NCBI GenBank assembly: GCA_964642015.1
Contig: CAZXLF010000003.1
Span: forward strand, 228,204 to 292,203
Origin: an uncultured Planctomycetia bacterium
GTDB lineage: Bacteria; Omnitrophota; Gorgyraeia; 2-02-FULL-51-18
Direction of reading: 5' to 3'
DNA: 64,000 nt
The notes under the pieces were generated by a model, which was given only the letters and a program-made list of their open reading frames with translations, searched no databases and had not been told where the DNA came from. The translations under genes were made by a program, and so were the position numbers. Positions 1-64,000 of this stretch are shown piece after piece. Within the stretch, counting starts at the first letter, position 1. Each line of letters starts with the position of its first letter.

Positions 1-413
1 CCCAATTTTTTAAGGATTTTTTTTTCAACAGAGTATGTCCTGAACCTTGTGCTTTTAATTTTATCCGATGTCCGCTGATCCAAAAGTTTTGAAGTCTCTT
101 CTAAAACTCTCAGAGATTCTTTGACACGCTCGGCGTTCGCCAAAAATATATCAAGCGTACCCGCTCTTCCCTTTTCCAAGCTAGAAGGCTTCTTTCCAAC
201 GTCGCTGCGCACATCCCGCGCCGAGACCAGATCAAAACAAGACACCGGAAGGTCTTTCAGCGCGCTACTGACCGCGTGACGGATGCTTTTCAATTCTTTG
301 GTAAATGCACTGTCTTCCATCACAAAACGCGTGATCTCTTCGCAGACCCTCAATCCTTCGCGGGAACGGTTGAAATTCGCATCCAAAATGCGGAGGATCT
401 GGTGGCGTTTCAT
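1..413 (-). CDS. Hypothetical protein, 5' partial gene continuing beyond window start. The N-terminus MKRHQILRILDANFNRSREGLRVCEEITRF weakly resembles ThiE/TenI-family proteins.
   Basis: Manual reverse-complement translation from the ATG at 413 (ATGA overlap with the stop of the upstream gene) is open to position 1, about 137 codons. Not in the ORF track because it is truncated by the window edge. Confidence 0.4.
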   Translation of the reverse strand, partial: MKRHQILRILDANFNRSREGLRVCEEITRFVMEDSAFTKELKSIRHAVSSALKDLPVSCFDLVSARDVRSDVGKKPSSLEKGRAGTLDIFLANAERVKESLRVLEETSKLLDQRTSDKIKSTRFRTYSVEKKILKKL

Positions 414-913
414 TTGATCTTCTTTATTTTCTCGATCAACTTTGTCGTGGAATATCCTTTGACAAAACGAAGCGATCTCACTTTTCCGCCGTAGGACTCG
501 ACGAAATTGCCGCCTACAATATCTTTTTTCTTCCAATCCCCGCCTTTGACCAGAAAATCCGGTCGTATGGCGTGTATCAATTTATCGGGTGTGCTTTCTT
601 TAAAAAATACCGCGTAGTCGACCGCATCGAGCGCGCAGATCACTTCGGCTCTTTCCTGTTCATTGGTGACAGGTCTGCCGGAACCTTTGAGAAATTTAAC
701 AGAAGCATCCCGATTCAAGCCAAGGATCAGAATATCGCCCAAAGATCTTGCCTCGTTCAAATAACGCACATGGCCCACATGCAAAAGATCGAAACAGCCG
801 TTCGTAAAAACGATCTTTTTTCTTGATCGCCGGAGCGAAGAAGCTATGCGGGAGATCTCGGCAAAAGATTTTAATTTTATTTTTTTGGGATCGGAGCGGT
901 GATCGTTCTTCAT
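410..913 (-). CDS. hldC: D-glycero-beta-D-manno-heptose 1-phosphate adenylyltransferase (RfaE domain II / HldC-type cytidylyltransferase-like)
   Basis: The FTNGCFDLLHVGHVRYL nucleotidyltransferase (H/T)xGH motif is typical of HldE domain II. Size is 167 aa. The gene sits immediately downstream of gmhA. Confidence 0.8.
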   Translation of the reverse strand: MKNDHRSDPKKIKLKSFAEISRIASSLRRSRKKIVFTNGCFDLLHVGHVRYLNEARSLGDILILGLNRDASVKFLKGSGRPVTNEQERAEVICALDAVDYAVFFKESTPDKLIHAIRPDFLVKGGDWKKKDIVGGNFVESYGGKVRSLRFVKGYSTTKLIEKIKKIK

Positions 914-926
914 CTATGCAGACCGT

Positions 927-1499
927 TTAACGGCTCAACCAAAGCTCATCCACGCGTTCGCAGATGATGTGTCCGATCATGATGTGAGATTCTTGGATCC
1001 TCGCGGTCTTATCCGACGGGACAACGATTGACAGGTCCACCATAGAGTTCAATTGTCCGCCGGAACGGCCCGATAATCCGATGGTCTTGATGCCTATCGA
1101 CTTGGCTTTAGTCACTGCCGAAAGAACATTCTTTGAATTTCCGCTGGTGGATATAGCGTAAGCCACATCTCCGCTGGAGCCCAAAGCTTCGATCTGTCTT
1201 TCAAAAATCCTCTCAAAACCATAGTCATTTCCGACGGCCGTCAAGATAGAGGTATCGGTCGATAACGCAATAGCCGGTAAACCGCGCCGTTCTTTTTCAT
1301 ATCTTCCGACTAGCTCCGCGGCCAGATGCTGGCTATCGCTGGCTGACCCGCCATTCCCGAAAAACAACACCTTATGGCCTGATTTCAAACAATCAAAAAC
1401 CATTTGCGCCGCCTTCTCGATAAGCGGCACATGATTTTTGAGAAGCGTTGTTTTGACGTTGATACTTTCTTGAATATCTTGCGAAACAGAATGTCTCAT
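927..1499 (-). CDS. gmhA: Phosphoheptose (sedoheptulose-7-phosphate) isomerase, SIS domain
   Basis: VLFFGNGGSASDSQHLAAEL and LAIALSTDTSILTAVGNDYGFE match the GmhA SIS fold. Size is 190 aa. Confidence 0.85.
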   Translation of the reverse strand: MRHSVSQDIQESINVKTTLLKNHVPLIEKAAQMVFDCLKSGHKVLFFGNGGSASDSQHLAAELVGRYEKERRGLPAIALSTDTSILTAVGNDYGFERIFERQIEALGSSGDVAYAISTSGNSKNVLSAVTKAKSIGIKTIGLSGRSGGQLNSMVDLSIVVPSDKTARIQESHIMIGHIICERVDELWLSR

Positions 1500-1502
1500 G
1501 AT

Positions 1503-2525
1503 TTAACCAAAAAATACGCGGGCCAGATCGTAAAACTCAGGACCGACCGTTTTAAGTGTTCCGACCGCAGACTCAATCGGAATGCTTATAATCTCATTTG
1601 CCTTAAGAGCCACCATCTGACCGAATTTACCTTCTCTGACAAGCTCAACCGCCCTAGCGCCAAACCTGGTGCCCAATACGCGGTCAAAAGCGGATGCGGT
1701 GCCGCCGCGCTGAATATGCCCAAGCACTGTCACGCGAGTCTCAAAACCCGTTTTTTGCTCGATCTGTTTGGCTAGAAGCTCGCCTATACCGCCCAGACGG
1801 ACATGGCCAAACTCATCCAGTTTCTTTTCAAGTGTCACTTCAGACCCTTCAAATTTTGCACCTTCCGCGACGACGATAATGCTAAAACTCTTCCCCCGCT
1901 CATTCCTTTTCTTGATGACGTCACAAACTTCCTGCATCTTGATCGGTATTTCAGGGATCAAAATAAGATCCGCGCCGCCCGCAAGCCCGGAATGAAGCGC
2001 GATCCAGCCGGCGTGCCGCCCCATCACCTCAACAACCATGATCCGGCGATGGCTTTCGGCCGTAGAATGAAGGCGGTCGATCGCTTCCATTGCGATATTA
2101 ACAGCCGTATCAAATCCAAAAGTAAAATCCGTTCCCGACAGGTCATTGTCGATCGTCTTCGGAACACCGACAACATTAAATCCTTCCTTATATAGTTTTG
2201 ACGCAGCGCCAAGCGTATCTTCACCGCCAATGGCGATCAATGCGTTTAGTCCCAAATTCTTGAAATTGACCTTTAATTTATCTAAAGCCGCTTTATCCTT
2301 GAAAGGATTGGTCCTGCTTGTGCCAAGGATCGTTCCGCCGCGATGCAAGATCCCTGAGATTGCGGTAAGATCTAAGACCTTTGTATTGTTCTCCACCAAA
2401 CCCTTCCAGCCATTCTGGATGCCGATAGTTTCATATCCGTATCGAAGCGCCGTTTTAACCGCCGCACGGATCACGGGATTGAGCCCTGGACAGTCACCGC
2501 CTCCCGTCAAAATACCCACTTTCAT
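1503..2525 (-). CDS. pfkA: 6-phosphofructokinase, PfkA family; residue signature suggests a pyrophosphate-dependent enzyme
   Basis: MKVGILTGGGDCPGLNPVIRA. GGEDT replaces the ATP-type GGDGS, and PKTIDND replaces PGTIDND. This gives Asp and Lys at the positions equivalent to E. coli Gly104 and Gly124. Confidence 0.8.
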   Translation of the reverse strand: MKVGILTGGGDCPGLNPVIRAAVKTALRYGYETIGIQNGWKGLVENNTKVLDLTAISGILHRGGTILGTSRTNPFKDKAALDKLKVNFKNLGLNALIAIGGEDTLGAASKLYKEGFNVVGVPKTIDNDLSGTDFTFGFDTAVNIAMEAIDRLHSTAESHRRIMVVEVMGRHAGWIALHSGLAGGADLILIPEIPIKMQEVCDVIKKRNERGKSFSIIVVAEGAKFEGSEVTLEKKLDEFGHVRLGGIGELLAKQIEQKTGFETRVTVLGHIQRGGTASAFDRVLGTRFGARAVELVREGKFGQMVALKANEIISIPIESAVGTLKTVGPEFYDLARVFFG

Positions 2526-2526
2526 T

Positions 2527-3930
2527 TTATTTCTCCTTTCCCGAAGATACAGCAGTCACATTCTCTTCTAAACTTTTATCGCTCCATTCACCCATCAGGC
2601 GCTGAATAAAATCCGTATACATCTGCCCGCGACGGAAAATAGGGCTTTTCAAGATCTCTTTGTGAAGAGGGATTGTCGTCTTAATCGGTTCAACGATGAA
2701 TTCATCAAGTGCCCTTTGCATGATACTGATTGCTTCCCCGCGGTTCCGCCCGTATGCCATGAGCTTTCCTATCATTGAGTCATAATACGGCAAAACTTTG
2801 TAACCCGAATAGGCGTGTGAATCCATGCGCACGCCCGGTCCACCCGGAACATTGTATCGCTCGATCCTGCCGGGAGACGGGGTGAAATTATTTGCCGGGT
2901 CTTCCGCATTGATACGGCATTCGATCGCGTGGCCCCTCAGAGGGATCTTGTCTTGTTTGCGGATAGAAAGTTTTTCCCCGGCAGCAACCCGGATCTGCTC
3001 CTTCACGATATCAATGCCGGTGACAAGCTCGGTGATCCCGTGCTCAACTTGAACGCGCGTATTCATTTCCATGAAATAAAAACGACCATCTTCATCCAAA
3101 AGAAATTCGATAGTGCCGACATTAACATAATTGACGGCTTTGGCGGCTTTGATCGCTGCTTCACCCATTTTTTTTCTCAGTTTCCAATCCACGGAAGGAG
3201 AAGGCGCTTCTTCTAAAAGCTTCTGATGGCGTCGCTGGATCGTGCAATCTCTCTCGTAAAGATGGACGATATGCCCGTGTGAATCGGCTAGGATCTGAAA
3301 TTCAATATGCTTTGGCTTTTCGAGATATTTTTCAATGTAAACAGCAGGATTTCCAAATGCAGCCTCCGCCTCGGCTTGAGCAGTCATCAAAGCGCTGACC
3401 AGGCGGACATCGTTGTGGCAGACACGCATTCCACGGCCGCCGCCGCCCGCCGTCGCCTTAATGATAACGGGATATTTTATTTTTTTGGCGATCTTCAGAG
3501 CATCATCTTTGTCTTTTACGGCTTCCTGAGTGCCAGACACGATAGGTACACCTACCTTACGCATCAGTTCGCGCGCAGACATCTTATCACCCATTGCACG
3601 GATCGCTTGAGGAGTCGGCCCAATAAACTTAATTTGGCAGGATTCACAAATCTCGGCAAAATGTGCGTTTTCAGCTAAAAAACCGTAACCAGGATGGATC
3701 GCATCAACGTCAGTGATTTCGGCGGCACTGATAATAGAAGGGATGTTCAGATAACTTTGAGAACTTGGCGCGGCCCCGATACAAACCGCTTCGTCCGCCA
3801 AATGCACATGAGGCGACTCAGCATCAGGCTCGGAGTAGACCGCAACCGTGCGGACACCCATTTCTTTACAGGCGCGGATGATTCGTAGCGCTATTTCACC
3901 GCGATTGGCTACCAAAATTTTTGAAAACAT
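2527..3930 (-). CDS. accC: Acetyl-CoA carboxylase, biotin carboxylase subunit
   Basis: [25 protein letters not shown] and a full ATP-grasp biotin carboxylase pattern. Size is 467 aa. Confidence 0.93.
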
Positions 3931-3975
3931 TCAAGACTCCAATCCTTCACGGTCTTGCTTGATTCGATTCAAAGA

Positions 3976-4428
3976 TTATTCAAGCGAAAATAGAGGTTGG
4001 CCGAACTCCACCGGATCGCCGTTATGGACAAGTACTTCTGAGATTTTTCCGCGCACTTCGGCTTTGATCTCGTTCATCAGCTTCATCGCTTCAATAATGC
4101 AAATCACCTGACCCACTTCCACCGAAGCGCCGACCTGAACAAACGGTGCGGCATCCGGTGCCGGTGATGCATAAAACGTGCCAACCATAGGAGATTTAAT
4201 GAAAACTTTTTGAGCTTGAGGCGCGCTTTTCGGTGATTCTTTAGCCTCCGCAGGGTTTCTGTTCTGCGTAGTCGGCATCACAGGAAGTTCCTGAACCACA
4301 GATTGCTCAACATAACCGGAAGAATTTTTCTTAAGACGAATTTTTAGACCATCTTTTTCAAGATCAAGCTCCGTGAGATTATTTTCATTCATGAGCTGAA
4401 TCATTTCTTTGATCTCTTTGATATTCAC
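3976..4428 (-). CDS. accB: Biotin carboxyl carrier protein of acetyl-CoA carboxylase
   Basis: C-terminal biotinyl domain EAMKLMNEI with the biotin-attachment Lys. Lies directly downstream of accC. Confidence 0.9.
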   Translation of the reverse strand: MNIKEIKEMIQLMNENNLTELDLEKDGLKIRLKKNSSGYVEQSVVQELPVMPTTQNRNPAEAKESPKSAPQAQKVFIKSPMVGTFYASPAPDAAPFVQVGASVEVGQVICIIEAMKLMNEIKAEVRGKISEVLVHNGDPVEFGQPLFSLE

Positions 4429-4458
4429 TGAGTCTTTTCCCCCAAACCCTTAAAAAAA

Positions 4459-5016
4459 CTAGGCTCTTTCCAAATATTGTCCTGTGCGAGTATCTACGCG
4501 AACTTCATCACCGGTATTCACGAAAAGAGGCACCTTGATCATTGCGCCCGTTTCCATTTTTGCGGGCTTTGTACCGCTTTTTGCTGTATCACCGCGGATA
4601 CCGGGTTCCGTCTCCGTAATTTTTAAAGTAACCGAGGGCGGCAATTCGACCGAAAGAAGCTCTTCATCGAGATAGCGACCGGTCACTTCGGTGTTTTCCT
4701 TAAGAAAATTGACTTTTTCTCCAAGTTGTTGCGCGTTCACAACAACTTCGTGATAATTCTGAGAATCCATGAAGTGATATTTATTCCCTTCATTGTAAAG
4801 GTATTGAATAGGCTTATCTTCTAAAAACACATCCTCAAACTTTTCCCCGGAGCGGAATTTCTGCTCCACAACGTTCCCGGTCTTGATGTTTTTGAGCTTA
4901 GTGCTGACGATTGGCTGGCGCTGTTGCATCTTGACCAGCTGGAATTCAATGATTTCGCAAAGATCATTGTTATACTTGATGATGATGCCTGACTTAAATT
5001 GGCTTGTCGAGATCAC
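4459..5016 (-). CDS. efp: Translation elongation factor P
   Basis: 185 aa with the EF-P three-domain pattern (KPGKG-like loop region, GDTAKSGTKPAKMETGAMIKVPLFV). Confidence 0.9.
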   Translation of the reverse strand: MISTSQFKSGIIIKYNNDLCEIIEFQLVKMQQRQPIVSTKLKNIKTGNVVEQKFRSGEKFEDVFLEDKPIQYLYNEGNKYHFMDSQNYHEVVVNAQQLGEKVNFLKENTEVTGRYLDEELLSVELPPSVTLKITETEPGIRGDTAKSGTKPAKMETGAMIKVPLFVNTGDEVRVDTRTGQYLERA

Positions 5017-6058
5017 GTGTTAGAACCTCATTTCCTTTATCGGTGATTAATACCATATCTTCTATACGAACGCCGAAACGTCCTGGCAAATAAATCCCCG
5101 GCTCTACTGTAATGACCATGCCAGGTTTTAGAACCGTTTTACTGCGTGGCGAAACCGTCGGCGCTTCATGGATCTCAAGGCCCACTCCGTGACCCGTTCC
5201 ATGCCCGAAATACTTCCCATAACCTTTCCGATGGATATGCTGCCTGCACGCAGCATCCACATCGCTGGCCAAAACTCCTGGGCCGGCTTTTTTTATGCCC
5301 AGACGCTGCGCATCCCATACGATCTTATGGATTTTTTTGTACAAAGGATTCATTTTACCTAAAAACAGTGGCCGGGTCAAATCAGAGTAATACCCTTCGT
5401 AAACAACTCCCATATCCACGAGCAACACTTCGTTGTCTTTGATAACCGTTTCATTGGTCTGGCAATGGGGCATTGACGAACGCGGGCCCGCGGCAATGAT
5501 AATATCGAACGCCGGCTTCTCAGAGCCGATCGATTTCGTAAAATGCTCAAGACGCGCCTGCACTTCCCTTTCCCTCATTCCGGGTCTGGCGATCTGCCGA
5601 ATATAATGATAGCCCTTCACAGCAATATCGGCGGATTTCCGCATCTGACCAACCTCAAAACTGTCTTTCAGTTCTCTCAACGACTCCACAAGATTGGCTG
5701 TTGGCCTGAGCTGCTCCTCGCTAAAAACCTTTCTAAGCCCTGAATAAAACGAATGGGTCACGATCGCAGATTCGAATCCGAGAACAGAGATCTTATCTTT
5801 TTTCATAAGACCAGCGACGATCTCAGGAACTGTTTGGCCGTCTCTCATCAGAACCTTAAAGCCTTTGGCCTCGTGCTCCGCTTGTTCTGAATAACGGGAA
5901 TCCGTAATAAAATAACATCCTTTGGGTGAGACCAGGATCCAAGATTCGGTACCTTTAAACCCGCTCAAATAAGTTACATTAGGCCAAGAGCTGACAAGAA
6001 GTGCGTCTATCTCGAACGCTCTGAATAAAGAGAACAATTTTCTAAGACGCGGGTTCAT
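4994..6058 (-). CDS. pepP: Xaa-Pro aminopeptidase / M24 family metallopeptidase
   Basis: Creatinase-like N-terminal domain plus M24 motifs ([19 protein letters not shown]). Overlaps efp by 23 nt. Confidence 0.8.
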
Positions 6059-6516
6059 TTTTTCTTTTTGGAAGTTTTTTTATCCTGTAAAATTTCGATC
6101 GCCGCCAGAAGGCCAAGTTCATAACTTTTTTTTCCAAAACCGGAGATCTGGCCCTTGGCTACCGGAGCAATAAGGGATTGATGGCGGAATTCTTCCCTAG
6201 CGTAGATATTCGACAAATGGACCTCGATCACAGGCGTATTGATGGCTGAGACAGCGTCACGGATCGCAACGCTCGTATGCGTATAAGCCGCAGGATTCAT
6301 AACGATCACATCAAAAGACCGGCCTGCTTTACCTATCTTCGACACGATCTCGCCTTCGTGATTCGATTGAAAACACTCCAGGGAAATTTTGTGTGCCTTG
6401 GCCATTTTCTTAAGGTCATTATTGATCTGGTCAATCGTCACGGAGCCATAAACGCCGGGCTCGCGCTGCCCTAATAAGTCCAGATTCGGTCCGTGAATAA
6501 CAAGGATTTTCCTCAT
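6055..6516 (-). CDS. aroQ: 3-dehydroquinate dehydratase, type II
   Basis: [24 protein letters not shown] and [19 protein letters not shown] match AroQ. I place the start at the internal Met (MRKIL); the ORF track extends to 6573. Confidence 0.85.
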
Positions 6517-6517
6517 C

Positions 6518-7492
6518 TCATATCTCCTGACCTTCAATCGTGCCCATTTCCTTGAACCGCACATGATAATCATGCCTGACTAAATAAATGATACCGCCGA
6601 TCAAGCTTAATAAAAAAAGAAGCGCAAGCCACAGGATCCCGATCGCAGCCGCGTATTCCCTGCCCAGATACGGTGTAAGAATTTTGATGTAAGCCCATTC
6701 ACGCACGCCCAAGCCGCCCAAAGAAGGCATCATGCTGATCAAATGAACGACCGGCACCAAAAGAAAGAAATAAATGGCGTTCGTGTGAGAACCTAGCGCC
6801 AGCGACAAGATATAAAGCACAAGGATATTCGCGCTTTGGCCGATAATGGATAAAAGCATCGCATTCACGATCAAGATCTTATGGTCTTTAAATTTATGGA
6901 GTCCATCGTATATCTTGCGCATCTTGGAACCCAGCTTCAGATAGTTCAACAAAATCTCGATGAATTGAAAACGTCTTGCAATGTTCCTATTGAAAAGTAG
7001 GATAAAAAAAACAATCGAAAAAACAAGAAATGAATAAACTATGATCGGCACTTTTGGGTCCTGTATCTTCTTAAGAAAAAAAAGGAGGCTGATGCTTGGG
7101 ATCATGATGAACGTGAAAAGTCCAAATATCCTGTCCATCAACACGGATGTAACCGACTTGACCGGCTCACCTGTGATGCGCGCTGCGGACATCGCTTTCA
7201 CGATATCTCCGCCGACCGACGTAGGCAGGAAATTATTAAAGAAAGACCCGACGAATGTTAGATTAGAAGCATCCCAAAACTTGATCGCGATACCTTCCGC
7301 CTCGAATATCATCTGAAGTCGTTTCGCCATGAGAAGCACCGTTAAAAGAAAGAGCACCACGCCAAAAACTAAAAGCTTGCGGTTCATATTATGAAGAACC
7401 TGAGATATCCTGGGGATATCTTCTCTCACGCACCAGAAAAGAAGGCCTATAAAAAAAAGACTTATCAAGGTCCTTAAGATCATTTTTCTCAT
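6518..7492 (-). CDS. Integral membrane protein of the MprF-TM/flippase-like family (lysylphosphatidylglycerol-synthase TM-region homolog)
   Basis: 324 aa, polytopic. [21 protein letters not shown] and C-terminal GGLGVRE motifs are typical of the UPF0104/LPG_synthase_TM family. Confidence 0.6.
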
Positions 7493-7540
7493 AAGTGATT
7501 AATTCTAACAAAGATGAGTGGAAAAGTCATAGGATTTTGG

Positions 7541-8539
7541 CTAGTCCTGCTGATTTCTCAGGATCTCAGCGGAAAGTTCGGGAGGGGTCGGATTCACATA
7601 AAAGCCGGTCCCCCATTCAAAGCCGGCCACCTGCGTCAGATGCGGAATGATCTCAATATGCCAATGATAGCTCTGACGGTCATTCGCCTGCATCGGTAAT
7701 GAATGGATCATAAAATTATACGAAGGATCTTTTAGGCCTTTCTTTAATTTTGCCAATGTCTTTTTCAGGACACGCGCCAAAGATTGGATCTGACCGTCCG
7801 TAATGGCGTCAAAGTCCGCTTCGTGAAACTTCGGCATGATCCACATCTCAAAAGGAAACCGGGACACGAACGGCGCAAAAGATATGAAATCGCCATCCTC
7901 CAATATCGTCAACTTCTTCTCAGCACGTTCTTGATTCAGCATATCGCAAAAAATACATCGATCCGTAAATTCAAAATGTTTGAGCGCTCCTTTCAATTCC
8001 CCCAAAACCCTTGAAGGAACGATCGGTAAAGCGATAAGCTGAGAATGCGGATGCTCTAAGCTGGCGCCGGCCGCTGCTCCATAGTTTTTAAATATCAGTG
8101 TGTATTTAAAGCGGTTATCTTTTCTCAGATCCAAGCAGCGGTCGCGATAAGCCTTTAATATAAGCTCGACCTGATCATCGGATAAACCCGAGATCTCCGT
8201 GTCGTGTTCCGGATTCTCAATGATCACTTCATGCGCGCCAAAACCGCCGATCTTGTCATAAATACCGTAAGCGTATTTTTCGGTGCTTTCTTCGATGCGG
8301 AGCGCAGGAAATTTATTGGGGACCACCCGAACCTGCCAGCCGGCGGATGATTTAGAACCGCTTTTTCGTCCGTAAGAAATGATCTCATGCGGCGTCATCC
8401 CTTCATTGCCGGGACAAAAAGGGCATGTCTTGCTGGACTTGTGATTCCCGTCCGACTCAAACGAATCGGCCGCACGCGGGTTCTCAATATTAACGATTAC
8501 CCAGCGACTGGTAATGGGATCTTTACGAAGCTGGGGCAT
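7541..8539 (-). CDS. GalT-like HIT-family nucleotidyltransferase/phosphorylase (galactose-1-phosphate uridylyltransferase-like), catalytic motif intact
   Basis: CPFCPGNE Zn knuckle, GAHEVIIE, LEHPHSQLIA (the HPH nucleophile motif) and C-terminal FEWGTGFYVNPTPPE. Confidence 0.75.
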   Translation of the reverse strand: MPQLRKDPITSRWVIVNIENPRAADSFESDGNHKSSKTCPFCPGNEGMTPHEIISYGRKSGSKSSAGWQVRVVPNKFPALRIEESTEKYAYGIYDKIGGFGAHEVIIENPEHDTEISGLSDDQVELILKAYRDRCLDLRKDNRFKYTLIFKNYGAAAGASLEHPHSQLIALPIVPSRVLGELKGALKHFEFTDRCIFCDMLNQERAEKKLTILEDGDFISFAPFVSRFPFEMWIMPKFHEADFDAITDGQIQSLARVLKKTLAKLKKGLKDPSYNFMIHSLPMQANDRQSYHWHIEIIPHLTQVAGFEWGTGFYVNPTPPELSAEILRNQQD

Positions 8540-9560
8540 TGGTTTCCCTTAAAAGTTGGGCTGCATCTTCCGGAGGCGTCGGATTAATATAAATTCCGGT
8601 ACCCCATTCGAATCCCGCATCGCGGGCAAGTCTCGGGGATATTTGGATATACCAGTGATAGTCTTCTTCTATCGTCTTCCAATAACCTTCTTTTTTCTTG
8701 TGCCGATAAGGCGCTGTGTGCAGGATCATGTTATAAGGAGGGTCGTCCAATATGATCTTTAGTTTCGATAAACATTCTTTTAAAATCGATGCAAGATCCC
8801 CGTAATCCGTCGATTCGAGCTTTCCAAAATCAGCACAATGCTTCTTGGGTAGGATCCAAGTCTCGAACGGAGACCGTGATGCGAACGGACAATACGCAAA
8901 AAAAGATCTATTCTGAGCCACGATCCGCGATCCATCCTGCGATTCTTGTCTTAAAATATCGCAAAAGACACATCGTTCACGCCGATCAAAATAATTCTTG
9001 GCCGAGACCAACTCTTCTTTCACCCGCTTTGGAGTGATTGGTGTCGCGATGAGCTGTGACCTTGCATGGCGGATCACATCGCGCGCCGAACCAAAGATCA
9101 ATCCGTGATTCTTAAAAAGAAGCGCGTATTTAAAACGCGGGTCCTTTTCAAGATCATTTATACGCTGAATATACGCCTGGATCACCAATTTGATATTTTC
9201 CACGCTTAATTCGTCCAAGCCGTGTTTGTGCCGAGGATGCTCGATAATAATTTCGTGCGTGCCGACACCCTGCATGAGGTCATAGATCCCTGAACCGAAC
9301 CGGTCAAAATTGTTTTCATCCAATAAGATCGGGACCTTACTCTTAATAACCCGGACCTGCCAGCCGCTGTCATTCGCCGAAGTACCCGGCTTACGGATCG
9401 CAAATATCTCTTGTGTGGTCTCATATTCTCTTCCTTCACAAAACGGGCAATCGTGTTCTTCGGCGACAGCTTTCACTTTAACCTCTACAGGGCGTCTGGA
9501 TCTTTCTGTGGAAATGATCGTCCAATAACCAACGACGGGGTCTCTTCTCAGTTCAGGCAT
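8523..9560 (-). CDS. GalT-like HIT-family paralog with degenerate active site (HPH replaced by HAR)
   Basis: CPFCEGRE, GTHEIIIE and FEWGTGIYINPTPPE are conserved, but the motif reads IRHARSQLIA instead of EHPHSQLIA. I place the start at the internal Met MPELRRDP, which parallels MPQLRKDP of the neighbouring paralog; the ORF track extends to 9656. Confidence 0.7.
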   Translation of the reverse strand: MPELRRDPVVGYWTIISTERSRRPVEVKVKAVAEEHDCPFCEGREYETTQEIFAIRKPGTSANDSGWQVRVIKSKVPILLDENNFDRFGSGIYDLMQGVGTHEIIIEHPRHKHGLDELSVENIKLVIQAYIQRINDLEKDPRFKYALLFKNHGLIFGSARDVIRHARSQLIATPITPKRVKEELVSAKNYFDRRERCVFCDILRQESQDGSRIVAQNRSFFAYCPFASRSPFETWILPKKHCADFGKLESTDYGDLASILKECLSKLKIILDDPPYNMILHTAPYRHKKKEGYWKTIEEDYHWYIQISPRLARDAGFEWGTGIYINPTPPEDAAQLLRETNAPAS

Positions 9561-10869
9561 TTTGCCCTCTATTTCCGTCCAAAAGGTATAAAAGATCGGA
9601 TGGATTGATCGTGCCAACAATCTTATTGTTCTTGTCCTGGATAATAATAACCTCACATTTTGTTTCTTTGAATTTTTTCACCACATCGGCAACTGTCGCA
9701 TCTTTAGAGATCACACTAAAATCTTTCTTCGACACATCAACAGCCGGCTGATCTAATTCTTTCACGGTAAGATTGGGCACGGCCAGTTTTTCAAGCTTCC
9801 GTACATTAATGAGTCGGCGGTTGATGTACTCATAAAACTGTGTCGACAAGATCCTTTTGAAACTCACCGGTAAAGCCGCAATGGGTCGCCCCTCGATAAA
9901 ATCAAGATGAGATTTGAACGCGCAGGATTGTGAGCGTTGATCGATCGACAAAAGGTATCTCAATGAACTGTCCGGCACCATGTGCTCTTCGGCTTCCGGG
10001 ATCGCCGCAAGTGATGCCAACTCATACACATCTTCCATTGAGATCTGAAGATCTTTAAAACCTCTGCCGATCTGGAACGAAAGCGCTCCATCCTGGTCGC
10101 GATAAACCGGTGCATATTTCTCCAATGTGTCTATCGCATCGGCCAAAAACACTCCAAGCGCAACATCCGCGTTATATAAGATCCCCGCCATGATGAAAGC
10201 GGCATCATCCGATTGTCCAGGACCTAACCGATGGCGGATGTAAAAATAACGCTGTGTTTTCGGATCCACATATCCTTCCGTGTCCACGATCAACCCCTTC
10301 TTATGATACTCATCTATTTTATCCTCATGGGCATCGTGAGCCAATCTTTCACCGTCAAGATTCATATCGAGCATTGTCTTCACATCAATGATGTAACATC
10401 GACCGCCGCCTATTTTAGTCTGATAAAGTTTCTCGGCCTCTTTTCGAATATCCGGATTATCACGCAATCCTCCCATGTAAAGCCCGCGCAAAATGTCTCT
10501 GGCATTCACGCGGCGTTCCTGAAAAAGCCGTATTCCCAGGATGGGATCCCCTTTGGAATTCAATAATTTGTCATGTTTCTCGCCATTCATGGCAGCTGCC
10601 ACAAAATCCATGATGTCATCGATGATCGCCTGGCGTTTTTCTTTGACCTCTTCAGTGTTACGTTCAAGCGCCCGCACAACATCATCGATCGTTGTGTTCA
10701 CATAGGTCTTTTTATCAAAAACTCCTGAGCCGTTATGTGCCCGGCCTTCCAAAGATTGAATGAATAACAAATCCTGGATTTCGGGAGTGGTGTCGAGATG
10801 CTCGTATGAAGCGAGAACTTCGTAATCCGCCTGGATAAGCTCCTTCGGAGCTACTGAATGTAGATACAT
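9553..10869 (-). CDS. Uncharacterized 438-aa protein with C-terminal CBS domain
   Basis: No recognisable catalytic family. The C-terminal 60 aa (ATVADVVKKFKETKCEVIIIQDKNNKIVGTINPSDLLYLL) form a CBS motif. Translationally coupled to the GalT-like pair. Confidence 0.5.
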   Translation of the reverse strand: MYLHSVAPKELIQADYEVLASYEHLDTTPEIQDLLFIQSLEGRAHNGSGVFDKKTYVNTTIDDVVRALERNTEEVKEKRQAIIDDIMDFVAAAMNGEKHDKLLNSKGDPILGIRLFQERRVNARDILRGLYMGGLRDNPDIRKEAEKLYQTKIGGGRCYIIDVKTMLDMNLDGERLAHDAHEDKIDEYHKKGLIVDTEGYVDPKTQRYFYIRHRLGPGQSDDAAFIMAGILYNADVALGVFLADAIDTLEKYAPVYRDQDGALSFQIGRGFKDLQISMEDVYELASLAAIPEAEEHMVPDSSLRYLLSIDQRSQSCAFKSHLDFIEGRPIAALPVSFKRILSTQFYEYINRRLINVRKLEKLAVPNLTVKELDQPAVDVSKKDFSVISKDATVADVVKKFKETKCEVIIIQDKNNKIVGTINPSDLLYLLDGNRGQNA

Positions 10870-10898
10870 AAGCCGCTAATTATAACATGGGTGTCTTT

Positions 10899-11837
10899 TT
10901 ATTCAAGAACTTGGCCTTCTTTTAAAACAAAACCTTTCAAAAATTCATGGACATCCAGAGGTTTTTTTCCCTCAAGCTGCAATTGCTTCACGGAGATCAC
11001 CCCATCCTTTGTGACGACATCTATGCCATTCTGCTGAGAAGAACGCAGAATCGTGCCATCCGGAACATTGGCAGGCCTCTGTTCGCCGGTCTGCACTGCG
11101 CCCAATATCAGCAATCTCTTACCTTCATAAAACGCGTATGATTTCGGCCAAGATTTAAGCGCGCGGATGTGATTAACGACCTGCGCGGCTGGACGGCTCC
11201 ATAAAATGTGACCGTCTTCTTTAGTGATCTTCCTGGCATAACTGGCATGTTCTTCTTTTTGGGGCGCAAAAACAGCCTTGCCGCGCTCTATTTGCGCGAT
11301 CGCATCAAGAAGCGCCTGCGCTCCGAGCTCGCTTAACTTTCTTTCAAGAGACACAATATCATCTTCGGGCATGATCGGCGTTTTTTTCTGCAATAAAATA
11401 TCTCCTGTGTCCAATTTTTCTGTCATCCGCATGATGGTAACACCCGTTTCCGGATCCCCATTCATCATTGCCCAATGAATAGGTGCGGCTCCGCGGTAAC
11501 GCGGCAGCAAAGATGAATGCACATTCAATGCGGTGATCTTCGGAACTTCAAGCAATTCCCTGCTTAAAATAAGACCGAAAGAAATGACGACGAAAATATC
11601 CGCGCCAAAACTACGCAGCGTCGCCGGCAAATGTTCAGGATTTTTTTTAGCTATCTCAAGATAAGGCAGGTCATTTTTTTGAGCCCATGCTTTGACAGGA
11701 GAAGCTTTGAACTTGAGCTCGCGCCCTTGCGGTTTGTCAGGCGTGGTGACAATGCTTAATAACTGATGCGTGCTTTGCTTCAAAGCATCCAACGACAGAA
11801 TGCCGAAAGAACTTGTTCCAAAAAAAATTATTTTCAT
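10899..11837 (-). CDS. fmt: Methionyl-tRNA formyltransferase
   Basis: MKIIFFGTSSFG and the HSSLLPRYRGAAPIHWA formyltransferase SLLP motif. Start placed at the internal Met. Confidence 0.9.
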   Translation of the reverse strand: MKIIFFGTSSFGILSLDALKQSTHQLLSIVTTPDKPQGRELKFKASPVKAWAQKNDLPYLEIAKKNPEHLPATLRSFGADIFVVISFGLILSRELLEVPKITALNVHSSLLPRYRGAAPIHWAMMNGDPETGVTIMRMTEKLDTGDILLQKKTPIMPEDDIVSLERKLSELGAQALLDAIAQIERGKAVFAPQKEEHASYARKITKEDGHILWSRPAAQVVNHIRALKSWPKSYAFYEGKRLLILGAVQTGEQRPANVPDGTILRSSQQNGIDVVTKDGVISVKQLQLEGKKPLDVHEFLKGFVLKEGQVLE

Positions 11838-11886
11838 AGATGCCCTCTTGGTCGGACCCCGCAAGGAATCGAGGGAAAAACGGATT

Positions 11887-12393
11887 TCATGCCTTTTTGG
11901 CGAGAGATTTTTTTGAAAGTCTTTTACGGGTTATCTTGCTCTTTAAAAGTCCCAGGCGATCAATAAAAAGAATGCCGTCCAGATGATCGATCTCGTGCTG
12001 GAAAATACGGGATAACAGCCCTTCCGCTTTGATCTCCACACTTTTTCCGTCAAGCGTCATCGCTTTCATCCATACGGTTTTGGAGCGTTTAACGGGCTCA
12101 TAGAATTCTGGGACGCTGAGGCAGCCCTCAAATTCCTTGATCACACCTTCTTTCTTCATGATCTTCGGATTGAAGTAAACCTGCTCATTGCCTTTGATCT
12201 GATCGTGACTGGCCACAAAAATACGCTTCAAGATCCCTACCTGATTCGCGGCAAGGCCGACACCATTTTCAGCGTACATGGTCTCGATCATGTTCTTGAC
12301 CAATTTCCTGTCTTCGGCGGTGATATGACTCACCTCGGACGCGCGGGTTTTTAGGATATTATTCGGAAATTTTAACACGGGTAAAATGGCCAT
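11887..12393 (-). CDS. def: Peptide deformylase
   Basis: GVGLAANQVG, EGCLSVP and HEIDHLDG are the three PDF motifs. An AGGAG SD lies 4 nt upstream. Confidence 0.93.
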   Translation of the reverse strand: MAILPVLKFPNNILKTRASEVSHITAEDRKLVKNMIETMYAENGVGLAANQVGILKRIFVASHDQIKGNEQVYFNPKIMKKEGVIKEFEGCLSVPEFYEPVKRSKTVWMKAMTLDGKSVEIKAEGLLSRIFQHEIDHLDGILFIDRLGLLKSKITRKRLSKKSLAKKA

Positions 12394-12442
12394 TTTAAAC
12401 TCCTAAAAGCAGTTCTTTTGGGGCATTATGTTAACAAAAATC

Positions 12443-14437
12443 CTACTGCGGGTCTACATCAACGGTGACGAGTACTTTTTTCAACTTGATCTCCTGCAAA
12501 GCCGGTTTCAGAACCGCGTTGATCGCTTCAACAGTAGCTCCTCTTAAGTAAAAATTCCACTTAAAATGCCCCCGTTCTTTCGAGATGATACACGGTGCCG
12601 GCCCGAGGATCTTATATTGTTCAGGGTCTATTTTTGATCCGATGAATTTGGAAGCCGAAAGAATCTGCCGGACAACTTCCTTCTCATTGGCCCCCGACAT
12701 TACAATTCTCACTAAATGCGAGCAAGGCGGCATTATCAGTTCTTTCCGATAGACCATTTCCTTTTCGTAAAACTCGATATAATCATGGTCTTTTGCGCTT
12801 TGAATAGAATAATGATGCGACACATAAGTCTGTATAATCACTTTGCCCGGGATATCTCCTCGCCCTGCGCGGCCCGCAACCTGAGTCAGGAGATCAAATG
12901 TCCTTTCGGCGGCCCTAAAGTCCGGCAAATGAAGCGCTGTGTCAGCTGAAATGACTCCGATCAGCGAGACGTTCGGAAAATCATGGCCTTTGGTGATCAT
13001 CTGCGTGCCTATCAGAATGTCGATCTGCCGTTCTTTGAACGCGTTCAAAATATTCTCGTGTGAATCTTTACGCGAGGTAGAATCCGAATCCATCCGTCCG
13101 ATACGCGCACCCAAAAAAAGCTTTGCCGCTTCACTTTCGACCTTCTGCGTGCCGATCCCGAAATAATGGAGATAATTTTTCTGGCAACCCGGACAAAGCC
13201 GCTGCGGACTTGAACGAAAATGACACACATGGCAGAACAAAACGCCCTTATCATAATGATAGGCCAAACTGATCCTGCAGTTAGGACATGTCATCACGTA
13301 TCCGCAGGACGAGCAATGCAGATAGGTGGAAAACCCGCGGCGGTTCAAAAAAAGTATCACCTGCTCTTTTTTAGCCAGGCTTTCTTTGATATTATTCTCA
13401 AGGATGTTTGAAAAAATTTTCGGTGCTTTGCCGTAGATCTGACGGCGCATATCAACTATTTCAACCTCAGGCAGAGGTCTTTTTTCAATTCTTTCAGGCA
13501 GACTGATCTTTTGGGTCTGACCCATTTCACATTCATGATAGGATTCAAGCGAAGGCGTGGCGCTTCCCATTACAAGAACAGCGCCCTCAAGTTCAGCGCG
13601 TTTTGTAGCAACACTGCGCGTTTCGTAACGCGGCGTCTCCTCCTGTTTATAAGAAGTGTCATGCTCTTCGTCGATAACGATCAGTGATAAATTTTTAACG
13701 GGACTAAAAATCGCTGAGCGCGCTCCAACTACGACTTTCGCCTCGCCTTTTCGTATTCGATGCCATTCCTCGACACGGTGCGCCTGTGAAAGACGGCTGT
13801 GGATCACTGCGAGGCAGTCCCCGAATCTGGAATGGAACCGCTCCACTGCCTGAGGCGTCAAAGAGATCTCCGGAACAAGAACGATGCTGCCTCGATCTTC
13901 TTTGATCATTTCGCCGATCAGGCGCATATAAACTTCTGTTTTTCCGCTTCCGGTGATGCCGTGTAAAAGAAATTTAGCGTAGCGATGCAACTTTAGTGAA
14001 GTTCCTATTTTTTGAAAAGCGTCGTTTTGGTGAGCGGTCAATTGAAAACCGTTTGAGATCGCCGGATTCGTCTGAATCACTTTTTTTTTGGAACGTGCTT
14101 TCATGAAAAATTTACCCTTCTTGAACGGCGCAGGAAGCGCAGCTTCAATCGCCTGTCCCCATGAACAAAAATAATAATCCGACATCCAGCGGGCAAGCTG
14201 TAAAAACTGAGGCGTCAGGATCGGAAGCTCGTCTATGACGGATTCGATATCGCGCACTTCGGCTGCGGCTCTCTCAAGACTAAAATCCACGACATATCCC
14301 ACCATCGCGCGCGTACGGACAGAAACGAATACGCGTTTACCTATTTCGACTTTCTCTTTTAGAGGTTCAGGGATGGAATATTGAAAGGTACGCTGTGAAG
14401 GAAAAGCCAACGCGATCTCAGCGAACCGGTCCGGCAT
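12443..14437 (-). CDS. priA: Primosomal protein N' (replication restart helicase)
   Basis: Walker A HGITGSGKTEVY, DEEHD, and Cys-rich Zn fingers (CSSCGYVMTCPNC, CHVCHF, CPGCQ). Size is 664 aa. Confidence 0.9.
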   Translation of the reverse strand: MPDRFAEIALAFPSQRTFQYSIPEPLKEKVEIGKRVFVSVRTRAMVGYVVDFSLERAAAEVRDIESVIDELPILTPQFLQLARWMSDYYFCSWGQAIEAALPAPFKKGKFFMKARSKKKVIQTNPAISNGFQLTAHQNDAFQKIGTSLKLHRYAKFLLHGITGSGKTEVYMRLIGEMIKEDRGSIVLVPEISLTPQAVERFHSRFGDCLAVIHSRLSQAHRVEEWHRIRKGEAKVVVGARSAIFSPVKNLSLIVIDEEHDTSYKQEETPRYETRSVATKRAELEGAVLVMGSATPSLESYHECEMGQTQKISLPERIEKRPLPEVEIVDMRRQIYGKAPKIFSNILENNIKESLAKKEQVILFLNRRGFSTYLHCSSCGYVMTCPNCRISLAYHYDKGVLFCHVCHFRSSPQRLCPGCQKNYLHYFGIGTQKVESEAAKLFLGARIGRMDSDSTSRKDSHENILNAFKERQIDILIGTQMITKGHDFPNVSLIGVISADTALHLPDFRAAERTFDLLTQVAGRAGRGDIPGKVIIQTYVSHHYSIQSAKDHDYIEFYEKEMVYRKELIMPPCSHLVRIVMSGANEKEVVRQILSASKFIGSKIDPEQYKILGPAPCIISKERGHFKWNFYLRGATVEAINAVLKPALQEIKLKKVLVTVDVDPQ

Positions 14438-14442
14438 AAAAA

Positions 14443-15135
14443 TTATAAAATCCCGAGTTCCTTCATGATCAGCTGCGCATCCTGCCAGACGAGCTTCTTA
14501 TCGTCCGGGTTCCTTAAAAGGTACGCCGGATGGAAAGTGGGCATGAATTTTATTCCGTGCCAGTCAAAAAATTTTCCACGAAGACGTGAGATCGGCTCCT
14601 CTGTGCGTAGCAGAGTTTGTGCGGCGAATTTTCCCAACGCGCAAATAACTTGAGGCTTAATGATCTCGATCTGTCTCATCAGGATCGGCTGGCAAGTTAC
14701 GATCTCCGTCGGCAAAGGATTGCGGTTGTTGGGCGGGCGGCATTTGAGGCAATTCGCGATATAAACATCCTCTCTTTTAAGTTTCATCGCAATAATGATC
14801 TTTGTTAAAAGCTGACCCGCGGCTCCGACGAACGGCTGTCCTTGTTGGTCTTCATCAAATCCCGGCGCTTCACCGACGAACATCAGCCTGGCATCCGGAT
14901 TACCGCTTCCAAAAACAAGCTTTGTTCTTGTATTAGACAGTTCACACATAACACAATTCTGATATTCTTTCCTCAACACCTCTAACAAATTTTTTTTGTC
15001 ACTCAACGCCGGAGAATTTGACTGAGCTGTGGGAACTTGAGACGGATCTTTAAAAGTCTTGGGGATCTCCTTTAAACCGAAAGACCTTTCGGTTTCAAGA
15101 AATTGCTTTATCTGTTTATCCAAAGTATCGGTCAT
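14443..15135 (-). CDS. Uracil-DNA glycosylase, family 4
   Basis: CVMCELS and [27 protein letters not shown] are canonical family-4 UDG motifs. Confidence 0.85.
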
Positions 15136-16262
15136 GTTGTGTAACGAGAAACCAGTTGCGAAATTTTTTTGGCAGCATCGGGCTTGGACATTCGAAGTAC
15201 ACCTTGCCTCATTGATTCCAATTGCTGAGGAGACTCCGCAAGCATCGATATTTGCCGCGCGATCTCGTCCAATGAACCGGCAATAAATCCTGCTCCATAT
15301 TTTTTAACACAATCGGCGTTTCTGGTCTCTTGCCCGGGAATCGAATCAAAAAGAATTATAGGTTTACCCTGCGAAAAGCTTTCCGTGATCGTCAAGCCGC
15401 CACCCTTACCTATTACCACATCGCAGGCAGCCATCAATTCATTCATGTTATTCACGAAGCCATACACTTTAAGCAGAGGCTGCTTTTGCGCTCTTTGTTC
15501 TAAATGCTCAAAAAGGTTTTGGTTCGTACCGCAAACCGCAAGAATTTGTACAGGCTTGTTAAGCTCAAGCAGTTTTTTTACCATATTTTCCATCGCGCCT
15601 ATCCCCGCACCGCCACTCGTGATCAGTATCGTGAACGCTGAGAGATCAAGCGACAATTTTGAGCGCGCTTCTTCCAAGGAAAGACCTGTTAAAAATTTTT
15701 TTTCAACCGGTATTCCCAAGACCTCTATCTTTTCCGCAGGTATGCCGAGTTTTACAAGTCCTATCTTGGTTTCCGGAAGTGCCACCACATAAGAGTCGAC
15801 TTCAGCCGCCGTCCAAAAATGATGTGGTAAGTAATCGGTAACCACGGTTATCAACCTTGATTTTATCCACCCCTTGCTTTTTAAAAAACTCACGATCTCC
15901 GTAGCCAAAAAGTGCGTCGAAATAATAACGGAAGGGTGTTCTTTTTGAATGAATCGTTGAAGCGGCCGGCCGGCCGTGCCGTTGATAAATCTTCTCAGGC
16001 GCCGCATCAACGCGTAAACCAGCGGGATATCCATTCCGAAATAAAAAAAGCCCCAAAGCCACGGCAGATATTTTATCTGGGTATAATAAACTTTACGATA
16101 TAAATGCCCCCAGAAAGGCGGAATGATCTCAAGCGTATCGAATGATCCCGCCAAGGTACCGGGCGCCAACTCCTGATAAGCTTCCCCTATCGCCTTGGCG
16201 GCTTTTTCATGCCCATGGCCGGCGGAAGCAAACAAGATCAGGACCTTTTTTTCACGATCCAT
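15132..16262 (-). CDS. Diacylglycerol glycosyltransferase (MGDG-synthase/UgtP-like, GT28)
   Basis: VLILFASAGHGHEKAAKAIGEA is the MGDG-synthase N-domain signature. C-terminal GT28 domain. Size is 376 aa. Confidence 0.7.
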   Translation of the reverse strand: MDREKKVLILFASAGHGHEKAAKAIGEAYQELAPGTLAGSFDTLEIIPPFWGHLYRKVYYTQIKYLPWLWGFFYFGMDIPLVYALMRRLRRFINGTAGRPLQRFIQKEHPSVIISTHFLATEIVSFLKSKGWIKSRLITVVTDYLPHHFWTAAEVDSYVVALPETKIGLVKLGIPAEKIEVLGIPVEKKFLTGLSLEEARSKLSLDLSAFTILITSGGAGIGAMENMVKKLLELNKPVQILAVCGTNQNLFEHLEQRAQKQPLLKVYGFVNNMNELMAACDVVIGKGGGLTITESFSQGKPIILFDSIPGQETRNADCVKKYGAGFIAGSLDEIARQISMLAESPQQLESMRQGVLRMSKPDAAKKISQLVSRYTT

Positions 16263-16843
16263 CGCGTGGCCTCCAATAAATTCTTTTTTACCATATCAGG
16301 TTTCGGTTCAAAATTCTTGAGATCCTTTTTTTTAGTCCTACCGGAGAGTACGAGCATTGACTGGCAGCCGAGATTTTTTGCGGCCTGCACGTCTTCTTTG
16401 GAATCGCCAATGAAAAAAACTTCCCTCAGATCAAACCGCCTGCCACGCAACGCCTTTTTAAAAAGAACCACATTAGGTTTTTTGCATTGGCACCGATCAC
16501 TCGTTTGATGAGGGCAATAATAAACTCCGTGTATCTCCGCGCCTACCTTGCCCATTTCCCGGAACATCTTTTCGGTGATCCTGGACAATTCTCTCAACGT
16601 AATATATTCGTGAGATATGCATCCCTGATTAGAGATCACGTTCACTTCAAAGCCGGCTTGATTCAAATGTTTCACGGCATGAGCAGCGCCGGATAAACAT
16701 TGAAAATCCTCAAGCCGCGTCAAATAAAAACCTACGCCCGGAAAACGGTTAATGACTCCGTCGCGGTCAATGAAGACGATCTTTTTTAGAGGTCTTTTCG
16801 GACGGTTTTTAACAATGATCGGTCTGAGTTTCTGCTTCAGCAT
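16238..16843 (-). CDS. gmhB: D-glycero-D-manno-heptose 1,7-bisphosphate phosphatase (HAD, histidinol-phosphatase-like)
   Basis: IVFIDRDGVIN HAD motif I, the Zn-binding CPHQTSDRCQCKKP typical of GmhB, and FFIGDSKEDVQAA motif. Confidence 0.85.
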   Translation of the reverse strand: MLKQKLRPIIVKNRPKRPLKKIVFIDRDGVINRFPGVGFYLTRLEDFQCLSGAAHAVKHLNQAGFEVNVISNQGCISHEYITLRELSRITEKMFREMGKVGAEIHGVYYCPHQTSDRCQCKKPNVVLFKKALRGRRFDLREVFFIGDSKEDVQAAKNLGCQSMLVLSGRTKKKDLKNFEPKPDMVKKNLLEATRWIVKKRS

Positions 16844-17862
16844 TTCACAAGGCCTTGCATCACTTCTTTTGCGGCGGAAAATATCACTTCAGCGCTCATG
16901 TCCTTCATGCATTGTTCATCGATCGGACAGATCTTTTTATAACAAGGCGCGCATTCGATTTCAGAAACGATCTTTCTTCCCCGCCCGTAAAGCTCTATTT
17001 CTGAGGCGCAAGTGGAGGCAAAATAAGCCACAACGGGTACTTTGACCGCGATCGCAATATGCATCGCCGTCGTATCACCGGACACAATGATGTCGCATGC
17101 CTGAACGATCGCCGCGAAATCCTGAATTGAATGGCTTCCGGTGTTTATCACGGGATATTTTGAGAGCCGCGCGATCTCGGCATTTCTTTGGATCTCATCC
17201 TGACCGCCCAAAAGAAACACCGTCGCACCCATTTCTTTGGAAAATTTGGCGATCAATTCCAAAAACGTCGAAATAGGCAGTCTTTTGCCTGCGAAACGCT
17301 TACCACTGCCTGTGTTAAGACCAACGATCAATTCGACACCTTTCAGATCCGCGCCCAAACTGCTCAAATGTTTTTCAATGCGCTCCGAACTTTCTTGACT
17401 AACCTCAAAAATATACTCCTCTTTCTGGAACTTTAGTCCAAGCTGCTCGAATGCGATCTCCTGATATGTCTTTTTGTTTTGTCTAAATTTCAACTTATCG
17501 TCAATGCCCAGGCGGTAAGCATAATCACTTAAAGCGTCAAGCGCACACAAATCCCCGCTTTTAGACCTCCCAAACCCCATGCGTTTTTTGGATGGAATGG
17601 TCATAATCGCATCAAGCGCTTCGGGCTCTTTATCCAAATTCACGGACAGGTCAAATTCCTGCTTCTTTAATTCCGCTATATTTGCGAGTGAACAATCTAT
17701 AAGAGAATCGATCAACGGATTTTTTTCAAGCACAGGTCTGCACGGGGCTTCCACAAGCCAGTGGATACGTGAATCGGGATATTTTTTTTTAAGCTGAGTC
17801 AGTAACGGTGTCGTGCGCAACACGTCTCCCATCGCGCCAAGCTTGACGATCAGGATCTTCAT
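16837..17862 (-). CDS. ADP-heptose:LPS heptosyltransferase (GT9)
   Basis: MKILIVKLGAMGDVLRTTPLL GT9 N-terminus and C-terminal GDTTAMHIAIA. Start placed at the internal Met (ATGA overlap with the next gene); the ORF track extends to 17919. Confidence 0.8.
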   Translation of the reverse strand: MKILIVKLGAMGDVLRTTPLLTQLKKKYPDSRIHWLVEAPCRPVLEKNPLIDSLIDCSLANIAELKKQEFDLSVNLDKEPEALDAIMTIPSKKRMGFGRSKSGDLCALDALSDYAYRLGIDDKLKFRQNKKTYQEIAFEQLGLKFQKEEYIFEVSQESSERIEKHLSSLGADLKGVELIVGLNTGSGKRFAGKRLPISTFLELIAKFSKEMGATVFLLGGQDEIQRNAEIARLSKYPVINTGSHSIQDFAAIVQACDIIVSGDTTAMHIAIAVKVPVVAYFASTCASEIELYGRGRKIVSEIECAPCYKKICPIDEQCMKDMSAEVIFSAAKEVMQGLVKC

Positions 17863-18644
17863 GCGGATTTGGCCTCGGATACTTCCCAATATTTCACCCA
17901 GTTCAAGAAATGCACCCATGCAAAAAGAACAGAGAACATAAAACCATAGATCCCGTCCAAAAAACCTTTCTTCCTGATGTAAAATTTAAAAAAACGCTTG
18001 AGCGGTTTCTCCTTCAAATTATACCAGACCTCTTTCTCCGGCAAACGCCCCGCTTCCTCAAATTTTGCCTTCCCTTCCCTTGTTGAATACCCGTTGTGGC
18101 GGTTCACGAATTGCTTGATCGAAGCGAACGGGTAATGTTCTACCGGGGCCTCGAGTTTTCCGATCGAGCCGTCAACGATCAATGTCTCATGGATCACACC
18201 TTCGTAATGTGCTTTGTCCTTCCTAAAAAAATGCAGACTATAATGATACCAGCCGCCGTGACACATCCAATGCCCTAGAAAAAAATTTTTCTTTCGGAAT
18301 TCGAACGCGCTATGTGGAGTGCCGTTCTCCATGATTTTAAGGACCGCTTTTTTAAACTCCGGTGTCGCTCGCTCATCCGGGTCGATGTGAAAGCACCAAT
18401 CAGAGCTCACCTTGCTGATGCCTAGGTTTCTTTCAGTGCAAAAACGGTAGCCGTCCCACCGGTTCTGAAATATACGATCTGTATAACGTTTACAGATTTC
18501 AATGGTCCGGTCCGTGCTGAATCCGTCAATCACGACGATCTCATCGACCCATCCGGCAACACTTTTCAGCGTGCCCTCGATCAGATCCTCGCAATTTTTT
18601 GTCATAATAACCGCCGAGACTGTTTCGCATTTTTTTGGTTCCAT
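17859..18644 (-). CDS. GT2 glycosyltransferase, WaaE/KdtX-like (paralog 1 of 3)
   Basis: VSAVIMTKNCEDLIEGTLKSVAGWVDEIVVIDGFSTDRTIEI, HIDPDE DxD motif and a C-terminal YWE motif shared with ORFs 22780-23568 and 34645-35424. Confidence 0.75.
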   Translation of the reverse strand: MEPKKCETVSAVIMTKNCEDLIEGTLKSVAGWVDEIVVIDGFSTDRTIEICKRYTDRIFQNRWDGYRFCTERNLGISKVSSDWCFHIDPDERATPEFKKAVLKIMENGTPHSAFEFRKKNFFLGHWMCHGGWYHYSLHFFRKDKAHYEGVIHETLIVDGSIGKLEAPVEHYPFASIKQFVNRHNGYSTREGKAKFEEAGRLPEKEVWYNLKEKPLKRFFKFYIRKKGFLDGIYGFMFSVLFAWVHFLNWVKYWEVSEAKSA

Positions 18645-18647
18645 GGT

Positions 18648-20006
18648 TCACGCTTCTTCTGCGCTTTTTAACTTAAATATAAAAAGAGCTGATAAATAAA
18701 CCGCCCAGGCGCCTATGTATAAAAATGAAAGCCGTTTAAAATAAGCCAAAACACCGGCCATCGAATAAAGCAAAAGCGCAAGAGGCGATAACGGCACCTG
18801 GCTCAGGATCAGGAACGGCATGGCCCAAGAAAAATGATGCCCGTAAAACGGGATCGCGTAACTCGCATAAAGGGCAAGGAACATCCAAAGAGCGACCCGG
18901 AATATAAAAACTGGATTGACCTTAGGGCGAAGCCAAAGATAGACCAAAGCGGAAAGCGCGTTGACAGCAAAAAAGATCATGAAACCTTTTTCCACTTGGG
19001 TCGTGCTTATCAAAAACCCTAACTTATGTAATAAACTATAAAAAGCGTAAGGGACTGAATTCGTATAAAACCAACCCTTGAAAGTCGAAAAATACATCAA
19101 AGTGTCTCTGCCTATCCAAAAAGGCGCGTAACACGCGACTGTCAAGGCCAATACAGCGACAGCGCTCTTAAAAATATCCCAGATCTTATTTGTTTTTCCG
19201 GGCAGCGACTTCAAAAATAAAATACCCACAACGGCCAGCAAGATCAGTGAAGTGAACTTCACAAGCGCTCCCATGGCCGCCGCTGCCAGACTCATCGTCA
19301 TACTCTGATTCAACATGGCATAAATAGCTAAAAGCATCCAAAAAACCATGATGATGTCATTATGACCATCCACCAAATGGTGGCTCCAGATATTGGGATT
19401 AAGAATAAAAGCTTGTGTGAGCGTATGAGCTTTTTGCGGCGCCACAAGCAACGCGATCTTGAAGAATATAAAACCTGACGCGGTCAAAAAACCAAGAAGC
19501 ATGACCTTCTGCATAAAGCACGCCAACGCAATGCTCTGCCCGAAAAACGTCGGCATGATCCATTCTACAAGAGCCCAAGCCGGCCCGTAATTTTCAGGGG
19601 TATGAATCCACACGCTTTTGGAAAAAAATTTGTCAGATGGGAATTCGATTGACGCATGTGCGTAAGGATTTTTGTGATAAACGCCGAATATCCTTCCGCG
19701 GATCAGATATTCATATAAGTCTCCGGAGAATACCGGCGGAACGACGCAAAGTAAAAGTGCTATCGCAAGAAACATCAGCCAAAGCTTCTTCGGCATGATC
19801 TCTTCTGTTTTTCTCGTGATCAATAACGTATATGCGATGCCGAGATTCAAGAAGATCGCGTTGATGATCAAGCGCGCCAACGGTTTCTGCGGAGGCAAGT
19901 TCGAATCCCCGGCAACGTGCATCGCCCATGGAAAAAGACACATCAACGCAAGACTCAGACCGTAGTACACTGCGATGTTTTTCAGACGAAAACGGTTCGC
20001 GAGCAT
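18648..20006 (-). CDS. Polytopic membrane protein, putative GT-C superfamily glycosyltransferase (DUF2029/GT87-like)
   Basis: 452 aa, about 12 hydrophobic segments, first periplasmic loop SGDLYEYLIRGRIFG (acidic loop motif). Confidence 0.5.
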   Translation of the reverse strand: MLANRFRLKNIAVYYGLSLALMCLFPWAMHVAGDSNLPPQKPLARLIINAIFLNLGIAYTLLITRKTEEIMPKKLWLMFLAIALLLCVVPPVFSGDLYEYLIRGRIFGVYHKNPYAHASIEFPSDKFFSKSVWIHTPENYGPAWALVEWIMPTFFGQSIALACFMQKVMLLGFLTASGFIFFKIALLVAPQKAHTLTQAFILNPNIWSHHLVDGHNDIIMVFWMLLAIYAMLNQSMTMSLAAAAMGALVKFTSLILLAVVGILFLKSLPGKTNKIWDIFKSAVAVLALTVACYAPFWIGRDTLMYFSTFKGWFYTNSVPYAFYSLLHKLGFLISTTQVEKGFMIFFAVNALSALVYLWLRPKVNPVFIFRVALWMFLALYASYAIPFYGHHFSWAMPFLILSQVPLSPLALLLYSMAGVLAYFKRLSFLYIGAWAVYLSALFIFKLKSAEEA

Positions 20007-20019
20007 TACAGCCTTTCTA

Positions 20020-21306
20020 TTATTTTTTCTTTGATGGAGGGATGATCCGCATTTTTGGGAGCGGTACGATAAACCGCCCTCCCGATCGAAGATATTTTTT
20101 TTCGCGCGTTAAAAAGCCTTTAAGAAAATGCCACGGGAGCACAAGAAAATAATCCGGTTTCGCTGCCCTCGCCTCTTCTTCGCTGATGATCGGGATCAGC
20201 GTGCCCACTGTTTTTTTACCGAATTTATCCGGATTTCTTTCGGCAGCGCCTTGGATCAAATGGTGGTCCAGATTGAAGTGTTGGAGCAGCGTGTTTCCTT
20301 TGGTGGAGGCCCCGTAAACATAGACCGTTTTGTTACGCGCTCTTTCTTTTTTAATAAAGTGGTAGATCTTTTTTCGGATCGCCTCGACTCTTAGTGCAAA
20401 ACTGATGTAAGTTTCCTTCTCATGTAATTTATAATTCTTCTCTTTTTTTTCCAAAGCGTTCACGCGGGTCAGTCCATCGTGCGGCGCTTTTTTTGCTTCG
20501 TGTTCGACGTAAACACAGAAACTGCCGCCATTCACGTCGTTGAGTTCGACGTCGACAACCTTTAACGCGTGGCGCTTTAAAAGATAGTGCAGAGACATCA
20601 ATGAATAGTATTCCAAATGTTCATGACAAATATTATCAAACGCGTTCTGCTTCAGCATCAAAGGCAGATAGCTCATTTGAATGATCCACAATCCATCCGG
20701 ATGAAGGCATTTCACGATATCAGAAACAAATTTGTTCGGATCGTCCAGGTCATAGAACATCGCGATGCTCGTGATGATCTTTGCCTTTTCATTCGGAAAA
20801 TTTTCCTCGAACGCTTCGTAATTAAAAAAATCATTGATCACGCGTGTCGTGCCGACGCGTGCCTCAGGAATAAGGTTCTTTGCCGGGTCAAAACCCACGC
20901 GACGTATGCCCGTTTGAGGATAGGCACGCAACAACGTGCCGTCATTGCATCCGATATCCAACACCATATCGTTATGCTTCAATCGGACACGTTTGGAAGC
21001 AGAAGCAACGATACCTTCGAGCACCTTTCTCATCAGAATATTGGTGCCCGAATGGTAATAGTAAAAGTTGTACATTTTCGAGGGATTCACCGTATGTCGC
21101 AGCTGCAGTAAACCGCAACCGCCCTGCTCGGGATCGCAGAGCACCAATTCCAATGGATATGTTTCCTCTGTTGTTGCGGTACGGTCCGTCACAAAATCTG
21201 AAACATAAATACTGCCCAAAGACAATATCGATGCCAACTCATGAGAACCGCAAACCCGGCATTGAGTAATGGTCCTCACATTAGGGTTATCGACAAAATC
21301 ATTCAC
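20020..21306 (-). CDS. NDP-sugar C-methyltransferase-like protein (Zn-ribbon + Methyltransf_13/14; TylCIII/EryBIII family)
   Basis: N-terminal CRVCGSHELASILSLG Zn ribbon, SAM motif VLDIGCNDGTLL and a long C-terminal C-methyltransferase domain. Size is 428 aa. Confidence 0.65.
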   Translation of the reverse strand: MNDFVDNPNVRTITQCRVCGSHELASILSLGSIYVSDFVTDRTATTEETYPLELVLCDPEQGGCGLLQLRHTVNPSKMYNFYYYHSGTNILMRKVLEGIVASASKRVRLKHNDMVLDIGCNDGTLLRAYPQTGIRRVGFDPAKNLIPEARVGTTRVINDFFNYEAFEENFPNEKAKIITSIAMFYDLDDPNKFVSDIVKCLHPDGLWIIQMSYLPLMLKQNAFDNICHEHLEYYSLMSLHYLLKRHALKVVDVELNDVNGGSFCVYVEHEAKKAPHDGLTRVNALEKKEKNYKLHEKETYISFALRVEAIRKKIYHFIKKERARNKTVYVYGASTKGNTLLQHFNLDHHLIQGAAERNPDKFGKKTVGTLIPIISEEEARAAKPDYFLVLPWHFLKGFLTREKKYLRSGGRFIVPLPKMRIIPPSKKK

Positions 21307-22783
21307 GAGACGCTCCTTCCAATGAAGTTTGATAAGATGGTGTGATCGGTGTAAGCTTTTGACCGATCACGATCGCGTGCGTAAAAAGATCTCTGCATCC
21401 AAAATAGTATCCTGTCATCTCAAATCCGGCTTTTGACAGGATCCGGCTGACATGGTTTTGGGATTGTACGCGGGAGATCTCGTCCGGATGCAGTTTTGTA
21501 TTGTTTTTCATCCAGCGATGCAGCACAAAATGAACCCCCTTTAAAACCCTCACGCTTAAACCAAACTCAGGCGGCCAAAACAACACGATATTCCCCTCAT
21601 TTTTTAAAACGCGATGAAACTCATGCAGAATCTGCTGGATCTGCTCTTCCGTAAAATGCTCCATCACTCCCAAATTGTAAATGCCGTCAAAACTATCGTC
21701 CTCGAACGGAAGCTCAAAAATACTTCCATGCTTTAAAGTAACCTGATCGCCGTGCAAAGCCCGATATCTCTCAAGCGCTTTCGGCGATATATCGAGTGCC
21801 GTTACTTTGGCCCAGCGCACCACATCGGTATCCACTTGACCGGCTCCGCATCCGGCATGCAAGATGGACGATCCTGGCGCGAAGGTCGTTTTGATAAAAT
21901 GATTGAGCGCGGGTTTGATGATATATTTGCGGTAAAAAACAGCAATCACATCATACATACGTTTCTTATTTTTTTCCTGAGCCGACCAATACTCTTCCCA
22001 TTCGGCTTCTTGGTCATGACCGTCCGAGACTGTCTGTGTCTGCGAATTAGAGGTTGACCAAATAAAGGACTTACGTTTCAAGCGGGTCTTAAGGCTTGTC
22101 TGAAATAATAATCTCAAGCTGGCCCATGCATCGCCCCACGACATCTTGGAATGACCATAAGTGCGAGCCGGGAGCCTGATCGGAATTTCGCTGATCTGAT
22201 AACCGTTCAAATAAAGGATATAAAGACTTTCGAAGAAAAACGAGTAACCCTTGGATTGAACCAAGCCAAAAATCGGCTGGGGGATCTTTTTTAATCTGTA
22301 AACGCGAAAAGCGCCTGTCGCATCATACGGCATCTGAAGAAGGGTTTTTGTCAAAAAATGGGCCAAGTGAGTCAAGAATTTGCGGAGTGGGTTCCATCCT
22401 TCCAAACTTTTTGGATTTGTATAACGTGAACCGATCACAACGTCGCAAGCCAAAGATTTCTCCAAAAATACTGGTACATCTTCGGGCTGATGCGTAAAAT
22501 CACAATCCATCGTGATCAAAATGTCATAACCACGATCATAAGCCCACCGGATAATATCCATATGGGCGCTGCCGATGCCCAATTTGCCCGCACGACGCAC
22601 TGCATGCACTTTGGGATCACGTTGTGCAATGCGATCCAAAATTTCTGAGGTCCCGTCCGGCGAATTGTCATCAACGAACAGAAAATCGTTCGATAATCCC
22701 AATTGTTTGAGCTGAGAATACAATGGCTCGACATTTTCTTTCTCATTGTAAGTTGGTATGGCGATAAGTATTTTTTCCGTCAT
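21299..22783 (-). CDS. Bifunctional GT2 (DPM1/GtrB-like polyprenyl-phosphate glycosyltransferase) - class I SAM methyltransferase fusion
   Basis: N-terminal ILIAIPTYNEKENVE...FVDDNSPDGTSEIL...TMDCDFTHQPED. C-terminal ILHAGCGAGQ...ALDISPKAL...GVMEHF (Methyltransf_11). Size is 494 aa. Confidence 0.75.
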   Translation of the reverse strand: MTEKILIAIPTYNEKENVEPLYSQLKQLGLSNDFLFVDDNSPDGTSEILDRIAQRDPKVHAVRRAGKLGIGSAHMDIIRWAYDRGYDILITMDCDFTHQPEDVPVFLEKSLACDVVIGSRYTNPKSLEGWNPLRKFLTHLAHFLTKTLLQMPYDATGAFRVYRLKKIPQPIFGLVQSKGYSFFFESLYILYLNGYQISEIPIRLPARTYGHSKMSWGDAWASLRLLFQTSLKTRLKRKSFIWSTSNSQTQTVSDGHDQEAEWEEYWSAQEKNKKRMYDVIAVFYRKYIIKPALNHFIKTTFAPGSSILHAGCGAGQVDTDVVRWAKVTALDISPKALERYRALHGDQVTLKHGSIFELPFEDDSFDGIYNLGVMEHFTEEQIQQILHEFHRVLKNEGNIVLFWPPEFGLSVRVLKGVHFVLHRWMKNNTKLHPDEISRVQSQNHVSRILSKAGFEMTGYYFGCRDLFTHAIVIGQKLTPITPSYQTSLEGASRE

Positions 22784-23568
22784 TGAACCACGGCCTCTTT
22801 TTTTGTCTCAGCGTTCTTTTTCATTTCCCAATATTTAGCGAAAGATAAAAATTGATACATACCTGAATTAACAGCCAAAAAAAGCCCGATCACACCGTCT
22901 TTGTACCCCTGTTTCTTGATGTAAGCGCGCCAAAAACGATCAATCATTTTTCGGATCGTCCCAAAAACACCGACTTTCCTTTTTTCACGGAACCATTTCT
23001 TCGCTTCGAGATCAGTCTGTCGGTCCAACTTTGCGACAGCATCCGTAAAATCGCGATAGGTGTAATGGATAATATCATTTTTCAGAGTCCCGTAAGGCGC
23101 GGACATATAAGCCTGCGGATGCACTTCGGCCTGTTCGTCGTACTTGAACTTTCCTCTCTGAAAAAGCCGGAGCTGTGCAGAGGGATAGAGCCCCCCGTAG
23201 CGCACCCAGACCTTTCCCATATAATTTTTTCTCGGAATCGTATAGCCGTTGTCCGTCGGATTCTTTTTCAAAAGTTCAATAATCTCATCGCGCAGTTCGG
23301 GCGACACTCTTTCGTCGGCGTCAAGGCTCAGCACCCAGTCGCAGGTTGCCAGGCCGTAAGCATAATTCCGGTGTTTTCCTTCAATGTCCATATGCCGTTG
23401 ATAAACTTTATCGGTAAATTTTTTGGCAATCGCGACAGTATCATCCGTTGAAAAATCATCGACTAAAATGACCTCTTTCGCCCATTCAACGCTTTGTAAG
23501 CAATCAGCGATACGTTCGGATTCATTTTTTGTGATGACCACTACCGATAAAGGTGTTTTTTCGCCCAT
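22780..23568 (-). CDS. GT2 glycosyltransferase, WaaE/KdtX-like (paralog 2 of 3)
   Basis: LSVVVITKNESERIADCLQSVEWAKEVILVDDFSTDDTVAI and SLDADE. Confidence 0.75.
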   Translation of the reverse strand: MGEKTPLSVVVITKNESERIADCLQSVEWAKEVILVDDFSTDDTVAIAKKFTDKVYQRHMDIEGKHRNYAYGLATCDWVLSLDADERVSPELRDEIIELLKKNPTDNGYTIPRKNYMGKVWVRYGGLYPSAQLRLFQRGKFKYDEQAEVHPQAYMSAPYGTLKNDIIHYTYRDFTDAVAKLDRQTDLEAKKWFREKRKVGVFGTIRKMIDRFWRAYIKKQGYKDGVIGLFLAVNSGMYQFLSFAKYWEMKKNAETKKEAVVQ

Positions 23569-23605
23569 AAGTTACCCGTTATCATATAGAAACATCGCTC
23601 AAAGA

Positions 23606-24676
23606 TTAAGCTATTTTTTTCATCGCCGCCACGACCTTTTCCACCGGTAATTCCGCAAGGCATCGTCTCTCATTCGGGCACGGCGGAAAATGGAACTTTT
23701 GATAGCAAGGCCTGCAAGGCACTTCCTGTGTGACTGCAACGTGAGGTATCGAATTTCCATAAGGTCCGTACACCTTTTCATCAACAGGGCCAAAAATCGA
23801 TACTGTTTTAACCCCAAGAGCGTTCGCCAAATGAAGCAGGCCGCCGTCATTGCAGCACAGCAAACTAGATCTCAACAAAAGCGCACAAACCTTCTCCATC
23901 TCCTCACCGCTTGCGATCACGCAACGTTCGCGAAGAAAAGAGGCGGTTTTTTCCAAAAGTTGTCTCTCACTTCTATCCCCCAATAACAAGACCTTGCTAT
24001 GCTGTTCCTCAGAAAAGACCTGCGCTGTCTTCGCAAAACGCTCAGCATCCCATTGTTTATAAATAGCATTTGCACCCCAGCTCTTCCCCCCGCCGGGCGC
24101 GACAGTGATCAGTTTATCCTGATCCGGAACTCCATTTTTTTTCAAAAAATCACGCACATCGCTTTTTGCAACCGCTGAAACAGAGATAGGTAGAATAGGA
24201 TTTTTGTTTTTGTAAAAAATATTGGATATATTCAAAAGATCGAGTTGGATTTCAGCAACTTGCCTCCCAGAATAACCATCGATCTTTATCTTATCCGTAA
24301 GAAATAATCCGCGATTCTTATAATCAAGTCCTATCCTTTTCTTTATCCCGATCCACCAGCAAAAAAAACTGTATTCGCGGCCCAGCGACAGATCGTAGAC
24401 CGTATCAAAATGATTTTCGCGTAACATTTTCAAAAACGCTCTTAATTTTTTATAAAATAGAAAGGGGCTTTTTTTCCATAATCTCCTGAAAAGATCGCGG
24501 TTAAAAACAAAAGTCTGGTCAATTGAAGTATTAAGCCGTACCAAATCGACCGTCCTTTCATTGCAGACAAAACCAATAAAAGCGTCCGCATGAGATCTTC
24601 TCAATGCCTCAACAAGCGTCATCGAAAAAATCGCATCACCGATCCCGAACGGGTTGATAACCAAAAATCGCTTCAA
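23606..24676 (-). CDS. Heptosyltransferase family protein (GT9)
   Basis: MKRFLVINPFGIGDAIFSMTLVEAL and C-terminal GGLLHLANALGVKTVSIFG. Confidence 0.75.
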   Translation of the reverse strand: MKRFLVINPFGIGDAIFSMTLVEALRRSHADAFIGFVCNERTVDLVRLNTSIDQTFVFNRDLFRRLWKKSPFLFYKKLRAFLKMLRENHFDTVYDLSLGREYSFFCWWIGIKKRIGLDYKNRGLFLTDKIKIDGYSGRQVAEIQLDLLNISNIFYKNKNPILPISVSAVAKSDVRDFLKKNGVPDQDKLITVAPGGGKSWGANAIYKQWDAERFAKTAQVFSEEQHSKVLLLGDRSERQLLEKTASFLRERCVIASGEEMEKVCALLLRSSLLCCNDGGLLHLANALGVKTVSIFGPVDEKVYGPYGNSIPHVAVTQEVPCRPCYQKFHFPPCPNERRCLAELPVEKVVAAMKKIA

Positions 24677-25674
24677 TTTCTATCCAGCACTTTCTTTACC
24701 AATGAATATACTTCCTCAACGCTGATCTCGCTGATATTTTTGAAAATAACTTCGCTTTTGCCGTCTTTCGGTCCCCATCTGTCAGGATTCGACCCTGTCG
24801 TATTTTTTGCGTACAAAGCGACCACAGGTTTTCCGCTGATCCATGCGATATGAACAGGTCCGCTGTCTACCGATATCAAAGCCTTCACGTTCGGTTCACG
24901 AAACAATGCCGATAACTGCTTGAGATCTAATTTTCCGGTCCAATCAACAGCCCGGCTCTTCATCTTCGATACCACATTCCTGGAACAACCGGACTCCTCC
25001 AGGCCTCCTATCAAAACAACACGGAAGCCCAGTTTTTGCTGAATCAGATCACTTAATTCAGCAAATTTTATTTCCGGCCAGCGTTTTTCAGGATTGCTTG
25101 TTCCGGGATGCACAACAGCAATGCTGTCTGAAGAGGTAAATTCGGTTTTCAATCTTTCCGATATCGATCTTTTCGCGGCGTCATCCATAGGCAGAGACAA
25201 GGAGCCATCCCAGGATTTTTTTGACACAAGCCGCACAAGATCCAGGTTTTTTTCCGTTTCATGCTTAATGGGCCCATCGTTTGAAATCTTATGATTCAAA
25301 AAAAACGGCCATTTACGGCCGTAGCCGACTCGATCCGGTATACCCGCAAAAAAAAGCATCGCGTGTAAAAACTTATCGGGATTGGACGCTAAACCTACGT
25401 CAAATTTGGCTTTTTTTATCTGTTTTGCAAGGTTCGTGCGATATTGAAAATTATTTTTGATCCGAGCGGCCGATACGGCCCAAACTTCATCAATATCCGA
25501 CTGGCCCCTCAAAAGATCAGCCACCGGTTCATCAAGCATCAATGTGATCCAAGATTTGGGAAACGTCTGACGCAAAAGCCGTAAAGCCGGTAAATTCATC
25601 AACACATCGCCGATCCGGTCGGTGCGCACGAACAATATTCTTCGGATATCCCGATCTTCTAAAGCGGCTTGCAT
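24673..25674 (-). CDS. Heptosyltransferase family protein (GT9)
   Basis: RRILFVRTDRIGDVLMNLPALRLL and SVDSGPVHIAWISGKPVVALY. Confidence 0.75.
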   Translation of the reverse strand: MQAALEDRDIRRILFVRTDRIGDVLMNLPALRLLRQTFPKSWITLMLDEPVADLLRGQSDIDEVWAVSAARIKNNFQYRTNLAKQIKKAKFDVGLASNPDKFLHAMLFFAGIPDRVGYGRKWPFFLNHKISNDGPIKHETEKNLDLVRLVSKKSWDGSLSLPMDDAAKRSISERLKTEFTSSDSIAVVHPGTSNPEKRWPEIKFAELSDLIQQKLGFRVVLIGGLEESGCSRNVVSKMKSRAVDWTGKLDLKQLSALFREPNVKALISVDSGPVHIAWISGKPVVALYAKNTTGSNPDRWGPKDGKSEVIFKNISEISVEEVYSLVKKVLDRN

Positions 25675-25678
25675 GGAG

Positions 25679-27097
25679 TCAGTAAGCGTTCGGGCTCGTA
25701 AAAAAATTCGCGATGGTCATAAAAATGATCCTTGCATCCAAAAAGATCGACCAATTCTCGATATAGTAAAGATCGTATTTCGTACGCTCTTCGATGGAGG
25801 TATTGCCTCTTAGCCCGTTCACCTGGGCCCAGCCGGTGATCCCCGAACGGATCGAGTGCCGCGCCATATAACGGGGAATGTCTTGCTTGAACTGGCTCAC
25901 AAAAAAAGGCCTCTCCGGCCGCGGACCGACCAGACTCATATCACCTTTCAAAACATTCCAAAGCTGAGGAAGTTCATCCAGATTATTCTTTCTTAAAAAA
26001 ACACCCAAACGCGTCCTTCGCGGGTCATCCGCTTTCGTCCATACCGGACCTGTAGTTTTTTCTGCGCCGACCCTCATAGTCCGGAACTTATAAAGCAAGA
26101 AACGATGTCCGTCCTGACCTATCCTCTGCTGCTTATAAAAAACCGGCCCCGAAGAATCCTTTCTTATCAAAAAAGCAACGAGCGCAATAACAGGTGACAA
26201 CAGAATCAGCGCTGATAAAGAGAAGGTAACATCCAGCATGCGCTTCAAAAATCTATTCTCCCAATCCCCAAGAGGCGAATCGGAGAACGATAAAAGCGGT
26301 GTGTTAGCAAGATAAACCACATTCATTCTAGAAGTAATAAGACCGAAAATGTCCGCGATCCAACGAAAAGTGACCATCTCTTTTTCGCATTCATAGATCA
26401 TTTTCAGCACGATCTCATTGGAAACGCCCTGCATTGCCAGCACGATCTCGTGGATTTGGCGGTGAAATTTGATATAATTATGTATCTCGGACGTCCTGGC
26501 CAACACCGGAAGCCCTTCCACGCGAGCGCCTATGGGGAGGTTGTCATCTAAAAAACCTTCTACACGCGTGCTGAAACGAGGATTTCTTTTGTAAAATCGG
26601 ACCAACCGTTTTGCATTCTCATCGACTCCGATGATCAGAATATTTCGTAAACTTCCGCGGATCTGGTCCAGTTTCATCACGCATAAACCCAGCACGAACC
26701 GAGAAAAAGAAAGACCCAGCGCCAAAAATAGACCACCCATAAAAAGAAATGTGCGCGAAAACGAAAATCCCCTGATAAAAAATGTCAATGCTGTCAGCAC
26801 AATGACGCTGGCCGCAACTGCTTTAAACACTCTTCCGATCTCCGCTGAAAAGGTCAAAAGCCTCGCAGGCTGATAAAGCCCATAAAACCGCAGGAAAAAG
26901 ACCATGATCAGCACGATCACATGGAAAGATTTGAAGTAAACGTGATAATCCGGCACTGCAAGTGAGCTGACAAAATAATGGCTGATAAATCGGAACCAAA
27001 AAGCGGACGCAAGAATAAGGTACATTGTGATACCATCCACAGCCAGCTGCACCCACGGCAAGAATGTGTCCCGTTTTCGGCGCCTCGGAATGATCAT
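25679..27097 (-). CDS. Undecaprenyl-phosphate sugar phosphotransferase (WbaP/CpsE-type initiating glycosyltransferase)
   Basis: N-terminal TM bundle plus the C-terminal bacterial sugar transferase domain (PQLWNVLKGDMSLVGPRPERP...GITGWAQVNG). Confidence 0.85.
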   Translation of the reverse strand: MIIPRRRKRDTFLPWVQLAVDGITMYLILASAFWFRFISHYFVSSLAVPDYHVYFKSFHVIVLIMVFFLRFYGLYQPARLLTFSAEIGRVFKAVAASVIVLTALTFFIRGFSFSRTFLFMGGLFLALGLSFSRFVLGLCVMKLDQIRGSLRNILIIGVDENAKRLVRFYKRNPRFSTRVEGFLDDNLPIGARVEGLPVLARTSEIHNYIKFHRQIHEIVLAMQGVSNEIVLKMIYECEKEMVTFRWIADIFGLITSRMNVVYLANTPLLSFSDSPLGDWENRFLKRMLDVTFSLSALILLSPVIALVAFLIRKDSSGPVFYKQQRIGQDGHRFLLYKFRTMRVGAEKTTGPVWTKADDPRRTRLGVFLRKNNLDELPQLWNVLKGDMSLVGPRPERPFFVSQFKQDIPRYMARHSIRSGITGWAQVNGLRGNTSIEERTKYDLYYIENWSIFLDARIIFMTIANFFTSPNAY

Positions 27098-28203
27098 TGA
27101 GCGGCCCTCATTGATAAAAGCTGATCGATCTTATTTTTCATTTCACTTTTATAACGTTCTCTGCCGAATCGTTCGGCGTTTGATCTAGCATTTTCGGGTG
27201 AGATTTTTTCCTTTTCAAAATCTTTGATCGCTTGCCGCAAACTTTCTGCGCTCAGCTCATTAAAAAATATTCCGGTCTCATGATCCTTCACGGTCTCAAG
27301 CGCTCCGCCCTTCCCATAGGCGATCACGGAAGCACCGCACGCCTGCACCTCCAAAGGCACAATCCCAAAATCCTCTTCGCCGGGAAATATCAGCGCCTTG
27401 CATCTGCGATAATGATCGCGTATCACTTCGTTGGATTGCCAGCCAAGAAATTCTATATTTTTACCCGAAATATTTTTCAGTGAATGCCTTTCAGGGCCGT
27501 CGCCAATGATCACCAGTTTCTGAGACAGGCCGTTAAAAGTTTCTATGGCCATCTCTATTTTCTTATAAGGCACGAGCGCTGATACGATCAAATAAAAATC
27601 CTCTCTAACAACACCGCTGTCCGGTGTATAAAAATCCGTGTCTACCGGCGGATAAATAACATCGGCATCCCTATTATAAAATTGCCGGATGCGTTTTTTT
27701 ACATGCTCGGATATCGCGATAAAATGATCCACGTGTTGATTGGCCGCTACATCCCATTCTTTAAGGCGCCGGATAGATAAATGTATCGCTTGGCGAACAA
27801 ACCAATTTTTATTTCCAAAATATTCTTCAAAAAACCCCCATGCGTAACGCATCGGCGTAAAACAATAACAAACATGAAACGCCTTTCTGTCTTTACGGAC
27901 GCCTTTAGCCACACAATGACTTGTAGAGATCACAAGGTCATAACCATCCAGATCAAATGATTCTGCCGCACTTGGAAAAAGCGGCAGATAGTAACGGTAA
28001 TGTGAAAAAATGCCCGGAAGGTATTGAAGCGCTGAACAGGTTATGGAATGATCCTGAATGACGCCTGAGATCTTGCCTTTTTCATGGAACAACGTGAATA
28101 TTTGACTTTCCGGGTAAAGCTCGCAGAGCGCCTCAAGGCATTTTTCCCCTCCGCGCATCCCGTTCAACCAATCATGCGAAAAAGCCACTTTCAATTTCGT
28201 CAA
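27094..28203 (-). CDS. GT4 glycosyltransferase
   Basis: GT-B C-terminal motif FPGEEDFGIVPLEVQACGASVIAYGKGGALETV (EX7E). Confidence 0.75.
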   Translation of the reverse strand: MTKLKVAFSHDWLNGMRGGEKCLEALCELYPESQIFTLFHEKGKISGVIQDHSITCSALQYLPGIFSHYRYYLPLFPSAAESFDLDGYDLVISTSHCVAKGVRKDRKAFHVCYCFTPMRYAWGFFEEYFGNKNWFVRQAIHLSIRRLKEWDVAANQHVDHFIAISEHVKKRIRQFYNRDADVIYPPVDTDFYTPDSGVVREDFYLIVSALVPYKKIEMAIETFNGLSQKLVIIGDGPERHSLKNISGKNIEFLGWQSNEVIRDHYRRCKALIFPGEEDFGIVPLEVQACGASVIAYGKGGALETVKDHETGIFFNELSAESLRQAIKDFEKEKISPENARSNAERFGRERYKSEMKNKIDQLLSMRAAQ

Positions 28204-29312
28204 CTCATGGCCCGTTCGTAGATTTTAACGGTTTCTTCGGCTGTTTTTCTCCATGAAAAGCGTCCAGCTTGCTCTAACCCTATGTTTGACATATTCTTAC
28301 GCAACTCCTGGCTAAACAATATATTATATAAAACCCCAACCAGAGCGTCAACCTGTCCCGCATCAAAAATAGCTCCGGCCGAACCGACAATCTCCGGCAA
28401 GCTGCACCTATTTGAAACAATCACGGGTGTTCCACAAGCCATTGCCTCAAGCGCCGGAAGCCCAAAACCCTCATAAAAAGACGGGAGCACAAAAACGTCC
28501 GCCAAATTATAGATCGATACCAGATCCTTATCGGATGGCTCTCCCAGATATTTAACAAAAACATTGTCATGGATCATTTCAAGAACTTCTTTGTTTCTCT
28601 GGTCTTTGCGCCCCACAAGCACCAGATCATGCTCAATGCCTTTGCTGTCCCTTAATATTTTGACCGCATTGATCAACGTTGGAATGTTTTTATGGGGCTT
28701 CAAGGTGCCGACAAAAAGAATGAATGGTTTTGAAAGCCCAAAACGTTTCTTTGCATCTTGGAGCAAATGATCCGGCATCTTAGCGAAGATCGCAGAAGGA
28801 GCTTCAGGAATAGCGACAATACGTTCTGCAGAAAATCGCGGGAAATGCTCAAGCAGGTCCTTTTTGGTGTATTCAGAAACGGTTATGACAAGAGACGCTT
28901 TTTTTGCTATTTGTTTAAGCAGCTCATTCACATATATTTTTCCGAATTTAAAACGTGAGGCTGTCGGCTCATGCAAATAAATAAGATCGTGTACTGTTAC
29001 GACCATTTTTTTTCGGTAAAAGACCGGGATATTAAAATGCGGACTGTGTAATAAATCTAAATTGGAAGCTTTCTTTAAAATTTCCCATTGCTCAGCCAGA
29101 CTATAAACTTTTGAAGAAGCCGGAGTATAAACCGGTTCGTTCAGAAGATTTGACGATCTGAAAAAATCTTTTATACGCTCAGATTCACCGAGGAAAGAAA
29201 ACCGGAATTCAGGCGCTAAGCTTACGATTTCGCGGGAAAGCTCTCGAATATACCTTCCGATGCCGGGATGACCCCACATACGGGCATCGATCCCGACCGA
29301 CCTTTTTGTCAT
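28200..29312 (-). CDS. GT4 glycosyltransferase
   Basis: LPSFYEGFGLPALEAMACGTPVIVSNRCSLPEIVG. Confidence 0.75.
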   Translation of the reverse strand: MTKRSVGIDARMWGHPGIGRYIRELSREIVSLAPEFRFSFLGESERIKDFFRSSNLLNEPVYTPASSKVYSLAEQWEILKKASNLDLLHSPHFNIPVFYRKKMVVTVHDLIYLHEPTASRFKFGKIYVNELLKQIAKKASLVITVSEYTKKDLLEHFPRFSAERIVAIPEAPSAIFAKMPDHLLQDAKKRFGLSKPFILFVGTLKPHKNIPTLINAVKILRDSKGIEHDLVLVGRKDQRNKEVLEMIHDNVFVKYLGEPSDKDLVSIYNLADVFVLPSFYEGFGLPALEAMACGTPVIVSNRCSLPEIVGSAGAIFDAGQVDALVGVLYNILFSQELRKNMSNIGLEQAGRFSWRKTAEETVKIYERAMS

Positions 29313-29318
29313 GAGAGA

Positions 29319-29477
29319 TCAGAATAGCGTATAAATAAAAGGGGCCAATGCTGACCCTTGGCTAAACACGATCAAAACACCAAGAAGAACAAGCACGATA
29401 ACAATAGGCGTGATCCACCATTTTTTTCTCACCTTCAAAAAGTCCCAAAACTCTTTAACGATCGACAATTTTCCCAT
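29319..29477 (-). CDS. Unannotated 52-aa single-TM mini-protein (DUF5989-like) that typically accompanies SxtJ/carbamoyltransferase pairs
   Basis: Manual translation gives MGKLSIVKEFWDFLKVRKKWWITPIVIVLVLLGVLIVFSQGSALAPFIYTLF. A GAGGAG SD lies 9 nt upstream. It is below the 60-aa cutoff of the ORF track. Confidence 0.65.
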   Translation of the reverse strand: MGKLSIVKEFWDFLKVRKKWWITPIVIVLVLLGVLIVFSQGSALAPFIYTLF

Positions 29478-29496
29478 CGGATCCATCTCCTCTCAT

Positions 29497-29913
29497 TTAA
29501 TATTGCTTTTCATAATCTTCTTTTTTTCGGTCTAAAGGCCGGCGGATCACCCAATAACTATCTGCATCAGCTTGAAGTGCTGGATCCAAGAATTTTTTTC
29601 CCATCAACTTGGCGATCAATCCGATTGGTGTCATGACCAGATAGAACACGATACTTAAAAGCACGCGGGTCATCACCCACCCCATTGCTAACGCAGCGGT
29701 CATCCAAATTTTCTGGATCGGTTTGAGGACCAGCGGTGCCAAGAAGGCAAAAACAATGAAGAAGGCTCCGGTGAAAATAAAATAAACATATCCACCTTTG
29801 GATTTCCAAAGCCACAAAAACCCTATTAAAAGAAAAACAATACCGACTGTGAGCCCGAATTTTTTTAAATCCTTGGCGGAACTTTTGATACTTCTAATGT
29901 CATCAAGCAGCAT
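29497..29913 (-). CDS. SxtJ-family small membrane protein
   Basis: 138 aa, 3 TM segments (KKFGLTVGIVFLLIGFLWLW...). Family assignment made from memory. Immediately downstream of a NodU/CmcH carbamoyltransferase. Confidence 0.6.
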   Translation of the reverse strand: MLLDDIRSIKSSAKDLKKFGLTVGIVFLLIGFLWLWKSKGGYVYFIFTGAFFIVFAFLAPLVLKPIQKIWMTAALAMGWVMTRVLLSIVFYLVMTPIGLIAKLMGKKFLDPALQADADSYWVIRRPLDRKKEDYEKQY

Positions 29914-29915
29914 GA

Positions 29916-39081: not shown

Positions 39082-40565
39082 TCGCTTTTTATCCGTGTTA
39101 GAAAAAGTTTTTTAAATTTGTTAAACCAGATAGAAAAGATCTCAAACTTTTTATTTATTCTCCATAAAAATGGCCAACAGCAAGCCCCATATAAAATTGT
39201 TTGCGCAATAGCCGTTATGAGTGAGGATGAAAAATTGACCCAATTTTTTAAAGAAAAAAGAAGTAATGACATACAAATAAATTTAAATACGATTACCGCG
39301 TATTCTTTCAAGCCTTCCTGCAGCGAATATACTTCCCTGGCCGCATAAATATAGACCATCGTAAAATAAAATAACGTGGCGATCGTGGTAGCTCCAGCCA
39401 CTCCGGCAATGCCCCAGCCCTTTTGGATCGCGATCCAGTTAAAAAGAACAGCAAAAAGCGCGGCGATTATATTTAAAGGAAAAAGTGCCCAATGTTTTTT
39501 TATCGCATAAATGAATAAAGTATAGGCCATGCCCACGCCGATAAAATAAGCGCTTAAGATCAAAAGCCGGAGCGCATCGATCCCTTCCTTAAACTTTGGC
39601 AGCACGATCCCGATGAGAAGCGGTGCCAAAAACCAGCCGGCGCCGATCAAAACGGGCATTACCACGGAAAATACCGAATCCGATTTTAATAAATAGCTTT
39701 TAAGATCATGCTTATTTTCCGTTTGTCCGAATTTTTCATGTAAATTGGGGATCATCACAATGCTGATGGAGTTGGGGACGCTTTGAAGATAGCCGTAAGC
39801 CATCAGCGCGATGCTGTATAATCCCAGCGCTTCAAGGCCCAGAAACCGCGCGACCATCAACCGGTCTATCGTTTCAAAGATCGTTGAAAAAAAAGCCAGC
39901 AGCATCAGCGGAAATCCATAAGCGATCAAAGGCTTAAGCTCGACTCCGCTTAGCGAATATCGGAAATGAAAGTTTTTCTTGAGGTGCACATAAGCAATAT
40001 TAAAAATAAAACTTAAAGTCATCGCGGCCATAAAACCGTAAAGTTTATACCGGTAGGACAAAAAACTGATCAAAATCATATTCACGACAGCCGAGAAAAA
40101 CGTCAGCTTGCCTGCCAATTCGAAATACTTGAAAGCTCGGACCAGGCAAATAAGCAGTGTGTTCAATCGCTGCAAAATAACCAGCGCCGCGGTTATCAGA
40201 AGGCCGTAGAACACGGCGATCTGTAAATGGGTCCGCCATAAAAAAGCGTAGGCCATCACCCCTAAAGACACGATGAGCGCCGTCATAATGGAGAAAGAGA
40301 ATACCGTATTCTTGATCTTCTCCGCTCTCCACTCGTCCTTTTTGCCAATATAAAAAGGAATTTCTCTCGCGATCGCGTCCAATGTGCCCAGATGAGTATA
40401 ATTGGCGTAGGTCAGTATGATCTGCACGAGCACCCACACACCCATTTGCGAGGGCCCCAAAAAGCGCCGCGTCAAAACCGCTGCGATGACCGTCACAAAT
40501 TGCGTCAGAAGCGCCGCTGAAGTGTAATCCCCCGCGTCGCTTATGATCTGGCGTGTTCTAGACAA
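39078..40565 (-). CDS. wzx: Oligosaccharide/O-antigen flippase (Wzx, MOP superfamily)
   Basis: 495 aa with about 12-14 TM segments and a polysaccharide-biosynthesis-protein pattern. Confidence 0.7.
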   Translation of the reverse strand: MSRTRQIISDAGDYTSAALLTQFVTVIAAVLTRRFLGPSQMGVWVLVQIILTYANYTHLGTLDAIAREIPFYIGKKDEWRAEKIKNTVFSFSIMTALIVSLGVMAYAFLWRTHLQIAVFYGLLITAALVILQRLNTLLICLVRAFKYFELAGKLTFFSAVVNMILISFLSYRYKLYGFMAAMTLSFIFNIAYVHLKKNFHFRYSLSGVELKPLIAYGFPLMLLAFFSTIFETIDRLMVARFLGLEALGLYSIALMAYGYLQSVPNSISIVMIPNLHEKFGQTENKHDLKSYLLKSDSVFSVVMPVLIGAGWFLAPLLIGIVLPKFKEGIDALRLLILSAYFIGVGMAYTLFIYAIKKHWALFPLNIIAALFAVLFNWIAIQKGWGIAGVAGATTIATLFYFTMVYIYAAREVYSLQEGLKEYAVIVFKFICMSLLLFSLKNWVNFSSSLITAIAQTILYGACCWPFLWRINKKFEIFSIWFNKFKKLFLTRIKSE

Positions 40566-42427
40566 CGGTCCTCGCTTTTTCTATTTTGTTCCACAGCCTC
40601 TAAAATATAATCCGCCACACGGGCAGTTCCTAGGGCATCTCTCTTACCCAAATAGTATTCGAGCGCCTCATTGGAATGCTTCGGTTTTTTTGGCCGCTCT
40701 TTCAGACCGCACACCATCTCCATTTCGTCTCTCAAAGTCTTGGGATCGGTCACAATATTAAAAAATCCCTGTTCGCCAAACTCCCGTATCGGCTTGTTGG
40801 CCTGAGACTTTAGATCAATATAAACCGTCGGGATCTCGCACATCGCCGATTCGATCACCGCCGTGGACCAATAAGACAGCGCCATCGCATCACTTTCGGT
40901 CAATAATTTGAAAAAATCATCCGAGTGCTTGGCGACTGTCACGCAATTCTGAGGTTTTAATTCTTTGATAAGCTCGCGCCACAATGGCTCATCAGCCAAA
41001 TAAGCCGGTTTAATAACAATTTCTATGGGCAATCCCTCTATTGCCTTTAATAACGCCTTTATTGAGATCGTTTCGAATGGTCGGCAAAGGTAAATATTTG
41101 TGCCTATATAGCCCAACACATCCGGATGAAAGTTCCAGAGAAAACCCGCACAATATAAGATCTGCTTTTTCCGAGAACCATTCTTTCCTGCATTAGCTCT
41201 CTTCATTTGCAAAAGGCGGTCATACCGTGGTGTACCGGTCGCCGCAAACACATCAGGGTCCCAGCCCCTCGCGATATAGCCCGCCTTCTCATATTCGGCA
41301 TTGATAAATGTCTTTGAGAGATTAAAAACCTGCTCGTTCGGCGAAACTTCGATCTCAACGACGGCGTTCGCATGAGAGACACAAAAAACGGGTATCTTTT
41401 TAGACTTCATGAACGCCGCCATAACCGCTCTTGCCGCAAAGTCCTCTTCCACCAGAATTCCCGAGGGTTGACAGGTATCGATGATATTTTGATAATGATC
41501 AAGCTTGGCGGGAAGTTCTTCCATATAAGATTTCATCGACGGAATGATCATTTCATGAATAAATTCTGAGAAATCATAGGATCCATAAACAAAGAAATCC
41601 TCTATCTCACTCCCTATTAGAGCTGACGTTAATTCTGACATAGAGTTTTTAATAAATTTGGCCTGATCCGTATAGATCTTTTTTGAAAATGATTCGGGTG
41701 TCAAATAACGGACATGATAACGCAGAGCAAATAAAAACTGCTCAAAATGAAACTCGTTGTCATAAAGAAAGACATTCATACTTCTATTTTTCAACTCAAT
41801 AAGCGTAGAGGCTAGGTGCTTAAGAGAGCCGTAAACCATTACTCCCCCATTCTTCTCGGGCTTCGCGACACAAGAATAAATTTTTTGGAGGACACCCTTC
41901 ACAATAGAAGCAAGGCTCTTTCTAGGTGCGGGGCGCTTTTCATCCACCAGAAAAATCTTTGTGCGGATATTTTTTTGCTGACTTAACTTTTTAAGCCAGT
42001 AATTTAATACATAATTTCCGGGTAAATTAGGGTAAGTCCACGGAACCTTCGACTCAAAAACAACGAGTTCTGAAAGATCTGTCTTTTTTAATAGATGGTC
42101 CGCGTAATAATAATTTTTAAGGGCCAGGATCAAATCAACCGAAAAATATAAGTAGATGGCAGAGTAAAGATCAAAGGCTTTAAAAAATCCCCGCTCTTTA
42201 CACTGTCTGATCCATCCCGACGCCCTGCCGCAACCCCAATTATTGATCTCTTCCCACTTATCTTTGATCAAAAATTCGTCCAATATTTCGTATTTCAAAC
42301 CTCTTTCATTCAAAAAATCATAGAACCTCTCGTTATCGCAAAAAATAACGAAGTCATTGAGATCGGAACTATTTTCGAGAAATATTTGATATTGGGCTTC
42401 GTTGGACAGAACAACGGCTTTTGTCAT
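40541..42427 (-). CDS. Uncharacterized 628-aa soluble protein, putative GT-B-type transferase (TagF/KpsS/capsule-synthesis-like C-terminal half)
   Basis: No clear family motif. The C-terminal region ILYCAGFLW...IVIKPAY...AMALSYWSTAVIESAMCEIPTVYIDL has a GT-B-like arrangement. Lies between the flippase and the nonulosonic-acid genes. Confidence 0.35.
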   Translation of the reverse strand: MTKAVVLSNEAQYQIFLENSSDLNDFVIFCDNERFYDFLNERGLKYEILDEFLIKDKWEEINNWGCGRASGWIRQCKERGFFKAFDLYSAIYLYFSVDLILALKNYYYADHLLKKTDLSELVVFESKVPWTYPNLPGNYVLNYWLKKLSQQKNIRTKIFLVDEKRPAPRKSLASIVKGVLQKIYSCVAKPEKNGGVMVYGSLKHLASTLIELKNRSMNVFLYDNEFHFEQFLFALRYHVRYLTPESFSKKIYTDQAKFIKNSMSELTSALIGSEIEDFFVYGSYDFSEFIHEMIIPSMKSYMEELPAKLDHYQNIIDTCQPSGILVEEDFAARAVMAAFMKSKKIPVFCVSHANAVVEIEVSPNEQVFNLSKTFINAEYEKAGYIARGWDPDVFAATGTPRYDRLLQMKRANAGKNGSRKKQILYCAGFLWNFHPDVLGYIGTNIYLCRPFETISIKALLKAIEGLPIEIVIKPAYLADEPLWRELIKELKPQNCVTVAKHSDDFFKLLTESDAMALSYWSTAVIESAMCEIPTVYIDLKSQANKPIREFGEQGFFNIVTDPKTLRDEMEMVCGLKERPKKPKHSNEALEYYLGKRDALGTARVADYILEAVEQNRKSEDRCLEHARS

Positions 42428-42441
42428 ATGGGAATAATCGG

Positions 42442-43290
42442 TTACCAGGCGTTTAAACCGCCGTCGACGATAAGGTTGTGCCCCGTAAGATAACTGGACG
42501 CGTCCGAAGAGAGATAAATAATAGCTCCTACTAACTCTTCGCGCTCCGCCATTCTTTTCATTGGCACTCGATCCGAGTATTTTTGGACAAAAGCTTGGTT
42601 TTGGCCGCTTTCAACACCTCCCGGCGTTAATGTATTAACACGAATACGGTGACCCGCCCAATAGGTGGCCAAATATTTTGTGAGAGCAATGATAGCCCCT
42701 TTCGACGCTGAATAAACAGCCGGAGACGCAATAGGTCTTCCATTATAAAAAGAGCCTTTGTAGATCCTGTGATCAGGTCCCATGATGCCGTATATAGAAG
42801 CTGTTTGAATAATCGACCCGCCTTTTTTCTGGCGGATCATTTGATTTCCGACCGCCTGAGCGACCAAGAAAGCGCCGTCAACGTTGACCGACATCACTTT
42901 TTGCCATTCTTTCAAAGAATAATTTTCAAAAGGTTGAAAATATGCTTCCAAATCGTCGGATTTTGTGGCGGCGTTATTAAGAAGGATATGGATGTCGCCC
43001 AAAGATTTGACGGCCATCCGGACCATGGATCTCACCGATTCTGACGAGGAAACATCACATGAAATTCCCACGGCTCTCACGCGATATTTCTTAGAAAGGC
43101 TATTAGCCAGACTCTCACTCTTTTTCGCATTCACATCGACTACGGCCACATTTGCTCCATGATTTGCAAGTCCTTCCGAAAAAACCTCTCCCAATATTCC
43201 CGCTCCCCCCGTCACGATCGCGGTTTTGCCTTTCAAGGAAAAGCGGTTGTTTTTTTTAAGCCAATCGTTTGAAACCGGCATAAGCCACAT
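42442..43290 (-). CDS. Short-chain dehydrogenase/reductase (PtmA-like)
   Basis: GKTAIVTGGAGILG Rossmann motif and the YSASK catalytic motif. Confidence 0.8.
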   Translation of the reverse strand: MWLMPVSNDWLKKNNRFSLKGKTAIVTGGAGILGEVFSEGLANHGANVAVVDVNAKKSESLANSLSKKYRVRAVGISCDVSSSESVRSMVRMAVKSLGDIHILLNNAATKSDDLEAYFQPFENYSLKEWQKVMSVNVDGAFLVAQAVGNQMIRQKKGGSIIQTASIYGIMGPDHRIYKGSFYNGRPIASPAVYSASKGAIIALTKYLATYWAGHRIRVNTLTPGGVESGQNQAFVQKYSDRVPMKRMAEREELVGAIIYLSSDASSYLTGHNLIVDGGLNAW

Positions 43291-44578
43291 CTCCTTTCAA
43301 ACTTTTTCTGATGGTTCCCGAATCGGATCCTTTTTTAATCTTTAAGAAAGTCGCATCCGAGTCTTTTATGAATTTTCTGATCAAATCTTCATTGTGTGCG
43401 CCAGTCAGATATACGGAGGGCCCAACGAGATAACCTTTTAAAAGCATCTCTTGAGAATAAAGAGTTTGCGCCTCCATAGGCTGGTCCACTAAAAACGAAA
43501 GGTGTGTCAACGACGGGATCCCGCTGATCTTGATAGGCAAATTATGTTTTCGGGAAAGCTTCTGCCAGCCTTCATTAAGAAGCTCGCCGTACCGCATCAG
43601 CTTCTGCTGTGTTTTGCGTTTTTTCATGGCCTTAAGAGTTGTTAGCGCCGCCACAAATCCGATCCTTTCTGTCCAAAATGTAGAGCTGATAAACGTGTTT
43701 TGAGCAGCATCCATTACGGATCGGCGACCCAGCACGGCGGAAATGGGGAACCCATTGCCAAGCGCCTTGCCAAAAACAACCATATCCGGGTGCACTCCAA
43801 AACCAAGGTGCGCGCCTCCCAGATTCATCCTAAAACCTGAAGTGACTTCATCAAAAATTAAAACCGCGCCAATCCGGTCGGCCAACTCTCTGACCCTATG
43901 CAAAAAATTCTCCTTTGGCATTTCGTCGCGGACAGGCTCCATAATGATAACGCCTATCTCTCGGCCGTGATCGCGGACGATTTTTTCAAGCTCGTCCAGC
44001 CGATTGTATTGGAACGGAAAAGTCGTATCCTTTAATTCTTTAGGCACCCCGAGCGGCGCCAAACCCGGCAGTAATTGGTCATCTAAATTTGAGCTGCCGC
44101 CCAAATTTGCCGACAAATACCAGTCATGCCAGCCATGGTATCCACAGAACGCTACTTTCGTCTTTCCGGTGGCGGCGCGAGCAATGCGAACCGCGATCGC
44201 GCACGCTTCTCCGCCTGTCCGAGCAAATCGGGCCATCTGAGCCCAAGGATGAAGTGATAGTAAAACTTCTGCCAATTCTATTTCTTCATAACAGTTGAGC
44301 GTACACATCGATGCATTCCTAATAGCTTCTATGACCGCCTCGTTCACTTCTTTATCGGCATACCCCAAAACACATGCACCGACACCTACTTGGGTAAAAT
44401 CAAAATAACGACGGCCATCCATATCCCAAACCTCACAACCCTTCGCTTTCTTATAATAAGCCGGCCAGAGACCGGGCAAAAACCGTTCACTGCGTTTCGA
44501 GAGAAGTTGATTGCCTCCGGGGATCAGAGTCTTGGCCTTCTTCCATAATTCTGTGCCGGAATTCAGCTTAGCCTTCAT
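43256..44578 (-). CDS. Class III PLP-dependent aminotransferase (glutamate-1-semialdehyde aminomutase-like)
   Basis: 440 aa. LIFDEVTSGFR and the GKALGNGFP PLP-lysine region. Confidence 0.8.
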   Translation of the reverse strand: MKAKLNSGTELWKKAKTLIPGGNQLLSKRSERFLPGLWPAYYKKAKGCEVWDMDGRRYFDFTQVGVGACVLGYADKEVNEAVIEAIRNASMCTLNCYEEIELAEVLLSLHPWAQMARFARTGGEACAIAVRIARAATGKTKVAFCGYHGWHDWYLSANLGGSSNLDDQLLPGLAPLGVPKELKDTTFPFQYNRLDELEKIVRDHGREIGVIIMEPVRDEMPKENFLHRVRELADRIGAVLIFDEVTSGFRMNLGGAHLGFGVHPDMVVFGKALGNGFPISAVLGRRSVMDAAQNTFISSTFWTERIGFVAALTTLKAMKKRKTQQKLMRYGELLNEGWQKLSRKHNLPIKISGIPSLTHLSFLVDQPMEAQTLYSQEMLLKGYLVGPSVYLTGAHNEDLIRKFIKDSDATFLKIKKGSDSGTIRKSLKGDVAYAGFKRLA

Positions 44579-45306
44579 TGGAATATTTCCCTCTTATTGA
44601 TGATCTTCTTTTCGATCAAAAATTCTGCCCACAACCAATCAAGCGGCTCATCAATCTCCAGTCCGTGTGGGTCGGGAACAATAAACGAGAGAGCGCGATC
44701 AGAATAAAAACTCTTGATCTTCAAAAACGGTTCCCATTTGGAAATGTAAAAACCTCCGCTGGGCGTGACCTCACTGTCTTCTTCTTGCCGCCTTAAAACT
44801 CCGCCTCTTCTCCTCATATTGGCAGCGATCACAGAGAGATAACGTGCATCCTTTTGAATAAAAAAAGTGCTGGGCCTAACACGGCGGGTAGCGACAATGC
44901 TTTTTGCCGACGGATCCAAAAAAAGTCTGCGAACCGCTTCTTTCAAATGTTTCGCTTTAATAAAAGGTGCTGTCGGTTCGAGTAAGCCTATCGCGTCGTA
45001 TTTGGCTCCCGACCGAGCGGTCCAATCCATCGCATGGAGCACCGCATCCACCGATTTCGAAGAATCCGTTGCCAAATAAGCTGGCCGGATGAATGGCGCC
45101 TGAGCACCGAATGATTCTGCGATCTTGGCGTATCGACGACTGTCAGTGGAGATCCAAATGTCCGATCTTTTTGCTATCTTTAGAGCTGACTTGATCCGAT
45201 AAGCCAACAGAGGCGTCCCCGCTAGTAATTTTATATTTTTGTCGGGTATGCTTTTAGATCCTGATCGAGCTGTAATTAACCACAGGATCCTATGTTCGGA
45301 TTTCAT
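44575..45306 (-). CDS. neuA: Acylneuraminate (nonulosonate) cytidylyltransferase, CMP-sugar synthetase family (NeuA/PtmB-like)
   Basis: ILWLITARSGSKSIPDKNIKLLAGTPLL CTP_transf_3 N-terminus. Size is 243 aa. Confidence 0.75.
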   Translation of the reverse strand: MKSEHRILWLITARSGSKSIPDKNIKLLAGTPLLAYRIKSALKIAKRSDIWISTDSRRYAKIAESFGAQAPFIRPAYLATDSSKSVDAVLHAMDWTARSGAKYDAIGLLEPTAPFIKAKHLKEAVRRLFLDPSAKSIVATRRVRPSTFFIQKDARYLSVIAANMRRRGGVLRRQEEDSEVTPSGGFYISKWEPFLKIKSFYSDRALSFIVPDPHGLEIDEPLDWLWAEFLIEKKIINKREIFQ

Positions 45307-46388
45307 TTGCCTTCCTTAAAAAATCTCGAAAAGTCGCCGTTTGCGCGCTCCAAGTCGTCTAAATGCCCGATATCAAGCCAGTATTCCCGGATCGGGAACG
45401 CCGCGACACCCATTTTTTTACGGATAAGTTTTTCGATCAAATACGGCATATCCAGCGCCACGCCTTTGGAAATCCCCCGCAAGGCTTCGGGGTTCAAGAT
45501 ATAGATTCCGGCGTTCACAAAAAATCTCTGCACCGGTTTCTCATCGATCGCATCAATATGATGGTCATTTATCTTGACGACGCCATAAGGCACTTGAAAA
45601 TCATATTCACGGACACACATCGTCGCTGCACAATCATTTTCATGATGAAAAGCAAGCAGTTGATTCCAATTGATCTTGGTCAGCAGATCTCCGTTCATCA
45701 CGATCAGCGGTAACGCCGGTTTTTTCGGCAACAATGAAAGAGCTCCGGCAGTGCCCAACTGTTCGGTTTCCTTCAAATATTGGATCTCGGCTCCCCAACG
45801 TGAGCCGTTGCCAAAATATTCTCTGACCATTTCATTTTTATAATTAACGGACATAAAGAATTTTTTGAAACCGTATTCTACGAAATTTTCCAAAATGGTT
45901 TCCAGGATCGGTTTGCTTCCGACATGAAGAAGCGGTTTCGGGCGCTCATCCGTCAAGGGGCGCAGACGCGATCCAAGTCCTCCGGCCATCAAGAGAACCC
46001 AATTGTCTTTTATTCCGGGATCAATCAATTTATCCAGCACTTCCATCCCTACCACACGCCCAACCTCATCCACCAACGGAACCTGATGAACACCTTCTTG
46101 CTTCATGATGGCTAAAATATTTTCCCGGCTCTTATGGATAGGCGCAACGACTGGTTTTGCTGCCATGATGCGATTCACCGGTTCGTTTAAAGCGATCCCC
46201 TTTAAAATACCGCGCCGCACATCTCCGTCAGTCACCGTCCCTAATAAGCGGCGGTTTTTGTCTACCACCAAAGCGATCTGCAAATGACTGACATCTATTT
46301 TTCGGATCGCCTCCGAAATGGCGGCTCCTGATGCAACCAACGTCTTTTCCCAGGGCTTCATTTGTTTCTTCTCCGCAAAAGTTGTCAT
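45303..46388 (-). CDS. CBS-pair + sugar-phosphate nucleotidyltransferase (PtmE-like)
   Basis: Two CBS motifs, then WVLLMAGGLGSRLRPLTDERPKPLLHV (the NTP-transferase G-x-G-T/S-R motif). Confidence 0.8.
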   Translation of the reverse strand: MTTFAEKKQMKPWEKTLVASGAAISEAIRKIDVSHLQIALVVDKNRRLLGTVTDGDVRRGILKGIALNEPVNRIMAAKPVVAPIHKSRENILAIMKQEGVHQVPLVDEVGRVVGMEVLDKLIDPGIKDNWVLLMAGGLGSRLRPLTDERPKPLLHVGSKPILETILENFVEYGFKKFFMSVNYKNEMVREYFGNGSRWGAEIQYLKETEQLGTAGALSLLPKKPALPLIVMNGDLLTKINWNQLLAFHHENDCAATMCVREYDFQVPYGVVKINDHHIDAIDEKPVQRFFVNAGIYILNPEALRGISKGVALDMPYLIEKLIRKKMGVAAFPIREYWLDIGHLDDLERANGDFSRFFKEGK

Positions 46389-46395
46389 CTTTAAA

Positions 46396-47595
46396 TTATA
46401 TTGTCATTCGTTTCTGGACCAACTTTTTATCCAAAGGGATTTTGGACAAAATCCTAGCTATCTTTTTGCCGGCATCTCCGATGCCGTACGGATTCCTGCA
46501 GTCCTTGCATTTTTTTCTGAACTTTTCATCGAACAAACTGCGGTGCACGGCCTTTAAGATCGTCTGAGTTTTGTATCCGGTATCCAAAACATTGTTTGCG
46601 CGAAGACGGCCCTTTTGACGCGAACCGATATTGACTGCGGGGCAACCAAGCGCCGGAGTTTCTTTGATGCCGCTTGAAGAATTTCCCACACACACCCCCC
46701 GCCCTCTTCCGTACGCGCCTTGGTAAAGAAGTCCGTGGTAGTTATATCTGCCGAGACTCTTATGGATCTGTATACCAATCGCCTGCAGTTTCCGATGCCA
46801 GCGACTGATCACATCAATAATGCGTTTTCCACCAGCGTCATTATTCGGATAAGTTACAAATACCTGACAACCTTCCTTCGCTAAAATTTCCATCGCAGCA
46901 AGCGAAGGCATGATCTGCCGCTCTGCGGCTTTATATTCGGTCGCGACCGAATGTTGCGTAAAAACAACGAACGGTTTGCTGAAGTCCAAACCATAACGCT
47001 TTATCAGTTCATCGCGAGAAGCAAAATTTTTTGCCTTGATCAAATCAATGGCCGGAAAACCGACATTAAAAACCCGCCACGCCTCTTCGCCCATCGCACG
47101 AATGCGGCCAGCCGCTTCCTCATTCGTTGTAAAATGAAGGTGTGCTAGCTTCGTCATTGCATGCCGGACCGAATCATCGAGCGCACCGCCTTCCGTGATA
47201 TCGCCTCCTTCGATATGAGCTGTCGGTATGCCCATTTGGGTCCCTGCGATCACGGCCGCAAAACCTTCGAACCGGTCCGCATAGACCACTAGAATATCGG
47301 GCTTAAGTTCGCTGAGTGCTTTGCTTAGATTCAGGATGCCTGAACCGATAGCCTGCGCTGTAGAAAAAAGTGTATCTTGTTCCATATCTATCTTGACTTC
47401 ACGATAGACTTTAAAACCATCTTTGGCGATCTCTTGGACGGTTTTACCGAAATCTTCGTTCAGATGCGCACCCGAAACAAGAAGAAAATGCTTTAACTGA
47501 GGGTGCGTGCTGATCGCCTTGATGATCGGGTACTGCAGACCGTATTCGGCTCTGTTGCCGGTAAAAATAGCTATCTTTCTCGTAAAAACCTCCGG
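46396..47595 (-). CDS. neuC: UDP-N-acetylglucosamine 2-epimerase (hydrolysing), NeuC/LegG-like; canonical start codon missing
   Basis: The ORF track begins at Met 47385. The 68 in-frame codons upstream encode the conserved NeuC N-terminus (R)KIAIFTGNRAEYGLQYPIIKAI... and run without any ATG/GTG/TTG back to the neuB stop. GGAGG-N5-ACG sits where an ATG is expected. Confidence 0.7.
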   Translation of the reverse strand, partial: PEVFTRKIAIFTGNRAEYGLQYPIIKAISTHPQLKHFLLVSGAHLNEDFGKTVQEIAKDGFKVYREVKIDMEQDTLFSTAQAIGSGILNLSKALSELKPDILVVYADRFEGFAAVIAGTQMGIPTAHIEGGDITEGGALDDSVRHAMTKLAHLHFTTNEEAAGRIRAMGEEAWRVFNVGFPAIDLIKAKNFASRDELIKRYGLDFSKPFVVFTQHSVATEYKAAERQIMPSLAAMEILAKEGCQVFVTYPNNDAGGKRIIDVISRWHRKLQAIGIQIHKSLGRYNYHGLLYQGAYGRGRGVCVGNSSSGIKETPALGCPAVNIGSRQKGRLRANNVLDTGYKTQTILKAVHRSLFDEKFRKKCKDCRNPYGIGDAGKKIARILSKIPLDKKLVQKRMTI

Positions 47596-48633
47596 TCAAA
47601 ATCTAGCAATGTCTTCCGGCGCTATTGCTACATTCTCAGCCAAATTTCTCATCGCTTTTTTATGAAATACCTTTTTCAAATCTTTCGCCAGGATCTTTCC
47701 TGTGCCTGGGCGCTTCACCCAAACATTCTGTTGCGTGAAAAATTCCCCCTTTCGCACAGGCCGGATCGTTACTACGCTCGCGTAAGCAAAATCGATCACC
47801 GGTCTTTCTTCCGGAAGAATCGTTTTTTGACCTCCTCGCGCCTGCCATATCGCACGCGCGCCACAAACAAGCTCCTTTAATTCAGCGGGCTCAATAGAAA
47901 TAGGAATGTCGGGTCCGGGCCATTTTCTTGTCACCGTAAAATGCTTCTCCAAAACCGAAGCACCCAAAGCGACTGCGCCCAAACAGGTATAGATCCCTAT
48001 CGAATGATCGCTTAATCCCACCGGCAAACCAAAATGTTTCATCAATTCTTGAATAGCGCCCAATCTGACTTTTTCATAAGGCGTCGGATACATCGACGTA
48101 CAATGCATCAGCATCAATGGACAACCATGTGCTTGTATGGTCTTGGCAGCTTGGGCGATGGAATCAATATCATTCATGCCTGTCGATAAAATAATCGGTT
48201 TGCCCATGCGTGCCACATGATCTAATAAAGGATAATTATTGCACTCACCTGAGCCTATTTTGAAACCGGGCACGTTCATTGAATTCAAACGGTCAGCCGC
48301 TTCTCTTGAGAATGGTGTACTCAAATAGATGATCTTTTTTTTTCGACAATAAGCCTGAACGTCTTTTTCTTCTTTTTCTGTCAATTCACACCGTTTAATA
48401 ATATCCCAGAGACGTTCTTTGGAGATTTTTCCGGGCTTCATATCGGTAGGGATCATTTCCTTATCAGTAATATGGCACTGAAACTTAACGCAATCCGCTC
48501 CACCTTCCACGGCCGCATCCACCATTTGTATGGCTTTCCTGAAGCTCCCCTCATGATTGATACCCACTTCCATGATCACGAATGGCGGTTCATTCGGCCC
48601 AATCTTTCTTCCGGCAAGCGTAAAATTTTTCAT
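47596..48633 (-). CDS. neuB: N-acylneuraminate-9-phosphate/nonulosonate synthase (NeuB/LegI-like) with C-terminal SAF domain
   Basis: IMEVGINHEGSFRKAIQMVDAAVEGGADCVKFQ and the KFQ...SDHS NeuB fold. Confidence 0.88.
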   Translation of the reverse strand: MKNFTLAGRKIGPNEPPFVIMEVGINHEGSFRKAIQMVDAAVEGGADCVKFQCHITDKEMIPTDMKPGKISKERLWDIIKRCELTEKEEKDVQAYCRKKKIIYLSTPFSREAADRLNSMNVPGFKIGSGECNNYPLLDHVARMGKPIILSTGMNDIDSIAQAAKTIQAHGCPLMLMHCTSMYPTPYEKVRLGAIQELMKHFGLPVGLSDHSIGIYTCLGAVALGASVLEKHFTVTRKWPGPDIPISIEPAELKELVCGARAIWQARGGQKTILPEERPVIDFAYASVVTIRPVRKGEFFTQQNVWVKRPGTGKILAKDLKKVFHKKAMRNLAENVAIAPEDIARF

Positions 48634-48646
48634 TATCTCCTCCTAA

Positions 48647-49657
48647 TTAAATTCCATAGAGACCCGATTTGTATCTTGAGAGATTCTCTTTTTTGGTGAA
48701 CCATCTTATGGTTTTCTCCAAACCGCTTTCAAAACCTTCTTGTCCACCATGAACCGGGTACCAATTCATAAGTTTTTTTGCTTTGGAATGGTCGGCAAAC
48801 AACCGCTCCACTTCGCTGTCTTTCGGTCTGAACCTTTTTACATCAGTTTTAATTTTTATCCTCTTTTTCATCAACCGGGCAATTAACTGAGCCGTCTGGC
48901 CAATAGAGATCTCGAATTGACTTCCCAGATTGATTACTTCCCCTACAGCATTATCAGATGTTGCGGCACAAATAAAACCCTGAACCGTATCTTCAACAAA
49001 AGTAAAGTCTCGCGTGGGATGAAGCGATCCTAAACGGATCTCTTTTTCACCAGAAGCGATCTGAGTGATCACCGATGGGATCACAGCGCGCGCCGACTGA
49101 CGAGGTCCGTAAGTATTGAAAGGCCGCAAGATCGCCACAGGCGTCTTGAACGATTTAAAAAAAGAAATCGCGATCTGGTCTGCACCGAGCTTGGTCGCAG
49201 CATAAGGTGATTGAGCCTGCAACGAATGCTCTTCGGTAATAGGAACAAATTTCGCCGTGCCATAAACTTCACTGGTGGATGTATGCACGATCTTTTTGAT
49301 CCCCAGCTCGCGGGCTGCTTGTAAAATATTCAGGGTACCTTTGACATTAGTGTCTACGTAACTGTCCGGCGAATGATAGGAGTAAGGAATACCGATAAGT
49401 GCGGCCAAATGCAGAACCACCTCACACCCCTTCATAGCGGATTTTACTCCATGAGGATCACGGATATCGCCCATACACACATCCAAGGATTTCTTGATAT
49501 TGGTCGGCGAGTCATCAAGCCAGCCCCATGAATTGAAAGAATTGTATAAGACGAACGCACGGACATCGTGACCTCGTTTTACAAGTGTTTCGGTCAAATG
49601 AGATCCGATAAATCCATCAGCGCCCGTAACCAATATTTTTTTATTTTTCAGATTCAT
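48647..49657 (-). CDS. NAD-dependent sugar epimerase/dehydratase (extended SDR)
   Basis: KILVTGADGFIGSHL and the YAATK catalytic motif. Confidence 0.75.
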   Translation of the reverse strand: MNLKNKKILVTGADGFIGSHLTETLVKRGHDVRAFVLYNSFNSWGWLDDSPTNIKKSLDVCMGDIRDPHGVKSAMKGCEVVLHLAALIGIPYSYHSPDSYVDTNVKGTLNILQAARELGIKKIVHTSTSEVYGTAKFVPITEEHSLQAQSPYAATKLGADQIAISFFKSFKTPVAILRPFNTYGPRQSARAVIPSVITQIASGEKEIRLGSLHPTRDFTFVEDTVQGFICAATSDNAVGEVINLGSQFEISIGQTAQLIARLMKKRIKIKTDVKRFRPKDSEVERLFADHSKAKKLMNWYPVHGGQEGFESGLEKTIRWFTKKENLSRYKSGLYGI

Positions 49658-49668
49658 TGCCTTTTCCT

Positions 49669-50886
49669 TTATGCAGCTTTCTTGGCGACCATTCTTTCGC
49701 GAATCATATCCGCAAACGCAAAACTCCCTGTAAAGGCCGGTGAAACGGCATTCAAAACGTGCGTGGAATCGGGGCCATCCTCAACAACAAAATCCATCAC
49801 CAGTTTTTTTGCTATCTTGTCCACCAGCTGAGCGCGAAGCCCGACCCATCCTTCGCCTGACAGATCAGCCGGCTGGATCGATGGCATTAATAATCGTACG
49901 TGCGTTAAAAATCCTTTAAAGGTATATTTATCAAATTCCTCTTTGACTAATTTCCTGAAATTCGAACCATTTTTCAACCAAAGCATCATTAAATGAAACG
50001 TTATTTCGGGCGTTGCCGAAAGATCTAATCCGTCAACAGCGCCGTAGTTTTCCCTGCCAAATGCCGGGATCGCCGTCGGACCCGCAAACACTTCGCCGTA
50101 TATATTTTTTGTCACATGCACGCCCAAAAAAGGCATTGCAGGATCGGGTGCCGGATATATGGAGCCGTTCACGCGCTCAGCGATCCCGGCGCTCAATTTT
50201 CTGAAAATACCTTTAAAAGGCAGAATACAATATCTTTCGCCTATCCCCATCGCATGAGCGATCCTGTCAGCATGAAGTCCGGCCGTGTTCACGAGATGTT
50301 TATACGACATGGTTCCTTGCGTTGTGCTTAAAATGCGGTCTTTCACATTTACTTTCTTCACTTCGTTTGATTTCTCCAGCCTAACGCCCATTTTCGATAT
50401 ATCTGCTTCCAAGGATGCTAAAATTTTTTTTGCGTCTATCACCGCCGTATCGGGTGAATAAAGCGCTATTTCGCAAGTTTTGGCGTAAGGCTCGATCTCA
50501 AGCAACCGTTGTTCATCTATTTTCTCGACGCGCACTCCGTTCTTTACTGCCTTATCGTATAGACGGTGTATCTCGGGAACAAATTCTCTAGATGGCGCAA
50601 CGATCACTTTGCCTGTTTTTTTACAGGGAACGCCTTTTTCAGCGGCATAAGCCTGCATTCTCCGCGAGCCCTCGACACAACTGTGAGCTTTTAAGGAATC
50701 CGGGCTGTAATAAATGCCGGCATGAAGAACGCCGCTATTTTTGCCGCTTGCGTGTTTTCCAAGCTCCGACTCTTTTTCGAGGATGCAGATGCTTTTATTC
50801 TTATCCTGCGCAAGACGTCTAGCGATCGTCAGACCGATAACGCCGGCACCGATAATGACCACATCGTATTGCCGCACGCTACTCAT
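49669..50886 (-). CDS. FAD-dependent oxidoreductase (LhgO/L-2-hydroxyglutarate oxidase or DAO-like)
   Basis: YDVVIIGAGVIGLTIARRL dinucleotide-binding motif. Size is 405 aa. Confidence 0.65.
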   Translation of the reverse strand: MSSVRQYDVVIIGAGVIGLTIARRLAQDKNKSICILEKESELGKHASGKNSGVLHAGIYYSPDSLKAHSCVEGSRRMQAYAAEKGVPCKKTGKVIVAPSREFVPEIHRLYDKAVKNGVRVEKIDEQRLLEIEPYAKTCEIALYSPDTAVIDAKKILASLEADISKMGVRLEKSNEVKKVNVKDRILSTTQGTMSYKHLVNTAGLHADRIAHAMGIGERYCILPFKGIFRKLSAGIAERVNGSIYPAPDPAMPFLGVHVTKNIYGEVFAGPTAIPAFGRENYGAVDGLDLSATPEITFHLMMLWLKNGSNFRKLVKEEFDKYTFKGFLTHVRLLMPSIQPADLSGEGWVGLRAQLVDKIAKKLVMDFVVEDGPDSTHVLNAVSPAFTGSFAFADMIRERMVAKKAA

Positions 50887-51118
50887 CTATATCTTTATGC
50901 GCCCAATTCCTGGCCTTATTGTAAGCCTTGCCCACACGATCCTCGATCTTGGGAGACAGAATACGCAAAAGTTCTTTTCCCATGATACGGTACTGCTTGC
51001 CAACTTTGGCGGTGCGTATCAAACCTTTCTTGATCATCCGCGTCACCGTGCTTGAGCTGACCTTCAACAGCGCCTGCGTCTCCTCATGTGTATAAACTTC
51101 GTTCTCTTTTATTTCCAT
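50879..51118 (-). CDS. Small excisionase/MerR-type HTH DNA-binding protein
   Basis: 79 aa. HEETQALLKVSSSTVTRMIKKGLIRTAKVGKQYRI matches the HTH_17 pattern. Confidence 0.6.
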   Translation of the reverse strand: MEIKENEVYTHEETQALLKVSSSTVTRMIKKGLIRTAKVGKQYRIMGKELLRILSPKIEDRVGKAYNKARNWAHKDIDE

Positions 51119-51150
51119 AGGCTCCTTACCCTTTCCTTCATCAAATGAAT

Positions 51151-52158
51151 TTATTTACGTAAAAAACTTTCCTGCTCCTGTTGAGAGGCTCTTATTGTCC
51201 ACTCATTCGGCATTGCATTTCTGTCCTTCGGCAAATCGTTCGTATCCAGCCGAGGCAACAACAGCGGACGATCTCTATTCAGATCAGCGATCTCAATTCG
51301 AGAAGTCAACGCCACTTTGCAGCCGTGACGGTTGATAATCGAACACAAAGAATCGTTATAGCCTCCGTACGGATAACACATGATCCAGCTCTTGACATCG
51401 CAACCCAATGCACTCAAAAATTTCACAGAATTTTTAACCTCCTGCTCTTGGAGTTCAGGAGCATCCAAATCAAGCCAGCGATGATCATATCCATGGCTTC
51501 CAATATACATCCCATGCCCCTGCATATGACGTATCTGATCCATATCCATATAAAGCTCTTTGGAAAAAGAGCCTTCGTCTTTAGTGACATATTTTTCGAA
51601 TAAAAGTTTGACGATCTTCTTCCTGATCTTTTCGGGCCTGGCTTTTTGCAAAAACCTTTTGATAAAAATAATTTCTCTGGGGTCGTAACGATTTTCGGTA
51701 GCTAGTTCGTCAAAATATTCCTGGTTGCTTTTTAATTTGTATTCTCCCCTGAATTGATCCAACAATAAAACAATCTCGCGCATGATCTCGAGCCTGTCCT
51801 GAACCGACGCCAAAATAAAATGGCTTTTGTTGACGTCAAGCACCTGATGCTCCAAGATCGCCTTAGCGGGCAGAAAAAAGCATCCGGAAATATTCCTCTT
51901 TTTAAGAATAGGGAAAACATTCACGAAGTGATCTATATAACCATCGTCAAAGGTCAACAAAACAGCTCTAGGCGGTAATTCACTGTGGCCATCCGCACAG
52001 GCCAACAGATCATCCGCCGTAATGAATTGATAATGCCTTCGCAGATATTCGATCTGCTCTGTAAATTGATGCGTTGTAAGCCCGCGGATCTCCGGATACC
52101 GCGAATTCTGAAGGTCCCTCACGTAGTGATACATCATGATGGTTAATCTTTTACTCAT
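51151..52158 (-). CDS. Polysaccharide deacetylase (NodB/CE4 family)
   Basis: LLTFDDGYIDH (TFDDG motif) and YIGSHGYDHRWL. Confidence 0.8.
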   Translation of the reverse strand: MSKRLTIMMYHYVRDLQNSRYPEIRGLTTHQFTEQIEYLRRHYQFITADDLLACADGHSELPPRAVLLTFDDGYIDHFVNVFPILKKRNISGCFFLPAKAILEHQVLDVNKSHFILASVQDRLEIMREIVLLLDQFRGEYKLKSNQEYFDELATENRYDPREIIFIKRFLQKARPEKIRKKIVKLLFEKYVTKDEGSFSKELYMDMDQIRHMQGHGMYIGSHGYDHRWLDLDAPELQEQEVKNSVKFLSALGCDVKSWIMCYPYGGYNDSLCSIINRHGCKVALTSRIEIADLNRDRPLLLPRLDTNDLPKDRNAMPNEWTIRASQQEQESFLRK

Positions 52159-54061
52159 GCGACACCGTGATTTGGTTGATCATTTCAAGAGAATTATTTT
52201 TAACGAATGTTTTTGACTTTGCTTTAGCCTTATCCAAAGAAAGAGACCAATATCCCGTTGAACCTCCCCCGAAAATAATAAAGCCAAATTCTTTGTAAAG
52301 GTTTGAGAATTTATGATTTGACGGGGTTGAAATAAATTCTCCTTGAATCATTTTTACATCCCGCTTGCTTGCTAAGCCGATGATATAATTCATCATGAAA
52401 TGCTCGAGGGTCCTGGCAAACACCCGGCAACTCATCAACCAGCTATCGATCCGTAAGATATCTTTTTCCTGAACAAGAATCACCGACGCAACTAATCCGT
52501 GATCAGTAAATTTATCCGAGAGCCTGCAAACCAACACTATGATGTTTTCATCTCTCATCAGTTCATGGATCTTTGCTTCAGAATAACGGCGAGTCGTTAG
52601 ATTAAACTGATTGGTCTTAAGCTCCATCTGCGCCAAACGCGGCAGATCGCCCGGTGTTGCCTGATAAATTTCAGCTGTCATTTCCAGCTCTTTTAAGTAG
52701 CTCTCGATATCTACAGCCGAACTTTGCATTTCTTTAGCTTTGTTTATGGCAATATAGGATTGAGCTCTGTTCTCGTCTTCTTTTGTCAATTCAAATCTGT
52801 CGAACAAATGCAAACCGTCCAAATAACGGATAAAATCTGCAGGGTCTTCTGGCAATTCCACGACAGTCACGGCCGGCAAACTTTGGCGTACAAGATCACA
52901 TTCCATAGGATTATCGTCCACAAAAACAAGCGTCGACAGATCAATGTTGAGGTCTTTCGCGATCTTCTTAAGATTTCCCGGTTTCTCTTCCCAGTTACAA
53001 TAAAAAGCCGCAAAATCGTCCCGCTTTAGCGGCATCTCGGGATGCTTTTCAAATACTTGTTGGGCAACAACATTTTCATTTTTACTACAAACAGCTAAGA
53101 TCACTCCTCTTTTTTTCAGTTCCAAAATATATTTACAAAACGCGGCATAAGCTTCCCCCTCGGCAGAAATGTTGCCCAACTGAATACCGTCGATGCCATC
53201 ATCGCCAATCACTCCGCCCCACAAAGTATTGTCCAGATCTAAAACTAAACACTTTTTTGCGCGACCCCAAAGCGCTCTGAATACCCCCAAAAAAAGATTC
53301 GAGTACTCCTTGATGAATTTCGGATTAAACCCAAACTTCGCATGATAATAAAACCGTTCATCGTGCCAATTGTCATAACCGACTCTTTTGGCAAGACCAT
53401 CGAGGTCCAGCACGTGAACATATAACGGCTTCTGCTCGCTGAGCACTCGGTTGAACGAAATTAAATAATTATTTTGAGACCATTCAAGACTAGTTTCAGC
53501 TATTCCTATAAAATTATAGTTCATGCCAGCAATGTTATGGATCAAAATGGGACATTTAAATTCATCGTGAAGTTTTCGGCATAATTCCGTAAATTCACTT
53601 ATTTGATGATCAATCATCGGCCCAACCGATGTTGCAACGTTAGGAAATTCTTTTATGTTCTGAGGACCAATCGCGAATAAAATAAGTTCGGGCTGAAATT
53701 GATGTATTCCGCTTAGAGGGTCTAAAACCTCCTGTTGAAAAGTATCAAAAGGTGCTTCGTAGATTTCAGCTAGTAAATTTTCTTTACACAACGCCATACG
53801 CACCGCATTGGCAACTACACTCGTTGTATAACCACCTAAGATAGCAATCTTTAATCTTGGGAGATCTTTCGCGTTGGATTCTTTTATAAAAGCTTCGTCG
53901 ATGAATTTTTTAAAAAATTCAAACTCGTGAAGTTTTTGATTTTTGAAATTCAAATGCCTGCAGATAAGCTCCCATGCTTCACGCTGTTGTTTTTTTTCAC
54001 AAAGCTCTTTGGCCTTATTGAGAATGTCAAAGCTGTTTAACACTTCAGAAATTTGAGACAT
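52151..54061 (-). CDS. FkbH-like protein (HAD-IIIC phosphatase-type glyceryl-ACP loading enzyme)
   Basis: VLDLDNTLWGGVIGDDG (FkbH/HAD-IIIC motif I), AVCSKNEN and LVFVDDNP. Size of 636 aa matches full-length FkbH. Confidence 0.8.
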   Translation of the reverse strand: MSQISEVLNSFDILNKAKELCEKKQQREAWELICRHLNFKNQKLHEFEFFKKFIDEAFIKESNAKDLPRLKIAILGGYTTSVVANAVRMALCKENLLAEIYEAPFDTFQQEVLDPLSGIHQFQPELILFAIGPQNIKEFPNVATSVGPMIDHQISEFTELCRKLHDEFKCPILIHNIAGMNYNFIGIAETSLEWSQNNYLISFNRVLSEQKPLYVHVLDLDGLAKRVGYDNWHDERFYYHAKFGFNPKFIKEYSNLFLGVFRALWGRAKKCLVLDLDNTLWGGVIGDDGIDGIQLGNISAEGEAYAAFCKYILELKKRGVILAVCSKNENVVAQQVFEKHPEMPLKRDDFAAFYCNWEEKPGNLKKIAKDLNIDLSTLVFVDDNPMECDLVRQSLPAVTVVELPEDPADFIRYLDGLHLFDRFELTKEDENRAQSYIAINKAKEMQSSAVDIESYLKELEMTAEIYQATPGDLPRLAQMELKTNQFNLTTRRYSEAKIHELMRDENIIVLVCRLSDKFTDHGLVASVILVQEKDILRIDSWLMSCRVFARTLEHFMMNYIIGLASKRDVKMIQGEFISTPSNHKFSNLYKEFGFIIFGGGSTGYWSLSLDKAKAKSKTFVKNNSLEMINQITVSHE

Positions 54062-54064
54062 AAA

Positions 54065-54973
54065 CTATCTATCCTTTTTTACCAAATATCCGGCAATCGT
54101 CGGACGCAGATGCTCAGGTTTTTCAGGATACTGAACCTCTATTTGAGCATCCCGGATCTTCCAGCCGGCCTTTTCAAGCTGGACTTCAACCTCTTTAGGA
54201 GAACGGTAATGATAAATATGATCCGTGTGGCTCGCGTTCACCGCCGCCGTGATATAACCCCATCCTTTCGGCCGCGCAGCGCGGTAGAGACCGTTTACAA
54301 AACTCTGCGGATCTTCAAGATGTTCGAGCACTTCCTGGCTGATGACCAGATCCGCGAGTTCGCTGATGGGGTTTGCGATAATATTTTGATTACGGATCGA
54401 ATACCGATCGCCGTAACCGTGTGCACGAACCGCTCGAAATGTAAAATTCAATGCGTAATCACTAATGTCAAACCCGATCCCCTTGGCTTGCGGTATCAAT
54501 TCGAGCGTCTTTTGTGAATACATTCCGCAGCCAACGCCTACTTCGTAAAATAATTTCACGTCAGCTGCGATTTTCGGCAGAAGATCAGTGAGATAACGCC
54601 TCAGCATGCGCTGATGATGCGGCCAAATATAGTGAGAAAGATATTGGCCCGGCAAATAACGGCGCTCCATATAGTCGGATGAATGATAACACTCTTTAAT
54701 CATCTGCCCATAATCACTGTTCTGGTATCTGCCATGCTTTTCATAATAAACCTGCGCCCGAAGCGCGTCGACACAGAACTCCGCATAACCATCAATCGCT
54801 TCATCCCATTTTGGCGAAGGATTTTCGCCGAATACACGCGCAATATTTTGGGAGATCTCTTCTTCCCACACAGGACCAAATTCTTTTTCGCTTTTGGTCC
54901 AAAGAGTCGCGAACTGCGGGTATCTTTTTTCAATGATCTCGCGCATCTGAGTAAAAGCCGATTTAGTTAACAT
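54065..54973 (-). CDS. Class I SAM-dependent methyltransferase
   Basis: YEVGVGCGMYS motif I and VLEHLEDP. Confidence 0.65.
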   Translation of the reverse strand: MLTKSAFTQMREIIEKRYPQFATLWTKSEKEFGPVWEEEISQNIARVFGENPSPKWDEAIDGYAEFCVDALRAQVYYEKHGRYQNSDYGQMIKECYHSSDYMERRYLPGQYLSHYIWPHHQRMLRRYLTDLLPKIAADVKLFYEVGVGCGMYSQKTLELIPQAKGIGFDISDYALNFTFRAVRAHGYGDRYSIRNQNIIANPISELADLVISQEVLEHLEDPQSFVNGLYRAARPKGWGYITAAVNASHTDHIYHYRSPKEVEVQLEKAGWKIRDAQIEVQYPEKPEHLRPTIAGYLVKKDR

Positions 54974-54984
54974 GGATCTCCGTT

Positions 54985-55425
54985 TTAATTCTTAACGATG
55001 CTCTTTGCTTTAGCAGTTGCGATCAATTGTCCATCACTATCTGTCACGGTAACATCGATCGTGATCTGTCCTGTGCTTTCTGAAATATGCCCAACGATCC
55101 CCTGCACTTTTATCTTTTTAGGAGGAACCAAAGGTTTTCGGAATCCCAAATCGATGCTTTGCAGGATCCCGTTCGACCCCGGTAGCCGATTTCCGATGAG
55201 TCTCGAAATTAAAGCGCCTATATAAAGTCCGTGTGACACTTTTCCTCCAAAACCTTTTTTCTTGGCAAAATCCGCATCCATATGGATTGGAGAATAATCT
55301 CCTGAAAGTTTTGCGAAAGCATCGATATCCTCCGGCTTTACGGATACTTCGATACTTTCTGATCGCCCAACGGCAAGATCAGACAGGCTGTAATTGTTTA
55401 TCTGCATCAATCCACCATTCTCCAT
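54985..55425 (-). CDS. MaoC-like (R)-specific dehydratase, hot-dog fold
   Basis: DIDAFAKLSGDYSPIHMDADFAKKKGFGGKVSHGLY. Start placed at the internal Met (MENGG...); the ORF track extends to 55488. Confidence 0.7.
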   Translation of the reverse strand: MENGGLMQINNYSLSDLAVGRSESIEVSVKPEDIDAFAKLSGDYSPIHMDADFAKKKGFGGKVSHGLYIGALISRLIGNRLPGSNGILQSIDLGFRKPLVPPKKIKVQGIVGHISESTGQITIDVTVTDSDGQLIATAKAKSIVKN

Positions 55426-56293
55426 AACCCGCCAAACGATCCTTCGCCGGTGATAAGATCCCTTCACCCTCCATTTTCCATCCTTCAAGAGGAATCACCC
55501 CTGCTTTAAATTGCGGCGGTCTTTTCAAGAATGCGTAAACATTCTCAGCTAAAAGGCGATATCCGATAGAGAGCTGGTCTTTTAAATCGGAGGCATACAT
55601 CACCGCGTCACCCAGAACAGCCTGCCGCAGCAGCCCTTCTCTGCGCAGTGTTTCTGTATAAAGCCCATAGTCTGGTTCGACGGCGAATGAACGGTAAGCT
55701 ACGTTCAGAACAAAAATTTTGTCCAATCTTTTTCCATCCCTGTAAACAGAGGCATCCAAAATTTTATTGTAATAATACGGGACCCCATAGGTGGTTTCCA
55801 AATAATGAGCACCCGTGACCAAGTGCCCGCTATTCGGTTCAAAACCTAAACTCACGGCAACACCGCCGTTTTCAAATAAATTTCCATAAGCGCTGCCCAC
55901 ACCAAAACCACTCGTGCTTTGTGCATTGCAAATAACAGCGGCCTTTTCTCCAAAAGCCGTCAAAGAGAAAACGGGGTGAAAACTACGCACTGCACCAGGT
56001 TGTTTTCGTAAAAACTCATTTAAAATCCCTGAGGGCGTCGGCGTTTCTTCATGAATGTAATCCAAACCAAAACGCCCGATCTGCGGCGTATGCGTCGGCA
56101 TGACTAGCGTGCCAGACGGACCGATCACTTCAAAAATGGCCTGCTGATAAATACGGCAAAATTCATCTGCAGAATGCGCATCTGCTAGACGGCCTACCAC
56201 CGCGATGCGTGCGGTAAAAAATACGGTATCTCCCGTTTTAACCCCGAGCTGTTTAAACACACGGATGATGTCGCTCTTCGAATAGCTTTTCAC
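55379..56293 (-). CDS. AAC(3)-family (Antibiotic_NAT fold) N-acyltransferase, paralog A
   Basis: VFKQLGVKTGDTVFFTARIAVVGRL...IGPSGTLVMPTHT and RSFHPVFSLTAFG match the AAC(3) RSxHP motif region. Confidence 0.7.
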   Translation of the reverse strand: MKSYSKSDIIRVFKQLGVKTGDTVFFTARIAVVGRLADAHSADEFCRIYQQAIFEVIGPSGTLVMPTHTPQIGRFGLDYIHEETPTPSGILNEFLRKQPGAVRSFHPVFSLTAFGEKAAVICNAQSTSGFGVGSAYGNLFENGGVAVSLGFEPNSGHLVTGAHYLETTYGVPYYYNKILDASVYRDGKRLDKIFVLNVAYRSFAVEPDYGLYTETLRREGLLRQAVLGDAVMYASDLKDQLSIGYRLLAENVYAFLKRPPQFKAGVIPLEGWKMEGEGILSPAKDRLAGYGEWWIDADKQLQPV

Positions 56294-56294
56294 A

Positions 56295-57173
56295 TTAGTC
56301 CCATTCGTCCGCTAGTACAAGACCGGCCCAGTTTTTCGGAGCATCCGATACAGCTTCTCTGCCTTCAAACGGAATACGGCCACGCACAAATTGCGGTGAA
56401 CATTTTAAAAATGAATACACATCTTCGGATAACAACTCATAACCTATTTTTTTCTGGTCATGGAGATCGCTCGCGAACAGCACCGCGTCACCGATTTTTA
56501 CGGCACGCAGCATACCACGCGAATTGAGCGTCTCTATAAAACGGGAATAATCAAGTTGGATCTCAAATTCCCTGTAACCCACGTTCAAAACAAAAACTTT
56601 TTGAGTTTTTTCGCCGTCGCGATAAACTTCAGATGTCACGACCTTATTATAATAATAAGGAACGCCATAAGTGGCTTCGATATAATGAGCGCCTTTGACA
56701 ATATTGCCGTCAAGATATTCAAATCCTAAGCTTGCGCTTTTGGCACCATGACGAAATAAATACCCAAAAGCGCTGTTCATTCCGAACGCGCTCGTATCAA
56801 CATTTCCGCAAATCGCCTCAGCTTTGGCACCCACAGCGGTCAAAGAAAAAACCGGATGAAAACTTCTAACAGCATTTTCTTTTTTTCTGATGAATTCATA
56901 GAATTCACCATAAGGCGTTGGTGTAGATTCATGAATATAAGGTGTCCCGAAACATCCCACCTGTTGGGTATATGTAGGTACCACTAAGGTTCCGTTATTT
57001 CCAAGGATCTCGAAAATAGCATCAAAAATTTTTTGACAAAACGATTGGCTCGAATTGGCACCTTCCAAGCGGCCTAGCGCAGATAACCGCGCCGATAGAA
57101 AAAGCGTGTCCCCGTTTTTTATTCCCGCTCTTTTGAATGCTTCTGTGAGGTCAGACGAAGAATACGAAGTCAT
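56295..57173 (-). CDS. AAC(3)-family (Antibiotic_NAT fold) N-acyltransferase, paralog B
   Basis: AFKRAGIKNGDTLFLSARLSALGRL...LGNNGTLVVPTYT and RSFHPVFSLTAVG. Adjacent to paralog A and similar to it. Confidence 0.7.
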   Translation of the reverse strand: MTSYSSSDLTEAFKRAGIKNGDTLFLSARLSALGRLEGANSSQSFCQKIFDAIFEILGNNGTLVVPTYTQQVGCFGTPYIHESTPTPYGEFYEFIRKKENAVRSFHPVFSLTAVGAKAEAICGNVDTSAFGMNSAFGYLFRHGAKSASLGFEYLDGNIVKGAHYIEATYGVPYYYNKVVTSEVYRDGEKTQKVFVLNVGYREFEIQLDYSRFIETLNSRGMLRAVKIGDAVLFASDLHDQKKIGYELLSEDVYSFLKCSPQFVRGRIPFEGREAVSDAPKNWAGLVLADEWD

Positions 57174-57403
57174 TGAATATTTTTTTTATGGAGCAACTGC
57201 AGGAGATCGCCTACGCAAGTAAGGGAGCTGATTTCTTTGGTCGTAAAATTGACCTTGAAATATTCCTCAAGTGCGACGATCAGATTGATATGCGCAAAAG
57301 AATCCCAACCCGCAACGTGAGAGGCGTTGGTTTGTTCGGTGACAACAAGCTTGGGGTCGTTGAAAACTTCCCTGAAAACTCCTGTTACACGGTCTAAAAG
57401 CAT
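57170..57403 (-). CDS. Acyl carrier protein (standalone)
   Basis: 77 aa. The GWDSFAHINL phosphopantetheine-attachment motif (DS) lies in a four-helix-length protein. Confidence 0.8.
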   Translation of the reverse strand: MLLDRVTGVFREVFNDPKLVVTEQTNASHVAGWDSFAHINLIVALEEYFKVNFTTKEISSLTCVGDLLQLLHKKNIQ

Positions 57404-57453
57404 TTAACCCTTTCTTTAGCATATAGTTAAGTAGGCGTAAGTTAACGAGATAT

Positions 57454-57482
57454 ATATTATTCTATAACTCATATTATGTCAA
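57454..57482 (-). promoter_or_regulatory. Sigma70-type promoter: TTGACA-N17-TAATAT driving the ACP/AAC(3)/MaoC/MT/FkbH operon
   Basis: The minus strand reads TTGACATAATATGAGTTATAGAATAATAT. The -35 is an exact consensus hexamer, the spacer is 17 nt and the -10 matches 4/6. It lies about 45 nt upstream of the ACP start, in the AT-rich gap 57404-57511. Confidence 0.5.
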
Positions 57483-57488
57483 TAGTTA

Positions 57489-57520
57489 TCATTAGATATC
57501 ATAAATGACCATTAGATATC
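57489..57520 (-). repeat. Direct repeat (C/T)CATTAGATATC x2, 20 bp centre-to-centre, each containing the palindrome GATATC
   Basis: Plus strand has tcATTAGATATCataaatgaccATTAGATATCc. It is located just upstream of the -35 element. Confidence 0.5.

Positions 57521-64000: not shown

Follow-up and report, generated by a model that had tools for sequence, protein, structure and literature searches.

The window, a stretch of 64,000 nucleotides from an Omnitrophota genome, contains two adjacent genes on the minus strand, B (8523-9560; 345 aa from its ATG) and, directly downstream, A (7541-8539; 332 aa). The frame of B can be extended to a GTG at position 9656 in the ORF listing, but the ATG was taken as the start because the database protein P0001, which is 100% identical to B, and all orthologs begin with MPELR. 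A and B share 42% identity across 339 residues (E = 1e-100). Both were matched by the Pfam families PF01087 (GalP_UDP_transf) and PF02744 (GalP_UDP_tr_C), with 57.4 and 33.6 bits for A and 41.5 and 41.5 bits for B, above the gathering cut-offs of 22.1 and 29.2, respectively. By these profile matches, A and B are paralogs with the class-I GalT fold, in branch III of the HIT superfamily. These data agree with the initial annotation, in which the two genes were described as tandem, overlapping HIT paralogs of the GalT type. The motifs named there were also found in the translations, CPFC and GFEWGTG.Y.NPTPPE in both proteins, EHPHSQ in A, and RHARSQ in B; however, the HEIIIE motif that had been assigned to both copies is present in B only, and A reads HEVIIE.

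The stop codon and 3' end of B overlap the start of A by 17 nt (8523-8539, minus strand), with AAGGGA located 5 nt upstream of the ATG of A. The start of B in turn overlaps the stop codon of a third gene, X, by 8 nt (9553-9560, minus strand; ATGCCTGA), with GAGGG located 5 nt upstream. The two overlaps, each with a Shine-Dalgarno-like sequence, suggest translational coupling along X, B, and A. Gene X (9553-10869, minus strand) encodes a protein of 438 aa that consists of an N-terminal domain of ~365 aa without a family assignment and one C-terminal CBS motif, and CBS was the sole match in a Pfam search. The AF2 model of X had a pLDDT of 86.9 (36 for a single-sequence model), and Foldseek matches to the PDB were confined to the CBS part. 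Orthologs of X (57-90% identical) were found only in Omnitrophota-type MAGs. Only in this subclade does X adjoin the B-A pair; in deeper lineages the pair has no X next to it. X may be a third component or a regulator of the pair. A promoter-like sequence, TTGAAT-16-TATAAT (10879-10906, minus strand; 10/12 match, with TG), lies just upstream of X and might mark where an X-B-A transcript begins. However, because a promoter and terminator scan of the region gave site counts no higher than the shuffled expectation, i.e., at chance level, this sequence is weak evidence.

In HMMER searches, the top PDB match of both proteins was 1Z84, the structure of Arabidopsis At5g18200 (E = 3.2e-70 for A and 2.4e-61 for B), whereas the matches to E. 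coli and human GalT were far weaker (1e-12 to 1e-22). At5g18200 has been reported not to be a GALT but an ADP-Glc phosphorylase (PMC6329318). The scores of the galactose-1-phosphate uridylyltransferase models were divided. A and B just passed the cut-off of TIGR00209 galT_1 (108 and 111 bits against 102.1) but widely missed that of the PRK11720 equivalog (128 and 126.5 bits against 448). Judged by these matches, the closest characterised relative of A and B is the Arabidopsis ADP-glucose phosphorylase and not Leloir GalT, the enzyme that had served as the reference in the initial annotation. The identification of At5g18200 as an ADP-glucose phosphorylase, with PDB entries 1Z84, 1ZWJ, and 2H39, reportedly goes back to McCoy et al. 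in 2006. A and B also match the GalT-like Pfam models DUF4921 and DUF4931 (e.g., Bacillus cereus BCE0241, PDB 4QVU), but these matches are partial and score lower than the GalT domain matches (for B and DUF4921, 23.6, under the gathering cut-off of 28.5), and the two DUFs are separate, uncharacterised branches. In the literature searched, DUF4921 and DUF4931 were mentioned in a single paper. According to the initial annotation, tandem pairs of this kind usually carry no annotation beyond domains of unknown function; this holds for some orthologs, which are named DUF4931 protein or hypothetical, but others are named galactose-1-phosphate uridylyltransferase or UDPglucose--hexose-1-phosphate uridylyltransferase.

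The gene neighbourhood of the pair in other Omnitrophota includes genes of glycogen metabolism and glycolysis, with the orders B-A-gap-glgA-GH57, B-A-gap-GH57-GH57, and B-A-gap-pgk-tpiA. Fusions within the family point in the same direction, with a GT5 glycogen synthase (GlgA) fused in P0275 and GH57 in P0257 and P0359. Among ~72 single-copy loci, 17 have glgA within 3.5 kb. The adjacency to gap, glgA, and GH57 in relatives, together with the GlgA and GH57 fusions, suggests that the pair is tied to alpha-glucan metabolism. In the 64-kb window itself, no glycogen or glycolysis genes were detected by tblastn. The possibility that the pair is a genuine Leloir galactose-1-phosphate uridylyltransferase (EC 2.7.7.12), with or without a partner subunit, would fit the TIGR00209 scores and the names that most database entries carry. 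However, the PRK11720 scores and the far better match to At5g18200 speak against it. No Pfam family matching galK, galE, or galM was found in the 15.5-kb locus around the pair (10 kb on the X side and 4.4 kb on the A side), and the neighbours read in eight related Omnitrophota loci included none of these genes next to the pair; the context and fusions are instead those of glgA, GH57, and gap. We therefore regard a Leloir enzyme as improbable. The active partner is probably of the NDP-glucose phosphorylase type, with a gene context that points to glycogen and glycolysis and not to the use of galactose. A general replacement of GlgC by the pair was also considered and rejected; since most Omnitrophota MAGs from Ace Lake have GlgC annotated (PMC8542988 supplement), the pair does not simply take the place of ADP-glucose pyrophosphorylase.

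Active-site residues were mapped by HMMER alignments to 1Z84 and by a MAFFT alignment of 186 sequences. A retains all family-invariant catalytic and metal residues, and where it departs from the outgroup consensus, the changes are conservative and lie at the periphery. The HxHxQ motif with its nucleophilic second His is present in A as H163-P-H165-S-Q167, within E162-H163-P164-H165-S166-Q167 (8039-8056, minus strand; alignment columns 190-194), where H163 corresponds to the zinc ligand (E. coli H164, At5g18200 H184) and H165 to the nucleophile (E. coli H166, At5g18200 H186). The corresponding segment of B, R164-H165-A166-R167-S168-Q169 (9054-9071, minus strand), retains the zinc-binding first His and the Gln, but the motif is absent as such because R167 falls in the same column as H165 of A, E. 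coli H166, and At5g18200 H186 in both the HMMER and MAFFT alignments. The HAR segment is thus homologous to HPH, and the His-to-Arg replacement that had been noted in the upstream copy is borne out; the non-homology that the initial annotation had named as a refuting outcome was not observed. By contrast, the accompanying change from Pro to Ala is not meaningful because this position varies among P, S, A, and T across the family. As its nucleophilic second His is replaced by Arg, B appears to be a member of the fold but not a catalytic one.

The zinc sites are shared by A, B, and At5g18200. The catalytic-site zinc ligands (C39, C42, H112, and H163 in A; C38, C41, H111, and H165 in B; C63, C66, H133, and H184 in At5g18200) are conserved to 98% or more within each of the two clades, A and B, and the second Cys2His2 site of At5g18200 (C216, C219, H255, and H310) corresponds to C195, C198, H239, and H292 in A and to C197, C200, H241, and H302 in B, all invariant. 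Further features common to At5g18200, A, and B are the two half-barrel HIT domains, the GFE.GTG motif at the C-terminal end, and, apart from the Arg of B, the HxHxQ motif. The GalT enzymes of E. coli and human (1HXP, 1HXQ, 1GUP, and 5IN3) are more distant but have the same fold, and their HPH nucleophile motif recurs in A; the E. coli zinc ligands C52, C55, H115, and H164, together with Q168, N153, and the trans-acting Y316 and E317, all have counterparts here. The iron-site ligands of the E. coli enzyme (E181, H279, H294, and E296) are matched in A and in bacterial single-copy relatives, whereas At5g18200 lacks two of them (F312 and Q314).

Beyond the nucleophile, B has lost two further active-site residues. 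S74 (9339-9341, minus strand) replaces a family-invariant Asn (A N75, At5g18200 N94, and E. coli N77); Ser occupies this position in 94% of B orthologs, whereas A orthologs and outgroups have Asn without exception (100%). The loop S158-A-R-D-V-I163 (9072-9089, minus strand), which contains an insertion of two to three residues, three of them in B itself (S-ARD-VI) and directly ahead of the motif, stands where the family has an invariant A-S whose Ser is equivalent to E. coli S161. This Ser binds the alpha-phosphate in GalT (bioRxiv 10.64898/2026.09.13.751320). Thus, the equivalents of E. coli H166, S161, and N77 are lost in B, whereas both Cys2His2 zinc sites, Q169, and N151 are kept. Of 145 B orthologs, 142 (98%) have Arg in place of the nucleophile, and in 137 the residue preceding the zinc His (R164 in B) is basic, R or K, such that [RK]HxRSQ is conserved. 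A few proteins on the B branch carry His (P0034, P0037/L004, and P0255) or Cys (L027) in place of the Arg. There is thus no absolute requirement for the Arg, and a subset of B proteins might have activity. The Asn-to-Ser change, the loss of the Ser, the insertion, and the additional Arg/Lys, like the link to glycogen and glycolysis genes, had not been described in the initial annotation.

The C-terminal motif of B, G316-F-E-W-G-T-G322 (8595-8615, minus strand), aligns with G315-Y316-E317 of E. coli GalT, and G316, F317, E318, G320, and G322 are 100% conserved in B, A, and the outgroups. Class-I GalT and At5g18200 form dimers in which residues of the adjacent subunit (F312', V314', Y316', and E317') complete the substrate pocket; in GalT dimers the C-terminal motif extends into the sugar pocket of the other subunit, and the active sites of At5g18200 lie between its subunits (bioRxiv 10.64898/2026.09.13.751320). 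At the level of the alignment, the losses of B are one-sided: residues serving its own site are gone, and those that hold the fold or serve the site of a partner are retained.

The arrangement of the two genes was then compared across loci. A B-type gene was followed directly by A in 28/28 fetched loci (25 distinct) with enough downstream sequence; in 27 of these B has Arg, and L027 is the locus with Cys. In metagenomes, all eight loci with an Arg-type copy likewise had B and then A, and a scan seeded with nucleophile-less variants yielded no loci other than Arg-type pairs and canonical singles. Loci from other phyla contain a single HxH[ST]Q gene (14 in the genome scan and ~70 in the metagenomes, ~84 in all). 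The B-A pair is a lineage-specific feature of Omnitrophota and not a general habit of the family. It has been kept across Omnitrophota lineages in which all of the surroundings were rearranged. In P0251, two GalT-like domains are located within one polypeptide, and two non-identical domains of this family therefore probably pair.

The reading frame of B was intact in all of its ~145 to >150 orthologs (50-100% identity), and in the same 25 genomes the mean pairwise identity was 0.574 for A and 0.569 for B (r = 0.88). These results, together with the 98% conservation of the Arg, indicate that B evolves at the rate of A and under comparable purifying selection and is not a decaying copy. The loss of the catalytic His and of two more active-site residues could also be expected of a redundant, functionless duplicate drifting to loss, i.e., a pseudogene in the making, and sporadic stand-alone members without a nucleophile do occur elsewhere. 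One such protein is P0271 (HSISE), an unpaired copy adjacent to ackA whose closest relative, P0391, has the same ackA context but is canonical; on this account, a family-wide rule that nucleophile-less copies are always paired with an active one is not supported. However, the intact frames, the rate equal to that of A, and the fixed Arg all speak against drift in B, as do the invariance of its zinc ligands and trans motif and the survival of the pair in rearranged surroundings, and on this sequence evidence the drift reading is close to refuted. With regard to the origin of B, a recent duplication specific to Omnitrophota was not supported, since A and B were monophyletic in 0/100 bootstraps of an NJ tree, in which B grouped with other fast-evolving sequences and not as the sister of A. 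B may stem from an old duplication or a transfer, or its position may be a long-branch artefact.

Because the Arg is kept phylum-wide and an intact copy is always adjacent, B is most likely a non-catalytic partner subunit, with A as the predicted catalytic subunit. We consider it the best explanation, with a probability of roughly 60%, that A and B form a heterodimeric GalT-fold nucleotidyltransferase with one catalytic site. Of the two options raised in the initial annotation, a pseudo-enzyme partner and a paralog with a non-covalent mechanism, the former is favoured by the strict pairing, the equal rate, the loss of own-site residues, and the retention of partner-site residues. In the proposed mechanism, A would perform the covalent ping-pong chemistry of class-I GalT and ADP-glucose phosphorylase, with His165 as the nucleophile and zinc on His163. 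An NDP-hexose would react with A to give an NMP-enzyme intermediate and hexose-1-P, and the NMP group would then be handed to phosphate or to another hexose-1-P. B, unable to form a covalent intermediate, would supply its conserved C-terminal GFE..G.G segment to the sugar pocket of A, and we propose that B is retained for this contribution, as no active site of a class-I enzyme is complete without a second subunit. The complex would thus contain a single catalytic site, and its other site would be a remodelled pseudo-site of strongly cationic character (R/K164, R167, Q169, N151, and zinc). Its substrate is most likely an NDP-glucose such as ADP-glucose, which would place the enzyme where alpha-glucan metabolism meets glycolysis.

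Under the non-covalent option, B would be an independent enzyme or binding protein and probably homodimeric; Arg167 and Arg/Lys164 would serve direct, non-covalent phosphoryl or nucleotidyl transfer or the binding of a phosphorylated ligand, and B would adjoin A only through a common pathway. It would account for the replacement being a specific, conserved Arg and not random residues, for the second basic residue gained beside it, and for the retention of Q169, N151, and the zinc site. It would also be consistent with the finding that the trans motif of A, which would line the pocket of B in a heterodimer, and that of B itself, which would do so in B2, are both intact. However, the equivalents of Asn77 and Ser161, which hold the nucleotide and the alpha-phosphate, are lost, and in ~36 loci no B was found without A immediately downstream, usually in overlapping frames, an association tighter than ordinary pathway clustering. 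Furthermore, we know of no HIT-family enzyme that functions without the nucleophilic His, and a literature search was likewise empty. An independent function of B is therefore unlikely, though less so than a Leloir enzyme.

HIT/GalT-fold enzymes are textbook covalent-catalysis homodimers. At5g18200 is a homodimer of identical active subunits, and E. coli and human GalT are homodimers with two active sites, whereas here two diverged genes are found, one without the nucleophile, and in surroundings that lack the Leloir gene context. Heteromers of a catalytic and a non-catalytic paralog are known from the small and large subunits of plant ADP-glucose pyrophosphorylase and the beta and alpha subunits of PPi-phosphofructokinase, in which the degenerate site has often turned regulatory. 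These systems share with the B-A pair a duplication in which one paralog without catalytic residues is conserved and always accompanied by the active one, as well as a pathway neighbourhood in glucan synthesis and glycolysis. However, their folds are unrelated, and their heteromers have been demonstrated biochemically, whereas that of A and B is inferred. In the literature searched, no such heteromer was found for the HIT/GalT fold, and a non-catalytic partner subunit is not known to have been described for this enzyme family.

One feature counts against a simple heterodimer. The trans-acting GFE motif of A itself is 100% conserved, which would not be predicted if the site of B were merely dead; to explain it, the pseudo-site would have to bind a ligand, A would have to form A2 homodimers as well, or the motif would have to be purely structural in role. 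The former active site of B has lost nucleotide binding, has gained two Arg near the Gln, Asn, and zinc, and would face the sugar-binding segment of A, and it could therefore bind a phosphorylated metabolite. It is a tentative possibility, less probable than the heterodimer as such, that this site is an allosteric sensor in which binding of a hexose phosphate or other phosphorylated metabolite tunes the single catalytic site of A:B. The translationally coupled CBS protein X might take part in such allostery in this subclade.

If the heterodimer is real, the phylum-wide pairing of an active and a histidine-less copy would be the first heteromeric form of the HIT/GalT fold and a natural experiment on half-of-sites architecture, in which one subunit is needed only to complete the pocket of its partner. 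If the site of B is also a sensor, this would be the first heteromeric, allosterically controlled HIT/GalT enzyme, and it would control the turnover of NDP-glucose between glycogen and glycolysis in a whole candidate phylum. For annotation, hundreds of Omnitrophota entries named galactose-1-phosphate uridylyltransferase could not alone be that enzyme. For the physiology of Omnitrophota, the pair points to an unrecognised step of storage-glucan metabolism that would coexist with GlgC.

The downstream gene A (7541-8539, minus strand, 332 aa) and the upstream gene B (8523-9560, minus strand, 345 aa) were compared with each other and with solved structures. The two proteins are 42% identical (E 1e-100), each contains two GalT half-domains above Pfam thresholds, and every motif cited in the initial annotation, which had described them as overlapping GalT-like paralogs, was found. 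Among solved structures, both match Arabidopsis At5g18200 best (PDB 1Z84; 3.2e-70 for A and 2.4e-61 for B). In the 1Z84 alignments and in a 186-sequence alignment, H165-A-R167 of B aligned with H184-S-H186 of At5g18200, H164-P-H166 of E. coli GalT, and H163-P-H165 of A. The HAR segment is thus homologous to HPH, the nucleophile position of B is occupied by Arg as previously proposed, and the zinc-binding first His is retained. The Pro-to-Ala change, to which attention had also been drawn, is present but irrelevant because this position varies freely.

Names given to close homologs indicate that the source is an Omnitrophota MAG. B starts at the ATG at 9560, as MPELR is the N terminus of P0001, a database protein identical to B, and of every ortholog; the same sequences rule out the GTG at 9656 used in a mechanical ORF (32 additional codons, 9561-9656, inside gene X). 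The last 17 nt of B are shared with the start of A, and AAGGGA lies 5 nt before the ATG of A. B in turn shares its first 8 nt (ATGCCTGA) with X (9553-10869, minus strand, 438 aa); GAGGG lies 5 nt upstream, and X is predicted to be translationally coupled to B. After A, a 45-nt gap precedes a flippase-like LPG_synthase_TM gene (F; 6518-7492, minus strand), and the wider gene order is priA-def-fmt-X-B-A-F-aroQ-pepP-efp. F weakly matched a GlcN-phosphatidylglycerol flippase model. Past priA and UDG, at about 15132-19560 (minus strand), are genes for an MGDG-synthase-like GT28, a HAD hydrolase, a GT9, a GT2, and an MptA_B-family protein. Membrane-glycolipid-type genes lie on both sides of the pair, and there may be a connection with sugar-nucleotide supply. 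In X, about 95 columns are invariant across 40 orthologs (57-90% identical), and source-named homologs are all from Omnitrophota. Its confident AF2 model (pLDDT 86.9, pTM 0.80) contains an N-terminal domain of ~365 residues without a Pfam, NCBIfam, PDB-sequence, or PDB-Foldseek match, which may be a new domain; the only recognized part is a single C-terminal CBS motif.

We examined conservation in 145 orthologs of B (50-100% identity). Their motif was [RK]-H-x-R-S-Q; 142 of them have Arg at the nucleophile position, two have His, and one has Cys. In the same 25 genomes, mean pairwise identities were 0.574 for A and 0.569 for B (r = 0.88). It is very improbable that B is a decaying duplicate, since its conservation equals that of A across the phylum; judged by these values, B is a variant under selection.

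Among the family-invariant positions, both Cys2His2 zinc sites, N151 (E. coli N153), Q169 (E. coli Q168), and the C-terminal G316-F317-E318..G320..G322 (at 100%) are kept in B. By contrast, the nucleophilic His (E. coli H166) is replaced by Arg in 98%, the Asn aligned to N94 of At5g18200 and to E. coli N77, a nucleoside-binding residue in E. coli structures, by Ser in 94%, and the A-S dipeptide containing the S161 equivalent is replaced with a 2-3-residue insertion. Arg or Lys precedes the zinc His, and position 181 is Lys in 96%. Differences between A and single-copy relatives were conservative and peripheral. In class-I GalTs, S161 holds the alpha-phosphate, and in these enzymes and At5g18200 the sugar pocket is completed by the neighboring subunit (E. 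coli F312', V314', Y316', and E317') (bioRxiv 10.64898/2026.09.13.751320). Therefore, B has lost residues of its own site and kept those serving a partner's site. With regard to metals, A E181, H279, H294, and E296 match the E. coli iron site, and C195, C198, H239, and H292 match the second zinc site of At5g18200. Both sets are also present in single-copy bacterial relatives, so that these proteins and A may bind three metals per subunit. Two iron-ligand equivalents are changed in B, a His to Tyr (Y304) and a Glu to Gln (Q306), only in the window's subclade.

Next, the pairing of B with A was surveyed. B was used as the query against GTDB species representatives, which gave 39 loci encoding a full-length relative. 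In the set formed by these and four earlier loci (L001-L004), a B-type gene was directly followed by A in 28 loci (25 distinct). All 28 were labeled Omnitrophota or, with unchanged synteny, wrongly labeled Planctomycetia or Eisenbacteria, and their B carried Arg in 27 and Cys in one (L027). No second copy was found near the single canonical HxHSQ gene in 14 loci (WOR-3, Desulfobulbaceae, Myxococcota, and others). Other nucleophile-less variants served as seeds for a metagenome scan, which gave 80 loci. Of these, eight were tandem pairs, each with the Arg type upstream and the His type downstream, and 72 were single copies, canonical save three with an unreadable motif. In some Omnitrophota lineages X and F no longer adjoin the pair, which persists there. 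For L005, L007, L009-L011, L013, L014, L026, and L027, the record title names an "uncultured Planctomycetia bacterium" or "Candidatus Eisenbacteria"; the GTDB representative MAGs concerned have Omnitrophota-type synteny and B proteins 54-73% identical, and the titles are probably loose or wrong.

We propose that A and B form a GalT-type heterodimer (probability ~0.6). Homology, substitutions, conservation, pairing, and context are observed; the complex itself, its one active site, and the substrate are inferred. A would act covalently via His165, the C-terminal segment of B would be added to the pocket of A, and B would present a remodeled, cationic pseudo-site. The trans-acting motif of A, which would line this pseudo-site, is also invariant; this does not suit a "dead site" model and is consistent with ligand binding at the pseudo-site, with A2 dimers formed in addition, or with a structural function of the motif. 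That B acts on its own, as a binding protein or as an enzyme with the non-covalent mechanism initially raised as the other option, is unlikely, because its nucleotide contacts are gone and its coupling to A is obligate.

Several exceptions were observed at the nucleophile position. His is present in the B-clade proteins P0034 and P0037 (both RH[SA]HSQ; the latter at locus L004, 662-1702) and in P0255 (RHPHSQ), on the B branch of the neighbor-joining (NJ) tree; Cys is present at L027 5995-7047 (RHSCSQ), where A still follows. His-type B orthologs remain between X and A where the context is visible, as in L004. P0034 and P0037 also have TSEVAI instead of SARDVI in the loop before the motif, a hint that these residues are coupled. 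The nucleophilic His is absent (Y, V, I, C, S, L, or R) in ~10% of the closest family cluster representatives, among them P0246, P0260, P0261, P0266, P0271, P0287, P0296, P0298, P0299, P0303, P0315, P0326, P0346, and locus L128. These tend to lose the N75, N152, S160, and Q167 equivalents, with zinc ligands and GFE kept. In the one such lineage examined, P0271 (HSISE) was alone beside ackA (acetate kinase); P0391, the protein most closely related to it, shares this context and has the canonical motif. Systematic pairing is therefore established for the Arg type only, and the other cases resemble scattered losses more than subunits of a pair.

In the NJ tree, the A clade (68/100) adjoined single-copy Desulfobulbaceae and Myxococcota enzymes. 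B was sister to A in 0/100 replicates and grouped with other fast-evolving sequences, possibly through long-branch attraction. Heteromers of active and inactive paralogs, the arrangement proposed here for A and B, are of a known kind; examples are the large and small subunits of plant AGPase and the alpha and beta subunits of PPi-PFK. No such heteromer in the HIT/GalT fold was found in the limited literature searched.

Finally, we considered the pathway. In deeper Omnitrophota lineages, the order was fmt-B-A-gap-glgA-GH57, fmt-B-A-gap-GH57-GH57, or B-A-gap-pgk-tpiA. Among the eight metagenome pairs, gap followed in seven, with pgk too in three of those; in single-copy relatives, glgA was within 3.5 kb in 17 and GH57 in 6. 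Family representatives include a GT5 glycogen/starch synthase fused to a GalT-like domain (P0275, 814 aa), GH57-GalT-like fusions (P0257, 875 aa; P0359, 858 aa), and an 871-aa chain (P0251) whose two GalT-like domains each retain His. The 64-kb window contains no glycogen or glycolysis gene. In general, the pair is not simply a substitute for GlgC, which is annotated in most Ace Lake Omnitrophota MAGs (PMC8542988). No gal genes were found in the 15.5-kb locus around the pair, both proteins widely missed the PRK11720 GalT equivalog cut-off and barely passed that of TIGR00209, and At5g18200 is reported to be an ADP-glucose phosphorylase, not a GALT (PMC6329318). A true Leloir GalT is thus improbable, with scores, context, and the nearest characterized relative all pointing away from it. 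Gene context, fusions, At5g18200 activity, GalT cut-offs, and the lack of gal genes lead us to place the family in NDP-glucose and alpha-glucan metabolism, and our best guess for the activity of A is ADP-glucose phosphorolysis.

What the first reader, a model, noticed from the sequence alone, without database searches (positions are those of the whole stretch)
51151..57403. Candidate ACP-dependent N-acyl remodelling pathway for a nonulosonic/amino sugar (deacetylase + FkbH + ACP + two AAC(3)-like transferases + MaoC + MT)
Seven co-directional, tightly packed genes sit immediately upstream of the NeuB/NeuC/NeuA-like module. They are:
- a NodB deacetylase (TFDDG motif);
- a full-length FkbH-like enzyme (LDLDNTLWGG HAD-IIIC motif);
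- a SAM methyltransferase;
- a MaoC hot-dog dehydratase;
- two tandem AAC(3)/Antibiotic_NAT-fold acyltransferases (RSFHPVFSLTA);
- a standalone ACP (GWDSFAH).

FkbH enzymes load a glyceryl unit from 1,3-bisphosphoglycerate onto a dedicated ACP. AAC(3)-fold enzymes N-acylate amino sugars. NodB enzymes remove N-acetyl groups.

Together these suggest a de-N-acetylation and re-N-acylation pathway that installs a glyceroyl group on the amino sugar. The group could be O-methylated (MT) or dehydrated (MaoC). Glyceroyl and di-O-methylglyceroyl nonulosonic acids are known chemically, but I do not recognise this gene combination as a described pathway. In particular, Antibiotic_NAT enzymes presumably using acyl-ACP, duplicated in tandem, looks novel.
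Basis: partly seen in the sequence, partly recalled or inferred. Interest (0 to 1): 0.85.

Follow-up and report, generated by a model that had tools for sequence, protein, structure and literature searches.

The report
Carrier-protein N-acylation cassette for legionaminic-type sugar
A conserved but uncharacterised gene cassette probably builds a three-carbon acyl group from a glycolysis intermediate on a small carrier protein and attaches it to an amino group of a sialic-acid-like surface sugar, using enzymes whose fold is otherwise known from aminoglycoside resistance.

Summary
All seven gene calls are correct and lie at the stated coordinates. The genes form one tightly packed minus-strand operon directly upstream of a legionaminic-acid module (LegB, NeuB, NeuC, PtmE, NeuA).

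About 70 related loci show which genes belong together.
- **Core unit.** The conserved unit is five genes in fixed order: ACP, AAC(3)-like, MaoC, methyltransferase, FkbH. It occurs in at least six bacterial lineages, next to nonulosonic-acid genes wherever the flanks are long enough, and often directly after a DegT aminotransferase.
- **Accessory genes.** The NodB deacetylase occurs only in the window's closest relatives. It belongs to a very large family that is also found in unrelated contexts. The second AAC(3) copy is a lineage-specific duplication.

Fusion proteins found elsewhere support acyl transfer from a carrier protein by this branch of the AAC(3) fold:
- adenylation–carrier–AAC(3);
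- AAC(3)–phosphopantetheinyl transferase;
- MaoC–methyltransferase;
- MaoC–reductase.

Because MaoC and the methyltransferase are obligatory partners, the acyl group is probably a dehydrated and methylated glycerate derivative, not plain glyceroyl. Its identity is inferred, not shown.

No paper in the searched library describes this pathway. The gene for N-glyceroyl pseudaminic acid in Tannerella was reported as "elusive" in 2018.

Verdict: a real feature and a new variant of known kinds of pathway. Interest 0.65.

The parts
57170..57403 (-). Stand-alone acyl carrier protein (77 aa). The phosphopantetheine attachment serine is Ser35 in the motif GWDSFAH.
   Evidence: PF00550 hit. The WDS motif is invariant in 27 homologues. 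The protein aligns to the carrier domains of the fusion proteins P0218, P0231 and P0217. Its stop codon overlaps the AAC3a start by 4 nt.
56295..57173 (-). AAC(3)-fold (Antibiotic_NAT) acyltransferase, paralogue a (292 aa). Proposed to be an acyl-ACP-dependent N-acyltransferase.
   Evidence: PF02522, 84 bits. The score is far below the AAC(3) resistance equivalog cut-off, 55 against 270. The AF2 model has pLDDT 90.6. Foldseek gives TM about 0.7 to BA2930, AAC(3)-Xa and FrbF. His163 aligns with His183 of BA2930, which was mutated in the deposited structures.
55379..56293 (-). AAC(3)-fold acyltransferase, paralogue b (304 aa), 56% identical to paralogue a.
   Evidence: The tree shows the duplication arose in the common ancestor of the window and the L018 lineage, and both copies keep all family-invariant residues.
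54985..55410 (-). MaoC / (R)-specific hot-dog dehydratase (141 aa; the ORF extends to 55488).
   Evidence: PF01575. The catalytic motif sGD....H is conserved in 25 homologues. The nearest solved structures are human HTD2 and PhaJ. The domain is fused to the methyltransferase in P0084 and P0129, and to an SDR in L065.
54065..54973 (-). Class I SAM methyltransferase (302 aa) with a helical N-terminal domain and an invariant cluster of His and Asp residues.
52151..54061 (-). Full-length FkbH-like glyceryl transferase/phosphatase (636 aa), the proposed loader of glyceryl onto the ACP.
   Evidence: TIGR01686, 296 bits against a cut-off of 147, plus FkbH_N. DLDNTLWGG and Cys545 (in MSCRVF) are invariant in 16 homologues. 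The N-terminal and HAD domains match PDB 3SLR.
51151..52158 (-). Cytoplasmic NodB/CE4 deacetylase (335 aa). An accessory member, present only in the window's closest relatives.
   Evidence: PF01522. The TFDDG and HGYDH motifs are present, and I see no signal-peptide-like N-terminus in that translation. The gene is present in L018/L030, L019 and L020 only. The wider family is huge and also occurs in unrelated contexts.
50879..51118 (-). Small HTH_17 (excisionase/MamR-like) DNA-binding protein, a possible local regulator.
   Evidence: Conserved in L019 (68% identity) and L020 (87% identity).
49669..50886 (-). FAD oxidoreductase of the L-2-hydroxyglutarate oxidase type (405 aa), specific to the window. 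Its role is unknown; it may oxidise a 2-hydroxyacyl group.
   Evidence: NF008726, 331 bits against a cut-off of 299. No match to it was found in any related locus.
48647..49657 (-). LegB, the NAD-dependent 4,6-dehydratase of the legionaminic acid pathway.
   Evidence: TIGR04180, 517 bits against a cut-off of 475.
47596..48633 (-). NeuB-family nonulosonate synthase (LegI-like).
   Evidence: PF03102. TIGR03569 gives 371 bits, below the NeuB equivalog cut-off.
46396..47595 (-). NeuC/LegG-like hydrolysing 2-epimerase. The first 70 codons have no canonical start codon.
45303..46388 (-). PtmE-like sugar-1-phosphate nucleotidyltransferase with CBS domains.
44575..45306 (-). CMP-nonulosonate synthetase (LegF/NeuA-like).
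43256..44578 (-). Class III aminotransferase. It recurs with AAC3-like genes in other loci and is fused to NeuA in L065.
42442..43290 (-). PtmA-like short-chain dehydrogenase.
57454..57482 (-). Promoter-like site (TTGACA, 17-nt spacer, TAATAT) in the only sizeable gap upstream of the ACP gene.
   Evidence: This is weak evidence: the scan as a whole did not exceed chance.

Best explanation
The region encodes a portable donor-plus-transferase cassette that puts an unusual N-acyl group on a legionaminic-acid-type nonulosonic sugar destined for a surface polysaccharide.

**Step 1 (inferred from family membership).** FkbH takes 1,3-bisphosphoglycerate. It dephosphorylates it through its HAD domain (DLDNT motif), holds glycerate as a thioester on Cys545, and passes it to Ser35-phosphopantetheine of the stand-alone ACP. 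The product is glyceryl-S-ACP.

**Step 2 (inferred from obligatory co-occurrence and fusions).** The MaoC dehydratase removes the 3-hydroxyl, giving an enolpyruvoyl/pyruvoyl thioester, and the methyltransferase methylates it.
- The most likely product is a 2-methoxyacryloyl-type group.
- 2-oxobutanoyl (by C-methylation) and O-methylglyceroyl are the alternatives.
- A sister architecture has MaoC fused to a reductase and no methyltransferase. That version would give lactyl-ACP.

**Step 3 (inferred from synteny and domain fusions).** The AAC(3)-fold enzymes use the acyl-S-ACP, not acetyl-CoA, and transfer the acyl group to a sugar amine.
- The most likely acceptor is the 4-amino group made on the nucleotide-linked 4-amino-4,6-dideoxy-HexNAc, which becomes N7 of the nonulosonate. 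They would thus replace the missing LegH acetyltransferase.
- In this lineage the transferase is duplicated. The second copy, possibly together with the accessory NodB deacetylase, may modify a second amine (N5).

**Step 4.** LegG, LegI and LegF then complete and activate the sugar.
For: **Family and motif evidence**
- All family calls exceed their curated cut-offs.
- Catalytic motifs are invariant across homologues.

**Conserved synteny**
- The order ACP-AAC3-MaoC-MT-FkbH recurs in MAGs of Planctomycetota, Bdellovibrionota, Alpha-, Beta- and Gammaproteobacteria and Bacteroidota, and in many metagenome contigs.
- Among non-redundant loci with AAC3 at 36% identity or more and enough flank: ACP 23/25, MaoC 17/20, MT 15/16, FkbH 13/14.
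- A DegT aminotransferase sits directly upstream of the ACP in many loci. NeuB, NeuA or PtmF genes lie within 10 kb wherever the flanks are long.
- No hexapeptide or GNAT N-acetyltransferase is present in the window or in the Pfam-annotated loci L004, L021 and L022.

**Fusion proteins**
- P0217 and P0231 are AMP-binding + carrier (WDSLGH) + AAC3. P0218 is carrier + AAC3.
- P0285 is AAC3 + DUF2172 + 4'-phosphopantetheinyl transferase.
- P0212 is AAC3 + an MT302-like methyltransferase.
- The window's ACP aligns to those carrier domains.
- MaoC::MT fusions are P0084 and P0129. A MaoC::SDR fusion sits next to an FkbH-like gene and AAC3 in L065.

**Portability of the donor module**
- ACP-MaoC-MT with a probable FkbH also occurs with other candidate transferases when AAC3 is absent, in L070 and L071.

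**Structure**
- The AAC3a model has the AAC(3) fold and keeps the His equivalent to BA2930 H183.

**Published chemistry**
- FkbH chemistry is established for polyketide pathways (PMC7489565).
Against: - No biochemical data exist for any member, and the organism is an uncultured MAG with no glycan data.
- Every characterised Antibiotic_NAT enzyme uses acetyl-CoA, to my knowledge.
- Relatives of AAC3 occur without the cassette, where they presumably use a CoA donor: L012/L040 at 37% identity and the Pelagibacter-type clade.
- The window lacks a DegT (LegC) gene, so the acceptor amine is not defined. It may instead be made by the class III aminotransferase.
- To my knowledge a 2-methoxyacryloyl or 2-oxoacyl amide has never been reported on a nonulosonic acid.
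- The stage of transfer is unknown: nucleotide-hexose, free nonulosonate or CMP-nonulosonate.
Confidence: 0.62

Rival explanations
1. NodB removes an N-acetyl group from the amino sugar. The AAC(3)-like enzymes then re-acylate it with glyceroyl or O-methylglyceroyl from glyceryl-ACP. MaoC and the methyltransferase are optional tailoring enzymes.
For: - NodB is translationally coupled to FkbH in the window, L018/L030, L019 and L020.
- From the translation I see no signal-peptide-like N-terminus, so it should be cytoplasmic.
- N-glyceroyl and 2,3-di-O-methylglyceroyl nonulosonates exist in T. forsythia and C. jejuni.
- The window has two transferases and no LegH, so both amines might need acylation.
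Against: - NodB is absent from 10 of 12 related cassettes with enough flank.
- Its family has more than 6500 members at 53-58% identity across unrelated phyla. In Anoxybacter it lies in a context unrelated to nonulosonic acids.
- NodB occurs with a single AAC3 in L019 and L020.
- MaoC is as conserved as FkbH and is fused to the methyltransferase. A dehydratase has no role in making glyceroyl or di-O-methylglyceroyl.
Confidence: 0.2
2. The AAC(3)-like proteins are ordinary acetyl-CoA-dependent N-acetyltransferases that stand in for LegH. The ACP-MaoC-MT-FkbH module makes a substituent that other enzymes attach elsewhere, for example an O-acyl group added by the upstream SGNH/AlgX-like proteins.
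For: - Known members of the fold use acetyl-CoA, and the family nearest in structure binds AcCoA.
- AAC3 relatives occur without the module in L012/L040 and L013-L014.
- The module occurs without AAC3 in L070 and L071.
- Three SGNH paralogues lie directly upstream in the window and in L018.
Against: - The ACP is immediately upstream of AAC3, often overlapping it, in 23 of 25 loci.
- Covalent carrier-AAC3 and AAC3-phosphopantetheinyl transferase fusions exist.
- The SGNH genes are not conserved with the cassette outside the closest relatives.
Confidence: 0.13
3. The cassette makes a small secondary metabolite, such as a tetronate or a methoxymalonate-derived compound, unrelated to the glycan. 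It merely sits inside the polysaccharide locus.
For: FkbH with a stand-alone ACP is the hallmark of methoxymalonyl-ACP and tetronate pathways.
Against: - The window and the related loci contain no ketosynthase, no FabH-like gene and no FkbK/FkbI-type dehydrogenases.
- The cassette is embedded in nonulosonic-acid gene sets in every long locus.
Confidence: 0.03

Closest known systems
FkbH/OzmB-type glyceryl-ACP formation in polyketide pathways (methoxymalonyl-ACP, tetronates)
   Same: A full-length FkbH (N-terminal domain, HAD-IIIC domain and C-terminal Cys domain) is paired with a dedicated stand-alone ACP. The presumed substrate is 1,3-bisphosphoglycerate.
   Different: There are no FkbK/FkbI dehydrogenases, no FkbG-type O-methyltransferase, and no ketosynthase or FabH. 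Instead there is a MaoC dehydratase and a different class I methyltransferase. The acyl group goes to a sugar amine rather than into a polyketide.
[quoted passage not shown]
   Same: An AAC(3)-like N-acetyltransferase gene (Cj1296/7) and an FkbH-domain gene (cj1302) lie in a nonulosonic-acid locus. By my recollection the locus also holds ACPs and a SAM methyltransferase. The strain makes a glycerate-derived N-acyl nonulosonate. AAC3::DUF2172 fusions (P0274, P0285) link the AAC3 family to the domain that I recall Cj1295 carries; the paper itself calls Cj1295 only an aminopeptidase.
   Different: The window has no DUF2172 protein, no FabH and only one ACP, but it does have a MaoC dehydratase. 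The Campylobacter proteins were not recovered by my searches, so homology was not measured here. [quoted passage not shown]
AAC(3) aminoglycoside 3-N-acetyltransferases and their non-resistance relatives FrbF, YokD and BA2930
   Same: Same fold (TM about 0.7), the same conserved His, and N-acylation of an amine on a sugar-like substrate.
   Different: Identity is only about 20%. Scores are far below every AAC(3) resistance equivalog cut-off. The proposed donor is acyl-ACP rather than acetyl-CoA. The context is a glycan locus, not a resistance gene.
Acyl-ACP-dependent N-acylation of amino sugars: LpxD in lipid A, and the V. cholerae O1 perosamine tetronate pathway (both from my own knowledge)
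   Same: A carrier-protein-bound acyl group is delivered to the amino group of a nucleotide sugar.
   Different: Those transferases have left-handed beta-helix or other folds, and the acyl groups come from fatty-acid or other routes, not from FkbH.
DH-KR-FkbH-ACP loading modules that make lactyl starter units (bryostatin BryA; from my own knowledge, not found in the searched library)
   Same: The same logic: FkbH loads glyceryl, a dehydratase converts it to an enolpyruvoyl/pyruvoyl thioester, and further tailoring follows. The MaoC::SDR architecture in L065 mirrors it.
   Different: Here the proteins are free-standing, the dehydratase is a MaoC type, and in the window a methyltransferase takes the place of the reductase.

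Membership tests
FkbH family (TIGR01686) | Profile score above the curated cut-off over the HAD-IIIC and C-terminal domains | tested here: met
   296 bits against a cut-off of 146.65, residues 268-594. FkbH_N (PF21211) scores 41 bits against 27.
FkbH family (TIGR01686) | HAD motif I, DxDxT (the phosphatase nucleophile) | tested here: met
   LDLDNTLWGG is invariant in 16 homologues.
FkbH family (TIGR01686) | Conserved C-terminal cysteine that carries the glyceryl thioester. The role of this residue is recalled from the OzmB literature. | tested here: met
   Cys545 in W.MSCRVF is invariant. That it is the catalytic Cys is inferred, not tested.
FkbH family (TIGR01686) | [quoted passage not shown] | not testable with these tools
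   Requires an enzyme assay with intact-protein mass spectrometry.
Methoxymalonyl-ACP pathway (FkbG-K) | FkbK- and FkbI-type dehydrogenases and an FkbG-type O-methyltransferase next to FkbH and the ACP | tested here: not met
   No 3-hydroxyacyl-CoA dehydrogenase or acyl-CoA dehydrogenase domains occur in the operon. The methyltransferase hits generic class I models only.
Antibiotic_NAT / AAC(3) fold (PF02522) | Pfam score above the gathering threshold, and the fold itself | tested here: met
   92 and 84 bits against 25. Foldseek probability 1.00 and TM 0.66-0.72 to AAC(3) enzymes, BA2930 and FrbF.
Antibiotic_NAT / AAC(3) fold (PF02522) | Conserved active-site histidine | tested here: met
   His163 is invariant in alignment A1 and aligns with H183 of BA2930, which was mutated in structures 3KZL and 3N0S.
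AAC(3) aminoglycoside-resistance enzymes (NCBIfam NF033082 and subtypes) | Score above the equivalog cut-off | tested here: not met
   Best scores are 69.8 and 55.3 bits against a cut-off of 270. These are not resistance AAC(3) enzymes.
AAC(3) aminoglycoside-resistance enzymes (NCBIfam NF033082 and subtypes) | Acetyl-CoA as the acyl donor | not testable with these tools
Legionaminic acid pathway (LegB, C, H, G, I, F) | LegB 4,6-dehydratase | tested here: met
   TIGR04180, 516.7 bits against a cut-off of 475.
Legionaminic acid pathway (LegB, C, H, G, I, F) | LegG (NeuC-type), LegI (NeuB-type) and LegF (cytidylyltransferase) | tested here: met
   TIGR03568 gives 301 bits against 236. The NeuB family is matched, at 371 bits, below the NeuB equivalog cut-off. 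CTP_transf_3 is matched.
Legionaminic acid pathway (LegB, C, H, G, I, F) | LegC DegT-type aminotransferase and LegH hexapeptide N-acetyltransferase | tested here: not met
   No DegT, Hexapep or GNAT domain occurs in the ORFs of 110 aa or more scanned across the window (about 410-47,000), nor in the main minus-strand ORFs scanned from 44,000 to 64,000. tblastn with DegT and LegH-like queries found nothing in the window.
MaoC / hydratase-2 dehydratases (PF01575) | Pfam score, and the catalytic Asp and His of the hydratase-2 motif | tested here: met
   63.7 bits against 27. The motif LSGDYSPIH is present, with sGD....H conserved in 25 homologues.
NodB / CE4 deacetylases (PF01522) | Pfam score, the Asp-Asp motif (TFDD) and the His-x3-His metal motif | tested here: met
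   76 bits against 23. TFDDG and HGYDH are present and conserved in the three close homologues.
C. jejuni Cj1295-Cj1304-type locus | DUF2172 (Cj1295-type) protein and FabH alongside AAC3-like, ACP, methyltransferase and FkbH | tested here: not met
   No DUF2172 or ketosynthase domain occurs in any window protein scanned. Direct homology to the Campylobacter proteins could not be measured because no Campylobacter sequence was retrievable.

The most novel reading that the evidence does not exclude
A branch of the AAC(3)/Antibiotic_NAT fold consists of carrier-protein-dependent N-acyltransferases. Together with FkbH, a MaoC dehydratase and a dedicated methyltransferase, they install a so far unreported glycerate-derived enol-ether or alpha-keto acyl group (for example 2-methoxyacryloyl) on legionaminic or pseudaminic acids in many uncultured bacteria. 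The same logic, with the tailoring enzymes swapped, would explain the unexplained N-glyceroyl, di-O-methylglyceroyl and possibly N-lactoyl nonulosonates.
Probability: 0.3. Interest if true: 0.8.

Novelty: new variant of a known kind. Interest (0 to 1): 0.65.

Why it matters
Nonulosonic acids on flagella, S-layers, capsules and LPS carry diverse N-acyl groups. These groups shape immune recognition and phage binding.

Beyond acetyl and acetimidoyl, the genes that make them are largely unknown. The gene for N-glyceroyl pseudaminic acid in Tannerella forsythia was described as "elusive" in 2018, and the C. jejuni genes next to Cj1295 remain uncharacterised.

This cassette gives a concrete, testable enzymatic route: FkbH to ACP, then tailoring, then an AAC(3)-fold transferase.

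It would also give a new donor type to a fold known mainly from antibiotic resistance. That is relevant both to the evolutionary origin of AAC(3) resistance enzymes and to the enzymatic synthesis of modified sialic-acid analogues.

Tried and rejected
1. **NodB tracks the second AAC3 copy.** I proposed that the deacetylase frees a second amine for the duplicate. Rejected: L019 and L020 have NodB with a single AAC3.
2. **NodB is a dedicated nonulosonic-acid enzyme.** Weakened: the family has more than 6500 hits. The Anoxybacter homologue, at 58% identity, lies in a context with no nonulosonic-acid genes.
3. **Finding Campylobacter Cj1296/7 among distant AAC3 hits.** P0066 turned out to be an unrelated context. 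P0063 gave a different AAC3+ACP arrangement in a Leg cluster, locus L024. No Campylobacter or Tannerella sequence could be reached with the available collections.
4. **Organism identity.** Exact-sequence look-ups returned no names. The genome is not among the GTDB representatives scanned.
5. **Type of methyltransferase.**
   - PDB sequence search gave only marginal hits.
   - The weak NCBIfam hit to 2-ketoarginine methyltransferase (E = 0.003) was not pursued as evidence.
6. **Promoter and terminator scan.** Overall counts match chance. Only the position of one site, in the gap upstream of the ACP, is noted.
7. **Literature.** No paper in the searched library links FkbH to nonulosonic-acid acylation beyond naming cj1302 an fkbH-domain gene. 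The bryostatin lactate-starter precedent could not be retrieved and is cited from memory.

Full report
**1. Observation**

Each matches its proposed family above the curated threshold:
- NodB: PF01522.
- FkbH: TIGR01686, 296 bits against a cut-off of 147, plus the FkbH_N domain.
- A class I SAM methyltransferase.
- MaoC: PF01575.
- Two Antibiotic_NAT proteins: PF02522, 92 and 84 bits.
- A PP-binding ACP.

The two Antibiotic_NAT proteins are 56% identical paralogues. Gene spacing runs from an 11-nt gap to a 32-nt overlap, so this is one operon.

Three genes separate it from the NeuB/NeuC/NeuA-type genes:
- a small HTH_17 protein;
- an FAD oxidase of the L-2-hydroxyglutarate oxidase type;
- LegB (TIGR04180, 517 bits against 475).

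The LegB match identifies the downstream module as a legionaminic-acid-type pathway.

The whole window from about 15 kb onwards is one large surface-polysaccharide locus. It holds four GT9 heptosyltransferases, many GT2 and GT4 enzymes, a Wzx-type flippase, an initiating sugar transferase and a carbamoyltransferase. Housekeeping genes lie at 1-14 kb.

**2. What belongs together**

I searched the AAC(3)-like protein against three resources:
- the 5.8-billion-protein collection;
- one genome per species;
- metagenome contigs.

I then mapped all window proteins onto the roughly 70 loci recovered.

Every AAC(3)-like gene with 36% identity or more to the window's copy, with a few exceptions, sits in the same ordered cassette: ACP, AAC3, MaoC, methyltransferase, FkbH. 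Among non-redundant loci with enough flank the counts are:

| Partner gene | Loci with it / loci testable |
|---|---|
| ACP | 23 / 25 |
| MaoC | 17 / 20 |
| MT | 15 / 16 |
| FkbH | 13 / 14 |

The main exception is a Lentisphaerae locus (L012/L040).

The cassette occurs in MAGs of:
- Anaerohalosphaeraceae (Planctomycetota);
- Bdellovibrionales;
- Rhodospirillaceae;
- Sulfuritalea;
- Candidatus Berkiella;
- Mariniphaga (Bacteroidota).

In long loci it is embedded in nonulosonic-acid genes (NeuB, CMP-synthetase, a PtmF-like GFO/IDH oxidoreductase). In many loci a DegT aminotransferase ends just before the ACP gene.

NodB is present only in the window and its three closest relatives (L018/L030, L019, L020), which also share the HTH_17 gene.

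The tandem AAC3 pair is found only in the window and L018. A distance tree places that duplication in their common ancestor.

**3. Evidence that the AAC(3)-fold enzyme takes its acyl group from the carrier protein**

The first line of evidence is the invariant ACP-AAC3 adjacency described above.

The second is a profile search of 1.84 billion representative proteins. It found 527 clusters at E ≤ 1e-30, and several are multidomain:
- P0217 and P0231: AMP-binding adenylation domain, then a carrier domain with a WDSLGH or WDSLIH motif, then AAC3.
- P0218: carrier plus AAC3.
- P0285: AAC3 plus DUF4910/DUF2172 plus a 4'-phosphopantetheinyl transferase domain.
- P0212, P0213 and P0276: AAC3 plus a methyltransferase.

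The window's ACP aligns to those internal carrier domains with the serine in register (E = 3e-8 to P0218). A more distant AAC3 in a Leg cluster (L024) also has a neighbouring PP-binding protein.

The AlphaFold model of AAC3a is confident (pLDDT 90.6) and has the AAC(3) fold, with TM about 0.7 to BA2930, AAC(3)-Xa and FrbF. It keeps the histidine that aligns with H183 of BA2930.

The proteins score far below every resistance-type AAC(3) equivalog cut-off. They belong to the fold family, not to the resistance enzymes.

**4. The donor module and the likely acyl group**

Across the cassette homologues the following are invariant:
- the FkbH HAD motif DLDNTLWGG;
- a C-terminal cysteine in FkbH (Cys545, MSCRVF);
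- the WDS serine of the ACP;
- the MaoC Asp and His.

The methyltransferase family has 235 hits at 49-79% identity. It has an invariant SAM motif and a cluster of invariant His and Asp residues.

MaoC and this methyltransferase are fused in P0084 and P0129. The set ACP-MaoC-MT with a probable FkbH also occurs without AAC3: next to a GNAT-like gene in L070 and next to radical-SAM genes in L071. So the donor-making module is portable and the transferase varies.

A second architecture appears in marine metagenomes (L056, L062-L065). Its gene order is an ACP-like 79-aa protein, a MaoC::short-chain-reductase fusion, an FkbH-like protein and a distant AAC3. It has no methyltransferase.

The simplest chemical reading is this:
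- FkbH loads glyceryl onto the ACP. This chemistry is established in polyketide pathways (PMC7489565).
- MaoC eliminates the 3-hydroxyl, giving an enolpyruvoyl/pyruvoyl thioester.
- That intermediate is either reduced, giving lactyl in architecture B, or methylated, as in the window's architecture.

O-methylation would give 2-methoxyacryloyl. C-methylation would give 2-oxobutanoyl.

**5. The acceptor**

The window and the Pfam-annotated loci L004, L021 and L022 contain no LegH/PseH-type acetyltransferase. DegT is often the gene just before the ACP.

The AAC3 enzyme is therefore best placed at the LegH step. It would acylate the 4-amino group of the nucleotide-linked 4-amino-4,6-dideoxy-HexNAc, which becomes N7 of the nonulosonate. 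N7 is also the position of the glyceroyl group in T. forsythia Pse5Am7Gra.

Several related loci also carry the HisH/HisF-like genes, which from my own knowledge are the set used to form N-acetimidoyl groups. This is the same 5Am/7-acyl pattern.

The window is unusual in lacking any DegT gene. Instead it has a class III aminotransferase. That enzyme recurs with AAC3-like genes elsewhere and is fused to the CMP-synthetase in L065. So the acceptor amine in this organism is not settled.

The second AAC3 copy and NodB could serve a second amine. That remains a hypothesis, for these reasons:
- NodB occurs with single-copy AAC3.
- It is absent from most cassettes.
- It belongs to a very large, highly conserved family that also occurs in unrelated contexts.

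**6. Comparison with what is known**

| Known system | How this cassette compares |
|---|---|
| FkbH/ACP chemistry | A member of the FkbH family by every testable criterion. |
| Methoxymalonyl-ACP or tetronate pathways | Not one of these: no FkbK/FkbI, no FkbG-type methyltransferase, no ketosynthase. |
| AAC(3) resistance enzymes | Shares the fold, but fails the resistance-family cut-offs. |
| Acyl-ACP-dependent N-acylation of amino sugars (LpxD; V. cholerae O1 tetronate, from my own knowledge) | The same kind of reaction, but carried out with other folds. |
| C. jejuni Cj1295-Cj1304 locus | The nearest biological parallel. It has an AAC(3)-like Cj1296/7 and the FkbH-domain gene cj1302, and by my recollection ACPs and a methyltransferase. 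The strain makes 2,3-di-O-methylglyceroyl nonulosonates. |

The Campylobacter genes are uncharacterised and their locus composition differs: DUF2172, FabH, and no MaoC.

For T. forsythia, papers state that the gene for the glyceroyl group "remains elusive" and that the mechanism "remains a major challenge".

I found no paper describing the present cassette.

**7. Verdict**

- Supported: an ACP-dependent N-acylation route using AAC(3)-fold transferases.
- Not supported as stated: the deacetylate-and-reacylate scheme, and plain or simply O-methylated glyceroyl as the product.

The feature is a new variant of known kinds of system. It is widespread but rare in uncultured bacteria and entirely uncharacterised biochemically.

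It makes an open question in bacterial glycobiology directly testable: how unusual N-acyl groups get onto nonulosonic acids.

Interest is 0.65. Confidence in the overall mechanism is about 0.6. Confidence in any specific acyl structure is about 0.3 or less.

Noticed in passing
window 47386-47598 (minus strand): The NeuC/LegG-like gene has no canonical start codon. The 70 codons between NeuB's TGA stop and the first ATG (47385) are in frame with both genes. They encode a normal NeuC N-terminus (TRKIAIFTGNRAEYGLQYPIIKAI...). The cause is either a rare start codon (ATA or ATT after a GGAGG) or stop-codon read-through giving a NeuB-NeuC fusion. An identical sequence occurs on an independent assembly (L002).
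   Followed up: partly
window 57512-63565 (minus strand): Directly upstream of the ACP gene lie three paralogous SGNH/AlgX-like proteins (340, 332 and 344 aa), a SAM methyltransferase (333 aa) and a 627-aa polytopic membrane protein of the LIC_10190 family. An SGNH gene and the membrane protein also precede the ACP in the closest relative (L018/L025). They may form an O-acylation or export system for the same glycan.
   Followed up: partly
window 49669-51118 (minus strand): A 79-aa HTH_17/MamR-like protein and an FAD oxidase that passes the L-2-hydroxyglutarate oxidase equivalog cut-off (331 bits against 299) sit inside the operon, between NodB and LegB. The HTH gene is conserved in L019 and L020. 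The oxidase is unique to the window and could oxidise a 2-hydroxyacyl group.
   Followed up: partly
L065 1120-9731; also L056 and L062-L064: Marine metagenome contigs carry a second architecture. Its gene order is: ACP-like 79-aa protein, MaoC::SDR fusion (358 aa), FkbH-like protein (541 aa), distant AAC3 (284 aa), aldo-keto reductase, a 608-aa unknown protein, and a fused CMP-synthetase::class III aminotransferase (678 aa). It suggests a lactyl-type N-acyl variant and a functional link between the class III aminotransferase and CMP-sugar formation.
   Followed up: partly
proteins P0217, P0231, P0218, P0285, P0274, P0212: Multidomain relatives of the AAC3-like protein exist: adenylation-carrier-AAC3; AAC3-DUF4910/DUF2172-HTH-phosphopantetheinyl transferase; AAC3-DUF2172; and AAC3-methyltransferase. 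From my recollection, DUF2172 is the domain carried by C. jejuni Cj1295, the neighbour of Cj1296/7.
   Followed up: partly
window 51151-52158; L072 10001-10981: The NodB-like protein belongs to an unusually well conserved family. It has more than 6500 hits, at 53-58% identity in the best 120 listed, from Firmicutes, Geobacterales, Nanoarchaeota and Patescibacteria. In Anoxybacter fermentans it sits beside a methyltransferase in a variable region with GmrSD-like and transposase genes.
   Followed up: partly
window 43256-44578 and 42442-43290: The window has a class III (GSA-aminomutase-like) aminotransferase and a PtmA-like SDR, but no DegT (LegC), no LegH and no PtmF anywhere in 64 kb. The amination step of this Leg-type pathway is therefore unaccounted for.
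   Followed up: partly
window 29497-31733, 40541-42427, 18648-20006: The same polysaccharide locus holds a carbamoyltransferase with an SxtJ-like small protein, and two large proteins (628 and 452 aa) that match no Pfam family.
   Followed up: no
window 7541-9656: Two tandem, divergent galactose-1-phosphate uridylyltransferase-like (HIT-type, DUF4921/DUF4931) genes lie between the housekeeping genes and the glycan locus.
   Followed up: no
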